This document shows, in pieces, positions 1 through 64,000 of a stretch of 64,000 bases of DNA. The notes under the pieces are model-generated. The model worked only from the letters and a program-made list of their open reading frames with translations. It searched no databases and had not been told where the DNA came from. Each line of letters begins with the position of its first letter. Position 1 is the stretch's first letter. The DNA is taken from NCBI GenBank assembly GCA_944372795.1, contig CALWAF010000004.1:1165-65164 (forward strand). The letters are read 5' to 3'. Made by a program: the position numbers and the translations under genes. The stretch is from an uncultured Clostridia bacterium. GTDB lineage: Bacteria > Bacillota > Clostridia > Christensenellales > CAG-917.

Positions 1-3000
1 TCGTCACGCTGTCAGGAATGGCGACGGAGGTCAAGCTGCTGCAACCATTGAAGGCAAAATCACCTATGCTCGTCACGCCGTCCCCAATAGTGACGGAGGT
101 CAAACTTCTGCAATTCCAAAAGGCATAATCGCCTATGCTCGTCACGCTGTCAGGAATGGTGACGGAGGTCAAACTTCTGCAACCCTCGAAGGCACGATTC
201 CCTATGCTCTCTCCGCTCGTCAATACAGCCGTTTGCAAACTGTCCTGCGGGATATAATCGATCGCAAGCGTCGGCATTGTCGCGGAAGTTATGTTGCTGC
301 ATCCTTCGAAAGCTCCCTGCCCTATGCTCGTCACGCTGTCAGGAATGGTGATCGAGGTCAAGCCGCTGCAACTCCTGAAAGCACCATACTCTATGCTCGT
401 CACGCTGTCAGGGATGGTAACAGAGGCCAAACTGCTGCAACCATCGAAGGCATAGTTCCCTATGCTCGTCACGTTATCAGGAATGATTACGGAGGTCAAG
501 CTACTGCAGCCGGAGAAGGTACTATACCCTATGCTCGTCACGCTGTCAGGGATGGTGACGGAGATCAGGCTGCTGCAACCCGAAAAAGCAGAAGAGCCTA
601 TGCTAGTCACGCTGTCAGGAATGGTGACGGAGATCAGGCTGCTGCAACCGGAGAAGGTACTACCCTCTATGCTCGTCACGCCGTTCCCGATGGTGACGGA
701 GGTCAAACCGCTGCAACCGGAGAAAGCACCGATTCCTATGCTCGCCACGCCATTCGGAATGGTGATGGAGGTCAGTCCGATGCAATCACGGAAGGCGTAA
801 TCCTCTATGTCGGTTACACTGTCTGGGATGGAGATAGATGTCAAGCTGCTGCAACCATAAAAAGCACGATTCCCTATGCTCTCTCCACTCGTCAATACAA
901 CCGTTTGCAAACTGTCTTGCGGAACGGCATCAATAGCAATAGTCGGCATTGTTGCGGAAGTTATGTTGATGCAACCATCGAAGGCATAGTTCCCCATGCT
1001 CGTCACGCCGTTCCCGATGGTGACGGAGGTCAAGCCGCTGCAACCATAGAAGGCATATTCCCCTATGCTCGTCACGCTGTCAGGAATCACAAGATCGGTC
1101 ACCAACTTGCCATTTAGGTACAAATCATGCGCATGGTATAGCGGGTTGGAAGCAGAGTCGCCAAAGTCTATCCCGCACCATGTGGCGATGTTTGTTATGT
1201 AGACCGCTGTCAATCCGCCGCAATCAAGGAAGGCATAACTCCCTATGCTCGTCACGCTGTCAGGAATGGTGACGGAGGCCAAACTGCTGCAACCATCGAA
1301 GGCATAGTTCCCTATGCTCGTCACGCTATCAGGAATGGTGACGAAGATCAAACTACTGCAGCCGGAGAAGGCACTATACCCTATGCTCGTCACGCCGTTC
1401 CCGATGATGACGGAGGTCAAGCCGCTGCAACCATAGAAAGCCGAATCCCCTATGATCGTCACGCCGTCCCCTATGGTGACGGAGGTCAAGCCGCTGCAAC
1501 CATAAAAAGCACGATTCCCTATACTCTCTCCGCTCGTCAACACAACCGTTTGCAAACTTTCTTGCGGGATGTAATCAATTGCAATGGTCGGCATTGTTGC
1601 GGAAGTTATGTTGATGCAACCCTCGAAGGCATAAATCCCTATGCTCGTCACTCCCTCCCCTATGGTGACGGAGGTCAAACTGCTGCAACCGTAGAAGGCC
1701 CAATCCCCTATGATCGTCACGCTATCGGGGATGGTGACGGAGGTCAGACTGTCGCAATAATAAAAGGCATGATCATCTATGCTCGTCCCTCCCGTAATGA
1801 CCACCTCTTGCAGCGACACCGGAATAGCATTAAGTTGATCATTATAACGCGAGACCCCGAAGATATACCCGAAGTGCGTATAGCTCGTCCCATCCTTTGT
1901 CAAACCGACAAAAGGCAATGTTATGCTTTCAAGCGAGCTACAATTCTCAAAGGCACCAAATCCTATACTCGTCACGCTGTCGGGGATGGTGGCGGAGGTC
2001 AACCCGCTGCAACCGGAGAAGGCATACCGACCTATGCTTGTCACGCTGTCAGGGATCACGAGATCGGTCACCAACTCGCCATTAAGATATAGGTTATGCG
2101 CATAGTAAAGCGGGTTGGAAGAAGAGTCGGCAAACTCTATCCCGCACCATGCGGCGATGTCTGTGATGTAGACCGCTGTCAATCCGCTGCAATCGGAGAA
2201 GGCATAATAATCTATGCTCGTCACGCTGTTCGGGATGGTGACGGAGGCCAAATCGTCGCAACCATCGAAGGCAGAATAGCCTATGCTCGTCACGCCGTCC
2301 CCAATGTTGACGAAGGTCAAGCTGCTGCAATACCAGAAGGCACGATCCCCTATGCTCGTCACGCCGTCAGGGATGGTGACGGAGGTCAGACTGCTGCAGC
2401 CGGAGAAGGCATAACCTCCTATGCTCGTCACCCCGTTCGGAATCACAAGATCCGTCACCAACTCTCCATTCAAATACAGGTTGTGGGCGTAGTAAAGCGG
2501 GTTGGAAGCAGAGCCGCCAAACCCTATTCCGCACCATGCAGCGATGTCTGTGATGTAGACCGCCGTCAAGCTGCTGCACTCCGAGAAGGCATTTCCTCCT
2601 ATGCTCGTCACGCTGTCAGGGATGGTGACGGAGGTCAAACTGCTGCAACCACTGAATGCATAATCATCTATGCTCGCCCCTCCTGTGATGACGACTTCTT
2701 TCAACGAAGCGGGAACATAGTCTGCATTGGAACTAGAACTCGAAGCGCCGAAGATATGCCCGAAGTGCGTGTCTTCCGTTCCATCATTTGTGGCGCCGAC
2801 AAAAGGCAATGTTATGCTTTCAAGCGAACTGCAATTCTGAACGGCATACTGTCCTATGCTAGTCACGCTGTCAGGAATGGTGATCGAGGTCAAGCCGCTG
2901 CAACCATAGAAGGCAGACCCTCCTATATTCGTCACGCCGTCCGGGATGGTGATCGAGGTCAAACTGCTGCAACCCGAAAAAGCAGAAGAGCCTATGTTAG

Positions 3001-5998
3001 TCACGCTGTCAGGAATGGTGACGGAGGTCAGGCTGCTGCAATTGCAGAAAGCCACATCCCCTATGCTCGTCACGCTGTCCGGGATGGTGACGGAGGTCAA
3101 ACTGCTGCAACCATAGAAGGCACGATTCCCTATGCTCTCTCCACTCGTCAATACAACCGTTTGCAAACTGTCTTGCGGGATTGCATCAATTGCAATGGTC
3201 GGCATTGTTGCGGAAGTTATGTTGATACATCCTTCGAAGGCAGAAGACCTTATGCGCGTCACGCTGTCGGGAATGGTGATGGAGGTCAGGCCGATGCAAT
3301 CACGGAAGGCGTAATCCTCTATGTCGGTTACACTGTCCGGGATGGAGATAGATGTAAGAGCACTGCGCCCGTCGAAGGCGGAATACCCTATGCTTGTCAC
3401 ACCGTGCGGGATGGTAATATCCCCTGCAACAGCAGCGGGGATGAAGATCAATTCCGTCTTCGCTTTGTTGTATAACACTCCGTCCACGCTCGCGTAGGCG
3501 GCATTCTTTGCATCGACCTTGATCGATGTCAATCCGGTGCAACCGGAGAAGGCGTCGCTCTCTATGTTTGTCACGCCCTCACCAATGTTCACGGAAGTCA
3601 AGCCGGTGCAATCCTCGAAGGCATAATCTCCAATCGTCCCTCCCGTGATGGTGACTTCTTTCAAGGAAGCGGGAACATAGTCGTCATTGTAACTAGAACT
3701 CGAAGCACCGAAGATATACCCGAAGTGTGTATAGCTCGTCCCATCCTTTGTCAAACCGACAAAAGGCAATGTTATGCTTTCAAGCGAACTGCAATTCTGG
3801 AAGGCATACTGCCCTATGCTCGTCACGCTGTCAGGAATGGTGACGGAGGTCATGCCGGTGCAGCCAGAGAAAGCACCCCGCGCTATGATAGTCACGCCGT
3901 TCCCAATAGTGACAGAACTCAAACCGATGCAGTCCTTAAATACATATTCCTCTATGATTGTCACGCTGTCGGGGATGGTGATTGACGTCAGTCCGCTGCA
4001 ACCATTAAAGGCATACCAACCTATGAACGTTACGTCGTTCGGGATGGTGATCGCTGCCAATTCGCTACGGCCCTCGAATTCATAAGTACCTATGCGCGTC
4101 ACTCCTTCAGGGATGACCACATGACCGCTGACCTTCAAGGGAACATACTCTATTTGATTGTTGCTGTACAAAACCCCGCTTTGAGAATAATAGCCCGGGT
4201 TATCTTCCGACACCGTTATGCGCTCCAACATCTCACAATCGGAAAATGCCGTGTCGGCAATATCCGTCACATATTCGGGGATATAAAGCTCCGTGACCGT
4301 GGTGTCTGTAACGCCCGTGATGTGGCAAACGGAGTCGGTGGCGGTAAAGATATATCCCGCCATCTCATCCTTCACCGTCCATTTCGCCGTAAGTTCCACG
4401 CCGTCTACGGGCACGGTGAATGTGTATTCGAGATCCGTCGTGCACAAGGTGTCGCCTTCGTACCAGCCGACGAAATCATAGCCGAGAGGCGAAACCGCCT
4501 GCACCGTCACCTCGGAGAGAACATCATATTCTCCCGTCCCGATGACCTTTGCGCCGTCCGTATCGGCGGTCAGGAGCACATTATAGCGGTCGATAGTGTA
4601 CTTGGCGTACACCGTGGTGTCATTGAGCAGCGTCCATCCTGACGTACTCTGTCCGTTTGCGTCCGTGATGCGGGTGCCGTCCGCAAGGAACCACCCGTCG
4701 AATTGATAATATTCCCGCACTGCCACAGGGAAGGTGAAGTCCGCGTCATACGTGACGGTGACCGTATTTGTCGACACACTGCCTTCCTCGGCATCCAATG
4801 TCACCGTATATTCGTTGGGCGTACAGATCGGATAAACGTGAGCGTCTTGTTTCACCATTCCGGTGCTGTTATATTCCTCGTCATCCACGTACCATCCGGT
4901 GAGTGTGTATCCGTCAAAAGCCCCATGTGCATATCCTTGTTGCCGATAGAACTCGGCCCATTGCTCTATTGTTTCGAGCTTCTGCCCGTCGGAGTAAAGG
5001 GGACCGAAGTACGGAGCATCAAACTGTATTGAGAAAAACACGTCCCCATACGGATCGTGCGCATACACTATGACGGGATATTGCTTGAACAGATTTACCG
5101 TATATACCCGTGCCGCCGTTCCGTCAGGGAAATATGTTTGCAGATAAAAGAGGTTGTCTCCGTCGGCAAAAGCTGCTTCCGACAGCGGCAGTTCCAACGA
5201 TATCTCTTCCGAACATGCCGCATCCTTGAACAGCCTCATCTCCACTCCCTCTTCAATTTGACAAATGCTGCCAAAATCTATGACGCTCGGCAGATCGGGG
5301 TGGTCAAATTCGACAAAAAGCTGAAGGGTCAGCTTCTTAACGTCCAGTTCGGCTGATTCGCGCATCCAGCCGGGAGAATACACAGCCTCTATCTCACCAG
5401 TAAGCCAGCGCGCGTAAAGGTCGAGAGAGGATGCGACCATGTTGTTGTCGAAATCCCATTTTTCGGTAAAGTTCGGATCGGTGTACCAACCATCCAAATA
5501 CTTTCCCGATTGCGGTTCGACCTCGGGAGGCACGACCAGATCGCCCGCATCAAGCTGCGTCTGACTGTCATAGATGTTGCCGTCGACCCTGAAAGTCACC
5601 GTAAACTTCGGCTCGCCGTCCTCTCCGCCGAATTGATCCATATAGAACGTGAGCGTGTTTCCTTCGATCTCCAACGTGACAGCCCCGGCGCCCGCATCGT
5701 ATCTTGCGATGCACGTCTGCGTGTCTCCGGAATAGAAGATCATCTCATAGGGCGACGTGATCTCATATGTACCGCTTATGCCTAGGCTCATCTCCCACGT
5801 CAGATCGGGATTGAGCTGCAACCACACGGGAGAAGACGCCGCCGGCATCACAGCATAATAACGTCCGTATGTGATGACGTCTTCATCGCCGGGCTCGCCA
5901 AGATCATCGGGGTCGTCTCCGTTGCAGGCGGCGAGGATGCCGACCGCCAGAACGAAGCAACACAACAGTGCCATCAACAAGAACAACTTCTTTTTCAT
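1..5998 (-). CDS. Giant cell-surface lipoprotein with N-terminal Listeria-Bacteroides (Flg_new-like) repeats and many BspA-type leucine-rich repeats (LRR_5). The 5' end is complete; the 3' end runs off the window (>=1,999 aa).
   Basis: A minus-strand ATG at 5996-5998 is preceded by GGAGGG. The translation starts MKKKLFLLMALLCCFVLAVGILAAC-NGDD, with a lipobox LAAC. The reverse complement of the ~69-nt DNA repeat reads ..AF.GCSSLTSVTIPDSVTSIG.. The GGT codon at 44-46 is in the same phase as the ATG. No complete minus ORF ending here appears in the track, which omits edge-truncated ORFs. The N-terminal part has GWYTD../FDGWF../FVGWYEGD motifs. Confidence 0.85.
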   Translation of the reverse strand, partial: MKKKLFLLMALLCCFVLAVGILAACNGDDPDDLGEPGDEDVITYGRYYAVMPAASSPVWLQLNPDLTWEMSLGISGTYEITSPYEMIFYSGDTQTCIARYDAGAGAVTLEIEGNTLTFYMDQFGGEDGEPKFTVTFRVDGNIYDSQTQLDAGDLVVPPEVEPQSGKYLDGWYTDPNFTEKWDFDNNMVASSLDLYARWLTGEIEAVYSPGWMRESAELDVKKLTLQLFVEFDHPDLPSVIDFGSICQIEEGVEMRLFKDAACSEEISLELPLSEAAFADGDNLFYLQTYFPDGTAARVYTVNLFKQYPVIVYAHDPYGDVFFSIQFDAPYFGPLYSDGQKLETIEQWAEFYRQQGYAHGAFDGYTLTGWYVDDEEYNSTGMVKQDAHVYPICTPNEYTVTLDAEEGSVSTNTVTVTYDADFTFPVAVREYYQFDGWFLADGTRITDANGQSTSGWTLLNDTTVYAKYTIDRYNVLLTADTDGAKVIGTGEYDVLSEVTVQAVSPLGYDFVGWYEGDTLCTTDLEYTFTVPVDGVELTAKWTVKDEMAGYIFTATDSVCHITGVTDTTVTELYIPEYVTDIADTAFSDCEMLERITVSEDNPGYYSQSGVLYSNNQIEYVPLKVSGHVVIPEGVTRIGTYEFEGRSELAAITIPNDVTFIGWYAFNGCSGLTSITIPDSVTIIEEYVFKDCIGLSSVTIGNGVTIIARGAFSGCTGMTSVTIPDSVTSIGQYAFQNCSSLESITLPFVGLTKDGTSYTHFGYIFGASSSSYNDDYVPASLKEVTITGGTIGDYAFEDCTGLTSVNIGEGVTNIESDAFSGCTGLTSIKVDAKNAAYASVDGVLYNKAKTELIFIPAAVAGDITIPHGVTSIGYSAFDGRSALTSISIPDSVTDIEDYAFRDCIGLTSITIPDSVTRIRSSAFEGCINITSATMPTIAIDAIPQDSLQTVVLTSGESIGNRAFYGCSSLTSVTIPDSVTSIGDVAFCNCSSLTSVTIPDSVTNIGSSAFSGCSSLTSITIPDGVTNIGGSAFYGCSGLTSITIPDSVTSIGQYAVQNCSSLESITLPFVGATNDGTEDTHFGHIFGASSSSSNADYVPASLKEVVITGGASIDDYAFSGCSSLTSVTIPDSVTSIGGNAFSECSSLTAVYITDIAAWCGIGFGGSASNPLYYAHNLYLNGELVTDLVIPNGVTSIGGYAFSGCSSLTSVTIPDGVTSIGDRAFWYCSSLTFVNIGDGVTSIGYSAFDGCDDLASVTIPNSVTSIDYYAFSDCSGLTAVYITDIAAWCGIEFADSSSNPLYYAHNLYLNGELVTDLVIPDSVTSIGRYAFSGCSGLTSATIPDSVTSIGFGAFENCSSLESITLPFVGLTKDGTSYTHFGYIFGVSRYNDQLNAIPVSLQEVVITGGTSIDDHAFYYCDSLTSVTIPDSVTIIGDWAFYGCSSLTSVTIGEGVTSIGIYAFEGCINITSATMPTIAIDYIPQESLQTVVLTSGESIGNRAFYGCSGLTSVTIGDGVTIIGDSAFYGCSGLTSVIIGNGVTSIGYSAFSGCSSLIFVTIPDSVTSIGNYAFDGCSSLASVTIPDSVTSIGSYAFLDCGGLTAVYITNIATWCGIDFGDSASNPLYHAHDLYLNGKLVTDLVIPDSVTSIGEYAFYGCSGLTSVTIGNGVTSMGNYAFDGCINITSATMPTIAIDAVPQDSLQTVVLTSGESIGNRAFYGCSSLTSISIPDSVTDIEDYAFRDCIGLTSITIPNGVASIGIGAFSGCSGLTSVTIGNGVTSIEGSTFSGCSSLISVTIPDSVTSIGSSAFSGCSSLISVTIPDSVTSIGYSTFSGCSSLTSVIIPDNVTSIGNYAFDGCSSLASVTIPDSVTSIEYGAFRSCSGLTSITIPDSVTSIGQGAFEGCSNITSATMPTLAIDYIPQDSLQTAVLTSGESIGNRAFEGCRSLTSVTIPDSVTSIGDYAFWNCRSLTSVTIGDGVTSIGDFAFNGCSSLTSVAIPDSVT

Positions 5999-6068
5999 GC
6001 TGCCCTCCAAACACGGGAAGCCCGCTTATAATATGATCGGATTTTTTAGGAATCTAATCAATATAAGA

Positions 6069-6097
6069 ATTATATATTTAATTTCTTGATAAGTCAA
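6069..6097 (-). promoter_or_regulatory. Sigma-70-type promoter for the LRR lipoprotein gene
   Basis: The minus strand reads TTGACT (6097-6092), a 17-nt spacer, then TATAAT (6074-6069). It lies about 70 nt upstream of the ATG at 5998 in an AT-rich stretch. Confidence 0.6.
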
Positions 6098-6139
6098 GCC
6101 GCGTTTAGGATGGGAACGCCTTGTAAAACGTTTATTGAC

Positions 6140-6263
6140 CTGACGCTCTCATTTGGATGAGATGCGCAAAAAAGCCCCGTTTTCGGCGAGGCGCGTACTA
6201 AACCGTACGTAACGAGCCGAAAACGGGGCTTTGACAAAGCAGGTCGCCAAATGAGAGCGTCAG
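6140..6263. repeat. Family T nested palindromic element, copy T1
   Basis: CTGACGCTCTCATTTGG ... CCAAATGAGAGCGTCAG forms the outer stem. The middle stem is GCCCCGTTTTCGGC/GCCGAAAACGGGGC and the core is CGTAC-TAAACC-GTACG. Bases 6260-6262 are the TGA stop of the TetR gene. Confidence 0.9.
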
Positions 6264-6853
6264 GCGCAGTATTCACATAGCGTCGTCTCCGCCAAAATAC
6301 TCAACTGCTGCTTGATGTCGTCTTGGGTGTAGTTGGGCTCTTCGAGCAGCCACCATTTGATGAGGGAGATGATGCCGCCGGCGAAGAATTCGGCGAGGAT
6401 GTCGGCGGGGATCTTGCCGGCTCCTTCTTTGGGCTTGGCTTTGGTGAGCCTGCCGACGATGTTGTGGGTGAGGATCTCGTGCACCTTGTCGAAGACGAGG
6501 GCGCTGTCCGCCTTGAGGATGATGGTCTTCAGGCGTTTGCGGTATTGCGCGAGGAAGTTGATGCCGAGGGACATGACCTCGTTGTAGTAAGTGATGAGGT
6601 CGCTCTCGCCGTGTGCCTGTTTGACCTGCTCGTGCAAGCCGTACATGACGTCGCTGATGCACTTGTCGAGCAGCTGATACTTATCCTCGAAATGGGTGTA
6701 GAAAGTGCCGCGATTGATGAGAGCGCGGTCGCATATGTCGATGACCGTGATGGAACCGAACGACTTCTCGTCGAGAAGCTCGTAGAACGCGTCGACGATC
6801 GCTTTCTGTGTGCGCTGGATGCGAAGATCCGTCTTGTTTGAATTCTTTGCCAT
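6260..6853 (-). CDS. TetR/AcrR family transcriptional regulator (197 aa)
   Basis: An internal ATG at 6853 of the 305-aa track ORF gives MAKNSNKTDLRIQRTQKAIVDAFYELLDEKSFGSITVIDICDRALINRGTFYTHFEDKY, a typical TetR N-terminal HTH. Confidence 0.9.
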   Translation of the reverse strand: MAKNSNKTDLRIQRTQKAIVDAFYELLDEKSFGSITVIDICDRALINRGTFYTHFEDKYQLLDKCISDVMYGLHEQVKQAHGESDLITYYNEVMSLGINFLAQYRKRLKTIILKADSALVFDKVHEILTHNIVGRLTKAKPKEGAGKIPADILAEFFAGGIISLIKWWLLEEPNYTQDDIKQQLSILAETTLCEYCA

Positions 6854-6864
6854 AAAGTCCTCCG

Positions 6865-7437
6865 TCAGCTTATGTGTTTTATTTTGATGAGCGAACTCTC
6901 TCCCTGCTCCGCACGGGCGAAGGGGGAGCGTACCCTGCGTGCGACCGCGCGGGCGGCGAGCGCCGCAAGCAGCACGGACAGCACGTCCTTTGCGATGTAA
7001 GGCACGGACACGGCGAGCGCCGAAGCGCCGAGCTCGCTGCCCGTAACGAGCGCATACTGCCCCACCCCCGCCATGTGGCACAACGCAAGCCCTGCCGCGG
7101 CAAGCAGCACGGATGCGGGACGTTTGAGTCCCTCGCCCGCCACGCCGCACAGCGCGGCAAGGGGGAGAAACCCCCACAAAAAGCCGCCCGTGACGCCGAT
7201 GAGTTTATAGAACCCGCCCGTGAATCCCGCGCATACGGGCGCGCCGCAGGCGCACAGCGCGAGGTATACCGCCACCGACGCCAGCGAGCACTTCCACCCG
7301 AGGAAGAACCCCGCGAACGCCACCGCGAACGTCTGCAGCGTGAGCGGGACTCCCGACGGGAGAGGTATGCTGATTTGCGACAAAACGGCGGTTAACGCGG
7401 CGAAAAGCGCAATATAAACCAGCTTTTTCGTCTTCAA
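6865..7437 (-). CDS. bioY: Biotin transporter S component BioY (190 aa)
   Basis: The start is TTG at 7437 with GAAAGG upstream. The protein is hydrophobic with about 6 TM segments: KKLVYIALFAALTAVLSQISIPLPSGVPLTLQTFAVAFAGFFLG...PYIAKDVL. The rest of the 583-aa track ORF is an antisense shadow of rocD. Confidence 0.85.
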   Translation of the reverse strand: MKTKKLVYIALFAALTAVLSQISIPLPSGVPLTLQTFAVAFAGFFLGWKCSLASVAVYLALCACGAPVCAGFTGGFYKLIGVTGGFLWGFLPLAALCGVAGEGLKRPASVLLAAAGLALCHMAGVGQYALVTGSELGASALAVSVPYIAKDVLSVLLAALAARAVARRVRSPFARAEQGESSLIKIKHIS

Positions 7438-7463
7438 CGACCTTTCGCGAACATCACGCCGTT

Positions 7464-8708
7464 TCACTTTGCAAACGCCCTCGCGATCCTTTCCGCCGCC
7501 TCGTCGAGCTCCTCGATAGAGATGTTGAGAGGAGGCGCGAAACGTATGGTGCGCTCGTGGGTCTCTTTGGCGAGCACTCCGTTTTCGATGAGCGCGGCTA
7601 CATAGGGTGCGGCGGGGACTTTGAACTCCACACCGATGAGCAGTCCTCTGCCCCTGATCTCGACTATATCGTCGTTGTCTACCGCGGCAAGCGCGCGGCG
7701 GAGCCTTTCTCCCTTCTCGCGTGCCATACCCGCGTAGTCGTCGCGGCGCACGATCTCCATGGCTTTGAGGGCGACCGCGCAGGCGAGAGGATTGCCCCCG
7801 AACGTCGACCCGTGCGAGCCGGGCTCGTAGACGCCCAAGGTGTCCTCGTCCGCGCAGACCGCGCTGACGGGCATGATGCCGCCGCCCAACGCCTTGCCCA
7901 GAATGTAGATGTCGGGCACGACGCCCTCGTGGTCGCAGGCGAACATATCCCCCGTGCGAGCGAAGCCCGTCTGCACCTCGTCGGCGATCATGAGTATGCC
8001 GCGGCGGGTGCACAGCTCGCGCACGGCGGCGATGTAGCCCTCGGGAGGCAGGATGACGCCCGCCTCGCCCTGTATGGGCTCGAAGAGGAATGCGACGGTG
8101 TCGGGACCGACTGCTCTCTCCAGCGCCGCAACGTCGCCGTACGGCACCACGTCGAAACCTTCGGTGAAGGGGGCGAATCCCCTTCTCGCGCTCTCGTCCG
8201 TGCTCATGCCGATGATGCTGATCGTCCTGCCGTGGAAGTTGCCCGCGCAGCACACGATGCGCTGTCTGCCGTCGGGGACGCCCTTGACGAAGGCTCCCCA
8301 TCTGCGTGCGGTCTTCAGCGCCGTTTCCACCGCCTCCGCGCCCGTGTTCATGGGCAGAGCCATACCCTTGCCCGTAAGCGCGCAGAGCGCCTTGCAGAAC
8401 TCGCCGAGCAGCCCGTTGTGGAAGGCGCGGGACGTGAGGGTGACACGGTCCAGCTGCTCCTTGGCGGCGGCGACGATCTCGGGATGACGGTGCCCGAAAT
8501 TGAGCGCGCTGTAAGCGGAGAGCATGTCGAAGTACTCCCTGCCGTCGGCGTCGCGGACGCGCGCTCCCTCCGCCCACGTCACGACGACGGGCTTGGGCGC
8601 GTAATTGTGCGCGCAATATCTCTCGGTCTCCGCGATGATGCGGGCGGAGACGCTCTCGTTTTCGGATGTGTGTTTCGTAACGGCTCCTTTTCGCGCGGTG
8701 CGCGGCAA
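7464..8708 (-). CDS. rocD: Ornithine--oxo-acid aminotransferase (class III PLP aminotransferase)
   Basis: Supporting motifs are YCAHNYAPKPVV, LSAYSALNFGHRHPEIV, VTLTSRAFHN, FEPIQGEAG and DEVQTGFARTG, with the PLP-lysine context ILGKALGGG. The track start is TTG, so the true start is uncertain by a few codons. Confidence 0.85.
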   Translation of the reverse strand: MPRTARKGAVTKHTSENESVSARIIAETERYCAHNYAPKPVVVTWAEGARVRDADGREYFDMLSAYSALNFGHRHPEIVAAAKEQLDRVTLTSRAFHNGLLGEFCKALCALTGKGMALPMNTGAEAVETALKTARRWGAFVKGVPDGRQRIVCCAGNFHGRTISIIGMSTDESARRGFAPFTEGFDVVPYGDVAALERAVGPDTVAFLFEPIQGEAGVILPPEGYIAAVRELCTRRGILMIADEVQTGFARTGDMFACDHEGVVPDIYILGKALGGGIMPVSAVCADEDTLGVYEPGSHGSTFGGNPLACAVALKAMEIVRRDDYAGMAREKGERLRRALAAVDNDDIVEIRGRGLLIGVEFKVPAAPYVAALIENGVLAKETHERTIRFAPPLNISIEELDEAAERIARAFAK

Positions 8709-8888
8709 AAACCCCTATGCCCCTTGCGAACCTGCGGATGCCTGCGGGCGTCCTTCTTCATCATCATAGGTCATAATCGGACATCGGTCAATGAATGCTC
8801 GGTTTTTTATACTCAATTTAACAAAACTTTGCAATTGCCTAAAATTCGTATTTTTTTATACAACATTGTTTTTAACCCCTTGTTCGTC

Positions 8889-8917
8889 TTGCATATGACG
8901 AAAAAAAGTTGTATAAT
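8889..8917 (+). promoter_or_regulatory. Sigma-70-type promoter for the SDR gene
   Basis: TTGCAT (8889-8894), a 17-nt spacer, then TATAAT (8912-8917) preceded by TTG (TGn-like extension). A GAGG RBS lies before the ATG at 8950. Confidence 0.55.
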
Positions 8918-8949
8918 CTTTCAAAATATATATATGTGAGGTCGGTTTC

Positions 8950-9747
8950 ATGCCCGACAGAGCTAAAGATAAGGTGGTCGTCATCACCGGCGCGACCGCA
9001 GGGATAGGCAAAGCAGCGGCGCTCCTTTTCAGGCAAAAGGGCGCGAAAGTGGTGTGCCTCGCCCGCAGAGAAGCGGCGGAATTCGACAGCATCCCCACCG
9101 ACATCACGGACGGCGAGGCGGTGAAGAGCGCCATCCGCGCGGTGAAGGAAAAGTACGGCAGGATAGACATCCTCGTCAACAACGCCGGCATGGGCATCTC
9201 GGGTGCCGCGGAGGACACCGACGAAGCTGCCGTGCGTAAGATATTCGAGCTCAACTTCTTCGGAGCGCTGCGCGTGAGCAGAGAGGTCATCCCGGTCATG
9301 CGCGAGGGAGGCGGCGGCACCATCGTCAACGTGAGCTCGGTGGCTGCGGAGCTCGCCATCCCCTTCCAATCCTTCTACTCCGCGACAAAAGCCGCACTCT
9401 CCTCCCTCTCCGCCGCGATGAGGAACGAGCTTGCTCCCTTCGGGATAAAGGTGACCGCGGTGCTGCCCGGCGACGTGAAGACGGATTTCACCGCGTCGCG
9501 CGAGAAGAACGCCTCGGACAACCCCGCCTACGGCGACAGAGTGAAGAGGTCCGTCGCGGTGATGGAACGCGACGAACGCGGCGGCATGTCCCCCGACGTC
9601 ATCGCCCGCCTCATCGTCAAGGGCGCGACGGAGAAAAATCCGCCCGTCAGCCGCATCGGCGGGTGGAAGTACGTGCTGCTGGTGCGCCTTGCGCATATGC
9701 TGCCCGCACGGCTGACGTCGTACATTCTGGGCAAGATGTACGCCTAA
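8950..9747 (+). CDS. Short-chain dehydrogenase/reductase (SDR) family oxidoreductase
   Basis: It has the TGATAGIGKA cofactor motif, NNAG, and the YSATKAA catalytic Tyr-x3-Lys. Confidence 0.9.
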   Translation: MPDRAKDKVVVITGATAGIGKAAALLFRQKGAKVVCLARREAAEFDSIPTDITDGEAVKSAIRAVKEKYGRIDILVNNAGMGISGAAEDTDEAAVRKIFELNFFGALRVSREVIPVMREGGGGTIVNVSSVAAELAIPFQSFYSATKAALSSLSAAMRNELAPFGIKVTAVLPGDVKTDFTASREKNASDNPAYGDRVKRSVAVMERDERGGMSPDVIARLIVKGATEKNPPVSRIGGWKYVLLVRLAHMLPARLTSYILGKMYA

Positions 9748-9869
9748 CCTCCGCAGGAGCCCGTGCGAGCGGATTTCCGCGCTCGGCGGCTTTAATGCTT
9801 ATTTAAGATTATAAGAAAATACTTTAACAGCAAACTAATCATATTGCTGCCTTGGAGAGACGGAAACGT

Positions 9870-10553
9870 ATGAGAATCCTTTTGGTAGAAGACGAAAAAG
9901 ATCTTTCCCGTGCCATCGCGAAAATGCTCACGAAAGACGGCTATGACGTGGACTGCGTCTACGACGGCGTGGACGGACTCAGCTTCTCGCTGTCCGGGCT
10001 TTACGATCTCATCATGCTGGATGTGATCATGCCCAAAATGAACGGCTTCGAAGTGCTGTCGGAGCTGCGCCGCAAGAAGGTGGAGACCCCCATCCTCATG
10101 CTCACCGCCCTCGGCGACGAACAGGACAAGATCGCGGGGCTGGACCGCGGCGCGGACGACTATGTGTCCAAACCCTTCTCCTTCGACGAGCTCGCCGCGC
10201 GCATACGCGCCCTCCTGCGCAGACGCGGTAAACTCGTCACCGACAACAAGCTGGAGTACGCCGAGGCGACCCTCGACCTCACCTCCTACACCCTCTCCAC
10301 CCCCAAGGGCGAGATCGGGCTCACCGCAAAGGAATTCGAACTGCTCCGCTATATGTTCGAATATCCCAACTTCGTGGCAGGCAAGGAGGACCTCATCCTG
10401 AAAGCGTGGGGGCTGGACAGCGACTTCGAGTCCAACAACCTCGAAGTGTACATCTCCTTCATCCGCAAGAAGCTCAACCACCTCGACGCCTCCTTCACCA
10501 TCGAAGCGGTGCGCGGCGTGGGATATCGCTTCGTCCCCCGCAAGAAAAACTGA
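9870..10553 (+). CDS. OmpR-family response regulator
   Basis: The ATG at 9870 is preceded by GGAGAG. The product starts MRILLVEDEKDL, has the receiver Asp context IMLDVIMP, and ends in the winged-helix EAVRGVGYRF. Confidence 0.92.
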   Translation: MRILLVEDEKDLSRAIAKMLTKDGYDVDCVYDGVDGLSFSLSGLYDLIMLDVIMPKMNGFEVLSELRRKKVETPILMLTALGDEQDKIAGLDRGADDYVSKPFSFDELAARIRALLRRRGKLVTDNKLEYAEATLDLTSYTLSTPKGEIGLTAKEFELLRYMFEYPNFVAGKEDLILKAWGLDSDFESNNLEVYISFIRKKLNHLDASFTIEAVRGVGYRFVPRKKN

Positions 10554-10674
10554 CCTTTCGCGCCGTGCGTGAGCACGGCGTTTTCATTGGGTACGGCAAC
10601 GCGCCGAAGTGACGAATCGCGCGAAACGCACGTTTACAACGCGTTTTTGCACGATAAACATAGGGCTAGACAGA

Positions 10675-11997
10675 ATGGAAGCATCACTCAAACGGCTCCG
10701 CATACGCTTCACCGCATCCATGGGACTGCTCTCGGGCGTCCTTTTGCTGGTGCTTTCCGTCATACTCTGCATCGCCGTATTCGCCTCTTCGGAGATCACC
10801 TCCGCCGCCGTGCTCGACACCATGCTCAAAAGCCCCGACGACGAAGTGGTGGACGATATGGGACGCCCGTGCTTTATGTTCGTCGTCACCCCTGCGGGCA
10901 TAAGCATCCCCCCCGCCTATGAGGACAGGGTGCTGGTGTACGGCAGCAACGCCGACGACATCATGCAGGCGGCGATAAAGACCCGCTCCGGCAAATTCTC
11001 GGAGGGCGGGATGCATTTCCGCGTGCGCTCCGCAGCTCTCAACGACTCCACCACCCTCGTTGCCGTCATAGACCGCACCGCGGACAGGCAGAACCTCGTC
11101 ACCGTCTCTTCCCTCATCATCCTCATCTACATCACCTCCCTTCTGGTGGCGGTGCTCTTCTTCTATCTCTACTCTTCCTACGCGCTGGCGCCCGTGGGCG
11201 AATCAATGCAAAAACAGCGCGACCTCATCGCCAACGCCTCCCACGAGCTAAAGACCCCGCTCACGGTCATAGCCACTAACCTCGCCGTGATGAAGTCGGA
11301 GCCTCATTCCACCATCGAGGAAAACGCCAAGTGGATGGAAGCCATCGAGGCGCAGATCAAGCGCATGAACGGGCTCATCACGGGTATGCTGCAACTCTCC
11401 AAAATGGAGAACGTCCCCCTCACCCTCACCGACGTAGACCTCAGCGAGATAACGGAAGGCGCCTGCCTCGGCTTCGACGCCGTCTGCTTCGAGAAAGGGC
11501 TGCGCCTCGTGACCAAGATCGCGCCCGGCATCCGCGTCATGGGCGACAAGGACGCCCTCGACCGCCTCGTCGCGAGCCTGCTGGACAACGCCACCAAGTA
11601 CTGCGGACCCGAAGGAAAGATCGGGCTGCGCCTCACCGCCGACAACAGACGCGCGAGATTGTGCGTCATAAATACGGGCGATCCCGTCTCCGACGAGGAC
11701 GCCAAACACATCTTCGACCGCTTTTACCGCTCCGACGGCGCTCGCAGCAACCCCGACAACAACAGCTTCGGGCTGGGCCTCGCGATCGCCCGCGCCACCG
11801 TCGAGGCACACGGCGGCACCATCACCTGCCACGGCATCGCGGACAAGGGCACAGTCTTCGAGGTAATGATCCCCCTCGCCAAGACCTCCGCCCGCAAAAC
11901 GGATCAGCGCAGCGTCACCCCCGTCTCCGACTCCGCCACCGATTACACCGCGGAAAACGACGACGACTGCGACCTGCTTCCCCCCTCCGAAAAATAA
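10675..11997 (+). CDS. Sensor histidine kinase (HisKA + HATPase_c)
   Basis: It has two N-terminal hydrophobic segments, the H-box SHELKTPLTVI, the N-box LLDNATKY, and G-boxes INTGDPV and GLGLAIA. The start at ATG 10675 was chosen over the track's upstream alternative start. Confidence 0.88.
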   Translation: MEASLKRLRIRFTASMGLLSGVLLLVLSVILCIAVFASSEITSAAVLDTMLKSPDDEVVDDMGRPCFMFVVTPAGISIPPAYEDRVLVYGSNADDIMQAAIKTRSGKFSEGGMHFRVRSAALNDSTTLVAVIDRTADRQNLVTVSSLIILIYITSLLVAVLFFYLYSSYALAPVGESMQKQRDLIANASHELKTPLTVIATNLAVMKSEPHSTIEENAKWMEAIEAQIKRMNGLITGMLQLSKMENVPLTLTDVDLSEITEGACLGFDAVCFEKGLRLVTKIAPGIRVMGDKDALDRLVASLLDNATKYCGPEGKIGLRLTADNRRARLCVINTGDPVSDEDAKHIFDRFYRSDGARSNPDNNSFGLGLAIARATVEAHGGTITCHGIADKGTVFEVMIPLAKTSARKTDQRSVTPVSDSATDYTAENDDDCDLLPPSEK

Positions 11998-12328
11998 AAG
12001 ACAGCCGTTCGGGTTTCCCCTCTCGCCCGCCCGTTTTGTGCAAGCCGTTTAATGTTTATGAAATGTGCTTAATTTTAATTTAAGTTTCAAAACCCACTGT
12101 TTAGTAGCATTCTGGCGCGAAAATTATATTTTTATGAAATTTTTTACAAGAAAAATTTTTATTTTATTTTTATTTAATAATGCCGTTTTACATTATAGAC
12201 AAAGAGAGCGATCTCTTCCCCACATAACTTGCACTTCGTCCGCTACACAGTGCAAGCCCCAAAAGCGAACTTCCCCATTCTATGCTGATTTCTTAAGCCC
12301 TTATAATACTCCGGCGGACGACCAAGAG

Positions 12329-12356
12329 CACACGCAAACGCGTGTGTTTTTGATTT
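12329..12356 (+). terminator. Orphan intrinsic-terminator-like hairpin
   Basis: CACACGC-aaac-GCGTGTG followed by TTTTTGATTT. It lies 330 nt downstream of the HK stop, just before the repeat island. Confidence 0.45.
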
Positions 12357-12380
12357 GCCGCGCCATGCGCGGAGATGCTT

Positions 12381-12758
12381 CGTGCTCAAACGTGAGAATA
12401 GGTGCAGTCCCCCGACATGGGAGTATTGTTCCCCCTCCTCCCCTTCGGGACTCCTCCCCCACTCGGAATAGAGTTCGCTCCTCCTAAAATGCGGGACTTA
12501 CTTTTTCATAAAGGCGCGAACCGCGCCTTTATGAAAACACCTCTTGAAAAAAGTTTGAGTCTCGCACTCACTTATTCAAGCAGCGAACAGTACTCACTGA
12601 ACATCGCTCGCGGGGAGAGGAGGGCGACTCGACGCGCACGAAGCCCGTGTCTACTTAACGCCTCATCTAGCTTGCGAGGTCGCATTCGCGCCGCGACTTG
12701 CAAGAGCGGGCACAAACGCCCGCTGTGCAAGTTTGGGTGAGCGGCGCGTAATTCCGTC
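12381..12758 (-). repeat. Family X interspersed repeat, copy X_A (~378 bp, carries a 27-bp hairpin insertion at 12507-12533)
   Basis: It is near-identical (as reverse complement) to 20821-21168 and 21407-21750, and collinear with 48204-48547. Confidence 0.85.
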
Positions 12759-12828
12759 TTTGAAATAGAATCGGCGTGCTCGGGGACGCTCCGAATAAGT
12801 GCACGTTTGACAGCTTCACAAAAACCCC

Positions 12829-13275
12829 GAGCGTGACGTCGCTTGACATGATGTTATCTCGTTCGGAGTGGAGCCGCTCACCAAGCGCTCACAGGGCGAA
12901 GCCCTCTTGAGCGCCGCGCCTCCTGCCCCACGCGAAAAATCGGAGATTTTTCCCGCGGGGACCCCGTATGAGATCGCAGAGTGCCGCACCGAAGGTATAG
13001 CGATTGTTACACGAAGTGTCAATCGCGTTGGGCTGACGAAACGTGCGCCGGCAATGCGCCACTCTTTTCGCGAAGCGGGCGCATTGCAAGCGGCATAACA
13101 TGGCGGCGCCGTGGAGGCGCCGTCCTCGGACGCCCTCGTGCCCGAGCGCCGAAGGTGTCCCCCGAAATGGTGGGTCCCCTTTTAAGGGGGAACGATTTCG
13201 GGGGAAACCCGACAGGAAGGGGGTAAGCAATACTCCCATGTCAGGGACGTGCACCCTATTTCACGTTTGAGCACG
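12829..13275 (+). repeat. Family Y interspersed repeat, copy Y_A (contains one H-type hairpin unit at 12926-12966)
   Basis: It is the reverse complement of 47441-47801 apart from an internal replacement. The segment 13043-13215 is nearly identical, with 3 substitutions. Confidence 0.85.
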
Positions 13276-13304
13276 ACGTTTCCTCGGCTCCTACTCCCCG
13301 CCCG

Positions 13305-13428
13305 CTGACGCTCTCATTTGGATGCAGAACGCGAAAGCACCCCTTTTCAGGCGAGGCGCGTACTAAACCGTACGTAACGAGCCTGAAAAGAGGTGCTGAC
13401 AAAGTTATGCGCCAAATGAGAGCGTCAG
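13305..13428. repeat. Family T nested palindromic element, copy T2
   Basis: It has the same termini as T1. The middle stem is GCACCCCTTTTCAGGC/GCCTGAAAAGAGGTGC. Bases 13425-13427 are the TGA stop of the CofE-like gene. Confidence 0.9.
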
Positions 13429-14609
13429 TCGGCGTAGTTGGTGAAATAGTTTTGAATATAAACTATAGGCGTCCCCTTGTCACCCGAGCCGGAGGTGAGA
13501 TCCGCGAGGGAACCGAGGAGGTCGGTGAGACGACGGGGGGTGGTGCCTTGGGATGCCTGCGAGGCGAAGAGGGAGGACGGCTTGGCTTTGATCATGTCTT
13601 GGATGGCGCGCTTGGCGTCCTCGCCGCGGAGATCGCCGATGGCGTTGTCGGCAAGATATTTGAGCTTGAGCTCGTTGGGAGTGCCGACGAGCCCGGAGGT
13701 GTAAGCGGGAGAGACGACGGGGTCGGCGAGCTCCCAGATCTTGCCGACGGGGTCCTTGAAGGCGCCGTCGCCGTAGACCATGACTTCCACCCTCTTGCCC
13801 GTCTTTTCGAGCAGAATGGACTGCACTCTTTCCACGAACTTGTCGCAGTCGCGGGGGAAGAGTTTGACGCTGTCGTCGGTGGCGAGATTGGAGCCGAGGA
13901 TGCCGTAGTCGGGGTTATAGCCGCTGCCATCGACGGGAGCGTTCATTATCTCGTGCATGGAGATGACCTTCTCCGCGCCCGCGGCAAGCAGAAGACGCTT
14001 GGTGCGGAAGCGGGTGTGGATGTCCGCGTTGATGACGACCTTGGTGTACTTCAGGATCTCCTGCGGACGGTTGGCGAGGATTATCTCGGTGCCCTCGCCC
14101 GCCATCTCCTTGTAAAGGGCGATATAGTCCATGCCCGTGAAGGGGTGCTTGACCTCTCCGAAGGTGTCGTAGACCTGTTTCTCGGTGAAGACGTCGGTGT
14201 AAGGATTGACGCCGTGCTCGTCGAGGGCGTCGATGTCCATAAGATGATTGCCCACCTCGTCGGAAGGATAGCTCAACATGATGACGAGCTTGTCCACGCC
14301 CTTGGAGATGCCTTTGAGCAGCATGGAGAAGCGGTTGCGGGAAAGGATGGGGAAGATGAGTCCCACCGTGCCGCCGCCCGTCTTCGCGCGGACGTCCTTT
14401 GCGATCTGATCCACCGTGGCGTAGTTGCCCTGCGCGCGCGCCACGACTGCCTCCGTCACGGCGAGCACGTCGCGGTCTTGGATGTCGAAACCGGTGCGGG
14501 AGTCGAACGCCGCCGCGAGCAGACTGTCCGCGACTATGGCGGCGAGATCATCGCCCTTCTTGATGATGGGAGCCTTGATACCTCTTGAGATCGTGCCGAC
14601 TGTAGCCAT
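13425..14609 (-). CDS. F420-0:gamma-glutamyl ligase (CofE)-family protein, function unknown in this context
   Basis: A 394-aa ORF starts at an ATG with a GGAGG RBS. The N-terminus MATVGTISRGIKAPIIKKGDDLAAIV and the motifs GILGSNLA and YGDGAFKDP resemble the PF01996 family as I recall it. The family assignment is from memory only. Confidence 0.55.
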   Translation of the reverse strand: MATVGTISRGIKAPIIKKGDDLAAIVADSLLAAAFDSRTGFDIQDRDVLAVTEAVVARAQGNYATVDQIAKDVRAKTGGGTVGLIFPILSRNRFSMLLKGISKGVDKLVIMLSYPSDEVGNHLMDIDALDEHGVNPYTDVFTEKQVYDTFGEVKHPFTGMDYIALYKEMAGEGTEIILANRPQEILKYTKVVINADIHTRFRTKRLLLAAGAEKVISMHEIMNAPVDGSGYNPDYGILGSNLATDDSVKLFPRDCDKFVERVQSILLEKTGKRVEVMVYGDGAFKDPVGKIWELADPVVSPAYTSGLVGTPNELKLKYLADNAIGDLRGEDAKRAIQDMIKAKPSSLFASQASQGTTPRRLTDLLGSLADLTSGSGDKGTPIVYIQNYFTNYAD

Positions 14610-14756
14610 ATATCCTCCGTATGTTTGGATGTCGCAAGTAATGCGCGGGTGCGCACCCGCACAACGGATATATTATACAACACCTTCTCCGTCGTGTAAA
14701 CTACAAATGTTCCCGCCGCCGTTGACAAAAATCCCGAGCGGGCGCATACTTCCCGT

Positions 14757-15599
14757 ATGGATCTCAAATCACTCACGTTCAGGATCGCCCGCGTAGGTCT
14801 GCACCGCTTCGAAGAACCCTGCATCTCGGGGGAAAACGGCAGCGGCACGGTCTTCTTTTCGGGCTGCGATATGCGCTGCCCGTTCTGCCAGAATGCGGAG
14901 ATATCCCGAGACGGCAAGGGCGTGAACGTGAACGGCGAGGAATTGCTCTCCCTCTTTCTTCACCTCGAAAAAGAGGGCGCGGAGAACCTGAACCTCGTCA
15001 CCCCCACTCCGTGGGCTGAAAGGCTGATACCCGCACTTAAAGAATATAAAACGCGCGGTAAACTGCCTGTTGTGTGGAATAGCAACGGCGCGGACGCCCT
15101 CCCGCACCTGCGCGGGCTCGAGGGACTCGTGGATGTATGGCTGCCCGACCTGAAATATTCCGACCCCGCTCTCGCCCTCGAATACGGCGCGCCCGAGAAC
15201 TATCCCGAACGCGCGCGTGCCGCTCTGAAAGAGATGCGCAGGCAGGCTCCCGAGGACGTCTTCGACGAGCGCGGGATGATGAGGAAAGGAGTCATCGTAC
15301 GTCACCTCGTGCTGCCGGGCGCCGCCGACAACACGGCGGGCGCGATGAGGATGATCGCGGACATCGACCGCACCCTCTTCGTCAGCGTGATGGCGCAATA
15401 CTTCCCCACTCCCGCAGTGAAAGACCATCCCCTGCTCTCCCGCAGGGTGACGGCGGCAGAATACGACAAAGCGTTGGACGCCTTCTTTGCCGCGGGGCTG
15501 AAAAACGGGTTCTCGCAAGACCCCGAGAGCGCCACGGAAGACTATGTCCCCGATTTTGCGGGAAGCATAGAGGAACTGAAAGACCTGCTCGGCGGTTGA
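14757..15599 (+). CDS. Radical SAM protein, PflX-like (pyruvate formate-lyase activase-related)
   Basis: It carries the CDMRCPFCQN CxxxCxxC cluster motif about 35 aa from the N-terminus and is 280 aa long. No SD precedes the ATG, so the mRNA may be leaderless or the start may lie elsewhere. Confidence 0.75.
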   Translation: MDLKSLTFRIARVGLHRFEEPCISGENGSGTVFFSGCDMRCPFCQNAEISRDGKGVNVNGEELLSLFLHLEKEGAENLNLVTPTPWAERLIPALKEYKTRGKLPVVWNSNGADALPHLRGLEGLVDVWLPDLKYSDPALALEYGAPENYPERARAALKEMRRQAPEDVFDERGMMRKGVIVRHLVLPGAADNTAGAMRMIADIDRTLFVSVMAQYFPTPAVKDHPLLSRRVTAAEYDKALDAFFAAGLKNGFSQDPESATEDYVPDFAGSIEELKDLLGG

Positions 15600-15620
15600 C
15601 CGAGCAGGTCTTTTCCTTTT
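15582..15620 (+). terminator. Intrinsic terminator after the radical SAM gene (possibly bidirectional)
   Basis: GACCTGCTCGG-cggttga-CCGAGCAGGTC followed by TTTTCCTTTT. The hairpin overlaps the stop codon. Confidence 0.75.
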
Positions 15621-15725
15621 GCGCTTATTTTGCGCCTATCCTTTTTACGATGCCGATCTCCGCGGCGGAAAAGAGGCGGAGGACCGCAAGCCGTGGGTGC
15701 GCTGTCGCGGATCGCACCGCAGTCA

Positions 15726-16796
15726 CTACATGGGCAGCGCGAAGAAGAGCGCGACCGCGATGACGAGGGAGACGGCGATCGAGATGACGTCCGCGCGTTT
15801 CAGGCGGAAGGAGCGGCGGTAAGCGAAATAGAGGACGACCTCGCCGATGAGGGTGAGCGCGAGCAGGAGCAACACGAACGCGCCCTCCACGTACATCAGC
15901 CTGCCCATCGCACCCATGAGCGCGCCGTAGACGGGGATGAGCACCTTATAGCCCATGGGCGAAGAGGAGATCTGCCCCACGTTCTCCGCCCTGTCGCGCT
16001 CCGCCCGCAGGAAGAGTGCGACATACGCGGCGACGCTCTCGACGGCGCCGACGGGTAGGGTGACGGCGAGCATGACCGAATCGCCGTGCGACACCAACGT
16101 GCCCGCCTGCGAGACGTTGTGACGGATCATGGCGTCGAAAAAGTCGGCGGCGACGGTGATCGGGCTGTAAGTGAACAGACTGACCGCGATATCCTCAAAT
16201 GACGGATCGCGGACATAAACATCATGATTATACGCATAAAACCCCGCTTGTGTCAAAAACACGAACATGGGCAGCAGCGCGCCCCACAGCACGAGGAAGA
16301 CGATGCCGTCGCCTATCGTGTTGCCCCTCGTGAAGAGGAAGGCGTTGACGCCGAAGAGTCCCGCGCCGAACACCAAGGACAGGAAGTAAAGCGGAAGATA
16401 CCACTCATAGGCGAAGTGGGCGCCCCTTGCCGCGACGACGATGACCGTGAGCCAGAAGCCCACCGTGTACGGGACGAGGGTGAGGACGAGCCCGCCCACC
16501 GTCTTCACCGCGGCGAGGCGGGTGCGCGAGACGGGCAAGGAGTACCACAGATCCACGCTGCGCTTTTTCATGCGATAGGAAAACTGCATGACGGGCGTGA
16601 CGGTGCAGAGCACCGCGAGCACCGCCGTGGACACCATCACGCAGGAATCCGCAGCGAATATCCCCTCGGCATCGAAGCGGGGGTATTCGAGGCTTTGCGT
16701 CGCCGAATAGATGATGCACACCACCGCCGAGACGGCGGAGAATATGACAAGGGGCAAAAGACCTTGTTTCAGCTCATGTCTCAACGCGTTTTTCAT
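15726..16796 (-). CDS. ABC-2-type transporter permease (356 aa, multi-TM)
   Basis: The ATG at 16796 overlaps the upstream ATPase stop (ATGA). The protein MKNALRHELKQGLLPLVIFSAV.. is very hydrophobic, and the gene sits downstream of the GntR and ABC ATPase genes. Confidence 0.75.
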   Translation of the reverse strand: MKNALRHELKQGLLPLVIFSAVSAVVCIIYSATQSLEYPRFDAEGIFAADSCVMVSTAVLAVLCTVTPVMQFSYRMKKRSVDLWYSLPVSRTRLAAVKTVGGLVLTLVPYTVGFWLTVIVVAARGAHFAYEWYLPLYFLSLVFGAGLFGVNAFLFTRGNTIGDGIVFLVLWGALLPMFVFLTQAGFYAYNHDVYVRDPSFEDIAVSLFTYSPITVAADFFDAMIRHNVSQAGTLVSHGDSVMLAVTLPVGAVESVAAYVALFLRAERDRAENVGQISSSPMGYKVLIPVYGALMGAMGRLMYVEGAFVLLLLALTLIGEVVLYFAYRRSFRLKRADVISIAVSLVIAVALFFALPM

Positions 16797-17662
16797 TGCA
16801 GATACCCCCTTCCTTTCACCTCGCAGATGAACAGCTCCTCGAAGTCCACCGCGATCTCCTCGATGAAGAGAGGCGAGAGCGCGGAGAGCATCCTCACCGC
16901 TTCCTCGCGGTCTCCGCGCACGATGAAACGCGCCACCCTGCCCTCCGCCTCGAAGGAGAGGCACTCGAGCGGGATATCCTCCCGCGTCACGGGCCTCGGG
17001 AGCGCGATCTGGAACTTGTGCACCTTGCCGAGCGCGTCGGTGATGTCGCCCGCGTCCGCGATCGAGCCGCCGTCGAGCAGCGCGAACCCGTTGCAGATGT
17101 CCTCAAGCTCCCGCAAGGAATGGCTCGAGATGATGACCGTGCTGTCGTCAAGCTCTATGAGCCCGCGCTTGAACTCCAACCGCGCGAGGGGATCCAGCCC
17201 GTCGAACGCCTCGTCGAGCAGAAGATAGCGCGGTTTGCAGGCGAGGGCGAGGGCAACGAACGCCTGCCTCTTCATACCTTTTGAAAAATTGCGGATGGGC
17301 ACATTCCTTTCCAGCTTGAAGACGTCGGCGTATCTTTTGAACACCTCGTCGTCGAAGTTGTAGAAGGTCTTGTAGAGCTCCCTCAATCCGCCCACCGTCG
17401 TGCCGCCCGCAAAATAAGGCTCATCGGGCAGAAAGAAGAGCTCTCTGCGCTTTGCCGCATTGCCCGTGACGGAGACTCCGTCCAGCAAGATCTCGCCTCC
17501 GTCGGGACGCAACACGTCCGCGATGAGGCGCAAAAGCGTGGTCTTGCCCGCGCCGTTGATGCCGACCAGCCCGAACACCGCGCCGTCGGGGACGGTGAGG
17601 TCGACACCGGCAAGCACAGGCTTTTTGCCGTAGGATTTTTTCAGTCCTCTGATCTCGAGCAT
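16793..17662 (-). CDS. ABC transporter ATP-binding protein
   Basis: It has Walker A GINGAGKTT, signature FSKGMKRQ and Walker B LLLDEAFDGLD. Confidence 0.93.
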   Translation of the reverse strand: MLEIRGLKKSYGKKPVLAGVDLTVPDGAVFGLVGINGAGKTTLLRLIADVLRPDGGEILLDGVSVTGNAAKRRELFFLPDEPYFAGGTTVGGLRELYKTFYNFDDEVFKRYADVFKLERNVPIRNFSKGMKRQAFVALALACKPRYLLLDEAFDGLDPLARLEFKRGLIELDDSTVIISSHSLRELEDICNGFALLDGGSIADAGDITDALGKVHKFQIALPRPVTREDIPLECLSFEAEGRVARFIVRGDREEAVRMLSALSPLFIEEIAVDFEELFICEVKGRGYLQ

Positions 17663-17663
17663 T

Positions 17664-18026
17664 TCAGATCTCCTCCTTACCTCGCGCAGAGCCGTACACT
17701 TCGGCGACCGCGCGCAGAGCGTCGCTTTCGGAAAGTCCCGCGCCCTTGAGCACGGAAAGCTGTCTCACCGCCTCGTCGTATCTCTCGTCGCTGCTCTCGC
17801 CTCTTACGAACGCGCCCTTCTTGGGTATGGTCATGATGAGCCCCCTCTTTTCGAGCTCGCCGTAAGCGCGGTCCACGGTGTTGGGATTGACGCCGAGACG
17901 CATCGCGAGTTCGCGCACACTGGGCAGTTTTTCCCCGGCGCGCAGCGCGCCGAGACGGATGAACCGCGCGTATTCCTCCGTGATCTGCTCATAGATATTG
18001 CTTTTTCCGGTGAGCCTTATCTCCAT
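17664..18026 (-). CDS. GntR-family (YtrA-like) transcriptional regulator
   Basis: MEIRLTGKSNIYEQITEEYARFIRLGALRAGEKLPSVRELAMRLGVNPNTVDRAYGELEKRG. This small GntR is the first gene of the GntR-ABC-permease operon. ATG 18026 is preferred over the track's TTG at 18032. Confidence 0.9.
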   Translation of the reverse strand: MEIRLTGKSNIYEQITEEYARFIRLGALRAGEKLPSVRELAMRLGVNPNTVDRAYGELEKRGLIMTIPKKGAFVRGESSDERYDEAVRQLSVLKGAGLSESDALRAVAEVYGSARGKEEI

Positions 18027-18211
18027 TCGCAACGCCCCACATCTGTATTATCTGTATTAAGCATAACCCGCTTTCCCGCAAAATGCAAGCCTTTTTTGAA
18101 AATTCCCGGAAAGGGCGGCGGCGTACGACGTCTTCGCGTGCGGAAACGCGCACGCGCTCGGGCGCGTGTATGAGCGCATATGTGAAATTGTCGCGCGCGC
18201 GAAAAAAGGGG

Positions 18212-18241
18212 TTGTCAAAATTCTTCCGTCCGTGCTATAAT
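18212..18241 (+). promoter_or_regulatory. Promoter of the uraA-upp operon
   Basis: TTGTCA (18212-18217), an 18-nt spacer, then TATAAT (18236-18241). Confidence 0.5.
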
Positions 18242-18361
18242 TTGGAAAATGCGTGCGGAGGCGGAAGCCTCTGCGGAGGGTAAAATGAGGGAAGGAAAAG
18301 TTTTGCCGAAAGAGGCGATCGCCATGCCTGTTTTTGCGACTCTTTCTTTCTCTTCGTGACT

Positions 18362-18391
18362 GACGCTCCCCTTTTCGGGGACGTTTTTTTA
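18362..18391 (+). terminator. Leader terminator (attenuator) upstream of the uracil permease gene
   Basis: ACGCTCCCC-ttttc-GGGGACGT followed by TTTTTTTA, 50 nt before the ATG at 18441. Upstream elements that could form alternative structures are the hairpin GCGGAGGC-GGAA-GCCTCTGC and the box CCGAAAGAGGCG. Confidence 0.6.
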
Positions 18392-18440
18392 TGCCGCGAA
18401 AGCGGCGTGAGATGCAAATCAAATCAGGGAGATATATCTT

Positions 18441-20063
18441 ATGGCAGTCAATCTCGTCTATGACATCAACGACAAGCCCCCGTTCGGCAAACTGATCGTG
18501 CTTGCGCTGCAACAGCTGCTCGCCATCATGGCGGCGACCATCGCGGTGCCCGTGGCGATCGGGCTGCCCACCCAAGTGCCGTCGGCCATCCTCGGCGCGG
18601 GCGTGGGTACGCTTGTGTATCTGCTCTTCACAAGGTTCAAGAGCCCTGTGTTCCTCGGCAGTTCCTTCGCGTTCATCAGCTCGCTCATCTCGGCGACGGC
18701 GTTCGGCTATCTGGGCATCCTCGTCGGCGCGGCGTTTGCGGGCATGGTGTACGTCATCATCGCGATCGTCATCCACTTTGCGGGCACGAAATGGGTGTCC
18801 AAGCTCATGCCTCCCGTGGTCATCGGACCCACCGTCGCACTCATCGGTCTGTCGCTTGCAGGCAGCGCGGTGACCAGCATCACGACGGCGGCGGGCGACA
18901 CCGTCAACGGCGCGTACAACCTCGTCGCTCTCTTCTGCGGCTTGGTCACCTTCTTCACCGTCGTCATCTGCTCGGGTCAGAAGCGCTTCAAGACAATGAA
19001 GCTCATCCCCTTCATCATCGGCATCGGCGCGGGTTACGTCGTGGCGGCAATCTTCACCGCGTTCGGTCTCGGCTTTGACGTGGACTATCTCAAGATCGTG
19101 GACTTCGGACCGCTGGTGAGCAATTTCGTGGACGAAGCGGGCAACTTCGTGGGCGTGACCGCCTTCCTCAACTACCCCGACTTCGCACTCATCGAAGGCA
19201 TCAAGGAGATCATCACCGGCGAGGCACGCACGGGCGTCGAAGGCGCGGTGCTCCTCAACGGACAGGGTGTCGCGGAAGTGGCGCTTGCGTTCATCCCCGT
19301 GGCGCTCGTCGTGTTTGCGGAACACATCGCCGACCACAAGAACCTCGGCTCCATCATCGGGCGCGACCTCGTCGAGGGCGAACCCGGGCTCAAACGCACT
19401 CTGCTCGGCGACGGCGTGGGCTCCATAGCGGGCACCATCCTCGGCATCTGCCCCAACACCACTTACGGTGAGTCCGTGGGCTGCGTCGCCATCACGGGCA
19501 ACGCATCCGTGCGCACCATATTCGTCACCGCCATCATGTGCGTGGTGCTCTCCTTCCTCTCCCCCGTCATGGCTCTCTTGCAGACCATACCCGCAGCGGT
19601 CATGGGCGGCGTGTGCTTCACCCTCTACGGCTTCATCGCGGTCAGCGGTCTCAAAATGTTCAAGGACATCGACCTCGGCGAGAACAAGAACCTCTTCGTC
19701 GTCAGCGCCATCCTCATCGCGGGCATAGGCGGGCTCGCCATCCAGATCCCCTATCACCTCGCGGACAACGGGCTTGTGGACAAAGCCGTCACCGTCACTT
19801 CCATCGCCACCGCGCTCATCCTCGGCATCATCACCTACGCCGTGATGAACAAGATCGAGAAGAGCAAGCTCGGTCAGGGCGAAGAAGAGGCGAGCGTGCC
19901 CTCCGCCGCAGTCGAGAACTCCGTGGAACCCAAGCTCAATCACGGCGAAGACGCGGAAGACGCCGCAGATGCCGTCGAAGATGCGGACACCGCAGGCTCT
20001 GCGAGCGCGGACGCCAACGCAGCCGACACCCCCGCGGAAGAAGCGGAAACCGAGGAGGAATGA
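18441..20063 (+). CDS. uraA: Uracil/xanthine permease (NCS2 family) with an acidic low-complexity C-terminal tail
   Basis: A 540-aa polytopic protein: FGKLIVLALQQLLAIMAATIAVPV.., NTTYGESVG. It lies immediately upstream of upp. The last ~70 aa are D/E/A-rich. Confidence 0.85.
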   Translation: MAVNLVYDINDKPPFGKLIVLALQQLLAIMAATIAVPVAIGLPTQVPSAILGAGVGTLVYLLFTRFKSPVFLGSSFAFISSLISATAFGYLGILVGAAFAGMVYVIIAIVIHFAGTKWVSKLMPPVVIGPTVALIGLSLAGSAVTSITTAAGDTVNGAYNLVALFCGLVTFFTVVICSGQKRFKTMKLIPFIIGIGAGYVVAAIFTAFGLGFDVDYLKIVDFGPLVSNFVDEAGNFVGVTAFLNYPDFALIEGIKEIITGEARTGVEGAVLLNGQGVAEVALAFIPVALVVFAEHIADHKNLGSIIGRDLVEGEPGLKRTLLGDGVGSIAGTILGICPNTTYGESVGCVAITGNASVRTIFVTAIMCVVLSFLSPVMALLQTIPAAVMGGVCFTLYGFIAVSGLKMFKDIDLGENKNLFVVSAILIAGIGGLAIQIPYHLADNGLVDKAVTVTSIATALILGIITYAVMNKIEKSKLGQGEEEASVPSAAVENSVEPKLNHGEDAEDAADAVEDADTAGSASADANAADTPAEEAETEEE

Positions 20064-20064
20064 C

Positions 20065-20703
20065 ATGAAAGACTATCCCAACGTCACCATCCTCGATCAC
20101 CCTCTCATCCGTCACAAGATCGCCATACTCCGTGACGTCAACACGGGCATGAAGGAATTCCGCGAGCTGGTGGAAGAGATCACCACCCTCATGGTGTACG
20201 AGAGCTTCAAGCACGTCCCCACCAAAAAAGTGATGGTGCAGACTCCCCTCGAGCTCACCGAGCAGACCATGGTCGCGGACGGCGCCGTCGCCGTCGTGCC
20301 CATCCTGCGCGCGGGGCTGGGCATGGTCAACGGCGTGCACACCCTCTTCCCCACCGCGCGTGTGGGACACATCGGGCTCTACCGCGACGAGGAGACCCTC
20401 GAGCCTCACGAGTACTACTGCAAACTGCCCGACGGCATCGAGAACAGCGTCGCGATACTGCTCGACCCCATGCTCGCAACGGGCGGCAGCGCCTCCGCTG
20501 CCATCGGCTTCCTCAAAGACCGCGGCTGCAAAAAGATCATGCTGATGAGCATAATCGCCGCGCCCGTGGGCATCGAGACCGTCGCCGAAGCGCACCCCGA
20601 CGTGGAGATCTTCGTATCCACCCTCGACCGCTGCCTCAACGAGCACGGCTATATCCTGCCCGGTCTCGGCGACGCCGGCGACCGCCTCTTCGGCACAAAG
20701 TAA
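20065..20703 (+). CDS. upp: Uracil phosphoribosyltransferase
   Basis: The ATG at 20065 follows GAGGAGGAA. Supporting sequences are ILDHPLIRHKIAILRD, the PRPP motif LLDPMLATGGSA, and the C-terminal GYILPGLGDAGDRLFGTK. Confidence 0.96.
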   Translation: MKDYPNVTILDHPLIRHKIAILRDVNTGMKEFRELVEEITTLMVYESFKHVPTKKVMVQTPLELTEQTMVADGAVAVVPILRAGLGMVNGVHTLFPTARVGHIGLYRDEETLEPHEYYCKLPDGIENSVAILLDPMLATGGSASAAIGFLKDRGCKKIMLMSIIAAPVGIETVAEAHPDVEIFVSTLDRCLNEHGYILPGLGDAGDRLFGTK

Positions 20704-20715
20704 AACCGTCTTACA

Positions 20716-20748
20716 AAAGAGCCGCTCACACGAGCGGCTCTTTTTTTA
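20716..20748 (+). terminator. Intrinsic terminator after upp
   Basis: AAAGAGCCGCTC-acac-GAGCGGCTCTTT followed by a T-run. Confidence 0.85.
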
Positions 20749-20820
20749 TAAAGACAATAGGGCGATGAACAAATGATTATCGGATAGAGTGCGCCCAACT
20801 ACAATTAAACCCGGTTCGAA

Positions 20821-21168
20821 GACGGAATCACGCGCCGCTCACCCAAACTTGCACAGCGGGCGTTTGCGCCCGCTCTTGCAAGTCGCGGCGCGCCCCGCGA
20901 CCTCGCAAGCCGGACGGATAATTAAGTAGACACGGGCGCCGTGCGCGTCGAGTCGCCTTCCTCTCCCCGCGAGCGACGTTCAGTTTATACTGTTCGCCGC
21001 TCGATTATCTCTATGCGAGATTCAAACTTTGTCAAAAAGGACGAAAAGTATATCCCGCATTTTAGGAGGACTGAACTCTTCCCGAGTGGGGGAGGAAAGC
21101 CCGAAGGGAAGGTGGGGGAACAATACTCCCATGTCAGGGACGTGCACCCTATCCCACCCCCGAGCACG
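20821..21168 (+). repeat. Family X interspersed repeat, copy X_B1
   Basis: It aligns end to end with 21407-21750, and as reverse complement with 12381-12758 and 48204-48547. Confidence 0.85.
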
Positions 21169-21210
21169 CCGTACCCTCCGAGCGGGTGTTGCATGAATTC
21201 GCGTATAACT

Positions 21211-21349
21211 CCGAAACAAACGGGGACGGGGTAAAAATGTTCATTCTCGGACGCGTTCGCCCGAGTTGAACATTTGCGCCCCCATGCCCCGCGAGCGGGG
21301 ACCCCGGCTTGACCCCGTCCCCATTTGTTTCAATGCGTTCCTGTTTCGG
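21211..21349. repeat. Composite palindrome Z between the two tandem X copies
   Basis: The outer arms are CCGAAACAAACGGGGACGGGGT ... ACCCCGTCCCCATTTGTTT..CCTGTTTCGG. An inner hairpin is AAATGTTCATTCTCGG/CCGAGTTGAACATTT. Confidence 0.7.
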
Positions 21350-21406
21350 ATACGTTGACGAGCAGCTTGATAGGGCGCATTTGAACATGATGGAACCTCT
21401 TTCAAA

Positions 21407-21750
21407 GACGAAATCACGCGCCGCTCAGCCAAACTTGCACAGCGGGCATTTGCGCCCGCTCTTGCAAGTCGCGGCGCGCCCCGCGACCTCGCAAGCAAAA
21501 CGAAACATTAAGTAGACACGGGCGCAGTGCGCGCCGAGTCGCCTTCCTCTCCCCGCGAGCGATGTTCAGTGAGTACTGTTCGCCGCTTGATTATCTCTAT
21601 GCGAGATTCAAACTCTATCAAAAAGGACAAAAGTATATCCCGCATTTTAGGAGGACTGAACTCTTCCCGAGTGGGGGAGGAGTCCCGAAGGGGAGGAGGG
21701 GGAGCAACATTCCCCGCGAGACGCACACTCTATTCCACCCTCCGAGCACG
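21407..21750 (+). repeat. Family X interspersed repeat, copy X_B2
   Basis: It is a tandem second copy, more diverged at the G-rich end and with a small indel relative to X_B1. Confidence 0.85.
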
Positions 21751-21780
21751 ACGTTTTCTCGGCTCCTACTCCCCGTTAGA

Positions 21781-21903
21781 CTGACGCTCTCATTTAGATG
21801 CAGAACGCGAAAGCGCCTCTGTCGAGAGGCGGAGCGTACCTTTAGTACGTGAGCATCTACGACAGAGGCGCTGACAAAGTTATGCGCTAAATGACAGCGT
21901 CAG
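21781..21903. repeat. Family T nested palindromic element, copy T3 (most diverged)
   Basis: CTGACGCTCTCATTTAG ... CTAAATGACAGCGTCAG, with middle stem GCGCCTCTGTCG/CGACAGAGGCGC. Bases 21900-21902 are the TGA stop of the lipoprotein gene. Confidence 0.9.
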
Positions 21904-24206
21904 TCGAGGTCTTTCCAGAGAGACTCATACGCCTCCCTATTATAAACGATCGTCTCATAGTGCTGGACACCGAAGGCATTGACCTTCTCTTCGTAGAGGG
22001 CGGACTGCTTGCCGGTGAGAAGGGTCTCCTCGATCTGCTGACGGATGGTGACGCAATCCTCAAGGGTGGGGGCATACTCGACGATGTAATCGAGGGGGAG
22101 CTCCTTGCCGCTGCCGTTGTCGGCAAAGGTGAGCGCCGTTTCGTTGCCCTCTGCGTCGATGCCGACGAGATTGTCGTCGAGGGGCACGCAGGTGGCGACA
22201 AGGATGAAGATGCCGGCATACGCACCGCTGGTGGTGCCGGACTCGATGAAGTTGTCGCCGAAGATGTAGAAGTTGCCCTCGGTGGCGCCTGCGCCGTCCG
22301 CGCGCTCATAGGACGCGGTGCCGTTTTCGATGAGTGCGCGCGCCTGTTTGGTGAAGGACTCGATATAGCCGGACTCTTCTCCCTCGGGAGTGATCATATA
22401 GCCGAGTCCGCCGTTGTTGGAATCGGAGGAAGTGCCGCCGGAGTCGTCACCCACGAGATAGAGCCACTCGGTGGCGACTTCGCGCATCCAATAGACGCCG
22501 AGCACGGGAGACATGCCGTCCGCGACAGCCTGTTTCACCGCGGAGAAGGAGGCATAGATCTGCTCCACTATGCCCGTCCGTTCCCCTCCGTTCGTGAAGG
22601 CGGGGACGGTGCCCGGGAGATACGCCATGGCGGGACATGCGGTGACGCCGTATTCGATGCTCGCCACCTTGGTGTCCTTATCGTAGACGAACTTCACGAT
22701 ATTGTTCCAATCCGCGCCCTCGTTCACCTCGTCCACGCACTCGTGGTTGGGACAGGTCATGGGATCGCAATCGGAGCCCGCCTCGCAGGAGTGACGGTCG
22801 CAGATGTAATCGGGGTCGTAATCGGGGTTGCTGACATTGACCTCGATGGCTTTGAGCAGTTTGTCGCGCTCCTTGGTGATGGTCGACTTGTCGCCGCTGT
22901 AGACGCCGTCTTCCACCATCTCGGTGAGCTTCGCAAGGTCGTCGTCGGGGAGCTGCAGCAGGATGTTGAGGACGAAGCCGTAGCCCTCATATTCGTGATA
23001 GTAAGAGGTCGCGAGGGCGTCGGTGAGCGCGGTCTCGTAAGAGGTGCGGTTGCCGCCGTAGGCCTCGATGTTCGCCTCCACCATGGAGTCGAAACGAGCC
23101 TCGATCTCCGCCTGACTGACGGTGCTCTGCTCGCCTATCTTGCGCTCGAGGCGGGTGATGAGCAGAGTCTTCATCTCGTTGTCGAGATAATATTGATAAC
23201 TCGTGCGCAGCTCGTCGAAGTCGTCCGCGACGTCTTCCACCGCGTCATCGAGATATTCCTTGAGATACTCTTCCCTGACCGCTTCGGAATAGGTGGAAAG
23301 GCTGTCAAGCTCCGCCTCGCCGCTCATGATGAGCGCGCGGTAACCCTCGGTGAGCAGACCGGAGTCGTCGAGTGCGCGGGGAGCGAGCGGATCCACTTCG
23401 CCGTCGGGATCGTAGTCCGCATCGGGGTCTTCCTCCTCCGCCTCACGCACGGGACGGGGCTCGAGATAGGGCTCCCACTTGGCGTAAAGAGTGATGCTCT
23501 TCGTGCCCTCTTCGAGGGTGACGGGCTTTGAGAAATCGAAGGCTTCGGTGCAATCTTTGTCGGTGTACCAGCCGTAGAAGGTGTAACCTTCGCGGGTGGG
23601 ATCGTCGGGTTCGTAAGCCACGGTGCCGTTCTTTATGCGCTGGCGTTCCACCGCGCTGCCCTTGCCGGAATCGAAACGGACGGTGATGGCGTCGGTGCCG
23701 CTGTATTCCTCATATTCGCCGCTGTCGGAACTGCCGCCCGTGGAGGGCTTGTTGGCGCTGATGAGCGTGCCAATGGCGGTGTCGATGGCGGAGAGGATGT
23801 CCTCATTGACGTTCTCGATGGCGCGGTTGAGCTCCGCAGACGAGAGCAGATCCTCCACCTTCACGTCCACGGCGGACGCGCCCGGGTCTTCCATCTTCAC
23901 AAGCTCGTCCTTGGCAAAGAGCACGAGAAGCTCGCGCTGGGCGAGAGACTGCAGCAAATAGTCCGCCGCCTGCTGATAGGTCATGCCGTAGTAGGCATTG
24001 TAGATGTAGGCGTAAGAGTTGAAACTGATCGCCAGCTCGAACTTGCGGATATCGGCGGTCTGCCCCGCATAAGAGACGGAGGCGACCACCTGATTGGCGT
24101 CGCGGTCTTCGTTGCGCGTGATGATGGCGTCGCAGCCGACGAGGGCTCCGATGCACACCGAAAGCGCGATGATGAGGACCAACAGAAGAGCAATTCTTTT
24201 TTTCAT
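21900..24206 (-). CDS. Lipoprotein (768 aa) with a SurA/PrsA-N-terminal-like chaperone region and a Listeria-Bacteroides repeat
   Basis: The ATG at 24206 gives MKKRIALLLVLIIALSVCIGALVGC, a lipobox. The segment ITVRFDSGKGS..GYTFYGWYTDKDCTEAFDF..LYAKW is a Flg_new-type repeat. The position downstream of mfd matches where prsA-like genes sit in Clostridia. No PPIase signature was recognised. Confidence 0.6.
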   Translation of the reverse strand: MKKRIALLLVLIIALSVCIGALVGCDAIITRNEDRDANQVVASVSYAGQTADIRKFELAISFNSYAYIYNAYYGMTYQQAADYLLQSLAQRELLVLFAKDELVKMEDPGASAVDVKVEDLLSSAELNRAIENVNEDILSAIDTAIGTLISANKPSTGGSSDSGEYEEYSGTDAITVRFDSGKGSAVERQRIKNGTVAYEPDDPTREGYTFYGWYTDKDCTEAFDFSKPVTLEEGTKSITLYAKWEPYLEPRPVREAEEEDPDADYDPDGEVDPLAPRALDDSGLLTEGYRALIMSGEAELDSLSTYSEAVREEYLKEYLDDAVEDVADDFDELRTSYQYYLDNEMKTLLITRLERKIGEQSTVSQAEIEARFDSMVEANIEAYGGNRTSYETALTDALATSYYHEYEGYGFVLNILLQLPDDDLAKLTEMVEDGVYSGDKSTITKERDKLLKAIEVNVSNPDYDPDYICDRHSCEAGSDCDPMTCPNHECVDEVNEGADWNNIVKFVYDKDTKVASIEYGVTACPAMAYLPGTVPAFTNGGERTGIVEQIYASFSAVKQAVADGMSPVLGVYWMREVATEWLYLVGDDSGGTSSDSNNGGLGYMITPEGEESGYIESFTKQARALIENGTASYERADGAGATEGNFYIFGDNFIESGTTSGAYAGIFILVATCVPLDDNLVGIDAEGNETALTFADNGSGKELPLDYIVEYAPTLEDCVTIRQQIEETLLTGKQSALYEEKVNAFGVQHYETIVYNREAYESLWKDLD

Positions 24207-24384
24207 ATACACTCCGTAGCGGTTATCACGGTTGATTGCAATAGTATGACCATTATACACATACGCGGGCGCGCCCGCAAGCATTTTTAGGATAAATGGG
24301 GAGTTTAACTCCCGAAAGAAAGGGAAAACGGCGGACATCCGCCGCCGTTTCGCACTCGTTTTCTCACTCCCGCGCCCGTCGGCG

Positions 24385-27300
24385 TCATGCCGCGCCGTCC
24401 GCAGAAGTGACCGCTTCCTCGAAAAACGCGATGAGTTTCGCGAGTTTTTCCGTGTTGGAAAGCCCTTTGACGTCAAAGACGAGGGAGGGCGGGACGGTGC
24501 TGGTGAGCACCACGTCCGCGCGGTGCGCCGCCACAGTCTTCATCAGCGTTTCGTCGCCGAACACGCCGGCGTCGGCGAAGAACACCCCCGCGCCGTTGCG
24601 GTTGAGCACCACGCGCGCCGCACCGAATCCGCGGGCGAGATTTTTGAGAAGCGCCACATCCACGAGGTTGACAAGGGCGTCGTCGGGCGGACCGTAGACC
24701 TCCGAGAGTTCGGAGATGACCGCGTTCCTCTCCGCCGCCGTGGCGACGGACGCCATGCGCTTATAGATGCGCAGCTTGTCCCTGCCGCTGACATATCCGT
24801 CGCGGATGTAGGCGGGCACATCCACCTTCATCTCCACTTCGCGCGTTTCCTCCGGTTTTTTGCCCGTGCGCATCTCTTCCACCGCCTCGTTGAGAAGCTC
24901 GATGTACATCTCGTAACCCACGCGCTCGATGTGTCCGTGCTGCTCGGCGCCGAGCAGGGTGCCCGCTCCCCTGATGGAAAGGTCGGAGAGCGCCACGCGG
25001 AACCCGCTGCCTATCTCGGTGTTTTCCATCAGCGCGCGCAGCCTCTTTTCGGCATCGGGAGTCAGCGCCCCGTTCTCGGGCACGGTGAAATAGGCGTGGG
25101 CGAGCACGCCTCTCCTCCCCACTCTGCCGCGCAGCTGATAGAGCTGCGAAAGCCCGAATCTGCCCGAGTCCACCACGATGAGCGTGTTGGCGTCGGGGAG
25201 GTCTATGCCGTTTTCGATGATGGTGGTGGCGACCAACACGTCGAATTTTTTCTCGTAAAACGCCGCGATACGCCTCTCGAGCTCCCCTCCCGTCATCTGC
25301 CCGTGGGCGGTGACGATGCCCGTCTCGTCGGGCAGCATCGCTTTGAGCTTTGCGGCGAAAGGCTCCAGCGCCGCGATGTCGTTGAGCAGGATGAGAGTCT
25401 GTCCTCCCCTCGCGCATTCCCTAGTCACCGCGTCCGCGACGAGCGCGTCGGAATAGGGGATGACGTAGGTCTGCACGGGCAGTCTGCCTCTGGGCGCGGT
25501 CTCAAGGAGCGATATGTCCCTCACGCCCGACAGCGCCATGTTGAGGGTGCGCGGGATGGGCGTCGCGGAAAGGGTGAGCACGTTGACAAGGGGATTGCGG
25601 GCTTTGAGCAACTCCTTGTGCTCCACTCCGAAACGCTGTTCCTCGTCCAGCACCAGCAACCCCAGATTTTTGAATTCCACGCCCTTGGAGAGCACCTTGT
25701 GCGTCGCGATCGCCATATACAGCGTGCCGTCCGCGAGCCGCCTTATCGTTTCGGCGTTTTCGGCGGAACTTTGCAGCCTAGTGAGCAGGGCGCATTCTAT
25801 GCCGAAGGGCTCCAGCCTCTTCACGAGGTTCTCGTGGTGCTGGCGGGCAAGGATGGTGGTGGGAGCGACAAGCACCGCCTGCCGCGCGTCCATCACGGTC
25901 TTGAACATGGCGCGGAAAGCGACCTCCGTCTTGCCGAAGCCGACGTCCCCCACCAGCAGCCTGTCCATGATCTTGCCCTCTTCCATGTCCTTCTTGACGG
26001 CGGCGATGGCTTTGAGCTGATCGGCGGTCTCTTCGTACTCGAAAGCGTCCTCGAACTCCTGCTGCCACACGGTGTCGGGAGCGTAGACGTGCCCCCTCTT
26101 CTTCTCCCTCTCGGCGTAGAGTTTCAGAAGATCGACGGCGAGTTTGCGGACGGACTTTTTCACCTTCTCCTTTTCCCGCGCGAACTCCTTTCCGCCTATC
26201 TTGTTGAGCTTGGGATGTTCCTCGCCGACGAATTTCTGGAGGTTGTCCGTCTGGTCGGTGGCAACGTAAAGGACGTCGCCGTCGCGGTAGCGGATGACGA
26301 CGTATTCCTTCTCGAACTCCCCCGCCTTCATTATGGTGGTGCCTTCGCACAAACCTATGCCGTGCACACGATGCACCACATAATCACCCGCTTTCGGTGC
26401 GGTAAACTGCGTTTTCGGCAAACTGATGCCGCTTCCGCGCCGTTTGCCCACACACTCCGAAACGCCTATGACGGCGAGTTTTTCCGCGGGATAGACAAAG
26501 CCCGTTTCGATGGAGAGCGGGGTGACCAGCACGGATGCCGCGCCCTCTCCGTCTGCGGAATACTCCGAGCCGACGTCCTGTTGCGCGAGGCTCTCCCGCA
26601 CGCTCTTTGCCCGCTCGGGCGAACCCGTCGCGATGAGCACCTTGAACCCGCTCAATACGAAGTTTTTAAGGTCCTGCCCTATGCTGTCGGGCGCAAGGTA
26701 ATACTTGGTCACGGGACGGGTCTTGGGGGTGAGCAGCTTGGTGGGCGAGAAGAGGGGGTTGCCCAGCTCCAGCGCGGTGAAAGACACCTTGCGCGCGAGC
26801 ATTATCCTGCGCCTGACCTCGCTAGGCACAAAGAGGGCGTCCGAGTGCTCCGGGAGGATCTCCCCCGCATTCGCGAGAGGCTCTATCCTTCCCCTGAATT
26901 CCTTGGTGAGGATGTCTATCTTGTCCGCTATGATCTTGGGCTCGTCGAAGACGACCACGGGCGGGATGCCCGCGGACGAGTCGCCGAAACAATCGAAAAG
27001 GAATGAGGTGTTGTCCTCCGAAAACACCAGCGCCCACGCGAGTTCTGCGGGAGCGGCGCCCGCCCTCACCCTGTCCGAAAGGGAGGCGGCGACGGGATTG
27101 CCGCCGTGCGCCGAGAGCGCAGCGCGCACCCTCTCCGCATCCTTTCGGGAAAAGAGCACGTCCGTCGCGGGATAGACCGTGATCGCCTCCCGCTCGTCCA
27201 CCGAAAGCATGCTGGAGAGGTCTATGCTCTTGATGCTCTCTATTATCTCGTCAAAAAAGTTGATGCGGTAGGCTCCGCTCACCGTGCAGACGTCGAGGAT

Positions 27301-27837
27301 GTCGCCGCGCAGGGCGAATTCGCCGGGTTCGGACGCCATGTCCCTCCCCGAGTAGCCCGCCGCGGCGAGCCTGTCCGCCGCCTCCTGCGGGGTGAGGGTG
27401 CCGCCCTCTTCAAAGCGGACGGTGAACTCGCGCACCACGTCGGGGCGCGGGAATTTCTGCAAAAGAGCGTCCGCGCAAACGACTGCGACGTCCGCCTCTC
27501 CGCACGCCAGCTTCCCGAGAGCCGCCGCGCGCTCCATGGCGTTCTTTGCCGAATACGCCGCCCTGCACATGAGCACGTCATCGCGATGTGAGAGGAACAC
27601 CGCACGCACACCGGGGAAGGACGAAAGGCGGGAAAACACGCTCCTTGCCGCAGGCGGATCGGGAGCCACGTATATCCTCTTTGCGGGGATCGCCGCCGCA
27701 AGATGCGCCTTTGCCCCGTCCGTCACCCGCACCACGGACACCGCCGAAAGCTCGCCGGGAAGGCGCGCGGAACCCAGCTGCGCAAGGCAGCTTATCCCCT
27801 CCCCCATATGGCTTATGTTCAGGATGTCCGGCTTCAT
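24385..27837 (-). CDS. mfd: Transcription-repair coupling factor
   Basis: The product is 1150 aa. It has DVGFGKTEVA (Walker A), VLDEEQRFGV, and helicase C motifs QLRGRVGR. It lies next to pth, as is typical for Firmicutes. Confidence 0.97.
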   Translation of the reverse strand: MKPDILNISHMGEGISCLAQLGSARLPGELSAVSVVRVTDGAKAHLAAAIPAKRIYVAPDPPAARSVFSRLSSFPGVRAVFLSHRDDVLMCRAAYSAKNAMERAAALGKLACGEADVAVVCADALLQKFPRPDVVREFTVRFEEGGTLTPQEAADRLAAAGYSGRDMASEPGEFALRGDILDVCTVSGAYRINFFDEIIESIKSIDLSSMLSVDEREAITVYPATDVLFSRKDAERVRAALSAHGGNPVAASLSDRVRAGAAPAELAWALVFSEDNTSFLFDCFGDSSAGIPPVVVFDEPKIIADKIDILTKEFRGRIEPLANAGEILPEHSDALFVPSEVRRRIMLARKVSFTALELGNPLFSPTKLLTPKTRPVTKYYLAPDSIGQDLKNFVLSGFKVLIATGSPERAKSVRESLAQQDVGSEYSADGEGAASVLVTPLSIETGFVYPAEKLAVIGVSECVGKRRGSGISLPKTQFTAPKAGDYVVHRVHGIGLCEGTTIMKAGEFEKEYVVIRYRDGDVLYVATDQTDNLQKFVGEEHPKLNKIGGKEFAREKEKVKKSVRKLAVDLLKLYAEREKKRGHVYAPDTVWQQEFEDAFEYEETADQLKAIAAVKKDMEEGKIMDRLLVGDVGFGKTEVAFRAMFKTVMDARQAVLVAPTTILARQHHENLVKRLEPFGIECALLTRLQSSAENAETIRRLADGTLYMAIATHKVLSKGVEFKNLGLLVLDEEQRFGVEHKELLKARNPLVNVLTLSATPIPRTLNMALSGVRDISLLETAPRGRLPVQTYVIPYSDALVADAVTRECARGGQTLILLNDIAALEPFAAKLKAMLPDETGIVTAHGQMTGGELERRIAAFYEKKFDVLVATTIIENGIDLPDANTLIVVDSGRFGLSQLYQLRGRVGRRGVLAHAYFTVPENGALTPDAEKRLRALMENTEIGSGFRVALSDLSIRGAGTLLGAEQHGHIERVGYEMYIELLNEAVEEMRTGKKPEETREVEMKVDVPAYIRDGYVSGRDKLRIYKRMASVATAAERNAVISELSEVYGPPDDALVNLVDVALLKNLARGFGAARVVLNRNGAGVFFADAGVFGDETLMKTVAAHRADVVLTSTVPPSLVFDVKGLSNTEKLAKLIAFFEEAVTSADGAA

Positions 27838-28412
27838 TTTCTGCGGTTGAGCCTTTCCTCTATGCGTTGTATATCTTCACCTGCGATGAGGCGCAGTATG
27901 GCGTCCGCACCCTCGTCGATGCACCGCTCTATGGCAGGCTTGTCGGCGTAATCGACCTTTGAAAGCACCAGATCGACAATGTCAACTTCCTTTTGCGCGA
28001 GTTCTTCCGTTTTGATGCCTATGCGCAGACGCTTGAAAGACGTGTCGTTGAGCTCCGACACTATGCTGCGCATCCCGTTGTGCGTGCCGGCGGAGCCTTC
28101 CTCGCGGAAGCGCATCCTCCCCACGGGAAGATCGGCGTCGTCGTACACCACGATGAGCTCCTCCGTGGAGTCGCAGTACTTGCGCACGAGCTGCTTCACG
28201 CTCTCCCCCGAAAGGTTCATGAAGGTCTGCGGCTTGGCAACGACAAACTGCACTCCCCCCGATCTTCCCTTGGCGGTGAGTGCGGCGCATTCCTTGCCCG
28301 TGAAGCGGAGCTTGCATTTTTTCGCAAGCGCGTCCGCGGTCATGAAACCGATGTTGTGATAAGTGTTGCGATAGCGTGTACCGGGGTTGCCCAGCCCTAC
28401 CACGACGTACAT
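27834..28412 (-). CDS. pth: Peptidyl-tRNA hydrolase
   Basis: MYVVVGLGNPGTRYRNTYHNIGFM...GTHNGMRSI. The stop overlaps the mfd start (ATGA). Confidence 0.96.
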   Translation of the reverse strand: MYVVVGLGNPGTRYRNTYHNIGFMTADALAKKCKLRFTGKECAALTAKGRSGGVQFVVAKPQTFMNLSGESVKQLVRKYCDSTEELIVVYDDADLPVGRMRFREEGSAGTHNGMRSIVSELNDTSFKRLRIGIKTEELAQKEVDIVDLVLSKVDYADKPAIERCIDEGADAILRLIAGEDIQRIEERLNRRK

Positions 28413-28434
28413 ATGACCTCCCGCGACGGGGAGG

Positions 28435-29469
28435 TCACCTCTCCGTCTGTGAAGCGTTGTCTTTTTCTCTCTTTCTCGGCTTTGCCGTCTGACGGCTGCG
28501 CCCTATGACGAAAGCGTCCTCGGGGACGTCCTCCGTGACGGTGGTGCCCGCCGCGACGAAAGCGCCGTCCCCCACGCTCACGGGAGCGACGAGGTTGACG
28601 TTCGCGCCTATGAAGCACTCCTTGCCCACGGCGGTGCGGTGCTTCAGCCTGCCGTCGTAGTTGCAGAACACCGTGCCGCAGCCGATGTTGGTGCGCTCCC
28701 CCACCTCGGCATCGCCGATGTAGGCGAGATGCGCGCTCTTCGCGCCGTCGCCGAAGCGGGAGTTCTTGATCTCCACAAAGTCGCCGACGCGGCAGCCCTC
28801 GCCCACGTCCGCGCCGCGCAGTCGGGCAAAAGGCCCTATCTCGCTCCGCGCGCCCACGCGCGTGTCCGCAAGGTGCGACATCAACACTCTCGCCCCGCGC
28901 GCGATCACACAATCTTTGAGAAAGGAGCCCTCTATCCTCGCACCTTCCTCCACGCGGGTCGCGCCTTCTATCCTGCAAAAGGGCATAAGTTCAGCCCCCG
29001 GAAGCACTTCCGCGGTGTCGTCGACTGCGGTGCTCGCAAAGTCCGCGATGAGAACGCCTGCGTCCGCAAGGCGGCGGAGCACCCTTTGTTTGAGTTCATT
29101 ATACACCAAAGGGAAACTTTTTGCATCACTTACTTTGACAAAGTGCGGCGAGGTGAGAAAATAGCCCGTCCTGCCGCCCTCGGCGCGCACGAGTTTCGCC
29201 CCCGTATCCCCGTCGCCGAGGACGAGCTCGGAGAGTTTGTGCTTCTTCATACACTCCGCCGCCCTCTCCACGTCCTCCGCCGTGACGAGCGGCATGTCGA
29301 GGGGTATGATGGCAAAGACGGTCTCCCCGTCCGTGACGGGGGTCTCCCCCGCCTCCGCGCACTGCGTGTCGTAGGCGGCAAATTCCCTCGCGAGATATTC
29401 CTCCGAGCTCCTTCCCAAAATGCGCACCGACGAGTGCGCGCTCTTTGCAAACACTATCTTCACTTCCAT
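28435..29469 (-). CDS. GlmU-like protein: intact left-handed beta-helix acetyltransferase domain with a short, degenerate N-terminal nucleotidyltransferase-like domain (344 aa)
   Basis: The ATG at 29469 has a GGAGG RBS. The C-terminal hexapeptide region ..[54 protein letters not shown].. matches GlmU. The N-terminus [21 protein letters not shown] lacks the LAAGxGTRM motif. Confidence 0.7.
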
Positions 29470-29720
29470 GTCGGCCTCCGAATGTTTTCTTATCACTATA
29501 TGCAATGCGGGACGGAAATAGCACATGCCGATCCGCCCGCCCCCTACGCCCGTGCCCGCGCGACACCGCATCATATCCTCGCCCGCCCTCTCCGCCGGTG
29601 CCCGCACGGCGCCAGCATTACACGCGCAATACCCCCGCGTTTCGCACGCACAGTGCCCGCAACATACCCACAAGTTATCCGCGTTGCACACGCACAGTGT
29701 CCCGCCATCGAGCGATATCC

Positions 29721-29750
29721 AAAAGGGCGCGGAGGATATCCTCCGCGCCC
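29721..29750 (-). terminator. Intrinsic terminator after the small lipoprotein gene
   Basis: A perfect palindrome GGGCGCGGAGGAT/ATCCTCCGCGCCC is followed on the minus strand by TTTT. Confidence 0.7.
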
Positions 29751-29789
29751 GCCTTCCCCCGCCGAAAGACGGGGATGCCGACCGAGACG

Positions 29790-30008
29790 TCACACCGCCC
29801 TCGGATCGGCGGAGACGCCCTCTCCCTCCGTGCCTGCCTCTGCGGCAAACTCCGCCGCCTGCCCGTCCGTTGCCTCGGACGGGCTCTCGCCCACCGCATC
29901 GTAATCGACGACGACGGGCACGTAAGGCAGCCCGAGCGCGCACGCGATGAGCGATGCGACGACGGAAAGCACGGTGACGACAATGAAAACGATCTTTTTC
30001 CTGTCCAT
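29790..30008 (-). CDS. Small predicted lipoprotein or membrane-anchored acidic protein (72 aa)
   Basis: The start is ATG with an AAGGAGA RBS. The product [23 protein letters not shown] has a lipobox, and the gene has its own terminator 40 nt downstream. Confidence 0.55.
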
Positions 30009-30138
30009 GGTTTGCTGTCTCCTTCTGCGTATTTGCGCGGGCGGAGGACAGCCGCGGTCGGCATCTACACCCTAAACCGCGCAGGGCGGGAAAATCAAAT
30101 TTTTATGTCGAGGCTTCGCCTCCCGCCCCGCTTCCCCG

Positions 30139-30172
30139 AAAAAAGACCCTGCCGCATAAACGGAGGGTCTTT
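30139..30172 (-). terminator. Intrinsic terminator after tadA
   Basis: The minus strand reads AAGACCCTCCG-tttat-GCGGCAGGGTCTT followed by TTTTTC. Confidence 0.6.
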
Positions 30173-30223
30173 GCGAAACTCGGCTTTTATCCGACGCTTT
30201 AATTGTTTTAACGCGTCTTTTGG

Positions 30224-30715
30224 CTAGTTGCCCCTTTCGGGCTCTTCCTTCTTCTTTGCCCGTTTGCTCTTGAAAAACTCCGAGAGCAGAGCCGCGCATT
30301 CCTCGCGGAGCACCCCTCCCGTGACCTCGATGTCGTGGTTGAAAAGTCCCGCCTTGAAGAGGTCTACGCGGCTGCCCGCAGCGCCGCTCTTCGGGTCGTA
30401 AGCGCCGAAGACCAGCCTGCGCACACGCGCGTTTATCATGGCACCCGCGCACATGGGACAGGGCTCCAAAGTGACGTAGACGTCGCAGTTTTCCAGCCAC
30501 CAATTCCCTAGCTTCCCCGCCGCGCTCTCCAGCGCAACGATCTCGGCGTGTCGCACGGCGTTCAGTTCCCTCTCCTTGCGGTTCGCCCCTTCCGCGACGA
30601 TGACGCCGTCAAGGACGACGACGGCACCCACGGGCACTTCGTCCGCCTCCGCGCACTCCGCGGCAAGCTCCAGCGCCCGTCTCATGAATCTTTCGTCCGC
30701 AGTGTTGTCGTGCAT
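30224..30715 (-). CDS. tadA: tRNA-specific adenosine deaminase
   Basis: The ATG at 30715 has a GGGGAGGAG RBS. It carries the CDA zinc motifs HAE (VRHAEIVAL) and PCPMCAGA. Confidence 0.93.
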   Translation of the reverse strand: MHDNTADERFMRRALELAAECAEADEVPVGAVVVLDGVIVAEGANRKERELNAVRHAEIVALESAAGKLGNWWLENCDVYVTLEPCPMCAGAMINARVRRLVFGAYDPKSGAAGSRVDLFKAGLFNHDIEVTGGVLREECAALLSEFFKSKRAKKKEEPERGN

Positions 30716-30774
30716 ATCTCCTCCCCGAAAAAGTTTCGCGTCGGCACATCCCGCCGCCCGTTTTCCGTCCGCGT

Positions 30775-31236
30775 TCACTTATGATAGGGCGTGCCCGCGT
30801 TTATGGCGAGCGCGCGGTATATCTGCTCCGCGAGCATGACTCGGAAGAGCTGGTGCGGGAATGTCATCGCGCCGAAGGATACCACGGCATCCGCCTCTTT
30901 AAGCGCGCGATCCGAAAGCCCGTGACTGCCTCCGATGAGGAAGGAAAACTCCGAGACGCCCGCCGCGCATCTCTCTGCGACGAAGCGCGCGAGTTCCTCG
31001 CTGGACAGTTTCTTCCCCCTGCCGTCCAGCGCCACGACGCACCCCTTTGCCTTGGCGAGCAGCGCGGAGGTCTCGATCTCCCTCTGTTCCTCGGGGGACT
31101 TGGCGGGCGGCGCGGGCTGTATCTCCGTCACGGAAAATGCGGCGTAGACGGAGATGCGCTTGGCGTATTCCGCAACGGCGTCCGCAAAAAATTTTTCTTT
31201 CAGTCTGCCCACAGCCACGATGTCCACTTTCACCAT
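30775..31236 (-). CDS. rlmH: 23S rRNA (pseudouridine1915-N3)-methyltransferase
   Basis: A 153-aa SPOUT protein: MVKVDIVAVGRLKEKFF..., FLIGGSHGLS, MTFPHQLFRVMLAEQIYRA. Confidence 0.93.
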   Translation of the reverse strand: MVKVDIVAVGRLKEKFFADAVAEYAKRISVYAAFSVTEIQPAPPAKSPEEQREIETSALLAKAKGCVVALDGRGKKLSSEELARFVAERCAAGVSEFSFLIGGSHGLSDRALKEADAVVSFGAMTFPHQLFRVMLAEQIYRALAINAGTPYHK

Positions 31237-31248
31237 ATCTCTCCCCTC

Positions 31249-32208
31249 CTACAGATAGCCCCACGAGAGGCTGAACAGCATTGCCGCGACGCCTATGCCC
31301 GTCACCGTCCAAAGGAGGACGTCGCGGTGCAGCGGCAGCGCGCCTTCCGCAGCCGAAAAGAAGGGCGCTGCGGGCAGCCTGCCCTCCCGCACCGCATCAT
31401 AGCGCATCCTGCGCAGCACGACCGCGATGAGCAGCGCGGACGCTACGGCGAGGACGCACAACACCGCCATGCCGGGCACGGTGCCGTAGAGCCACGAAGT
31501 TGCGTCGCCTATCACTCCGAAGACGGGCACCAGCCCGTCGTAGCCGGAGATGACACTGACGAAATTGTTGAAGAAGTGCACCAGCATCGCGGGCAGCACC
31601 GACCCGGAGCACCACACCACGGCGGCGAGCACCGCGCCGAGCAGAAGGGTGTGCGCAAGTTGCAGTATGTTCTGATGCATGAGCGCGAAAAGCAGCGCGG
31701 AGACCAACACCGCCTTGCCGCCGCTGTCGCGATAGGTCGCGATGAGTTTCCCGCGGTGCACCAGTTCCTCGAAGACGGCGGGGAGCACGGCGGAGAGCAC
31801 GATGTCCGATATGAGGGAGGGGACGGTCTGCACCGTAGACGACGAACCGCCCGTGTCAAAGCCCGTGAGGGAGAGGAAATTGTACCACGCGTTTGCGGCA
31901 AGTCCCGTGAGCAAAAGGGCGGGGAGCGTGATGACGAGCACACGTCCCAAATCGCGCTTTGAGCACTTTACGATGCCGAAAGTGCGCGGTAATGTGCGCA
32001 ATGCGTCTTTTCGTGCGCCGCCGACGATGATCCACCAGCCGAGGACGGGCAAGAGCCCGAAGCACCCTATCTGCACCGAAAGCGTGAAGATGATGCCGAT
32101 GTCGATGCCTAGTGCGTCGTCGATGCCGACGTACTGCGAAATGCGCACGACCAGCGTCATCGCGATGACGAGGAAGTAGACGACGCCTCCCCCGCAGCGC
32201 GGTTTCAT
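31249..32208 (-). CDS. CPBP-family intramembrane glutamic endopeptidase (CAAX protease-like), paralog 1
   Basis: The motifs are EELVHRG, FALMH and HFFNN. The start ATG overlaps the upstream stop (ATGA). Confidence 0.85.
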   Translation of the reverse strand: MKPRCGGGVVYFLVIAMTLVVRISQYVGIDDALGIDIGIIFTLSVQIGCFGLLPVLGWWIIVGGARKDALRTLPRTFGIVKCSKRDLGRVLVITLPALLLTGLAANAWYNFLSLTGFDTGGSSSTVQTVPSLISDIVLSAVLPAVFEELVHRGKLIATYRDSGGKAVLVSALLFALMHQNILQLAHTLLLGAVLAAVVWCSGSVLPAMLVHFFNNFVSVISGYDGLVPVFGVIGDATSWLYGTVPGMAVLCVLAVASALLIAVVLRRMRYDAVREGRLPAAPFFSAAEGALPLHRDVLLWTVTGIGVAAMLFSLSWGYL

Positions 32209-33317
32209 AACGCCAACCCCATGATGAGGGAGATCAGCCAATATGCCGCGGCGAGCCCCACTGCGATCCACACGCCGAACATGGGCTGTTGTTTGCCCAC
32301 ATACTGCACGTCGCAGGCGAGGAAGAGTTCTCTCTCCACCCTCTGCCAACCGCGTTTGGTGAAGAGGGAGCCGACAAAGCGGAAGGCGTCTTTCACGGGA
32401 GCCATGCGGTCGCGCCCGTGCGCTCCGTCGCCGTCGGCGTACGCCGTGATGGTATATTCCTCGAATACGACGCCTCCCGAAACGACCTTATAGCCGCCGT
32501 TATCCTTGGGTTTGCCGAGACGGTAGTAGGCGTACAGCAGCAGCACGAGGGCGAGGGTGCCGACCACGAAACTCACCGTGCCCGTCAACCAATTGTAGGC
32601 GCCGAGGGAGGCTATCGCGGCGTCTATCTCGGGGATGTACGCCGTCATGAGCAGGGAGAAGAAGTTGTTGAGGAAGTGCACCGCCACGCAGGGCACGAGG
32701 GAGCCCGACAGCATGAAGAGGATGGCGAGCACCGCTCCGAAACAGAATTGATAACCCGTCTGCAACGGATTCGCGTGCATGAGGGAGAAAAGCAGCGCGG
32801 AGATGAACACTCCGAACACCGCGCCCCTAGACGCGAGCCCCGGGAGCACGTTGCCGCGCATGAGGAGTTCCTCGCCGAGGGCGGGCAGCACTCCCAGCAC
32901 GAACAGGGAGAGGAAGAACACTCCCACGTTGTCGTAAGAGATCTGCCCCGCAGAGATGCCGCCCACATAGCCTATCGCTCCGAAGAAGGTCTGGAAAAGC
33001 ATGGACACGGGCAGGAAGGCGACGATCGCCGCGACGGAGACGGGCAGAAGCAGAAGATAGCGCCTCGGATCTTTCATGGGGCGCAGTTTCGCTACGGCGG
33101 GCAGGTCGTAGCGCCGCCACAGCGAGAAGAGCCACACAACGAGGACTATCGCCACCTGTGTCACGGCGTAGTTGACCCATGTGGAAACGGATATGCCCGC
33201 GAACGCGCCGCCCACGTTCCCCATGGCGTAATAAAAGACGTTGGAGAGGATGGAGATGCCGCACAGCGCGAAGAGATAAAGGCTGCCGCTCTCACCTGCC
33301 AGAAGATTTCTTCTCAT
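32205..33317 (-). CDS. CPBP-family intramembrane glutamic endopeptidase, paralog 2, with a C-terminal extension
   Basis: The motifs are EELLMRG, FSLMH and HFLNN. The ATG at 33317 overlaps the upstream stop (ATGA). Confidence 0.85.
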   Translation of the reverse strand: MRRNLLAGESGSLYLFALCGISILSNVFYYAMGNVGGAFAGISVSTWVNYAVTQVAIVLVVWLFSLWRRYDLPAVAKLRPMKDPRRYLLLLPVSVAAIVAFLPVSMLFQTFFGAIGYVGGISAGQISYDNVGVFFLSLFVLGVLPALGEELLMRGNVLPGLASRGAVFGVFISALLFSLMHANPLQTGYQFCFGAVLAILFMLSGSLVPCVAVHFLNNFFSLLMTAYIPEIDAAIASLGAYNWLTGTVSFVVGTLALVLLLYAYYRLGKPKDNGGYKVVSGGVVFEEYTITAYADGDGAHGRDRMAPVKDAFRFVGSLFTKRGWQRVERELFLACDVQYVGKQQPMFGVWIAVGLAAAYWLISLIMGLAL

Positions 33318-34096
33318 TTGACCTCGTAGACCGCGCTTGCACAGTGCTGCCCTGCCACGGCGACCGCGATGTCGGAGCACCCCCTAGACCGCAGTCTGCC
33401 CCCGACGGCGCCCAATGCAAGCTCCGGGAGATTGTTGTTTTCGCTTAAATGTCCTAGCAGCATGGTCCTGACCGCAGAGCCCACCAACCTTTCGGCGAAC
33501 AGCGCCGTCATATCGTTGCTGAGATGCCCCATATCGCCGAGTATCCTGCGCTTCAACGCCTCGGGATAGGAGCCGCCGCGCAGCATATCGACGTCGTGGT
33601 TCGCCTCGATGAGCACCGCCTCGCTCTCGCGGATGTTGTTGTACACCCCGACGGTGGGTCTGCCCATATCCGTCGCGACGCTCACCTGCGCCCCCGACTT
33701 CACCCTGAACGAGTAGCCGAGAGGATATGCCGCGTCGTGCGGGATCCTGAACGGGATGACTTCGATGTCGCCGATGGTGAAACCGCCCTCGTAAAAATCC
33801 ACTTCCGTATAGCCCGAAAGCTCCCCCTGCCGTGCTACGATCGCCTGCGCCGTCTTCGGATGCGCGAAGATGCGGGTGTCGCGGCCGAGGCGCGGGAGCG
33901 CCGCGATATGGTCGGTGTGCTCGTGCGTGATCACGACGCCGTCCAGCTTTGCGGTGTTGAGCCCGAACTTGCGAAGCTCTTCGTTCAGGCGGGTGTAAGA
34001 CACCCCCGCATCGACGAGGATGGCGGTGTCGTCGGAGAACACCAATGTGGAATTTCCTTTGCTGCCGCTTGCGAGCGACACTATGCTGACAGACAT
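33314..34096 (-). CDS. MBL-fold metallo-hydrolase (YycJ/WalJ-like)
   Basis: MSVSIVSLASGSKGNSTLV.., with the HEHTDH zinc motif, 260 aa. Its position upstream of rlmH matches the Firmicutes walJ...rlmH order. Confidence 0.88.
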   Translation of the reverse strand: MSVSIVSLASGSKGNSTLVFSDDTAILVDAGVSYTRLNEELRKFGLNTAKLDGVVITHEHTDHIAALPRLGRDTRIFAHPKTAQAIVARQGELSGYTEVDFYEGGFTIGDIEVIPFRIPHDAAYPLGYSFRVKSGAQVSVATDMGRPTVGVYNNIRESEAVLIEANHDVDMLRGGSYPEALKRRILGDMGHLSNDMTALFAERLVGSAVRTMLLGHLSENNNLPELALGAVGGRLRSRGCSDIAVAVAGQHCASAVYEVK

Positions 34097-34216
34097 TGCA
34101 CTTCGATTATATCCCGTCGGAGTTTACTATTCATTAAAAACCGACGTCATTTTGAAAATTCCGTGATTTTTCTTTCGCGGGTGCCGCAGTAAGACGCTCG
34201 GGACGCCTCGCGGCTC

Positions 34217-34245
34217 AAAAAAGAGGCGCTCCGCAGAGCGCCTCT
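34217..34245 (-). terminator. Intrinsic terminator ending the zinc-ribbon operon
   Basis: The minus strand reads AGAGGCGCTC-tgcg-GAGCGCCTCT followed by TTTTTT. Confidence 0.8.
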
Positions 34246-34260
34246 CGGTCGGACGTTGTT

Positions 34261-35118
34261 TCAGATCTCGCCGTGCGAGCGGAGCATGAGGTCCTCTCTG
34301 TCCTCGCGCTTCACGCACACCGCAAGGAAGATGACGGACACGATGAAGGCGAGCCCGGTGAGGGCGAGCATCATGAGCACAGCGGAGTCCTTGACGGGGT
34401 CGAAGTGTCCCGCGATCTCTTGATGCGCGATCTCCGCCGCATACGCCGCCGCAGAGAGCAGGGAGAGCGCGGTCACGGTCTTTCTGGGGTATCTGCCCGC
34501 AAAGAGCGACACGAGCGTGACGATGAACGCCATCGCACAGAACGCCGCCGCCACGATGTTGACGAGGGTGAGGGAGTAATCGAAGGGATCGCCTTTCGCC
34601 CAATTGATGACCATGCCTATGGCATCCGCCTGCGCGAGGGAGAACTCGGGATGAATGTCGGGCTTGAAGTAGGCGACAAGATATGCCGCCGCGGCAAGCG
34701 CCGCAAAGATGAACATCACGGCGGAGAACAGGCGGTTGACCGTCTTCGTGCGAGTGCTCGTGCGAGCCGCCGCCTTCTGCTCGGCGCGGTCGAATTCCAC
34801 CGCTCCCGCATAGTCCTGCCTCTCGAGCGCCGCGGCTCCTCCTTCGGTGCGCAGCACGTCGCTGTCCTGTGTCATATAAGGCACGAGGGCGAGCGGCACG
34901 ACGATGGGCTGAAGCTGGATGGTGTTGTGCTTGGGCGCAACGATGGGCACGGGACCGCCGATGCCCACGGGCTTCATGATGGTGGTGGTCGCCCCGGCGT
35001 CGGGCTGGGGGTCTCCGTACGCCTCGCTCTCGTAGAGCACGGGCTCTTCCGCAGGCACTGTCGCCATGGGAGCCGCTGCGGGCGCTGTTGCCAAAACGCG
35101 ATTGTCTTTCTTTGCCAT
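34261..35118 (-). CDS. Uncharacterised membrane protein (285 aa): soluble N-terminal region with a PIVxPxAxVPYxTQD motif plus a ~4-5 TM C-terminal domain
   Basis: The ATG at 35118 has a GGAGG RBS. The product begins MAKKDNRVLATAP...LQPIVVPLALVPYMTQDSD... followed by hydrophobic segments. It is a distant paralog of the upstream gene (SLFAGRYPRKT vs GLFGAIRPRRYT). Confidence 0.7.
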   Translation of the reverse strand: MAKKDNRVLATAPAAAPMATVPAEEPVLYESEAYGDPQPDAGATTTIMKPVGIGGPVPIVAPKHNTIQLQPIVVPLALVPYMTQDSDVLRTEGGAAALERQDYAGAVEFDRAEQKAAARTSTRTKTVNRLFSAVMFIFAALAAAAYLVAYFKPDIHPEFSLAQADAIGMVINWAKGDPFDYSLTLVNIVAAAFCAMAFIVTLVSLFAGRYPRKTVTALSLLSAAAYAAEIAHQEIAGHFDPVKDSAVLMMLALTGLAFIVSVIFLAVCVKREDREDLMLRSHGEI

Positions 35119-35157
35119 ATGTCCTCCGTGCGCCGTCACGGCGCAGCGATTTTCCTG

Positions 35158-35946
35158 TCAGCGAACGCGGGTGTAACCCGTGCGCAGGGGGGTGATGAAC
35201 GAGCATATCACGGCGAGGATGAGGTTCGCCCCCGCAGTGACGAAGAGGGTGAAGAACTCGCTGGTCTTCCAGCCGTGGATGAAGTCGTTCATGAAGTCTA
35301 TCTGTGCGAGCCCGACCGTTTCCGCGCCCGCCAGCGCCGCGATGAAGAGCGCGATGACGGCGAGCAGATAGATGACCGAGCAAGCGGTGTATCTGCGGGG
35401 ACGGATGGCTCCGAAGAGCCCCGTGACCGCCTTGATCACATTGACGAGGATGAACACGAGCCCGAGGGTCAGGATCATGTCGGGCACCATCGCGATCCAG
35501 ATGTCACCCACCGCATCCCCCTTCCAACCGAGGTCGATGGTGGCGCGGAAGGCGTCTATCCAACCCGTGATGACGTCGAAGCGCTCGGGCACGAATTTGA
35601 AGGGGATGGCCTCCGCAGAGACACCCGCCGCCGCGAGCACATAGGGAAGCAGCACGATCGCGGATGCGATGAGCATGATGACGGAGGAAATGAGGTTGCG
35701 CGTGCGCACCGTCCTCTTCCAGCGTCTGCCTGCGTCCCTCTCTGCGGGCTGATAGTCGGACGCGGTGGACACCGCGCCGTACTCCCCCGCCGCCGTCATC
35801 CCGTCGTACTCCAGACGAGGCGTGATGACAAGCTCCTGACGCACGGAGGGCATCTTCTTCTCCGCGGCGCCGTCCATGGGAGCGGGCGCAAGCCTTATGC
35901 CGGCGTCATCGACCTTCCGGCTGTTTGCTGCGTAATTCTCGTTCAT
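35158..35946 (-). CDS. Uncharacterised membrane protein (262 aa), paralogous architecture
   Basis: The ATG at 35946 lies 1 nt after the upstream stop. The product begins MNENYAANSRKVDD..., with a ~95-aa soluble N-terminus followed by 4-5 TM segments. Confidence 0.7.
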   Translation of the reverse strand: MNENYAANSRKVDDAGIRLAPAPMDGAAEKKMPSVRQELVITPRLEYDGMTAAGEYGAVSTASDYQPAERDAGRRWKRTVRTRNLISSVIMLIASAIVLLPYVLAAAGVSAEAIPFKFVPERFDVITGWIDAFRATIDLGWKGDAVGDIWIAMVPDMILTLGLVFILVNVIKAVTGLFGAIRPRRYTACSVIYLLAVIALFIAALAGAETVGLAQIDFMNDFIHGWKTSEFFTLFVTAGANLILAVICSFITPLRTGYTRVR

Positions 35947-35947
35947 A

Positions 35948-37030
35948 TCACTTTCCGTTCGCACCGGAGGTGTAGTCCTCCTCGGGCGCATACTGCATCA
36001 AAGGCTGATCCTGCGTGACGTAGGGCACGAATGCGACGGGCTGCACGATGGGCGGCATCTGATAGGGCTCACCCGTCTCGCGGTTATAAAAGACGGGGCC
36101 GCCGTATGGATAGCCGTAAGGCGCATAGTGTGCCGCTCCCGCGAAATTGGGGACGTCCTTGTCGCTCTCCGTCTTCTCGATGGGCTTGTTCTGCGCCTCT
36201 TCGAACGCCTTGCCCGCAAACTCGTCGAAGGTGGGTGTCCTCGGCGTGACCAGCTCCTCTTCGGGGGCTTTGAGCACCTTGGTCTTCTTGCGGACGGGCG
36301 CGGACTGCTTGATGAGGCCCTTGTCGAGAAGCTCGACGGAACGGGCACGCGACCTGCCGCAACGGGTGCACTTCACGACATCGGCGGCGTTGACCGCGCC
36401 GCAGACGGGACACACGAAGGGGTTCTCCAGCTCGTCCATATTCTCCGCAGCGGAGTACGGATCGGCATAGAAGGCGGAATAGTTCCTCACCGCAGAGGAA
36501 AGTTTTTTGAGCTGCACGACGTCGTCGGAGCCGACTTCGTTGATCTTCTCGCGATAGGCGTCCAGCATGACCGCCTGTTTTTTCAGCTCGTCGTTGGTCT
36601 TGCGGCGATAGTCCTCGATGTCCTGCATGACTTTCGCCTTGTCCTTCTCCACCCCGCGCTTCATCCTCGCGATCTCTTTCTCGGCGCCGTCCATGCGCTC
36701 CTTGACCATGAGATCGACATTCATCTTATTCTTGCGCATCTCGAGGACGTCCTCTTCGGTGAAGGGGTTGTCGGGATCCTCGACGGGGGCTCCGCAACGG
36801 GAACAGAACTTGGAGCCGGGCAGATTTTCCTCCCCGCAGATGGGGCAGACGGGACGGCGCAGCACCCCGAGCAGCTCTCCGCAATGCGCGCAGAATCTGC
36901 TGCCGGCGTTGTTGCGCGTGCCGCAGGCAGGACATTTCACTTCGTAATTCTTCGCGACCTCGGCTCCGCAGGTGGCGCAATACGCCTGCCCGCGCTCGAC
37001 CTCGCTGCCGCATACCTTACAAGTGAACAT
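35948..37030 (-). CDS. Multi-zinc-ribbon / coiled-coil protein (360 aa), uncharacterised
   Basis: It has four CxxC...CxxC ribbons (CKVC/CATC, CPAC/CAHC, CPIC/CSRC, CPVC/CTRC), a central K/E-rich predicted coiled coil, and the C-terminal motif PPIVQPVAFVPYVTQDQ. Confidence 0.8.
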   Translation of the reverse strand: MFTCKVCGSEVERGQAYCATCGAEVAKNYEVKCPACGTRNNAGSRFCAHCGELLGVLRRPVCPICGEENLPGSKFCSRCGAPVEDPDNPFTEEDVLEMRKNKMNVDLMVKERMDGAEKEIARMKRGVEKDKAKVMQDIEDYRRKTNDELKKQAVMLDAYREKINEVGSDDVVQLKKLSSAVRNYSAFYADPYSAAENMDELENPFVCPVCGAVNAADVVKCTRCGRSRARSVELLDKGLIKQSAPVRKKTKVLKAPEEELVTPRTPTFDEFAGKAFEEAQNKPIEKTESDKDVPNFAGAAHYAPYGYPYGGPVFYNRETGEPYQMPPIVQPVAFVPYVTQDQPLMQYAPEEDYTSGANGK

Positions 37031-37060
37031 ATATCACCTCACGAATACTTATTATGGCAT

Positions 37061-37089
37061 ATTATAACGCCACTTCAAACAATTGACAA
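37061..37089 (-). promoter_or_regulatory. Promoter of the zinc-ribbon operon
   Basis: The minus strand reads TTGTCA (37089-37084), a 17-nt spacer, then TATAAT (37066-37061). A GTGAGGTG RBS precedes the ATG at 37030. Confidence 0.55.
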
Positions 37090-37106
37090 GTGTCAAAGTG
37101 AATTTT

Positions 37107-38732
<1,626 letters not shown>

Positions 38733-38904
38733 AGCCTGTCCTGCGGGACGGACCCGCGTTAATAAGAGTTATTGTTCCGTTACATATTAGAATACACTGT
38801 GTTTAAGGCTTTGACAAGTGCGCGCGACAAATATGCGCGCGCGAATTGAAAAAATTTATTTTACGGCACGATCCGCAGCGCCCCGCCGGCGGAAAGCCCG
38901 CCTC

Positions 38905-39276
38905 TCACTTTTTCCCGCAGTCCCCCGAAAGGTCTACGGCGGAGGAATCCAGATACATGGCTCCGTCCTCGAAACGGAAGCCGAAACGCTCCAGCTCCGG
39001 ATGGCGGCCGAGGACCCTCAAAGGCACGGGATTGAGGGAAAACTTGAAGAGCATCGCCCGCAGGAAAAATTCCTTATCCCCGGGGTTTATATCTTCGTTT
39101 TTGACGATAAAGTGTGTGATCGTGACATATTCCCCCACTTCGGTGCGCATGAGCCCGACGGGATCGCCGTCCTCGCGCATCACGAAATTCGCCCCTCCGA
39201 CGGGGAGGGATACGCCGAGGTCGCGGTAAAGCGCCGAAAGCACTTCTTTGTCCGTTTCGAACCCTACCGTCAGCAT
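38905..39276 (-). CDS. Hypothetical protein (123 aa)
   Basis: The ATG at 39276 overlaps the truA stop (ATGCTGA). The product begins MLTVGFETDKEVLSALYRDLG... No family was recognised. Confidence 0.55.
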   Translation of the reverse strand: MLTVGFETDKEVLSALYRDLGVSLPVGGANFVMREDGDPVGLMRTEVGEYVTITHFIVKNEDINPGDKEFFLRAMLFKFSLNPVPLRVLGRHPELERFGFRFEDGAMYLDSSAVDLSGDCGKK

Positions 39277-40043
39277 TCTTTCTCTCCGTATTCCACGCTC
39301 ACGAGGGTGAGCCCCTCGGGCGGGAGGGTCTTGCCCGCGAGGGTCCTGTCCCCCGTTTCGAGCACGCGGCGGACGTCCGCCGCCGTGAGTTTGCCCTGTC
39401 CCGCGTAAACGAGAGTGCCTGCGATGATGCGCACCATGTTGTATAAAAACCCATTGCCCGTGACGAAGATGTCCAGCGTGCCGCGGGCGAGTTTTCCGTC
39501 CTTCACCTCGCCATCGGGTGCGAGCGTCACCGAATAGACGGTGCGCACGGTGCTCTTCACCTTGGAGCCGCTCGCCTCGAATCCCTTGAAATCGTGCTCG
39601 CCCTCTATGACGTCCGCGCATTCGCGCATGGCGGAAAGGTCGAGGGGGACGACGATGTGGGCGCGGGTGTCTTCCATCATGGGACGGCGGTGGCGGGAGA
39701 CGTAGACGGAATAGCGGTAGGTCTTGCGTTTTGCCGAAAACCGAGCGTTGAAATCCTCCCCCGCGGGCTCGCAGGAGAGCATTGAAACGTCCCTGGGCAG
39801 CAGCGTGTTGACGGCGAACGGGATCTTCTCCGGCGGGATGGCGGTGTCCGCGTCGAAGTGCACCACCTGCCCTTCGGCGTGCACGCCCGCGTCCGTCCTG
39901 CCGCTCGCGGTCGCCTGCGTCGGGACGCCGAAGACCTCCGAAAGCGCCTTTTCCAGCACCTCCTGCACGCTTATCCCGTTGAGCTGACGCTGCCAGCCCA
40001 CGTAATTCTTGCCGAAATAGGAAATCACCGCGCGGAACCTCAC
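39270..40043 (-). CDS. truA: tRNA pseudouridine(38-40) synthase
   Basis: MRFRAVISYFGKNYVGWQRQ, with the catalytic Asp context GRTDAGVHA. It follows ecfT, as in the conserved Firmicutes cluster. Confidence 0.95.
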   Translation of the reverse strand: MRFRAVISYFGKNYVGWQRQLNGISVQEVLEKALSEVFGVPTQATASGRTDAGVHAEGQVVHFDADTAIPPEKIPFAVNTLLPRDVSMLSCEPAGEDFNARFSAKRKTYRYSVYVSRHRRPMMEDTRAHIVVPLDLSAMRECADVIEGEHDFKGFEASGSKVKSTVRTVYSVTLAPDGEVKDGKLARGTLDIFVTGNGFLYNMVRIIAGTLVYAGQGKLTAADVRRVLETGDRTLAGKTLPPEGLTLVSVEYGEKEC

Positions 40044-40882
40044 ACCAGACCTCCGAAGATGAGCGTGTCCATGGCTCCGCCGAAATAGTATCTGTCCAGC
40101 AGCACCGCGACGAAGTAAGCCGCGATGAGCAGGAATCCGACGAAGTCGGCGATGCCGAGCTTCATCACTTTGAGTTTGGTGCGGTGCTCGGTGGCGTTAT
40201 AGCACCTCGCGTCCATCGCGAACGCCAGCTCGTCCGCCCGCCTGAAGGAATTGACGAAGAGGGGGATGAGCACGGGGAGAAGCGCCTTCGCCCTTGCGAT
40301 GAGACCGCCCGTGTCGAAGCTCGCACCCCTCGCCTTCTGCGCGGCGATGATCTTCTGCGTCTCCTCGAAAAGGGTGGGGATGAAGCGGAGCGCGATGCTC
40401 ATGATCATGGCGATGTCGTGCACGGGCACCTTGATGAGAGCAAGGGGTTTGATGAGGCTCTCGGTGCCGTCCGCCACCTCCACGGGGGTGGTGGTGAGGG
40501 TAAGCAGCGAAGCGCCGCTGATGAGCAAAACAAGCCTTAATGCCATCTTTATGGTGGTATGAACGCCCTGATCGGTGATTTGCAGCGCTTTCCAGCTCCA
40601 CAATATCTCGCCGTCTTTGATCATGAAAAGATTGATGACGGCGGCAAAGAGCACGATGAACAGGATGGCACGCACCGACTTCAGAACGGAGAGCATGGGG
40701 AGCCTTGCCACGAGTATGATGAAGAGCAGCACCGCCGCCGTGAGCATGAAGCCGAAGTAGGTGTTGACAAAGAAGATCGCCACCACGAACATTATCGTGA
40801 GCAGCAGTTTCATGCGCGGATCCATGCGGTGCACGACGGAGCCGGTGGGATAGTACTGTCCGAAGGCTATGTCCTTAAACAT
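40040..40882 (-). CDS. ecfT: ECF transporter transmembrane (T) component
   Basis: A 280-aa polytopic protein with ..AQKARGASFD.. and RRADELAFAMDARCY motifs. It lies downstream of two EcfA ATPase genes. Confidence 0.92.
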   Translation of the reverse strand: MFKDIAFGQYYPTGSVVHRMDPRMKLLLTIMFVVAIFFVNTYFGFMLTAAVLLFIILVARLPMLSVLKSVRAILFIVLFAAVINLFMIKDGEILWSWKALQITDQGVHTTIKMALRLVLLISGASLLTLTTTPVEVADGTESLIKPLALIKVPVHDIAMIMSIALRFIPTLFEETQKIIAAQKARGASFDTGGLIARAKALLPVLIPLFVNSFRRADELAFAMDARCYNATEHRTKLKVMKLGIADFVGFLLIAAYFVAVLLDRYYFGGAMDTLIFGGLV

Positions 40883-41789
40883 TTCCGTCCTCCCCGTCTG
40901 TGTCCGCGGCGTCGGCCGCCTGCGGGTGCGCGCCCTTATGTTCCGCGCGGTAAGCGCAGAGCGCGTCCGCGAGTTCCTCGGGCGTGACCACCGTCTTTGG
41001 GAGCACGATGCCGCGCTCCGCGAGTTTGTCTACTATGCGTGCGGCGGTGGGGAGGGAAAGCCCCGCCTCCGCGAGTTTTTCGCGCGCGCCGAACACCTCG
41101 GCGGGAGAGCCGTCCGCGACCACTCTGCCCTCTTTTAAGGCGACTATCCTGTCCGCCATCGCGGCGATGTCGTCCATATAGTGCGACACCATGACGACGG
41201 TGGGGCTGACCTCTTCGTGCAGCCTTCGCACGAGCGCAAGTATCTCTCGCCTGCCCACGGGGTCCAACCCCGCGACGGGCTCGTCCAGCACGAGGATCTC
41301 GGGCTCCATGGCGATGACTCCCGCGATCGCGGCGCGGCGTTTCTCGCCTCCCGAGAGCTCGAAGGGACTGCGCTCCGCGAACTCCGCATACGGAAGACCC
41401 ACGACGTCCATGGCGCGGCGCACCCTTCTGTCTATCTCGTCCTTTTCGAGTTTCATGTTCTTGGGACCGAAGGCGACATCCTTCGCCACCGTGTCCTCAA
41501 AGAGCTGATATTCGGGATATTGGAAGACCATGCCCACCGTAAAGCGCAGCTTTTTGAGGGACTTTTTGTCGGAGGCGTCCATCCCCGCGACCGTCACCCG
41601 ACCCTGCTGCACTCTGACCAACCCGTTGAGGTGCTGTATGAGCGTGGATTTCCCGCTGCCGGTGGCGCCGATGAGCCCGACGAATTCCCCCTTCTCTATC
41701 GCGAGATCCACGCCGTCGAGAGCGCGTTTCTCAAAGGGAGTCTTGGCGGAATAGGTGTAGGTGAGCCCTTTCAGTTCGATAGCGCGCAT
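40875..41789 (-). CDS. ecfA2: ECF transporter ATPase EcfA2 (304 aa, short acidic C-terminal extension)
   Basis: The ATG is at 41789. It has Walker A GATGSGKST, signature LSGGEKRRAAIA and Walker B ILVLDEPVAGLD. Confidence 0.92.
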   Translation of the reverse strand: MRAIELKGLTYTYSAKTPFEKRALDGVDLAIEKGEFVGLIGATGSGKSTLIQHLNGLVRVQQGRVTVAGMDASDKKSLKKLRFTVGMVFQYPEYQLFEDTVAKDVAFGPKNMKLEKDEIDRRVRRAMDVVGLPYAEFAERSPFELSGGEKRRAAIAGVIAMEPEILVLDEPVAGLDPVGRREILALVRRLHEEVSPTVVMVSHYMDDIAAMADRIVALKEGRVVADGSPAEVFGAREKLAEAGLSLPTAARIVDKLAERGIVLPKTVVTPEELADALCAYRAEHKGAHPQAADAADTDGEDGNV

Positions 41790-42604
41790 ATGCCCTCCAC
41801 CAATTCGTCCTCGTCGGTGACGGTGCCCTCGAAGGTGAAGCCGCGCTCCGTAAGCATCCTCGCCAGCTCCGTAGCGGGCGGGAGAGCCAGTCCGCACGCC
41901 TCCACTTCCGGGGATGCGAACACCTCTTTGGGGGTGCCGTCCAGCACCTTTCTGCCCTTGCGCAGCACGATTATCCTGTCCGCCATCGCCGCCTCGTCCA
42001 TATTGTGCGTGATGGTGATGACGGTGATGCCGCTCTCGTTGAGCTTTTTCGCCACAGCCATGATCTCCGCCCTGCCCTCGGGATCGAGCATGGAGGTGGA
42101 TTCGTCGAAGATGATGATGTCGGGCTTCATCGCCAGCACTCCCGCGATCGCGACGCGCTGTTTCTGTCCGCCCGAGAGTTTGCTTGCGCTGCGGGTGCGG
42201 AACTCCGTCATCCCCACGGCGTCGAGAGCCCAATCCACTCTCTCGGCTATCTCTTCGCGGGGGATGCCCACGTTCTCGGGACCGAATGCCACGTCATCCT
42301 CGATGATGGTCGCCACCATCTGGTTGTCGGGGTTCTGGAACACCATGCCCGCCTTGCGTCTGACGTCGAACGTCCTCTCCTCGTCGCGGGTGTTGATGCC
42401 GTCGATGACGACGTCGCCCGCCGATGGCACGAAGAGCCCGTTGAGCAGCTTGGCAAGCGTGCTTTTCCCGCTGCCGTTCATCCCCGTGAGCGCGACGAAT
42501 TCCCCCTTTTCCACCGAAAAGGAGACCCCGCGGAGGGCGCGCACCGTCTGCCCTTCGCCCACTCTGTATGAGTAGCTGACGTTTGTGAGTTCTATCTGCG
42601 GCAT
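41771..42604 (-). CDS. ecfA1: ECF transporter ATPase EcfA1
   Basis: It has Walker A GMNGSGKST, signature LSGGQKQRVAIA and Walker B IIIFDESTSMLD. Confidence 0.93.
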   Translation of the reverse strand: MPQIELTNVSYSYRVGEGQTVRALRGVSFSVEKGEFVALTGMNGSGKSTLAKLLNGLFVPSAGDVVIDGINTRDEERTFDVRRKAGMVFQNPDNQMVATIIEDDVAFGPENVGIPREEIAERVDWALDAVGMTEFRTRSASKLSGGQKQRVAIAGVLAMKPDIIIFDESTSMLDPEGRAEIMAVAKKLNESGITVITITHNMDEAAMADRIIVLRKGRKVLDGTPKEVFASPEVEACGLALPPATELARMLTERGFTFEGTVTDEDELVEGICALSN

Positions 42605-42757
42605 AATAAGGGATTATAACACACCGCCCTCAAAATGAAAAGCGCTTGAATGATGCGTTGAAGGAATAATACATCCCGTTTCCCCGCAGGAACGCGCGGA
42701 CCCGTGCGACGCCCTGCCCGCAGCCCCTGCTAAAAGCGCGGAAGCCGCGCCGCGGAC

Positions 42758-42802
42758 ACAAAAACATCCCTTCCTCCGCCGAAATGCGCGGAGGAAAGGA
42801 TG
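42758..42802 (-). terminator. Intrinsic terminator after gene 42838-43548
   Basis: The minus strand reads CATCCTTTCCTCCGCG-cattt-CGGCGGAGGAAGGGATG followed by TTTTTG. Confidence 0.7.
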
Positions 42803-42837
42803 CCTTTACTTTTTATCCCTCCCGCGAGGGAGAGCGG

Positions 42838-43548
42838 TCATGCCTCGGGAAGCACTTCCTCGCCGCCCGGCGTCTCGGTGCCTCCCCCGTCATCCGGGAC
42901 GTTCTCTGCCGCCTGCGACTGCCACCATGCATAGAACACGGTATCCTTCCATATCCTGACGCCCTCTACGGTCGCCTCTTCGGCGTCCTCGGAGCCGTAC
43001 GGCGCGGTGAACCAGCCGAGGAAAACGTCATCCTCCGGGGCGATCAGCTCCGGGAGCTCCACAAAGCCGCCCATCGCGACGGATGGCGGATTGTCGTTCT
43101 CAAACGTCTCGGGCTCCACTCCGCCGAGGTCAAACTTCACGTCCACCTTCTTCACGTTGTCGCGCAGTTTGATGAGCGACACTCTCTCGAACACTCTGCC
43201 GCCTACGGAGATCTTGTCATAGCCGTCCACCCTCTCGACCAGCGCCCTGTGATCGTAGGTCTGTCTTGCTCCCAAGATCCCGTCGGAAGTGTCTCCCGTG
43301 ACGGAAGAGGGCAACTCTATCGACAACTCGAGCACCCTGCCGCTCTGCTTGTAGGTGCCTTCGAGCACCGTTTCGTCGTAGACCACGTCCACGTCGCTCA
43401 CGCCGAAACTCAACACGAGGCTCGGGTCGTCCACGCACACATACACGCCGCGCAGCCCGCAGAAGCACACCAGCAGCACCACGAGCGCGACCAGCGCCAG
43501 TGCGCACGGCAGAATTATTTTCAGTCCCCATTTTTTAAGAAATGCCAT
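42838..43548 (-). CDS. Membrane-anchored hypothetical protein with a C-terminal Flg_new-like repeat (236 aa)
   Basis: The start is ATG with a GGAGGAA RBS. It has an N-terminal TM segment KIILPCALALVALVVLLVCF and ..DDVFLGWFTAPYGSEDAEE..FYAWW. Confidence 0.65.
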   Translation of the reverse strand: MAFLKKWGLKIILPCALALVALVVLLVCFCGLRGVYVCVDDPSLVLSFGVSDVDVVYDETVLEGTYKQSGRVLELSIELPSSVTGDTSDGILGARQTYDHRALVERVDGYDKISVGGRVFERVSLIKLRDNVKKVDVKFDLGGVEPETFENDNPPSVAMGGFVELPELIAPEDDVFLGWFTAPYGSEDAEEATVEGVRIWKDTVFYAWWQSQAAENVPDDGGGTETPGGEEVLPEA

Positions 43549-43686
43549 ATATTCCTCCTTGACGGCTCCCCGCCGCCGAGACCATTATACCACACGATGC
43601 CTACGCCCGCAATACGTGTCCCGCGTGAAATGCGCATACACGCGTGGGCGTAAAGATATGTTACTATCATCTTAAAGACATTTTAG

Positions 43687-47328
<3,642 letters not shown>

Positions 47329-47341
47329 TGCTGAGTTACGC

Positions 47342-47376
47342 AAACGCCGCCCTTTTGGGCGGCGTTTTCTTTTTTC
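47342..47376 (+). terminator. Intrinsic terminator after nifJ
   Basis: AAACGCCGCCC-tttt-GGGCGGCGTTT followed by TCTTTTTT. Confidence 0.85.
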
Positions 47377-47440
47377 GCGCATCATTTTTTGCCGTTCCGC
47401 AGTAAGAAAATTGTACGCTACGGGAAAACTTGCTCTTCAT

Positions 47441-47801
47441 CGTACTCGAAAGTGAGAACGGGGCGTACGTCCCCTGACATGGGAGTGTTGATTACCCCCT
47501 TCCTGCGGGTTTCCCCCGAAATCGTTCCCCCTTAAAAGGGGACCCACCATTTCGGGGGACACCTTCGGCACTCGGGCACGAGGGCGTCCGAGGACGGCGC
47601 CTCCATGGCGCCGCCATGTTATGCCGCTTGCAATGCGCCCGCTTCGCGAAGAGAGTGGCGCATTGCCGGCGCACGTTTCGTCAGCCCTCGGCACTCATAC
47701 GGTCGCCGCCGACTTTCAAGAGGCGGCAAGCCGCCTGTGAAAGTTTGGCTGGGCGGCTCCACTCCGAAAGAGATAACATCGTGTCAAGCGACGTCACGCT
47801 C
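47441..47801 (-). repeat. Family Y interspersed repeat, copy Y_C
   Basis: It is the reverse complement of 12829-13275 (Y_A). It begins with the TIR-like end CGTACTCGAAAGTGAGAACGGGGCGTACGTCCCCTGACATGGGAG. Confidence 0.85.
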
Positions 47802-48203
47802 AAAGTTTTCGTTAAACCGTCTTCGAAAGGGTGTTCGGCGTGTTCCAGCACGCTTCGAACGAGGGCGCGTCATAAATGTTCCCCGCCCTATGACGGCACC
47901 GCGGGGAAAAATCGTGGGTTGCTTCCCGCACTTTGTTTTGTCAAGGAGTTGCGCCGAAAAAATTTGCCGGTGGGGGTATTATACCCCCACTCCCCCACGT
48001 TGTAGCGGGACGTTAATAACATTTTGCCGAGCGTGATGTAAAGCTAATGCCGGCCGCCTGCTTAAGGCCGCAAAATTTTTCGCGCCCTTGACAACGACGT
48101 TTCGTTAAAATAACAACACGCGCGGAGCAGTCCCCTGCTCCGCGCCTTAATTGTTGCGCTCTTTGTAGCTCGGGGACGTTTGACACCCGCTCGGAGGTTG
48201 CGG

Positions 48204-48547
48204 CGTGTTCGGGGGGTGAGAATTAAGTGTACGTCTCGCGGGGAGTATTGTTCCCCCTCCTTCCCTTCGGGCTTTCCTCCCCCACTCGTGAAGAGTGCAG
48301 TCCTCCTAAAATGCGGGATATACTTTTCGTCCTTTTTGATAGAGTTTGAATCTCGCATAGAGATAATCGAGCGGCGAACAGTATAAACTGAACATCGCTC
48401 GCGGGGAGAGGAAGGCGACTCGACGCGCACTACGCCCGTGTCTACTTAATTATCCGTCTAGCTTGCGAGGTCGCATTTCGCGCCGCAGCGTTCAAGCGGC
48501 GGCTACGCCGCCTGTGAACGCTTGGGTGAGCGGCGCGTAAGACCGTC
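48204..48547 (-). repeat. Family X interspersed repeat, copy X_C
   Basis: It is collinear with X_A and the reverse complement of X_B1 and X_B2. The bulged hairpin module is replaced by a covarying variant. Confidence 0.85.
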
Positions 48548-48633
48548 TCCAAAACAGGATTCGTCGTGTTCGATCATACTCCGAACAAGAAAACGTCGTG
48601 TCGGGGGACGTCACGCACTAACGTCCCGTCGTC

Positions 48634-48757
48634 CTGACGCTCTCATTTGGATGCAGAACGCGAAAGCACCCCTTTTCAGGCGAGGCGCGTACTAAACCGT
48701 ACGTAACGAGCCTGAAAAGGGGTGCTGACAAAGTTATGCGCCAAATGAGAGCGTCAG
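48634..48757. repeat. Family T nested palindromic element, copy T4
   Basis: It is almost identical to T2. Bases 48754-48756 are the TGA stop of the EIIC-like gene. Confidence 0.9.
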
Positions 48758-50100
48758 GAGAGTTTTTGGTCGCCGAAGCGTATCCACCCCCACCTCCTCA
48801 TCACCTCCGAAATGATGAGACACAGGACGGCAGGGATGACGACGCAGCAGAGGACGATGCCGAGGGCGAGTTTCCATTGGGGAAGACCGACTTCGACGGA
48901 GGCGTCGATGGCGCCGAAGATGCCGACGAGACCGGAGGTGCCCATGCCGCCGCCGACGGCGTTGCAACGCAAGCCGAAGACGCAGGTGGAAAGGGGTCCC
49001 ACGACTACGCTGGCGAGGATGGGCGGGAGCATGATCTGCGGATGACGCATGAGATTGGGGATCTGCAACATGCTGGTGCCTATACCCTGCGCGATGAGCC
49101 CGCCCCACTTGTTTTCGCGAAAGGACTGCACGGCGAAACCGACCATATGCGCGGAGCACCCCACCATGGACGCGCCGCCCGCAAGAAGTATGGCATCGTA
49201 GGTGGCGAAGTCCACCTCGCCAGCGGCGTACGCAGTGATGACGGGGGTGGCGACGGCAAGCCAGATGGCTGCCGAAGAAGTGGGCAGGGTGAGAAGTATG
49301 CCCATGACGACGGCGATGATGATGCCCATGACGGCGGGGGTCGCCGCCGTGGCGAGAGCGACGCCCTCGCCGATGAGATCGACAAGTTTGATGAAGGGCC
49401 ACGCCGCCCACACCGCGAACAGACAGACGACGAACATCACGAGGGGGACGACGACGATGTCCACCTTGGTCTTGCCCGCGACGAGCCTGCCGAGTTCCAC
49501 CGCGATGACGGAAACGACATAGGCGCCGATGGGGTTGCCGGGAGCGGCAGGCGCCACGCCCGAGAGAACGTCGTTGACGGCAAGCGTGGTGAAATCGCCG
49601 AGGAAACCGTCCGTGACGGCATTGGCGAACGCTCCCACGAAACCCGCCACCGCTGCGGTGAACATGACGAGCTTGGGCGCCTTCAACGCATGGGCGATCC
49701 CTATGCCGATGCCCGCGCCCATGAGCATCTTGGCAAGATTCGCGACGGCGGTGACCCCGCCGCCCACGATGAGAGCGGCATCGGTGCCCGCAGACGTGAT
49801 CCACGCACCGATCTGCCCGAGGATGGTGCCCGCGATGAGGGTGCAGAACAGCCCCTGCGACATGCCCGTAAACGCGTCTATAAAATATCTGACGAAACCC
49901 TTTTTGAGAAGATAGAAAATATATTTCCACGAAAACTCGGGTTTTATCTCGTCGTTTTTATTGTTTGAAGTGTCGGTTGTGTCGGCAACGTCGGTCGCGC
50001 TTTCTTTCTCGCCGTCAACCTCGCCTGCGGGGAGCTCCCCTTGCGGAAGGCGTCTGTACTCGGTGTCGTCCGCAAGCATCTTGTCAAATTCGGCGCTCAT
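48754..50100 (-). CDS. PTS EIIC-like polytopic membrane protein (PTS_EIIC_2-type), no EIIA/EIIB partner in the window
   Basis: The product is 448 aa, with an acidic N-terminal ~55 aa followed by Gly-rich hydrophobic repeats (GMSQGLFCTLIAGTILGQIG.., GIGIGIAHAL.., GGGMGTSGLVGIFGA). The family assignment is from memory and of moderate confidence. Confidence 0.55.
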   Translation of the reverse strand: MSAEFDKMLADDTEYRRLPQGELPAGEVDGEKESATDVADTTDTSNNKNDEIKPEFSWKYIFYLLKKGFVRYFIDAFTGMSQGLFCTLIAGTILGQIGAWITSAGTDAALIVGGGVTAVANLAKMLMGAGIGIGIAHALKAPKLVMFTAAVAGFVGAFANAVTDGFLGDFTTLAVNDVLSGVAPAAPGNPIGAYVVSVIAVELGRLVAGKTKVDIVVVPLVMFVVCLFAVWAAWPFIKLVDLIGEGVALATAATPAVMGIIIAVVMGILLTLPTSSAAIWLAVATPVITAYAAGEVDFATYDAILLAGGASMVGCSAHMVGFAVQSFRENKWGGLIAQGIGTSMLQIPNLMRHPQIMLPPILASVVVGPLSTCVFGLRCNAVGGGMGTSGLVGIFGAIDASVEVGLPQWKLALGIVLCCVVIPAVLCLIISEVMRRWGWIRFGDQKLS

Positions 50101-51400
50101 CCTCTTCCTCCTTTTTCCACGCCATCCTCACCACGGTGCCCAGCACGAGAGCGGCCAGCCCCGCGGAGTCTTCGCGTCTGAAATCTCCGCCCGAAGAACC
50201 GTAGCTCTTGGCGGTGAAATAAGCACAGTCACAGCCGACGTCCGCAAGCGCTTCCGCCGCGTAGCCGTGCAGGGCGTTGAGTTTGCTTTTGAAGCCGTCG
50301 CAGGGCGGCATAAGGCAGGGCACGCCCGTGTTGTCCACGGCGTCGAAGAGCGCCTCCTGCGCGGTGTGCGAAAACTCCTTGCCGCGGAGGGCGTCTTTGC
50401 GCAGCAGCGCGACGTTGCAGCCGTCGATGTCGCCTATGACCGCGGCGACTGCGCCCTTCAGCTCGGGATGCGCCGCGGCAAACGCGCGCGAGCCCGCGTG
50501 GGCGGAATTCTCTCCCCCGAACGAAACGAAGCATACCCGCGTCCCTTCGGGCAGAAGCTCCGGAGAGCGCAGCAATTTGCGATAGACTTCCACCGACACT
50601 GCGGTGGAAATGCCGTTGTTTTCTCGGGCGTGCCTCTGGAATGGGGAGAAGTGCAGCACGAGCGCGGTTATGCCCGCCACGGCGTTGATGAAGGGTATGA
50701 CCGTGAGCGAGGTTATCTTGGACACCGTGTCCGAGCCGACGCAGAGCTTGACCAGACAAAAGAGCACGAAGAGCACCGCAGAAACGGGCACGACGGCAAA
50801 CACCACCTTGCGCACCAGCCCGAAATTGACGAAGAAGGAGCCGGGGGAAGCGTCGTGATTGGACGCGATGACGACCAGCCTGCTCCCCTGCTGTTTGCGC
50901 ACGGGGATGCTCTCGGAAAACACGTTGTAGGAGACTTTCTTGGGATAGAGGCAGCGTACGGCTTTTCTCGCACCGAGGAAGGCGGCTGCGCCCGCCAGCC
51001 CACCCAGCACGAAGATGCCGAGCGCGACGAGCACCAAAACGACGCCGTCCGCGCGGTCGCCTCCGAAGGATACGAAATAAAAGAGCGCGGCGAGGAAATA
51101 GGACACGCCGAGCAATCCGCAGCAATTCCTGCCCGCGTACGGCGGGGTGCGGAACGCTTCCATTCGCGTAGGCGCGTAGGGCGAGAGCTCGTCGCGAAGT
51201 TTCCTAGCGCAGGCGGTCTCTTCGGAAGTGGAGGTCAGCCCGTCGGCGTAGTCGGCAAGCGACTTGACGAGTTCCTCACATGCCTCGTTGACCTTCTCTT
51301 TCTCGTCCTCGCGTTCCTGTTGCACCGAAAGGTCGAGGGAGGGCTCTTCGCCGTCCGTCCTTTCCGCGCGCGCGACGATATAATCGTTGTCTTCGCTCAT
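50084..51400 (-). CDS. Membrane protein with a possible degenerate M28-peptidase-like domain (438 aa)
   Basis: It has an acidic N-terminus and several TM segments. VVIASNHDAS and FVSFGGENSAHAGSRAF resemble M28 metal-binding regions, but the EE pair is replaced by EN. Confidence 0.4.
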   Translation of the reverse strand: MSEDNDYIVARAERTDGEEPSLDLSVQQEREDEKEKVNEACEELVKSLADYADGLTSTSEETACARKLRDELSPYAPTRMEAFRTPPYAGRNCCGLLGVSYFLAALFYFVSFGGDRADGVVLVLVALGIFVLGGLAGAAAFLGARKAVRCLYPKKVSYNVFSESIPVRKQQGSRLVVIASNHDASPGSFFVNFGLVRKVVFAVVPVSAVLFVLFCLVKLCVGSDTVSKITSLTVIPFINAVAGITALVLHFSPFQRHARENNGISTAVSVEVYRKLLRSPELLPEGTRVCFVSFGGENSAHAGSRAFAAAHPELKGAVAAVIGDIDGCNVALLRKDALRGKEFSHTAQEALFDAVDNTGVPCLMPPCDGFKSKLNALHGYAAEALADVGCDCAYFTAKSYGSSGGDFRREDSAGLAALVLGTVVRMAWKKEEEDERRI

Positions 51401-51409
51401 GCTCTTCCC

Positions 51410-52135
51410 TCACAAAGTGAATCCGCCGTCCACGGTGAGCACCTGACCCGTAACGTAATCGCTTTGCAGCAAGAACGTCACCGCGGACGCGATCTCTTCG
51501 GGCTTCCCCACCCTGCCCAGCGGGATTGATGACGCGAGCTCGTCGAGCTCGGCGGGCGAATAGCACTTCATCATGTCGGTGTCCACGGCGCCCGGTGCCA
51601 CCGCGTTGACGGTGATGCCGCTGGGCGCGAGCTCCTTCGCGAGCGCGAGCGTAAGCCCCACGAGCGCCGCTTTGGACGCGGAGTAGACCGACTCGTATGC
51701 CGCCCCTTTCACTCCCCAGACGGAGGAAACATTGACTATGCTCCCCCTCTTCTTTTCGATCATATACGGCAGGAGGGCGCGCGTGACGTAAAAGGCTCCG
51801 TCGCAGTTGACGGCAAACACCCTGCGCCATTCCTCGTCCGAGGTGTCCTGCAACAGCCCGCGCAGGGAAACACCCGCACAGTTGACCAGCGCGTCGGCGC
51901 CGCCGAAACGCGCGCGCACTGCGCTCTCCGCCTCCCTCACGGACGCGGGATCGGCGACGTCGCAGAAGAACGCCTGCACACCGCCGAAGTGCGCAAGTTC
52001 GCTCTCCAGCGCCCTCGCCTCCGCCTCGGAGGAACGATAAGTGAACGCCACGTTGCAGCACGGAGCGAGCGCACGCACGATCGCCGCACCTATCCCTCTG
52101 CTGCCGCCCGTCACAAAAGCCGTCCTTATCTTCAT
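51410..52135 (-). CDS. SDR-family oxidoreductase, FabG-like (241 aa)
   Basis: The ATG is at 52135. It has the motifs TGGSRGIGAA, NCAG and YSASKAAL, and ends GQVLTVDGGFTL. Confidence 0.88.
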   Translation of the reverse strand: MKIRTAFVTGGSRGIGAAIVRALAPCCNVAFTYRSSEAEARALESELAHFGGVQAFFCDVADPASVREAESAVRARFGGADALVNCAGVSLRGLLQDTSDEEWRRVFAVNCDGAFYVTRALLPYMIEKKRGSIVNVSSVWGVKGAAYESVYSASKAALVGLTLALAKELAPSGITVNAVAPGAVDTDMMKCYSPAELDELASSIPLGRVGKPEEIASAVTFLLQSDYVTGQVLTVDGGFTL

Positions 52136-52211
52136 GTCATCCTCCCGCCTGCCGGACGCCACCCGAAAAACAAAAAAGGCGGACGCCGCCGCCTTTTCGG
52201 TGTGTCGGAAA

Positions 52212-53672
52212 TTATTCCGCGTCTTCCTCCGCCTCCGCCTTTTGTTCGGCGTCGGCATCGGTCATCTTGCCTATCATCTTGCTCTCGGCGTCCGCAGAGG
52301 ACAAGTCGAGATAATAGACGTAGCTGTAATCATCGGTGTTGAACCACACGAAACGGCTGCCCGCAAATTCGAGGTCGAGATAGTCGCTCTTGACGCCGGA
52401 GGCGACCACGGTCTTGACGTTGACGCTGTCCCCCTCCTCGCCGAGATTGATGCGATAGAGCGCGGTGCCGTCGGAGTCGGTGTAGTAGACATAGCCGTCG
52501 ACGACCGCACGCACGGTGACGGACTCGCCCGCATCTATGATGAGGTTGGCGTCCGTGTAACCCACGCTGTCGGCGGTGACGAGATATATCTTGCTGTTCA
52601 CCGTGGCGAGGATGCCCTCATCCCCTCCGAGAGGATAGAAGGAAGTGGGCGCAGACGCGGCGAGTTTGAGCTCTTTTTCGACGGAATAGTCGGTTGTGAG
52701 GTCAAAAGTGTTCATATAAAGTCCCGTTGACGTCGAAGTGCCGCCCTCGTAAACGGACTTGGTGTAGTAGAGCGTCACCGCACTGTCTGACACGTAGGCA
52801 AGGTCGGAGAGAGAATAGGTGAACACCTTCTCATAGTTCTCCGCGCCGTCTTCCTCGCCGAGGAATGAGTCGTAGGTGGCGAGAGTGCGGCGGTCGGTGC
52901 CATCGTATTTCACCGCGCAGAGGTTGTTGTAATGACGATAGCTGTCGTCACCCGTGGGGGTCTCGGTGTAGAAGATGTAGTCGGACACGACCGCACCCGC
53001 CGCGGGATCCCATTCCGCGTCATAGCCCCAGACGACGCTGGTGGCGTTCTCGATGAGCACGCCCTGCGTCGCGCCCTTGCCATCGTCCACGCTCTTGTCG
53101 CCGCTCATGCCGGAGAAGTCGAAGTAACGCACGGTGGAAGAGTCGGACTTGTAGAGGATGCGGGTGGGCGTGAAGAGATACTCGCTGCTTCTGCTCGCCA
53201 CGGTGCCGATGCGCTGCGTGACCGCGCCGTCGGTGCGGGTGCGCATGAAGTCGGTGTGCGTGGTGGACGCGGTGCCGGAGGTATCCTTGGAGGTGTTGGG
53301 CGTGGCGTAATAGATCCAATCGCCGTACACCGCGAAGCCGCCGCCCGCGTATCCGTTGTAGACGGAGAGAGGCACGACGACGGTCGCCGTATCGTTGTTG
53401 ACGGAGCCGTCCTCGTTCTTCTCGGCGCGCATTATACTCTGCTTGAGAGAGGCGCCCCACTCGTTGCTGTCCACGCTGCCGACATAGCCGTTGATGAAGT
53501 AGACATAGTCGCCCTGCTCGACGTAATAGCCGCCGTTGGACACGACTTTCGCGGAGGAGTCGCCCATGCCGATGCTGTTCCATTCATAGACGTTGCACGC
53601 GGCGAGCAGCGTTGCCGCCACTGCGAGGGTCGCTATGACAGCGACGATTGCGATGACTTTCTTTCTTTTCAT
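52212..53672 (-). CDS. Lipoprotein with a DUF5050-like beta-propeller repeat region (486 aa)
   Basis: The start is ATG with an AGGAGA RBS. The product begins MKRKKVIAIVAVIATLAVAATLLAAC (lipobox). It has recurring ..YYxxxxG.LYR../..DYVYFING.. motifs and an acidic tail. Confidence 0.65.
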   Translation of the reverse strand: MKRKKVIAIVAVIATLAVAATLLAACNVYEWNSIGMGDSSAKVVSNGGYYVEQGDYVYFINGYVGSVDSNEWGASLKQSIMRAEKNEDGSVNNDTATVVVPLSVYNGYAGGGFAVYGDWIYYATPNTSKDTSGTASTTHTDFMRTRTDGAVTQRIGTVASRSSEYLFTPTRILYKSDSSTVRYFDFSGMSGDKSVDDGKGATQGVLIENATSVVWGYDAEWDPAAGAVVSDYIFYTETPTGDDSYRHYNNLCAVKYDGTDRRTLATYDSFLGEEDGAENYEKVFTYSLSDLAYVSDSAVTLYYTKSVYEGGTSTSTGLYMNTFDLTTDYSVEKELKLAASAPTSFYPLGGDEGILATVNSKIYLVTADSVGYTDANLIIDAGESVTVRAVVDGYVYYTDSDGTALYRINLGEEGDSVNVKTVVASGVKSDYLDLEFAGSRFVWFNTDDYSYVYYLDLSSADAESKMIGKMTDADAEQKAEAEEDAE

Positions 53673-53783
53673 AAAATTCTCCTGAGAGATCTTCTTGTCT
53701 TTTTTGTCCGCGGGAAGCCGCGGGGATAATTATAGCCGATGGCGCGGGATTTTACAACCCGATGCGCACACGCGGCAGGGTTT

Positions 53784-55535
53784 TCACTTGGCGGGAGCCT
53801 CGTCGAGGTCGAGCTTGATGTGCACGTCCTTGAGCTGTTTCTCGGTCACTTCGGAGGGCGCGCCCATGAGGATGTCTCTCGCATTGCGATCCATCGGGAA
53901 GGTGATGATCTCGCGGATGTTGGGCTCTTCGGCGAGCAGCATGACTATCCTGTCCACGCCGGGAGCGATGCCCGCGTGCGGAGGAGCGCCGAACTTGAAG
54001 GCGTTGTAGAGCGCGGAGAACTTCTTCTCGATGACGTCCTTGCCGTAGCCCACGATCTCGAAGGCGCGCTCCATGATGGCGGGCTCGTGATTGCGGACGG
54101 CGCCGGAGCTCAACTCCACGCCGTTGACGACGCTGTCGTACTGATAGGCGAGGATGTCGGTGGGCTCCATGGTATTGAGCGCCTCGAGCCCTCCCTGCGG
54201 CATACTGAAGGGATTGTGGCAGAAGGTGAGGTTGCCCTCGTCGTCGTACTCGTACATCGGGAAGTCCACGATCCAGCAGAATCTGAACGCATCCTTTTCG
54301 ATGAGGTCGAGCCCGACGCCGAGCTCGGTGCGGAGGAAGCCCGCCTGCTTTTCGGCGTCCTTTTCCTCGGCGACGAGCGCGACGAAAGCGCCGTTTTCGA
54401 GGGCGAGCCTTTCTGCGAGCGCGTCCTTGCACTCCGCCGCGAATTTGGCGATGCCGCCCGCGAGCGCTCCGTTCTCGTCCAGCTTGAACCAATACATGTT
54501 CTCGGCGCCGTTGAGTTTGCACTTCTCGACCAGCGCGTCTATGAACTTCCTGCCGGGGGCGTGACCGTTCACCGCGACGGCTTTGATCGTCTTGCCCTCG
54601 GTGAAGAAGGGAGCTTTGCCCGTGAGGATGTCGGTGACATCCCTGATGATGAGGGGGTTGCGAAGGTCGGGCTTATCGGTGCCGTAATCGCGCATTGCGT
54701 CGCGGTAGCTTATCCTGCGGTAAGGTCCCTTGTCCACCTTCTTACCCTTGCCAAACTCCGTGAACACGCCCGTCAGCACCTCTTCCATGACGGCAAAGAC
54801 GTCGTCTTGAGTTGCGAAGCACATCTCGGTGTCCAGCTGATAGAACTCGCCGGGACTGCGGTCCGCCCTAGCGTCCTCGTCGCGGAAGCAGGGCGCGATC
54901 TGGAAATATCTGTCGAAGCCCGACGCCATGAGCAGCTGTTTATACTGCTGTGGCGCCTGCGGCAGCGCGTAGAATTTGCCGGGATGCAGACGGCTGGGCA
55001 CGATGAAGTCCCTCGCGCCCTCGGGCGACGAGCTGGTGAGGATGGGGGTGGTGATCTCAAGGAAGCCCATGTCCGTCATCTTGCGTCTGAGCCAGCTGAC
55101 CACCTTTGCGCGGAAGACGATCTTGTCCTTCACCTCGGGATTGCGCAGGTCTAGGAAACGATAGCGGAGCCTTGTATCCTCCCTCGATTGAGTGCTGGTC
55201 GCCACCTCGAAGGGGAGCTGCTCATAGCATCTGCCCAGCACCTCCACCTTTTCGGGCTCTATCTCTATCATGCCGGTGGGCATATCGGGGTTGGGAGAGC
55301 TGCGGAGGATGACCTTGCCCTCGACGGACACGGTGGATTCCCGCGGTATCGAGCGCACCAACTCCTTCATCTCTTCGGTGGTCGCCACCGCCTGCGTGCT
55401 GCCGTAAAAGTCGCGCAGCACGAAAAAGATGACCGCGCCGAGGTCGCGCGTGCCGGACAGCCATCCGGCAAGTTTGACGTGTTGACCCACGTTGCTCTCA
55501 TTAAGTTCCCCGCAAGTATGCGTCCTGAATTCCAT
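53784..55535 (-). CDS. aspS: Aspartate--tRNA ligase
   Basis: The ATG is at 55535, giving 583 aa beginning MEFRTHTCGELNESNVGQHVKLAGW. It has the class II motifs FYQLDTEM and GIAPGVDRIVML. Confidence 0.95.
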   Translation of the reverse strand: MEFRTHTCGELNESNVGQHVKLAGWLSGTRDLGAVIFFVLRDFYGSTQAVATTEEMKELVRSIPRESTVSVEGKVILRSSPNPDMPTGMIEIEPEKVEVLGRCYEQLPFEVATSTQSREDTRLRYRFLDLRNPEVKDKIVFRAKVVSWLRRKMTDMGFLEITTPILTSSSPEGARDFIVPSRLHPGKFYALPQAPQQYKQLLMASGFDRYFQIAPCFRDEDARADRSPGEFYQLDTEMCFATQDDVFAVMEEVLTGVFTEFGKGKKVDKGPYRRISYRDAMRDYGTDKPDLRNPLIIRDVTDILTGKAPFFTEGKTIKAVAVNGHAPGRKFIDALVEKCKLNGAENMYWFKLDENGALAGGIAKFAAECKDALAERLALENGAFVALVAEEKDAEKQAGFLRTELGVGLDLIEKDAFRFCWIVDFPMYEYDDEGNLTFCHNPFSMPQGGLEALNTMEPTDILAYQYDSVVNGVELSSGAVRNHEPAIMERAFEIVGYGKDVIEKKFSALYNAFKFGAPPHAGIAPGVDRIVMLLAEEPNIREIITFPMDRNARDILMGAPSEVTEKQLKDVHIKLDLDEAPAK

Positions 55536-55543
55536 ATCTTCTC

Positions 55544-56554
55544 CTACAGCAGGTGTATGCCCGCCTCTTCGCATTTTTCTCTCATCTCGTCGGGCCACAG
55601 ACTCGCCTGCACCTCGCCGATGTGCGCCTTTTGGAGCAGCAGCATACAAAGCCTCGACTGCCCTATCCCGCCGCCGACGGTGAGGGGGAGCTCGCCGGAC
55701 ATGATCTCCTTGTGATAGTCAAAGCCCAGCCTCTCTTCCGCTCCCGCGAGCTTGAGCTGCGCCGCGAGCGCGTCCGCGTCCACGCGGATGCCCATGGAGG
55801 ATATCTCCAAACTCTCGCCCAAGATCTCGTCATAAAAGAGGATGTCACCGTTGAGGGTCCAATCGTCGTAGTCGGGAGCCCTGCCGTCGTGAGGTTTGCC
55901 GTCCGAAAGTTTTCCGCCTATCCCCGCGAGGAAGACCGTGCCGTACTCCTTCGCCGCCGCCGTCTCTCTGCCGTGCGCGTCGAGGTCGGGATAGCGGTCA
56001 AGGAGCTCCTGCGCCGTGACGAACGTCACCTCGCGCTTGAGGGAAAGGTCTATGACGGGGAACTGCTTCTTGGTCTCCTCGAGAGTGTCTACGATGGCGC
56101 CCACGATGCGGGACACGACCATGCGCAGGAACTCGGGAGTGCGCTGCTCCTTGGAGATGACCATCTCCCAATCCCACTGATCCACGTAGATGGAGTGCAC
56201 GTTGTCGCACTTGTCGTCGCGGCGGATGGCGTTCATGTCCGTATACAGCCCTTCTCCGCTCTTGAAGCCGTAGCGTTTGAGCGCCATGCGCTTCCACTTC
56301 GCGAGAGAGTGCACGATCTCCGCCGCCCTGCCGTCCTGCTCGAGGATGTCGAAAGCGACGGCGCGCTCCACTCCGTTGAGGTCGTCGTTGACGCCCGTGC
56401 GCGACGCCACGAAGAGGGGTGCTGACACGCGCTCGAAGCCGAAGTTCTTCACAAAATTACGCTGGAAAGCGTCCTTCACGAACTTGATGGCTTTCTCCGT
56501 CTCGCGGATGGTCATGCGCGGCTTGTATCCTTCGGGTATGAAAAGTTTGTACAT
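55544..56554 (-). CDS. asnA: Aspartate--ammonia ligase (asparagine synthetase A)
   Basis: The product is 336 aa. It has IRETEKAIKFVKDAFQ, ERVSAPLFV, the class-II-aaRS-like core, and GGGIGQSRLCMLLL near the C-terminus. Confidence 0.93.
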   Translation of the reverse strand: MYKLFIPEGYKPRMTIRETEKAIKFVKDAFQRNFVKNFGFERVSAPLFVASRTGVNDDLNGVERAVAFDILEQDGRAAEIVHSLAKWKRMALKRYGFKSGEGLYTDMNAIRRDDKCDNVHSIYVDQWDWEMVISKEQRTPEFLRMVVSRIVGAIVDTLEETKKQFPVIDLSLKREVTFVTAQELLDRYPDLDAHGRETAAAKEYGTVFLAGIGGKLSDGKPHDGRAPDYDDWTLNGDILFYDEILGESLEISSMGIRVDADALAAQLKLAGAEERLGFDYHKEIMSGELPLTVGGGIGQSRLCMLLLQKAHIGEVQASLWPDEMREKCEEAGIHLL

Positions 56555-56564
56555 TCCTATCTCC

Positions 56565-57959
<1,395 letters not shown>

Positions 57960-58058
57960 CTTTTCCTTCCCGCACGGTCACGCGCCCGTGCGCTATATAT
58001 AAACTCTTATGAGTTACCATTATAACGAGATTTTTCCCTTTTGTAAAGCGTTTTCCGA

Positions 58059-58088
58059 TTGACTATTCTCCCCCGCTCGGGATATACT
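58059..58088 (+). promoter_or_regulatory. Candidate trxB promoter
   Basis: TTGACT (58059-58064), an 18-nt spacer, then TATACT (58083-58088). Confidence 0.4.
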
Positions 58089-58122
58089 GAAAGCGGTCTA
58101 TTTCCCCTTGAAGAGGTTTGAT

Positions 58123-59025
58123 ATGCACGATCTCATCATTCTGGGCGCGGGTCCTGCGGGACTCACTGCGGGCATCTACGCCGCGCGCGGCGGGCTTGAC
58201 GCCGTCATCATCGAGCCAAAAGCCGTCGGAGGACAGGCGGCGCTCACCGCCGAAATCGAGAACTACCCCGGCTTTGCGAACGTCAACGGCTTCGAGCTCG
58301 TCTCTGCCATGCAATCGCAGTGCGAGGCGCTGGGAGTCACCTTCGTCTACGACGCTCCCACGAAGCTCTCCCTCTCCGGCGACGTCAAACGCGTGACCAC
58401 GGCGTACTCCGGCGTCCTCGAAGCAAAAGCCGTCATCCTCGCCACAGGCGCCCTCCCCCGCACGCTGGGGCTCCCCCGCGAGAGCGAACTGATGGGCGCG
58501 GGCGTGTCCTACTGCGCCACCTGCGACGGAGCATTCTTCCGCGGCAGACCCGTCGCCGTCGTGGGCGGGGGCAACACCGCCGTGGAAGACGCGCTTTATC
58601 TTGAAAGATTCGCCTCCGAGGTGCACCTCATCCACCGCCGCGACGCGCTGCGCGCCGACGCCATCCTTGCCGAACGCGTGAAAGCGAGCGGCGTGCACAT
58701 CGTGTGGGACTCCGTGGTGACCGAGCTCGTCGGCTCCCCCAAACTTTCCTCCGTCACCCTGAAGAACGTCAAGACGGGCGAACTCTCCTCCCTTGCCGTG
58801 AACGGGCTCTTCGTCGCTGTGGGTCAGAAGCCCGCCACCGAAGGCATCGAAGGTGTGGAACTCGACGGCGGCTACATCGTCACCGACGAGGAAATGCGCA
58901 CCGCGATACCCGGCGTATTCGCTGCGGGCGACGTCCGCAAAAAGACGCTGCGCCAGATCGTCACCGCAACGGCGGACGGCGCCGTCGCCGCCGAGAGCGC
59001 GATCAAATATCTGGGCTCCGTCTGA
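58123..59025 (+). CDS. trxB: Thioredoxin-disulfide reductase
   Basis: The ATG at 58123 follows AAGAGG. It has GAGPAGLTA (FAD), the redox-active CATCDG, and GGGNTAVEDA (NADPH). Confidence 0.95.
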   Translation: MHDLIILGAGPAGLTAGIYAARGGLDAVIIEPKAVGGQAALTAEIENYPGFANVNGFELVSAMQSQCEALGVTFVYDAPTKLSLSGDVKRVTTAYSGVLEAKAVILATGALPRTLGLPRESELMGAGVSYCATCDGAFFRGRPVAVVGGGNTAVEDALYLERFASEVHLIHRRDALRADAILAERVKASGVHIVWDSVVTELVGSPKLSSVTLKNVKTGELSSLAVNGLFVAVGQKPATEGIEGVELDGGYIVTDEEMRTAIPGVFAAGDVRKKTLRQIVTATADGAVAAESAIKYLGSV

Positions 59026-59040
59026 ACACTCCTGACGCAA

Positions 59041-59070
59041 AACGGGCTCCCTCTCGGGAGCTCGTTTTTT
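59041..59070. terminator. Bidirectional intrinsic terminator between trxB and the yhhN-family gene
   Basis: ACGGGCTCCC-tctc-GGGAGCTCGT is flanked by AAAA upstream and TTTTTT downstream. Confidence 0.75.
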
Positions 59071-59164
59071 GTTCTCACCCATTGCGGCTTATTGCGTTAA
59101 ACGACAAAAACGTGTGTTTATATGCGCATTTTGTGTGTTTCAACATCTTATTGCGCGATTTGTT

Positions 59165-59887
59165 TCACATGAAGAAGACGTAGGACGCTATGCATATCTG
59201 CGCCGCGTAGTACAGCGTGTGATTGACGGTGCACAGCACTTTGTCGCGCGGTTTGCCGCCGAAGTACATCTGCGTGAGCACGAGGTCGGAGAGCAGGAAA
59301 AGCACCATGCCCACGGCGAACAGCACGAGTTTCGTGCTGCGCATCGAGATGCACAGCCCTATGGAAAAGGCGCTCATGAAGATGAGGATGAAGGCGTAAA
59401 GCAGGGAGTGCACCGTGAATTTGCCGAAGTTCAATTTGAGCAGTTTGCCGCCGAGCAGCACCGTGCCGCACGCCATCACCGCCGCGATCGCCACGGACAC
59501 GCCGATGACTCTGTCGTTTGCGAACTCTCCCGCAAAAAGACACAGCGCCGTAAGGAACATCACGTGCCCTATGCCGAACGACGCCATCCCGCCCGTGAGG
59601 TACACCCCTTCCTCCGGCTTTTCGAGATAGACCACTTTAAGATCCAGCACCATATCGCCGATGAGCCCGAACACCAGTCCGAACAGTACGAAGAGCGCTG
59701 CGCGCGACGCTCCCTCGTAAAGCCCCGCGACCGCGATGGAAATGAACCCGAGGCTCGCCGCCGTTTTGGCGAACATCGCGACGACGCCTCCCCTCTCGCT
59801 CTTGGTCGCCACCGTCAGGCGCAACGCCATGAACACTACAAACAGCACGCACGCGACCGTGACGGTCGCAATAAATCCGGCACTCAT
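59165..59887 (-). CDS. YhhN-family (lysoplasmalogenase-like) membrane protein
   Basis: A 240-aa protein with about 8 hydrophobic segments, ..GLIGDMVLD.. and ..FLLSDLVL.. motifs, and a GGAGG RBS. Confidence 0.7.
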   Translation of the reverse strand: MSAGFIATVTVACVLFVVFMALRLTVATKSERGGVVAMFAKTAASLGFISIAVAGLYEGASRAALFVLFGLVFGLIGDMVLDLKVVYLEKPEEGVYLTGGMASFGIGHVMFLTALCLFAGEFANDRVIGVSVAIAAVMACGTVLLGGKLLKLNFGKFTVHSLLYAFILIFMSAFSIGLCISMRSTKLVLFAVGMVLFLLSDLVLTQMYFGGKPRDKVLCTVNHTLYYAAQICIASYVFFM

Positions 59888-59906
59888 ACATTCCTCCTTT
59901 TTTTAA

Positions 59907-60202
59907 CCCCGGCCGAAAATTAAAAATTTTCGTCCGGGGGCCCCGAGTTATACCCCACGAAAAAAATCGAAGATTTTTCCCGCGGTGACCCCGAGTGATG
60001 CCCCACCGAAAATTCTTTCGGCGGGGGCCCCGAGTTATACCCCACGAGAAAAATCGGAGATTTTTCCCGCGGGGACCCCGAGTGATGCCCCACCGAAAAT
60101 TCTTTCGGCGGGGACCCCGAGTTATACCCCACGAGAAAAATCGGAGATTTTTCCCGCGGGGACCCCGGTTTTGCCACACCGAAAATCGGAATTTTTCGCC
60201 GC
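59907..60202. repeat. Tandem array (87-bp period, about 3.4 units) of alternating H-type hairpins
   Basis: CCCCGAGTTATACCCCACG recurs at 59941, 60028 and 60115. The units alternate CCCCACGAGAAAAATC-gga-GATTTTTCCCGCGGGG and CCCCACCGAAA-attc-TTTCGGCGGGG. A solo unit lies at 12926-12966. Confidence 0.9.
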
Positions 60203-60424
60203 ATGGGCTTTTGCTCCGCAAGTGTGTGCGCACGCTCACGCGCACGCGTTATCTTAATAAAATTATATCACCCCTTCGCAGCAAGTCAATCCTCCCCTTC
60301 CTCGAAAAATCGCATATCTACGGCGGTTTTTCATAAGTTTTTAATCCTTCCCCCTCAAAATGCGCAAGTAAGCCGACGGATATCTCTCCCCCACGACATA
60401 GAAAAATTTAAGCTAATTTTAACA

Positions 60425-60460
60425 AATCTTGCCTGCGCGCAAGATTTTGTTTTGCACTTT
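60425..60460 (+). terminator. Terminator-like hairpin in a gene-free AT-rich region
   Basis: AATCTTGC-ctgcgc-GCAAGATT followed by TTGTTTTG. No upstream gene or clear promoter was identified. Confidence 0.35.
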
Positions 60461-60515
60461 TGTAAGGTTTTTTGAAAATTTCTCAAAAATTTTTTATTTT
60501 TCTTACAAAAATCGC

Positions 60516-60544
60516 TTGACACCCGTTTTACGTAGTGCTATTAT
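60516..60544 (+). promoter_or_regulatory. Near-consensus orphan sigma-70 promoter with an AT-rich UP-like region
   Basis: TTGACA (60516-60521), a 17-nt spacer, then TGC-TATTAT (60539-60544). It is preceded by a ~40-nt A/T-rich stretch (60481-60510). Confidence 0.65.
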
Positions 60545-60550
60545 GCAACC

Positions 60551-60649
60551 GTAATCAAGAGCAAGTGCAACGGATTACATGACAACAGCTCATAATTTTC
60601 CCCCTTATCATAGCAAGATGCGCAGAGGCAACTCTGCGCGTTTTGCTTT
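60551..60649 (+). ncRNA. Candidate small RNA (~100 nt), unknown family
   Basis: The predicted start lies ~7 nt after the -10 element. It has a 5' hairpin GTAATC..GATTAC, a single-stranded tract containing TTTTCCCCCTT, and a terminator GCGCAGAG-gcaa-CTCTGCGC plus GTTTTGCTTT (60620-60649). No downstream plus-strand gene exists for >3 kb. Confidence 0.45.
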
Positions 60650-60797
60650 GTCGGAAACATTTGCTGCAAGGGCGCTGCCCTTTCACCCCTGCGGGGATGT
60701 CATCCCCGCACCCCTAGCTTTTATATAATATTGCGCCGAAGGGTTCGGCTTCGCCCGCACCCTTCGGCGCACTTTTATATAAAGCGTAGGCAGGCAC

Positions 60798-60831
60798 AAA
60801 AAACAGCGGAGCAGGAAATCCTGCTCCGCTG
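60798..60831 (-). terminator. Intrinsic terminator after gene 60856-61776
   Basis: CAGCGGAGCAGG-aaat-CCTGCTCCGCTG is followed on the minus strand by TTTTTT. Confidence 0.85.
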
Positions 60832-60855
60832 TCATTTACGCTTGACGCGCGCTTC

Positions 60856-61776
60856 TTACTTCTCGGGCTTGGGAGGCGGCACGAGCATCGCCTGACATTT
60901 GGTCATGAGGTCGTTGAAGGAGACGGCGTAGCTGTCTGCGGCACCGTAAATGGTGACCGCACCCTTGCTGACCGCTTCCACAAACTCATATCTGCCGGTG
61001 AGCACCGCGAGGCATCCGTCCGGATTGGGGAACTTGAAGAGCACGAAGGGGTACTTTCTCTCCCCGTTGCCCGCCTTGGTCTTGCCCTGTTTGACGCGGA
61101 AGTAGCTCTTGATCTCGGGATAGATCTCCTTGCCGTTCTTGTCGAGGGTGGGTCCGACGATGAACTGATAGGTCCTGTCGGGCTGTTTCTTGACCCAATC
61201 GACGATCTCGGGCCATCCTTCGCGGTTGGCGGTGGACAGCGCACGAGTGATGAGGAAGAGGGAGAGCTTCACTTTCAGATACTGCTCCCAAGGCTGATCC
61301 GTGCCGGGGTTGAAGGAAGGCATGGTCTTGGTGAGCGTCAGCATCAGGAAGAGGAACTTGAGCGTGACGGGATTGAAGATGTTCTTGAGAAGGGGGGACA
61401 CGATGCCGAGCATCTCGACGGGAGAGCTCCCCTTGAACACACCGAGCAGGCTCTGGATGGACTTGAAGTACATCTTCACGACCTTAAGGCCGTCGTATTT
61501 GCTGCCGTCTTTCATCTCGATATAGCCGGGATATTCGCCCTGGAAGACCTTGAAGCGCTTCTCGTGGGCGGCTTTCTCTGCCATATCCGCAGTGAGGAAG
61601 ACCATGTAGCACGCAACGGGATTGGCGTCGTCTGCGGCGCGGAATTCCACAACTGCGTTGACCTTTTCGAACTTTTTAGCCTGTGCGGCGTCCTCCTCGA
61701 GGGGGATGCGCAAGGCGGGGAAGGCGGCGGCAAAGTATATCTTGGCAGTCAAGACATCTTGTGCACTTGCTTTCAT
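60856..61776 (-). CDS. Hypothetical protein (306 aa), last gene of the transketolase operon
   Basis: ATG 61776 (5 nt after GGAGG) is preferred over the track's GTG at 61782. No family was recognised. The gene is co-oriented with and 12 nt downstream of the transketolase C-subunit gene. Confidence 0.6.
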   Translation of the reverse strand: MKASAQDVLTAKIYFAAAFPALRIPLEEDAAQAKKFEKVNAVVEFRAADDANPVACYMVFLTADMAEKAAHEKRFKVFQGEYPGYIEMKDGSKYDGLKVVKMYFKSIQSLLGVFKGSSPVEMLGIVSPLLKNIFNPVTLKFLFLMLTLTKTMPSFNPGTDQPWEQYLKVKLSLFLITRALSTANREGWPEIVDWVKKQPDRTYQFIVGPTLDKNGKEIYPEIKSYFRVKQGKTKAGNGERKYPFVLFKFPNPDGCLAVLTGRYEFVEAVSKGAVTIYGAADSYAVSFNDLMTKCQAMLVPPPKPEK

Positions 61777-61788
61777 AGACACCTCCTT

Positions 61789-62799
61789 TTAGTCCTCGTC
61801 GGACCAGTCGTCTTCTTCGATCTCTTTGCCCATGATCTCCATGACCGTTTCCATGATGCCTTGGCTGGAGAGTTTGTATTTGGCATAAAGGTCCTCGGGC
61901 TTGCCGATGGGGCCGAACTCGTCGGGGATGCCGATCTTGGTGAGGATGCAGCGCTTGCCGCTCTGCGCGAGGACGGACGCGACCGCGTCGCCGAGACCGC
62001 CGATGACGTTGTGCTCTTCCACCGTGACGATACGACGGGTCTTGACCGCCGCCTCGATGATGGCTTCCTCGTCGATGGGCTTCAGGGTGTGCATGTTGAT
62101 GACCTGCGCGCTGACACCCTGCTCCTCGAGCATGTCGCCCGCGATGTAGGCGTCACGGGTGGGCACGCCGCAAGCGATGATGGTGACGTCGTTGCCCTCT
62201 TTCAGAGTCATCGCCTTGCCGATCTTGAACTCCTTGCACCACTTGTCTTCCTCGCTCTCGTGAAGGAGGGGCTCCATGCCTCTGCCGACGCGCAGATAGA
62301 AGGGGCCGGGGACGTCGATGCACTGCTTGACCGCGATGGCGGTCTCATAGGCGTCCGCGGGGATGACGACGGTCATGTTGGGGATGGCGCGCATGATGGC
62401 GAAGTCCTCGATGCAGTGGTGCGTGGAACCCGCAGCACCGAAGGAAACGCCGCCGTGGGTGGCGATGACCTTGACGGGCAGCTTCTGATAAGCGGCGTCC
62501 GTCCTGATCTGCTCGCCGCCTCTCAGGCACGCGAAGATCGCGAATGTGGATGCGAAGGGAATGAAACCGACTTTGGCAAGGCCTGCCGCCACGCCGAAGA
62601 GGTTCTGCTCCGCGATGCCGACGTTGAAGAGTCTGTCGGGGAATGCTTCACCGAGCAGACCGATGTTGGTGGATTTGGCAAGGTCAGCGGTCACGCCGAC
62701 GATGCGGGGGTCTTTGGCTGCGAGCTCGGCAAGAGTTCTGCCGTACATTGCGCCGGAAGACATCTTGTTGCCGTCATAGACGTTCCATGCAGTTCCCAT
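61789..62799 (-). CDS. Transketolase, C-terminal (pyrimidine-binding) subunit of a split enzyme
   Basis: It has FPDRLFNVGIAEQNLFGVAAGLA and the TKC domain ..VTVEEHNVIGGLG.., and is 336 aa long. Confidence 0.93.
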   Translation of the reverse strand: MGTAWNVYDGNKMSSGAMYGRTLAELAAKDPRIVGVTADLAKSTNIGLLGEAFPDRLFNVGIAEQNLFGVAAGLAKVGFIPFASTFAIFACLRGGEQIRTDAAYQKLPVKVIATHGGVSFGAAGSTHHCIEDFAIMRAIPNMTVVIPADAYETAIAVKQCIDVPGPFYLRVGRGMEPLLHESEEDKWCKEFKIGKAMTLKEGNDVTIIACGVPTRDAYIAGDMLEEQGVSAQVINMHTLKPIDEEAIIEAAVKTRRIVTVEEHNVIGGLGDAVASVLAQSGKRCILTKIGIPDEFGPIGKPEDLYAKYKLSSQGIMETVMEIMGKEIEEDDWSDED

Positions 62800-62810
62800 A
62801 GTATTCCTCC

Positions 62811-63650
62811 TTAAAACTCTCTGTTCTTGATTTCGTCAATGAACTTCTTCACTTCGCTCTCTTCGGCGCCGAAGGAGCAATAGTGGCTGGTCGCCTTGCC
62901 TTCGTACTGCTTGACGCCATAGCCCTTGACGGTGTCGGAGATGATGCAGACGGGACCTTCCGTTGCCCAAGCCTCGGCGAGGGTTTTGTCCACTTCTTCC
63001 ATCTTGTTGCCGTTGCATTTGAGCACCTTGAACCCGAAGGCTTCCACCTTCTTGTCCAGCGGCTCGAGGGACATGACGTCCTCGGTGTTGCCGTCGATCT
63101 CGAAGTGGTTGCGGTCGATGATCCAGATGAGGTTCTTGAGGCCGAAGTGAGCCGCGCTCATCGCCGCCTCCCAGTTGGAACCCTCTTGGCACTCGCCGTC
63201 GCCCGTCATGACGACGACTTTGCTGTCTATCTTCTTCAGTCTGAGGCCGAGCGCCATGCCGACTGCCATGGGAAGCCCGTGTCCGAGCGAACCGGTGGAT
63301 GCGTCGCAGCCGCGGATCTTCTTGCTGTCGGGATGCATACCGTAGGCGGATTCCGTCTTGTTGAAGTTTCTCATGACCTCGTTAAGGTCGAGATAGCCTC
63401 TCATCGCAAGGCAGGGAACGTACGCGAGCGCGCAGTGGCCCTTGGACATGACAAAACGGTCTCTCTCGTCCCAGTCGGGATTCTTCGGGTCGACGTTCAG
63501 ATACTTGAAGTACAGCGCAATGAGCATATCGGCGCTGGACATAGATCCGCCCACATGTCCCGAAGTGGCATTGAACGTGGTCTGCACGATGTTCAGACGC
63601 AGTTCCTTTGCCTTTGCTTTCAGCTCTGCAACAGAAACATTGTTTGGCAT
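62811..63650 (-). CDS. Transketolase, N-terminal (TPP-binding) subunit of a split enzyme
   Basis: It has SGHVGGSMS, GSLGHGLPMAVGMA and GDGECQEGSNWEA, and is 279 aa long. Confidence 0.93.
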   Translation of the reverse strand: MPNNVSVAELKAKAKELRLNIVQTTFNATSGHVGGSMSSADMLIALYFKYLNVDPKNPDWDERDRFVMSKGHCALAYVPCLAMRGYLDLNEVMRNFNKTESAYGMHPDSKKIRGCDASTGSLGHGLPMAVGMALGLRLKKIDSKVVVMTGDGECQEGSNWEAAMSAAHFGLKNLIWIIDRNHFEIDGNTEDVMSLEPLDKKVEAFGFKVLKCNGNKMEEVDKTLAEAWATEGPVCIISDTVKGYGVKQYEGKATSHYCSFGAEESEVKKFIDEIKNREF

Positions 63651-63891
63651 ATTTTGCCCTCCTACATAATTTTCCTTTTTGTGTGCAACTATCTTGCAAA
63701 TAGTTTACTATTAAATTATAAATGAAAACTCCCCGCCCGTCAATACCGAATATTATTAAATTTTACTCTTTTAAGAAAGATAAAAATACCTTGAATATTC
63801 GCGCGCGTGTGCTCGCGTGGCGATCCTCCGCTCCGCCGCGAAAAAACGCATAATTTCCCCTCCCCCGCAAATGCTAGCACAAGGAGGATAT

Positions 63892-64000
63892 ATGAAAGTT
63901 TTCAGAGAAATGGTGCGCAGCACCGCAATGGGAGCAGACGCGATAGACCACCTTATGCCCTATGTCGAGGACGAAGGACTCATGCAAGTCATGCGCGAAC
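63892..64000 (+). CDS. Hypothetical protein, 5' fragment (runs off the window)
   Basis: The ATG at 63892 lies 6 nt after AAGGAGGA. The reading frame MKVFREMVRSTAMGADAIDHLMPYVEDEGLMQVMRE stays open to the window end. Confidence 0.5.
   Translation, partial: MKVFREMVRSTAMGADAIDHLMPYVEDEGLMQVMRE

Follow-up and report, generated by a model that had tools for sequence, protein, structure and literature searches.

A stretch of 64,000 nucleotides (the window) was found to carry four copies of a nested palindrome of 123 to 124 nt, element T, each of which supplies the in-frame stop codon of the gene before it. The copies have one anatomy and one orientation, and meet the coding sequence at the same position and in the same phase. 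They are absent from relatives at approximately 90% protein identity, their stems covary, and their interiors turn over between strains at one and the same gene end. We give about even credence to the reading that T represents a new family of non-autonomous, hairpin-forming interspersed repeats, comparable to MITEs, REPINs, and BOX elements, which uses its CTGA end to integrate at stop codons and carries a terminator-like hairpin with it. The mobility of T, the way in which it would be targeted, and its action as a terminator are what we infer from these observations.

All four copies lie on the minus strand (Table 1), at the positions and in the shared orientation reported in an earlier note on this DNA, and a covariance model detected no fifth copy in the window. 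The model scored T copies at approximately 140 bits in the sense direction versus 75 bits in the antisense direction, so that the orientation of the element is well defined. The note had also claimed a common 5′ end, which applies to T1, T2, and T4, all starting with CTGACGCTCTCATTTGG; T3 starts with CTGACGCTGTCATTTAG, in which the G at position 9 mismatches its partner. The 3′ end of each window copy is the exact reverse complement of its start. When the window was searched with the 17-nt end CTGACGCTCTCATTTGG, 8 matches with at most 3 mismatches were found, versus 0.2 expected. T2 and T4 are 99% identical, yet close unrelated genes. Overall, copies of T measure 123–126 nt, with perfect inverted ends of 17 nt.

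Table 1. Copies of element T, the genes they close, and neighboring features of the window.
Feature	Coordinates	Strand	Description
T1	6140..6263	-	124-nt nested palindrome; TGA 6262-6260 is the stop of the TetR gene; TTTTTT after inner stem
TetR-family regulator ORF	6260..7177	-	TetR_N and TetR_C_8 (Pfam); tail CEYCA; true start probably internal; stop in T1
T2	13305..13428	-	124 nt; TGA 13427-13425 closes the CofE-like (F420_ligase) gene
CofE-like F420-0:gamma-glutamyl ligase family gene	13425..14609	-	F420_ligase (Pfam); tail TNYAD; stop in T2
T3	21781..21903	-	123 nt, divergent interior; TGA 21902-21900 is the stop of the gene for an 858-aa Flg_new-repeat protein
Flg_new (Listeria-Bacteroides repeat) protein gene	21900..24476	-	Flg_new (Pfam); tail WKDLD; stop in T3
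T4	48634..48757	-	124 nt; TGA 48756-48754 closes the PTS EIIC gene
PTS_EIIC_2 gene	48754..50100	-	PTS_EIIC_2 (Pfam); tail DQKLS; stop in T4
Promoter of next gene, sigma-70-like	6069..6097	-	TTGACT, 17 nt, TATAAT; 42-43 nt beyond T1
Repeat family X copy	12540..12800	-	core ..AGACGGAATTACGCGCCGCTCA..
Repeat family X, second copy	about 48330-48560		

At 4/4 copies, bases 2 to 4 of T (TGA) form the in-frame stop of a minus-strand ORF, and the ORF ends and C-terminal tails agree with those given before. The label “SurA-like lipoprotein” for the gene closed by T3 is not supported, as Pfam finds only the Flg_new repeat in its product. Because the Pfam domains of the four proteins run to within a few residues of their C-terminal ends, all four are full length. 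Random placement in the non-coding DNA of the window would hit a gene end approximately 45 times in 11,400, and the position of all four copies on gene ends is therefore not attributable to chance. The rest of the window is ordinary chromosome, with genes for Mfd, Pth, GlnS/GltX-type and AspS-type synthetases, PFOR, and transketolase.

The CofE-like protein has homologs of graded identity, all of which end in ..NYA(x)D/E. Neither nhmmer nor the covariance model detected T in the contigs of relatives (L010–L020), whose proteins are approximately 90% identical to those of the window. In L014–L017, the cofE gene ends in ..aac tac gcc gac TGA CGCACGG.. and the Flg_new gene in ..ctc ggc TGA AAC.., each followed by an ordinary terminator, while in L010–L013 the same genes end in ..gac TAA.. 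and ..atg aaa TAA.., respectively. The tails of the Flg_new orthologs, WKNLG and WKDMK, are equal in length to WKDLD in the window. The alignment to orthologs that the earlier note had proposed thus places the native stop of both genes at the same codon position as the TGA of T. The TGA of T therefore takes the position of the native stop, and the CofE-like and Flg_new proteins are neither truncated nor extended. In the closer relative (L014–L017), both empty sites already read C-TGA. The end of the EIIC protein with T differs by at most 1–2 residues from those of relatives, whose tails vary naturally.

The orthologs also ruled out 2 simpler accounts. The ORFs do not merely run on to the TGA of T, as T-free orthologs end at the same residue, and truncation of the C-terminus by insertion is excluded for the CofE-like and Flg_new proteins by the ortholog ends. 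Downstream of the stop, the native 3′ UTR and terminator of the relatives are missing where T is present. A 10-nt match between the 3′ flank of T2 and the native terminator of L014, considered as a possible terminator remnant, belongs to another repeat. No within-species T-empty site was found, so the mobility of T is read from its distribution only.

To extend the comparison beyond the window, an exact double-end pattern scan was run with one genome per species. It yielded 4 loci in 3 MAGs of uncultured Clostridia (L001–L004). In 3 of these, long ORFs (216, 475, and at least 118 codons in L002, L003, and L004, respectively) end in the TGA of T. L001 differs in that an ORF of 492 codons has a TGA of its own, with T beginning at the next base (..gac TGA followed directly by CTGACG..). 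Further copies were found by translating the open frames of T and searching a protein collection, which returned 24 metagenome “proteins” that read through T copies; the contigs of 6 of these were examined. Two copies on these contigs were bystanders, not selected through an ORF of their own, and these close a gene for a DivIVA-like protein (L009, at 19032) and one for a 499-aa FAD-dependent protein (L021, at 17643). Copies associated with the bait close an AP_endonuc_2 gene (L007), ftsZ (L021), and a 189-aa ORF (L022), the end of ftsZ being occupied by T in both L003 and L021.

Three copies found through the bait do not abut a stop. One, in L008, has the ends CCGAGGG.., is without the TGA, and lies 22 nt past the stop of an iPGM gene; another, in L023, lies 20 nt past a PNPase ORF that seems to end prematurely inside its S1 domain; and the third, in L009 at 10496, has a partly deleted 5′ end, which a membrane-protein ORF reads through. 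Overall, at 15 distinct gene ends the TGA of T is the stop codon at 11, T follows the native stop with zero spacer at 1, and 3 are the non-abutting cases above, while the orientation is sense in 15/15. The placement described for the window thus recurs in other genomes. When only sites that were found independently of any ORF are counted (n = 10: the 4 window copies, L001–L004, and the 2 bystanders), 9/10 share their TGA with the stop of a gene, and the tenth is L001, where T follows directly after the native TGA.

This placement could also arise without targeting, if T inserted at CTGA-like microhomology or at random and persisted only where it does no harm. The end of a gene in sense orientation would be the main such place, with T terminating transcription and providing an immediate stop in one frame. 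Several observations fit such a filter: TGA is the commonest stop in the window (25/38 called genes), with C-TGA at 9/38 gene ends; the first 100 nt downstream of stops contain only 3 CTGA sites on the same strand; and insertions confined to sense 3′ UTRs would mostly land on stops. Fusions by read-through were found as well (P0016, P0169, P0010, P0015). Against this, the window offers approximately 34 fully non-coding CTGA sites versus 9 at stops, and placement at any tolerated CTGA would put 9/10 ORF-independent sites on stops with a probability of approximately 6e-6 (P = 0.21 per site). Moreover, 3 of the 4 window copies lie in convergent intergenic regions of 1.3–1.8 kb, where insertion anywhere should be harmless, yet the first copy always touches the stop, and no T copy was seen in the frame that adds only 7 residues. 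We therefore consider this explanation distinctly unlikely. The reading that T integrates at C-TGA is favored, because random insertion followed by selection would not by itself produce such precision and so strict an orientation.

The family appears in a limited set of hosts. No match to T was found in a plasmid collection (blastn, distant mode) or in viral contigs. The exact double-end scan of JGI metagenomes returned only L005/L006, an element with an unrelated interior, and a contig of 49% GC carries an unrelated palindrome with the same 15-nt ends as T and with TGTCAG sub-repeats. The nearest named proteins to those of the T-carrying lineage come from Christensenellales MAGs; the hosts are uncultured gut Clostridia, probably Christensenellales. 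T is confined to a narrow lineage of Clostridia, and its spread is recent, with sister species that lack it.

The same gene ends proved to be occupied by different variants of T in different strains. The exact CofE-like protein of the window is encoded on contigs from many samples. At 10 such loci, with coding sequences that differ at 7–23 of 1182 nt (0.6–2%), T is found on the stop in 10/10 cases with the same 17-nt ends. Between these ends, at least five types of interior, unrelated to one another in their loops, inner stem, and apex flanks, can be told apart; they recur at other genes and in other genomes, with loops and stems reassorted. The intergenic region downstream of the gene varies from 524 to 1579 nt, with only its last approximately 400 nt conserved. 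Misassembly was ruled out as the source of these variants: three of the contigs are long-read assemblies that agree with each other, such contigs (with tig, ctg, or flye-style names) carry the variants, and all rejoin the same downstream genes. Different interiors with the same termini at an identical gene point to replacement of T or to recombination between copies.

Likewise, the EIIC gene carries T4 in 3 strains (L034–36), and in a fourth (L037, protein 99% identical) ends in ..caa gcg ctc TAA AACGCCGCCATTTTG..., with a different T variant that starts with CTAA and a protein that ends in AL rather than KLS. The ftsZ genes of L003 and L021 are 88% identical, and their T copies differ in end variant. 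Different members of the T family thus re-occupy or convert the same gene ends time and again, and the swapping of interiors is best explained by recombination between copies through conserved blocks of 17–33 nt.

Each window copy is predicted to fold into a nested hairpin, with a dG of −66 to −76 kcal/mol and z-scores of −10 to −13. The outer stem comprises 17 bp and includes the conserved ends CTGA...TCAG and ATTTGG/CCAAAT; it is separated by a partly paired internal loop region from an inner stem of 16 bp, the sequence of which varies between copies, and the apex is an invariant mini-hairpin, CGTAC-N6-GTACG. A consensus fold from an alignment of 16 full copies contains 43 pairs in three helices, namely the outer (including the partly paired “loop” region), the inner, and the apical CGTAC/GTACG helix. 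Pairing holds in 97.5% of the alignment cells, and double changes were found at 26/43 pairs. None of 500 shuffled alignments reached the observed pairing and covariation, and sliding the partners lowered pairing to 34–51%. Even the ends covary between variants (CTGACGCTCTC.., CTGAGGGCACT.., CTGAACGCCGCC.., CCGAGGGTGCT..), with the flanking CTGA and ATTTGG blocks kept. Arm-to-arm repair inside the palindrome could mimic selected covariation of this kind. Over 96% of the pairs are Watson–Crick; among the remaining cells, G-T outnumbers A-C on the sense strand by 16 to 6, a weak hint of selection on that strand.

A U-rich tract lies 3′ of the inner stem on the sense strand but not on the other. 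The earlier note had reported that no U-tract follows the structure, which does not hold for T1: here TTTTTT comes after the inner stem, and a terminator scan flags the copy. The tract is weak in most variants; in those other than T1, 3–4 U are followed by a U-rich stretch (CUUUCGCGUUCU or UUUUCCUUGUUCU), a 30-nt apical insert is present, and the terminator scan gave no match. The suggestion that T could be a 3′-end or terminator element is compatible with its strict orientation, with the sense-only U-rich tract, and with the missing native terminators. A comparison to Rfam, also proposed at the time, was carried out and no family matches T: in the window no match reached the gathering threshold, and in E-value mode the best matches to T2 were irrelevant and far below threshold.

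These features raise the possibility that T is a structured RNA that serves its host at the 3′ ends of mRNAs, as a terminator, a stabilizer, or a device coupled to the termination of translation, and that it was spread and homogenized by recombination rather than by dedicated transposition machinery. A ribosome stopped at the TGA would then sit on the 5′ arm of the outer stem and melt it. At 17 nt, this arm would match the length of mRNA that a terminating ribosome holds. The strict sense orientation, the excess of G-U over A-C, the U-rich tract in all variants, the absence of native terminators, and the strong covariation all speak for a role as RNA, and the mosaic reassortment of modules fits recombination. 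However, recombination alone does not account for near-identical copies at unrelated genes with zero spacer and in a fixed phase. The predominance of Watson–Crick pairs allows both strands to fold, as in a palindrome at the DNA level; relatives at approximately 90% identity thrive in the absence of T; tandem arrays and other nested repeats, described below, look parasitic; and no Rfam family matched. Overall, we regard a primarily host-serving RNA as unlikely.

Head-to-tail arrays of T were found in L001, L007, L008, L021, and L023, interleaved with a mini-hairpin, H, which inserts at one point of the 3′ loop of T, and with the repeat family X. Family X is longer than H and usually follows T arrays in the orientation of T. 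Copies inside the arrays, away from any stop, retain the CTGA as well, from which we conclude that the CTGA belongs to the element. Beyond T1, the sigma-70-like promoter of the next gene has its −35 box (TTGACT) at a distance of 42–43 nt, in agreement with the 43 bp given before.

Traces of a mobilizing system were sought in the window and around the other copies. Around 16 full T copies, no direct repeats of 2–9 nt were found that would represent a target-site duplication; L001 shows a doubling of CTGA (CTGA CTGA) on the left side of T only. No transposase domain was detected in the 34 window ORFs scanned or in the called genes of the examined loci, nor was a RAYT or other mobilizing enzyme found in the window or at the examined T loci. 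The junction expected from excision or a circle, CGTCAGCTGACG (..GAGAGCGTCAG joined to CTGACGCTCTC..), was absent across all loci. One copy, in L022, lies approximately 0.9 kb from a Phage_integrase gene.

This last gene invites a comparison to the attC sites of integrons, folded recombination sites at which a site-specific recombinase would exchange 3′ cassettes. An attC site has R''/L''...L'/R' boxes and lies at the 3′ end of promoterless cassettes that form an array beside intI. In favor of this reading, T conserves structure while its sequence varies, it lies at the 3′ end of an ORF and overlaps the stop, and strains differ at one locus in the interior of T and in the modules downstream. 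However, T ends in CTGACG...CGTCAG and lacks the attC core RYYYAAC/GTTRRRY; its neighbors are housekeeping genes with conserved synteny and not a promoterless cassette array; T arrays have no ORFs between their copies; and no intI was found at the examined loci, nor an integrase at T loci other than L022. An attC-like site is therefore very improbable.

Among described repeats, the closest precedent for a supplied stop codon is BOX: in Streptococcus pneumoniae ATCC 700669, 36 genes take their stop codon from a BOX repeat, with no truncation evident in the proteins (Croucher et al. 2011, PMC3049150). Repeat-supplied stop codons are thus not unprecedented, and the novelty implied by the earlier note narrows to the element itself; T is a distinct variant of the bacterial hairpin repeats. 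BOX elements resemble T in being intergenic repeats of Firmicutes that are modular and mosaic, with complementary ends that form long hairpins, with lengths that vary between strains at one locus, and with an uncertain mobilizing enzyme. BOX is described as a mosaic of the form boxA-boxB(n)-boxC, whereas T consists of one unit that pairs with itself; the stop of T lies in a symmetric inverted repeat, is used at approximately 75–90% of sites and always in sense, and its inner stem is hypervariable but complementary. The hosts differ as well, with T in Clostridia of roughly 60% GC and BOX in mitis-group streptococci and S. suis. What sets T apart is the stop within a symmetric end, its in-phase use at most sites, the strict orientation, and the rapid turnover of the interior.

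SPRITE, also from S. pneumoniae, has been described as a dispersed repeat in which a U-rich tract follows a long duplex; it is found preferentially downstream of genes, and a role as a mobile terminator has been proposed (PMC3049150). T shares the duplex followed by a U-rich tract and the position downstream of genes, whereas SPRITE has not been reported to supply stops, and the terminator-like module of T is nested in an outer stem of 17 bp. REPs and REPINs are likewise hairpins with a conserved terminal tetranucleotide that keep their structure while the sequence varies, and they are clustered, lie downstream of genes, and make no target duplication (Bertels & Rainey 2011, PMC3116915; PMC3733652). 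They are thought to move as folded single strands through the HUH tyrosine transposase RAYT (PMC3116915, PMC3733652), and a survey by Di Nocera et al. (2013) does not report them from Firmicutes (PMC3733652). REP units are imperfect palindromes of 20–40 nt that carry a GTAG or CGTC tag and often form inverted dimers, with a single-copy RAYT gene flanked by such repeats, while T is a single unit of 124 nt with CTGA/TCAG ends, in which CGTC is found within the paired end and not as an unpaired tag. REPs are also not known to lie in phase on stop codons, as T does. A place for T in the CGTC-tagged REP superfamily was ruled out by this architecture.

Classical bacterial MITEs (Correia/NEMIS, RUP, ERIC) share with T a length of 100–150 nt, terminal inverted repeats, and hairpin RNA (PMC2229807), and they affect termination or processing, some being fused to ORFs (Delihas 2008, PMC2229807). 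T has the terminal inverted repeats and the size of a MITE (below about 300 bp). In contrast to T, these MITEs duplicate their target (TA in the case of Correia and RUP), and their ends are conserved in sequence and match a parent IS (PMC2229807); T shows no duplication, no parent IS was found for it in the window or at the examined loci, and its ends covary between subfamilies. Members of the IS200/IS605 group (IS608, ISDra2) and their PATE derivatives are characterized by no target duplication, a strict specificity for strand and orientation, insertion beside a fixed tetra- or pentanucleotide, and a dependence on DNA hairpins. The corresponding features of T are the lack of a duplication, the 100% sense orientation, and the CTGA at its 5′ junction; no tnpA was found in the examined loci. 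IS200/IS605 elements carry separate subterminal hairpins at each end, whereas T is one long inverted repeat, and their target motif lies outside the element, whereas the CTGA of T is also present in array-internal copies and is mirrored at its 3′ end. In summary of these comparisons, T lacks defining features of REP/REPINs and of classical MITEs, and is set apart from BOX by its architecture.

Returning to the reading of T as a mobile repeat that integrates at C-TGA, the following course can be proposed. T would integrate at the 3′ ends of genes in sense orientation only and without target duplication, its terminal C-TGA merging with or replacing the last base and stop of the gene, so that the protein would be unchanged to within approximately 1 residue. 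Its inner stem and U-rich tract would displace the native 3′ UTR and terminator and probably act as a terminator or as a hairpin that protects the 3′ end. After integration, interiors would be exchanged by recombination, giving rise to mosaic variants and tandem arrays. As for the transfer itself, T may move through folded single-stranded DNA (HUH/RAYT/IS200-like) or by copy-choice through CTGA microhomology. The lack of a duplication, the terminal tetranucleotide, the conservation of structure over sequence, and the strand specificity suggest such a route rather than classical DDE cut-and-paste. The palindrome with the 15-nt ends of T on the 49%-GC contig fits equally well with an inverted repeat recognized by a protein, as for a classical transposase, and a long perfect terminal inverted repeat is atypical for ends of the IS200/IS605 type. 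The idea in the earlier note of a mobile hairpin that targets or replaces stop codons is upheld in part, in its placement and stop replacement, which generalize (11/15 sites, T-free orthologs, variants at one site), whereas T would be mobile by its distribution.

A bolder version, which we consider possible but rather doubtful, is that T homes to stop codons. It would recognize the C-TGA that ends a translated ORF, integrate seamlessly in one direction, and substitute the stop together with the whole 3′ UTR, after which T lineages would compete for these gene ends and supplant one another there. Recognition could occur if the 3′-terminal TCAG of T paired with a single-stranded DNA target, or it could depend on an enzyme still to be discovered. 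If true, bacterial mobile DNA would have a way of choosing target sites that has not been described before; this would imply an unknown and very precise integration mechanism, and would mean that a selfish or semi-domesticated repeat rewrites the 3′ ends of many genes (stop codon, 3′ UTR, and terminator) while leaving the proteins untouched.

The repeats also have practical consequences. They fragment metagenome assemblies of this gut lineage, in which many contigs with T genes are only 2–13 kb long, and they burden protein databases with spurious ORFs and with C-terminal fusions, such as the 24 read-through “proteins” above. The compact module of a stop plus a hairpin could serve as a portable 3′ end in engineering, and the interiors of T, hypervariable at fixed loci, provide ready-made strain markers.

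The site of T2, the copy of the nested-palindrome repeat T whose TGA closes the CofE-like gene, coincides with a break in gene order. The T-free relatives L010-L016 have SpoIIE, then TilS and further genes, after CofE, and synteny with the window breaks exactly at T2 (window 13425 region); in the window species, CofE is followed by a repeat-filled spacer and then by a convergent HisKA/response-regulator pair. When this CofE-HisKA intergenic region (window 11998-13304) was compared with that of the strain loci encoding the identical CofE protein (L024-L033), it ranged from 524 to 1579 nt, with conservation limited to the last ~400 nt. The region is a hotspot for gain and loss of repeat modules. 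Separately, a 17-nt tandem duplication (CGCACGGCACAAAGCGG x2) begins directly after the CofE TGA in the T-free loci L014-L017 (L014 11186-11219), at the exact position of T in the window lineage, which could be a coincidence or a footprint.

Real genes also read on through T copies, as found in the database proteins P0010, P0015, P0016, and P0169. The genes concerned are rubrerythrin-like, PyrB-like, a membrane protein, and EIIC, and the usual cause of the run-on is that the 5' end of the element is deleted or variant. These entries are either C-terminal extensions derived from the repeat or annotation artefacts.

A candidate relative of T was found on 2 metagenome contigs, L005 and L006, as a palindrome that carries the same 15-nt termini as T3 (CTGACGCTGTCATTT), around an AT-rich interior that is unrelated to T. 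The palindrome has TGTCAG as a sub-repeat three times. It may be related to T at a distance and mobilised by a related enzyme, and its TGA may close a short ORF (..YQKKI*).

Coordinates of the repeats and the long open reading frame
Feature	Sequence	Position	Strand	Remark
Very long ORF	window	2-6010	-	>2000 aa, extends past window edge
Mini-hairpin inside T	L025	about 5285-5320		
Mini-hairpin inside T	L034	about 4620-4660		
Mini-hairpin inside T	L021	about 10355-10395		
87-nt repeat	window	59922-60182		three tandem units
87-nt repeat	window	12895-12981		
124-nt palindrome	L005	634-757		JGI metagenome contig, 49% GC
124-nt palindrome	L006	2025-2148		JGI metagenome contig, 49% GC
Family X	window	about 12540-12800	-	
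Family X	window	about 48330-48560	-	
Family X	window	about 47700-47830	-	
Family X	window	about 20800-21050	+	

Most T arrays are followed, in the same orientation, by a second repeat, family X, which is at least 250 nt long, has the core ..TCTTTCGAAGACGGAATYACGCGCCGCTCA.., and also occurs in L002-L004, L007-L009, L021, L023, L024, L030, and L033. The arms of its internal hairpin vary yet remain complementary (ACTTGCA..TGCAAGT vs GCGTTCA..TGAACGC). No family X copy was found in the T-free relatives, nor any match for the family in Rfam.

Smaller elements were detected as well. A mini-hairpin of ~35 nt, GGGG(T/C)CCCCGCCGAAAGTATTTTCGGTGGGG, is inserted at one and the same point in the 3' loop of 3 independent T copies (GCGCA^TCTCAT), and looks like a second small element nested in T with a site preference of its own. 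The 87-nt repeat holds the hairpin motifs GGGGnCCCC...AAAAATCGGAGATTTTT; a related hairpin occupies the spacer that separates T copies in L007, L021, and L033. A 239-nt direct repeat (window 20808-21046 and 21394-21632, copies 90% identical) containing ..TATCCCGCATTTTAGGAGGACTGAACTCTTCCCGAGTGGGGGAGG.. lies within the 1.8-kb spacer that follows T3, and further occurrences are found in L022 and downstream of T4. Finally, the very long ORF, just upstream of which lie T1 and a strong promoter, is made of 69-nt (23-aa) tandem repeats and has a GC3 below that of other genes.

Follow-up and report, generated by a model that had tools for sequence, protein, structure and literature searches.

Three intergenic islands and their elements

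The window, by which we mean the whole stretch of 64,000 nucleotides analysed, contains three islands of non-coding repeats, all of them situated between convergent genes. The islands are made up of two kinds of longer element, X and Y, together with palindromic repeats named R, V, W and Z. Such islands measure 0.5–1.6 kb, those of the window 1.2–1.4 kb:

Island 1: 11998..13424, no strand assigned; between the convergent genes for a histidine kinase (+) and an F420-ligase-like protein (−); 525–1580 nt in other strains
Island 2: 20704..21899, no strand assigned; between the convergent genes upp (+) and that for an Flg_new surface protein (−); 856–1432 nt in other strains
Island 3: 47329..48753, no strand assigned; between the convergent genes for PFOR (+) and PTS EIIC (−)

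The X and Y elements of the three islands, and the R units on either side of X_A, are as follows:

X_A: 12401..12799, + strand; full X, with 5' leader GACATGGGAGT, C-rich core, G-rich partner strand and terminal hairpin
X_B1: 20807..21189, − strand; full X element
X_B2: 21383..21754, − strand; full X element
X_C: 48183..48589, + strand; full X, body 86–92% identical to X_B1, hairpin core unlike
Y_C: 47440..47821, + strand; full Y, body highly paired and different from the X body
Y_A: 12809..13276, − strand; Y element split by a W-containing insert at 12896–13029
R unit 5' of X_A: 12371..12399, + strand; flanks X_A
R unit 3' of X_A: 12766..12806, + strand; short hairpin with loop CCGAATAAG, also present at the empty site in other strains

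X and Y have a 5' leader and a 3' hairpin in common and unlike bodies, an arrangement that resembles families of non-autonomous elements. The leader (ACGTCCCTGACATGGGAGTATTG..CCCCC), which in some other strains is also found on V, forms only a different hairpin of 3–4 bp. X_A, X_B1 and X_B2 are 78–89% identical to one another, X_A carrying a private 27-nt palindrome inserted at 12507–12533. A coding function for X and Y was considered and rejected: open reading frames across them have a GC3 of 0.55–0.67, compared with about 0.8 in the real genes, and copies differ by insertions and deletions that are not multiples of three. A helix closing X between its 5' and 3' ends was likewise discarded, since no mutual covariation is seen in the pairings considered for it, among them GUCUCGCG/CGCG..AGAC and GGUGAGU/ACUCAC.

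The R unit is a short hairpin of 32 nt with the loop YCGAAWAAG; it borders X and Y on both sides and also occurs in tandem. V is a palindrome of 170 nt and Z one of 124 nt, the latter adjoining the stop codon of four minus-strand genes. W-type mini-palindromes (40–45 nt) are nested in X, Y and Z, at hot spots of fixed position; so precise an insertion shows these genomes to possess an active machinery for site-specific insertion. No tRNA or tmRNA was found in the window. No Rfam family reaches its gathering threshold anywhere in it, and a search of island 1 with an E-value threshold returned chance-level matches only, with scores far below gathering; the module is absent from Rfam, and X and Y represent two uncatalogued, strongly covarying families.

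Architecture and covariation of the terminal hairpin

Each of the six elements ends, at its 3' side, in a bulged hairpin. This hairpin is not a free-standing module; the preliminary description missed the structured non-coding elements of 350–400 nt that it terminates (about 350–400 nt for X, about 380 nt for Y); its coordinates and strands for the six instances are all correct. A covariance model of the hairpin, built from 33 distinct copies from at least seven related MAGs and run on the window with filters off, gave six matches of 58.5–83 bits. The next score is only 19 bits, so six is the complete count for the window.

The whole hairpin is about 60 nt long (55–65 nt) and consists of three helices, P0, P1 and P2, with an asymmetric loop of 7–8 nt. 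Its tail, GCGGC(GC), had been taken for a conserved flank; it is instead one half of the third helix, P0, pairing with (GC)GCCGC on the 5' side of the stem. In the internal loop between P0 and P1, a G lies opposite TTGGNTGR. The unpaired AG and G, this TTGGNTGR-type loop and the CA/TG shoulders are fixed; the stems vary and are almost always Watson-Crick. Three further points of the earlier description need correction. The shoulder is invariant as CA/TG and not as TCA/TGA, since the X_A form reads GCA/TGC. P1 and P2 do pair, with the exception of the first P2 pair in the CGGCGGC form, which is a C.T mismatch. The tail is conserved in general, the variable base being missing from Y_A (TTGG-TGAGCGGC). 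Among 42 unique forms of the hairpin, the 5' foot is (G/A)CGCGCCGCG or GGTCGCCGCG and the 3' foot GCGGCGCGT or GCGGCTCC. The hairpins of the window are:

Hairpin of X_A: 12686..12752, + strand; 80.3 bits; P0 GCGCCGC/GCGGCGC, P1 ACTTGCA/TGCAAGT, P2 AGCGGGC/GCCCGCT, bulges AG/G, internal loop TTGGGTGA
Hairpin of X_B1: 20827..20893, − strand; 81.4 bits; stems as in X_A
Hairpin of X_B2: 21413..21479, − strand; 83 bits; stems as in X_A, tail TTGGCTGA
Hairpin of X_C: 48478..48541, + strand; 81.7 bits; P1 GCGTTCA/TGAACGC, P2 (C)GGCGGC/GCCGCC(T)
Hairpin of Y_C: 47701..47764, + strand; 67.5 bits; P0 GCCGCC/GGCGGC, P1 ACTTTCA/TGAAAGT, P2 AGGCGGC/GCCGCCT
Hairpin of Y_A: 12866..12924, − strand; 58.5 bits; P1 GCGCTCA/TGAGCGC, P2 AGGGC/GCCCT; P0 has its 5' strand displaced by a W-type insertion

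The tail motif occurs six times in the window versus 0.95 expected; five of these matches are module tails and the sixth, at 18563 and with one mismatch, is a chance occurrence. The pattern of the whole module is observed three times versus 0.00 expected. Folded as single strands, the hairpins exceed shuffled sequences in stability by a wide margin, with z-scores of −3.8 to −5.6 on either strand.

In the alignment of the 33 distinct hairpins from related MAGs, 93.7% of the cells are paired, compared with 80.5% after shuffling and 24–52% with slid partners, and ten of the 22 pairs change on both sides. P1 has no unpaired cells at all and covaries at four of its seven pairs; P2 has four covarying pairs too, so that the covariation of both helices, first claimed from the window copies, is borne out on the larger alignment. 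Wobble pairs make up four of 715 cells. These direct observations of structure and covariation mean that the hairpin is selected or maintained. The stems of X_A, X_B1 and X_B2 are alike because the three are copies of one repeat of about 350 nt; the six window copies therefore amount to only about four independent observations, and the case rests on the wider alignment.

How the stems come to differ can be read from their distribution. P1 stems fall into four discrete types, with rare single-step intermediates (single forms with U.G, found on two contigs, with C.A and with A.T), and P1 and P2 types, which are common to X and Y, assort semi-independently. Among 30 pairs of X elements with 90–95% identical bodies, the P1 type differs in 13. 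Over a core arm of 263 nt that reaches the 5' side of the stem, X_B1 and X_C are 92% identical; in their hairpins, three P1 pairs differ and P2 differs throughout. Near-identical bodies with unlike stems show directly that hairpin cores are exchanged between elements, copied as units. The two arms are within 45 nt of sequence and will travel together in any short tract of conversion or replacement; the number of independent compensatory events is correspondingly small: about four in P1 and a similar number in P2. Since the copying of whole palindromes between repeats in part yields complementary stems by itself, the apparent covariation is inflated. Of the claim that stems of different sequence are always complementary, the maintenance of the structure clearly survives, and much of the pattern reflects a few cores copied as units.

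Fixed unpaired bases combined with free Watson-Crick stems suggest that the hairpin is read as a structure-specific protein recognition site. The original proposal of a site conserved in structure and marked by invariant unpaired bases is supported. The reading we prefer, tentatively, is that it may well be the recognition site of mobile, recombinogenic DNA modules that constitute a new system of the REP/BIME/NIME kind. X and Y would be two families of non-coding, non-autonomous repeats, each terminated at its 3' end by the three-helix imperfect palindrome, and the islands are mosaics in the intergenic regions 3' of genes, the host being an uncultured lineage of gut Clostridia to which Ca. Limadaptatus belongs. 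In this reading, the structure would be recognised at the level of DNA rather than RNA, where the strand becomes single or is extruded as a hairpin during replication or recombination. A dedicated enzyme would be encoded elsewhere in the genome, candidates being an HUH/Y1 (RAYT-like) protein or another structure-specific recombinase or nuclease; alternatively, host recombination might act at junction motifs common to the repeats. The islands turn over fast, with modules gained, lost, exchanged and inverted between strains.

Copies in related genomes and differences between strains

Beyond the window, at least 85 copies are present in seven related MAG species of uncultured gut Clostridia, and human-gut metagenomes contain further ones. 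In a pattern scan of one genome per species, in which copy counts are minima, the real hits among the matches listed were confined to such MAGs. The presence of further copies, on which the significance of the module had been made to depend, is directly observed:

SI.A15 bin145: at least 27 copies
BRZ_V bin16: at least 16 copies
HGM11451: at least 12 copies
Ca. Limadaptatus stercoripullorum: at least 10 copies
BRZ_ET bin92: at least 6 copies
Ca. L. stercorigallinarum: at least 3 copies
BRZ_MP bin75: at least 1 copy

Another 44 real copies came from the metagenome scan, most of them on long contigs from the human gut. Searched with blastn, neither plasmids nor phages matched X or Y. Eight pattern matches in viral contigs are due to chance, as the covariance model recovers none of them and the C-rich core has no matches there. 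The copies elsewhere lie between convergent genes in 15 cases, tandem genes in 19 and divergent genes in four; promoters are avoided. An apparent bias in orientation, the downstream gene being convergent in 51 of 68 cases, is mostly explained by this preference for convergent and tandem 3' regions.

Searches of the window with Pfam and NCBIfam detected housekeeping proteins only and no transposase, recombinase, TnpB or reverse transcriptase, in agreement with the initial statement that no such enzyme is encoded there; a REPtron-like Y1 HUH gene is likewise absent from it. Around the other copies, ORFs of at least 120 amino acids from 70 loci were compared by clustering rather than with HMMs. 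Within about 4 kb of some 70 copies there is no recurrent protein family, only housekeeping families having clustered, and neither tnpA nor tnpB. Nor is there a long, possibly autonomous version among about 100 copies examined: the leader lies 232–418 nt upstream of the hairpin in every copy with enough sequence, the exceptions being truncated, 'solo' or interrupted by insertions. Copies lacking an X core upstream are X elements interrupted or internally deleted by W-type insertions, which explains the 'solo' hairpins next to W arrays at loci L072, L132 and L148.

Single-strand mechanisms of the IS200/IS605 and REP types are usually biased with local GC skew. Here, 42 hairpins have their strand on the G-rich side and 39 on the C-rich side, skew being only a proxy for replication direction; by this measure the strand bias that had been envisaged is absent. 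The window itself has three copies on each strand, in a region of uniform cumulative skew.

Comparison of strains shows directly that the islands are polymorphic. The region between the F420-ligase and histidine kinase genes varies from 525 to 1580 nt among contigs encoding an identical 394-amino-acid protein and is 1428 nt long in the window. Its shortest alleles contain only Z, one R unit and a unique AT-rich segment, with neither X nor Y; others contain one or two X elements of different subtypes, truncated or hairpin-deleted copies, and W or V insertions. The region between upp and Flg_new carries X or Y in varying number in other strains. In four of these, X or Y is on the + strand, while the window has two X elements on the − strand, the whole array being inverted. 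The same islands are present in Hifiasm and Canu contigs; as long-read assemblies carry the arrays, they are not artefacts of short reads or of assembly. Islands thus differ in the presence, type, number and orientation of modules between identical flanking proteins, and the module does belong to DNA that moves or recombines.

One clean pair of empty and filled sites is available at island 1. The empty site reads CGTGAAAT|ATAGAATCGG and the filled site of the window GTGAGAAT|AGGTGCAG...X_A...GTCTTTGAA|ATAGAATCGG, which places the junction inside the GAAWWAG motif that ends every module. In strain L098, the 5' and 3' R units of the X_A site adjoin directly, with no X between them. GAAWWAG is part of the repeats, so a short target-site duplication looks the same as homologous or site-specific exchange at this junction. 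Hairpin-less copies, such as that at L096 (GCGCCGCGGCGTTC|CGGCGCG), are broken at AGCGGCG, a direct repeat present on both sides of the palindrome; such breakpoints are a classic slippage signature of a DNA hairpin.

Junctions in shared motifs, deletions between direct repeats and inversion of a whole array where inverted repeats are available also fit a rival account, in which X and Y, as extragenic palindromes either passive or domesticated by the host, have no enzyme of their own and are spread and shuffled by homologous recombination, slippage and gene conversion. They might then serve as mRNA 3'-end stabilisers, convergent-gene insulators, or nucleoid or topoisomerase sites, as proposed for REP/BIME of E. 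coli. We regard this account as fairly unlikely. Presence at many unrelated loci requires some copying mechanism, and invariant unpaired bases beside free stems argue for specific recognition rather than for a generic hairpin, even though the position of all window islands between convergent genes, the strong 3'-intergenic enrichment elsewhere and the enzyme search, which found none in the window or near the copies, would suit it. W-type insertion at precise hot spots also speaks against it.

DNA or RNA, and comparison with known repeat systems

The body of X is itself structured. It has 83 predicted pairs, with 93% of cells paired compared with 37–51% for slid partners, and 16 pairs change on both sides. 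A long-range helix of 17 pairs, whose strands are about 120 nt apart, shows compensatory changes between clades: in CCUCCCCC(GUG)/(CAC)GGGNGGAGG, one clade has GUG/CAC where Ca. Limadaptatus has ACG/CGU. On the + strand, several helices pass through G-C/G.U/A-U series (in columns 222–245, 13 GC, 10 GU and 3 AU). Unpaired loops are near-invariant across genera, and some blocks, for instance CCCCCTCCTTCCCTTCGGGCTTTCCTCCCCC, the C-rich block included, are about 99% conserved. The conserved long-range helix, the G-C/G.U/A-U series and the blocks of about 99% identity look more like functional RNA than like junk DNA.

X and Y could accordingly be structured non-coding RNAs, or RNA modules of read-through transcripts, with the hairpin as a 3' stem-loop that binds protein or blocks exonucleases; mobility would then be secondary, or the RNA would be needed for it, as with omega RNAs, bridge RNAs and group II introns. 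Although the covariation of the X body, its near-invariant loops and C-rich block, the compensated long-range helix, the G.U series of the + strand and the U.G intermediate in P1 all point in this direction, we consider an RNA function doubtful, if a serious possibility. Promoter and terminator scans of the islands found no excess, X having no conserved −10/−35 elements at a fixed position and the hairpin no terminator-like T run after it, and orientation relative to the neighbouring genes varies, even from strain to strain at a single locus. The two strands yield consensus folds of equal quality (−159 vs −162 kcal/mol for X and −213 vs −226 kcal/mol for Y). Among pairs predicted on both strands, wobble is scarce (1–3% in X and Y), and the + strand has more A.C than G.U (X 36:13, Y 16:8); as a means of choosing the folded strand, the comparison of G.U with A.C counts proved ambiguous. 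The lack of any Rfam match in the window also weighs against an RNA function, dozens of copies per genome are unusual for a cellular RNA gene, and turnover and slippage deletions favour DNA.

A further idea places X and Y in a new class of non-autonomous mobile elements: a body of about 350 nt, as functional folded RNA or folded single strand, would be needed for their own copying, and the hairpin would dock a putative enzyme. We think this unlikely; if true, it would mean RNA- or structure-guided mobility without the usual neighbouring gene, reshuffling the islands between strains of one gut species. Interest would be high should X and Y act as functional RNAs on which their mobility depends, or should a structure-specific enzyme of a new kind be involved.

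Returning to the reading of the hairpin as a recognition site on mobile DNA, the module is closest in behaviour to REP/BIME with RAYTs, to NIMEs and to BOX. Its extragenic position, high copy number and location at gene 3' ends are features of the REP type. Like REP/BIME with RAYTs of E. coli and Pseudomonas (PMC3116915, PMC6006769), it is an extragenic imperfect palindrome with tens to hundreds of copies. It shares with REP/BIME the placement at gene 3' ends and in gaps between convergent genes, the formation of mosaics with other short motifs, complementary stems in families of differing sequence, and the expectation that the mobilising gene is single-copy and lies elsewhere. In REP/REPIN-RAYT systems, a conserved 5' tetranucleotide foot, GT[AG]G, stands next to the palindrome (PMC6006769), whereas both GTAG and GTGG are missing from the two feet in all 42 unique forms of the module. 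Inverted doublets at close range (<200 nt) are also rare, X_A and Y_A, about 120 nt apart, being the only one among about 80 copies; the members of an inverted pair at L067 are separated by about 650 nt, and other multi-copy loci are co-oriented or distant. Without a GT[AG]G foot and with a single close doublet, the module is not a typical REP. Its length of 55–65 nt, its three helices, its position at the end of 350–400-nt elements, its Clostridia host and the lack of a RAYT in the window or near the copies further distinguish it.

The NIMEs of Neisseria, RS units bounded by dRS3, are comparable in that variable non-coding modules are split by a short conserved repeat, and in being intergenic and variable between strains through recombination (PMC1797815). 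They differ in sequence and host, and R is a 32-nt hairpin with a CGAAWAAG loop as opposed to the 20-bp dRS3 (PMC1797815). The modules described here are also much longer and internally structured. A mosaic of several intergenic repeat motifs with strain-variable composition is nevertheless what the islands have in common with BIMEs and NIMEs. Pneumococcal BOX elements (boxA-boxB(n)-boxC) are about 100–300 nt long and are not known to have a conserved bulged terminal hairpin common to different bodies. They, too, are modular intergenic repeats of a Gram-positive host, in which a short unit recurs in tandem a variable number of times and secondary structure is predicted to be strong, but are not similar in sequence to X or Y. 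Within the mosaic extragenic palindromes, X and Y are set apart by the three-helix hairpin with fixed unpaired bases, the 350–400-nt elements and the host lineage.

The ends of IS200/IS605 elements and PATEs resemble X and Y in the subterminal imperfect hairpin with extrahelical bases and in the uniform length of non-autonomous copies. Each X or Y has one such hairpin according to the covariance model, the 5' end carrying a different small hairpin, and there is no conserved target of 4–5 nt 5' of the element. With a single hairpin, neither tnpA nor tnpB in the window or around the copies, and no skew bias (42:39), the elements are not IS200/IS605-like. The earlier view that the hairpin follows the grammar of recombinase or transposase sites is supported as regards a mobile, structure-conserved site, but not as regards membership of REP/RAYT, IS200/IS605 or attC.

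An attC-like nature of the hairpins is very improbable; it would make X and Y cassettes, each terminated by a folded recombination site, and would place an integron-like integrase elsewhere. The grammar is alike: at the 3' end of each 350–400-nt unit lies a folded single-strand site, whose outer helix is conserved and comparable to the R boxes, whose inner helix varies and carries extrahelical bases, and which also includes an unpaired spacer and a variable terminal structure. However, the outer helix is GCGCCGC/GCGGCGC, with no R'/R'' core, and it is the lack of RYYYAAC/GTTRRRY boxes together with mixed orientations that sets the module apart from attC. Both orientations occur within one island, and copies are scattered over many loci instead of forming a single co-oriented array; an integrase was found neither in the window nor around other copies, and the units are without genes, lacking any ORF of coding signature. 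Resemblances to the K-turn, the T-loop, domain V of group II introns and the nick sites of oriT and dso were set aside, because the conserved bases do not fit.

Should the enzyme be found, the system would be a counterpart to REP/RAYT and NIME in a Gram-positive gut commensal, with an unusually elaborate recognition structure and a structured cargo of 350–400 nt. Copies are frequently located at contig ends, and assemblies of the lineage break at the islands. As the islands vary between strains with identical flanking genes, they are possible high-resolution strain markers.

Inversion of the repeat array between upp and Flg_new

The intergenic array that separates upp from the Flg_new gene (20704-21899) reads X on the minus strand, V on the plus strand and X on the minus strand, the two copies of the non-coding repeat X being X_B1 and X_B2. 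In four other strains (L107, L111, L113 and L114), the corresponding region contains V on the minus strand and X or Y, a second non-coding repeat, on the plus strand. The entire array is reversed between the window and these strains; the flanking genes are the same. The element separating the two X copies is:

21195-21365, V, a palindrome of about 170 nt, GAAACAAACGGGGACGGGG ... CCCCGTCCCCATTTGTTTC

V was found again in other strains, at both of the repeat islands compared, and in some of them it is also preceded by the 5' leader of X and Y.

Insertions and stem intermediates

W-type mini-palindromes, about 40-45 nt long (CCCCACCGAAAAATC..GATTTTTCGGCGGGGACCCCG), are located as follows:

59922-60182, an 87-nt unit repeated three times in tandem
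12926-12966, inside the Y copy Y_A
L103, L097, L072, L133, L139 and L168, copies from outside the window

Independent copies of X, Y and the palindrome Z carry W-type insertions at identical hot spots: between CCC and TTCGGG in the loop of the C-rich core, at the hairpin's 5' foot, and between GCTCGC and GGGGAG. Their presence varies from strain to strain, and of the small mobile elements in these genomes they seem to be the most active. Another insertion is confined to X_A-type copies, including that of strain L096:

12507-12533, a 27-nt perfect palindrome in X_A, CATAAAGGCGCGAACCGCGCCTTTATG

In P1, one of the two inner helices of the 3' hairpin, metagenome copies L139, L142 and L178 provide intermediates one step apart, with either a U.G pair (GTGTTCA/TGAACGC) or a C.A pair (GCGTTCA/TGAACAC); therefore, point mutation also contributes to stem change.

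Gene ends and flanking sequences

Z is an imperfect palindrome of about 124 nt, CTGACGCTCTCATTTGG ... CCAAATGAGAGCGTCAG, with copies at:

6140-6266, Z
13305-13431, Z
21781-21906, Z
48634-48758, Z

Each of the four abuts or overlaps a stop codon, in every case that of a gene on the minus strand; these genes are TetR-like, F420-ligase-like, Flg_new and PTS EIIC. Z is likewise common in related MAGs. It may be a 3'-end hairpin near the stop codon, or else a target-specific insertion.

Downstream of the histidine kinase gene lies:

12000-12368, a unique AT-rich segment (about 40% GC)

Within it, positions 12143-12170 resemble a promoter and positions 12330-12355 a terminator, the latter being a hairpin with a T run. 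The segment is 97-98% conserved in all strains regardless of island content and may be a small independent transcript.

Over its first 4 kb the window has a 69-nt DNA periodicity, which corresponds to the repeat unit of this surface protein:

2-6025, minus strand, more than 2000 amino acids, BspA-type leucine-rich repeats and Flg_new domains, running off the window
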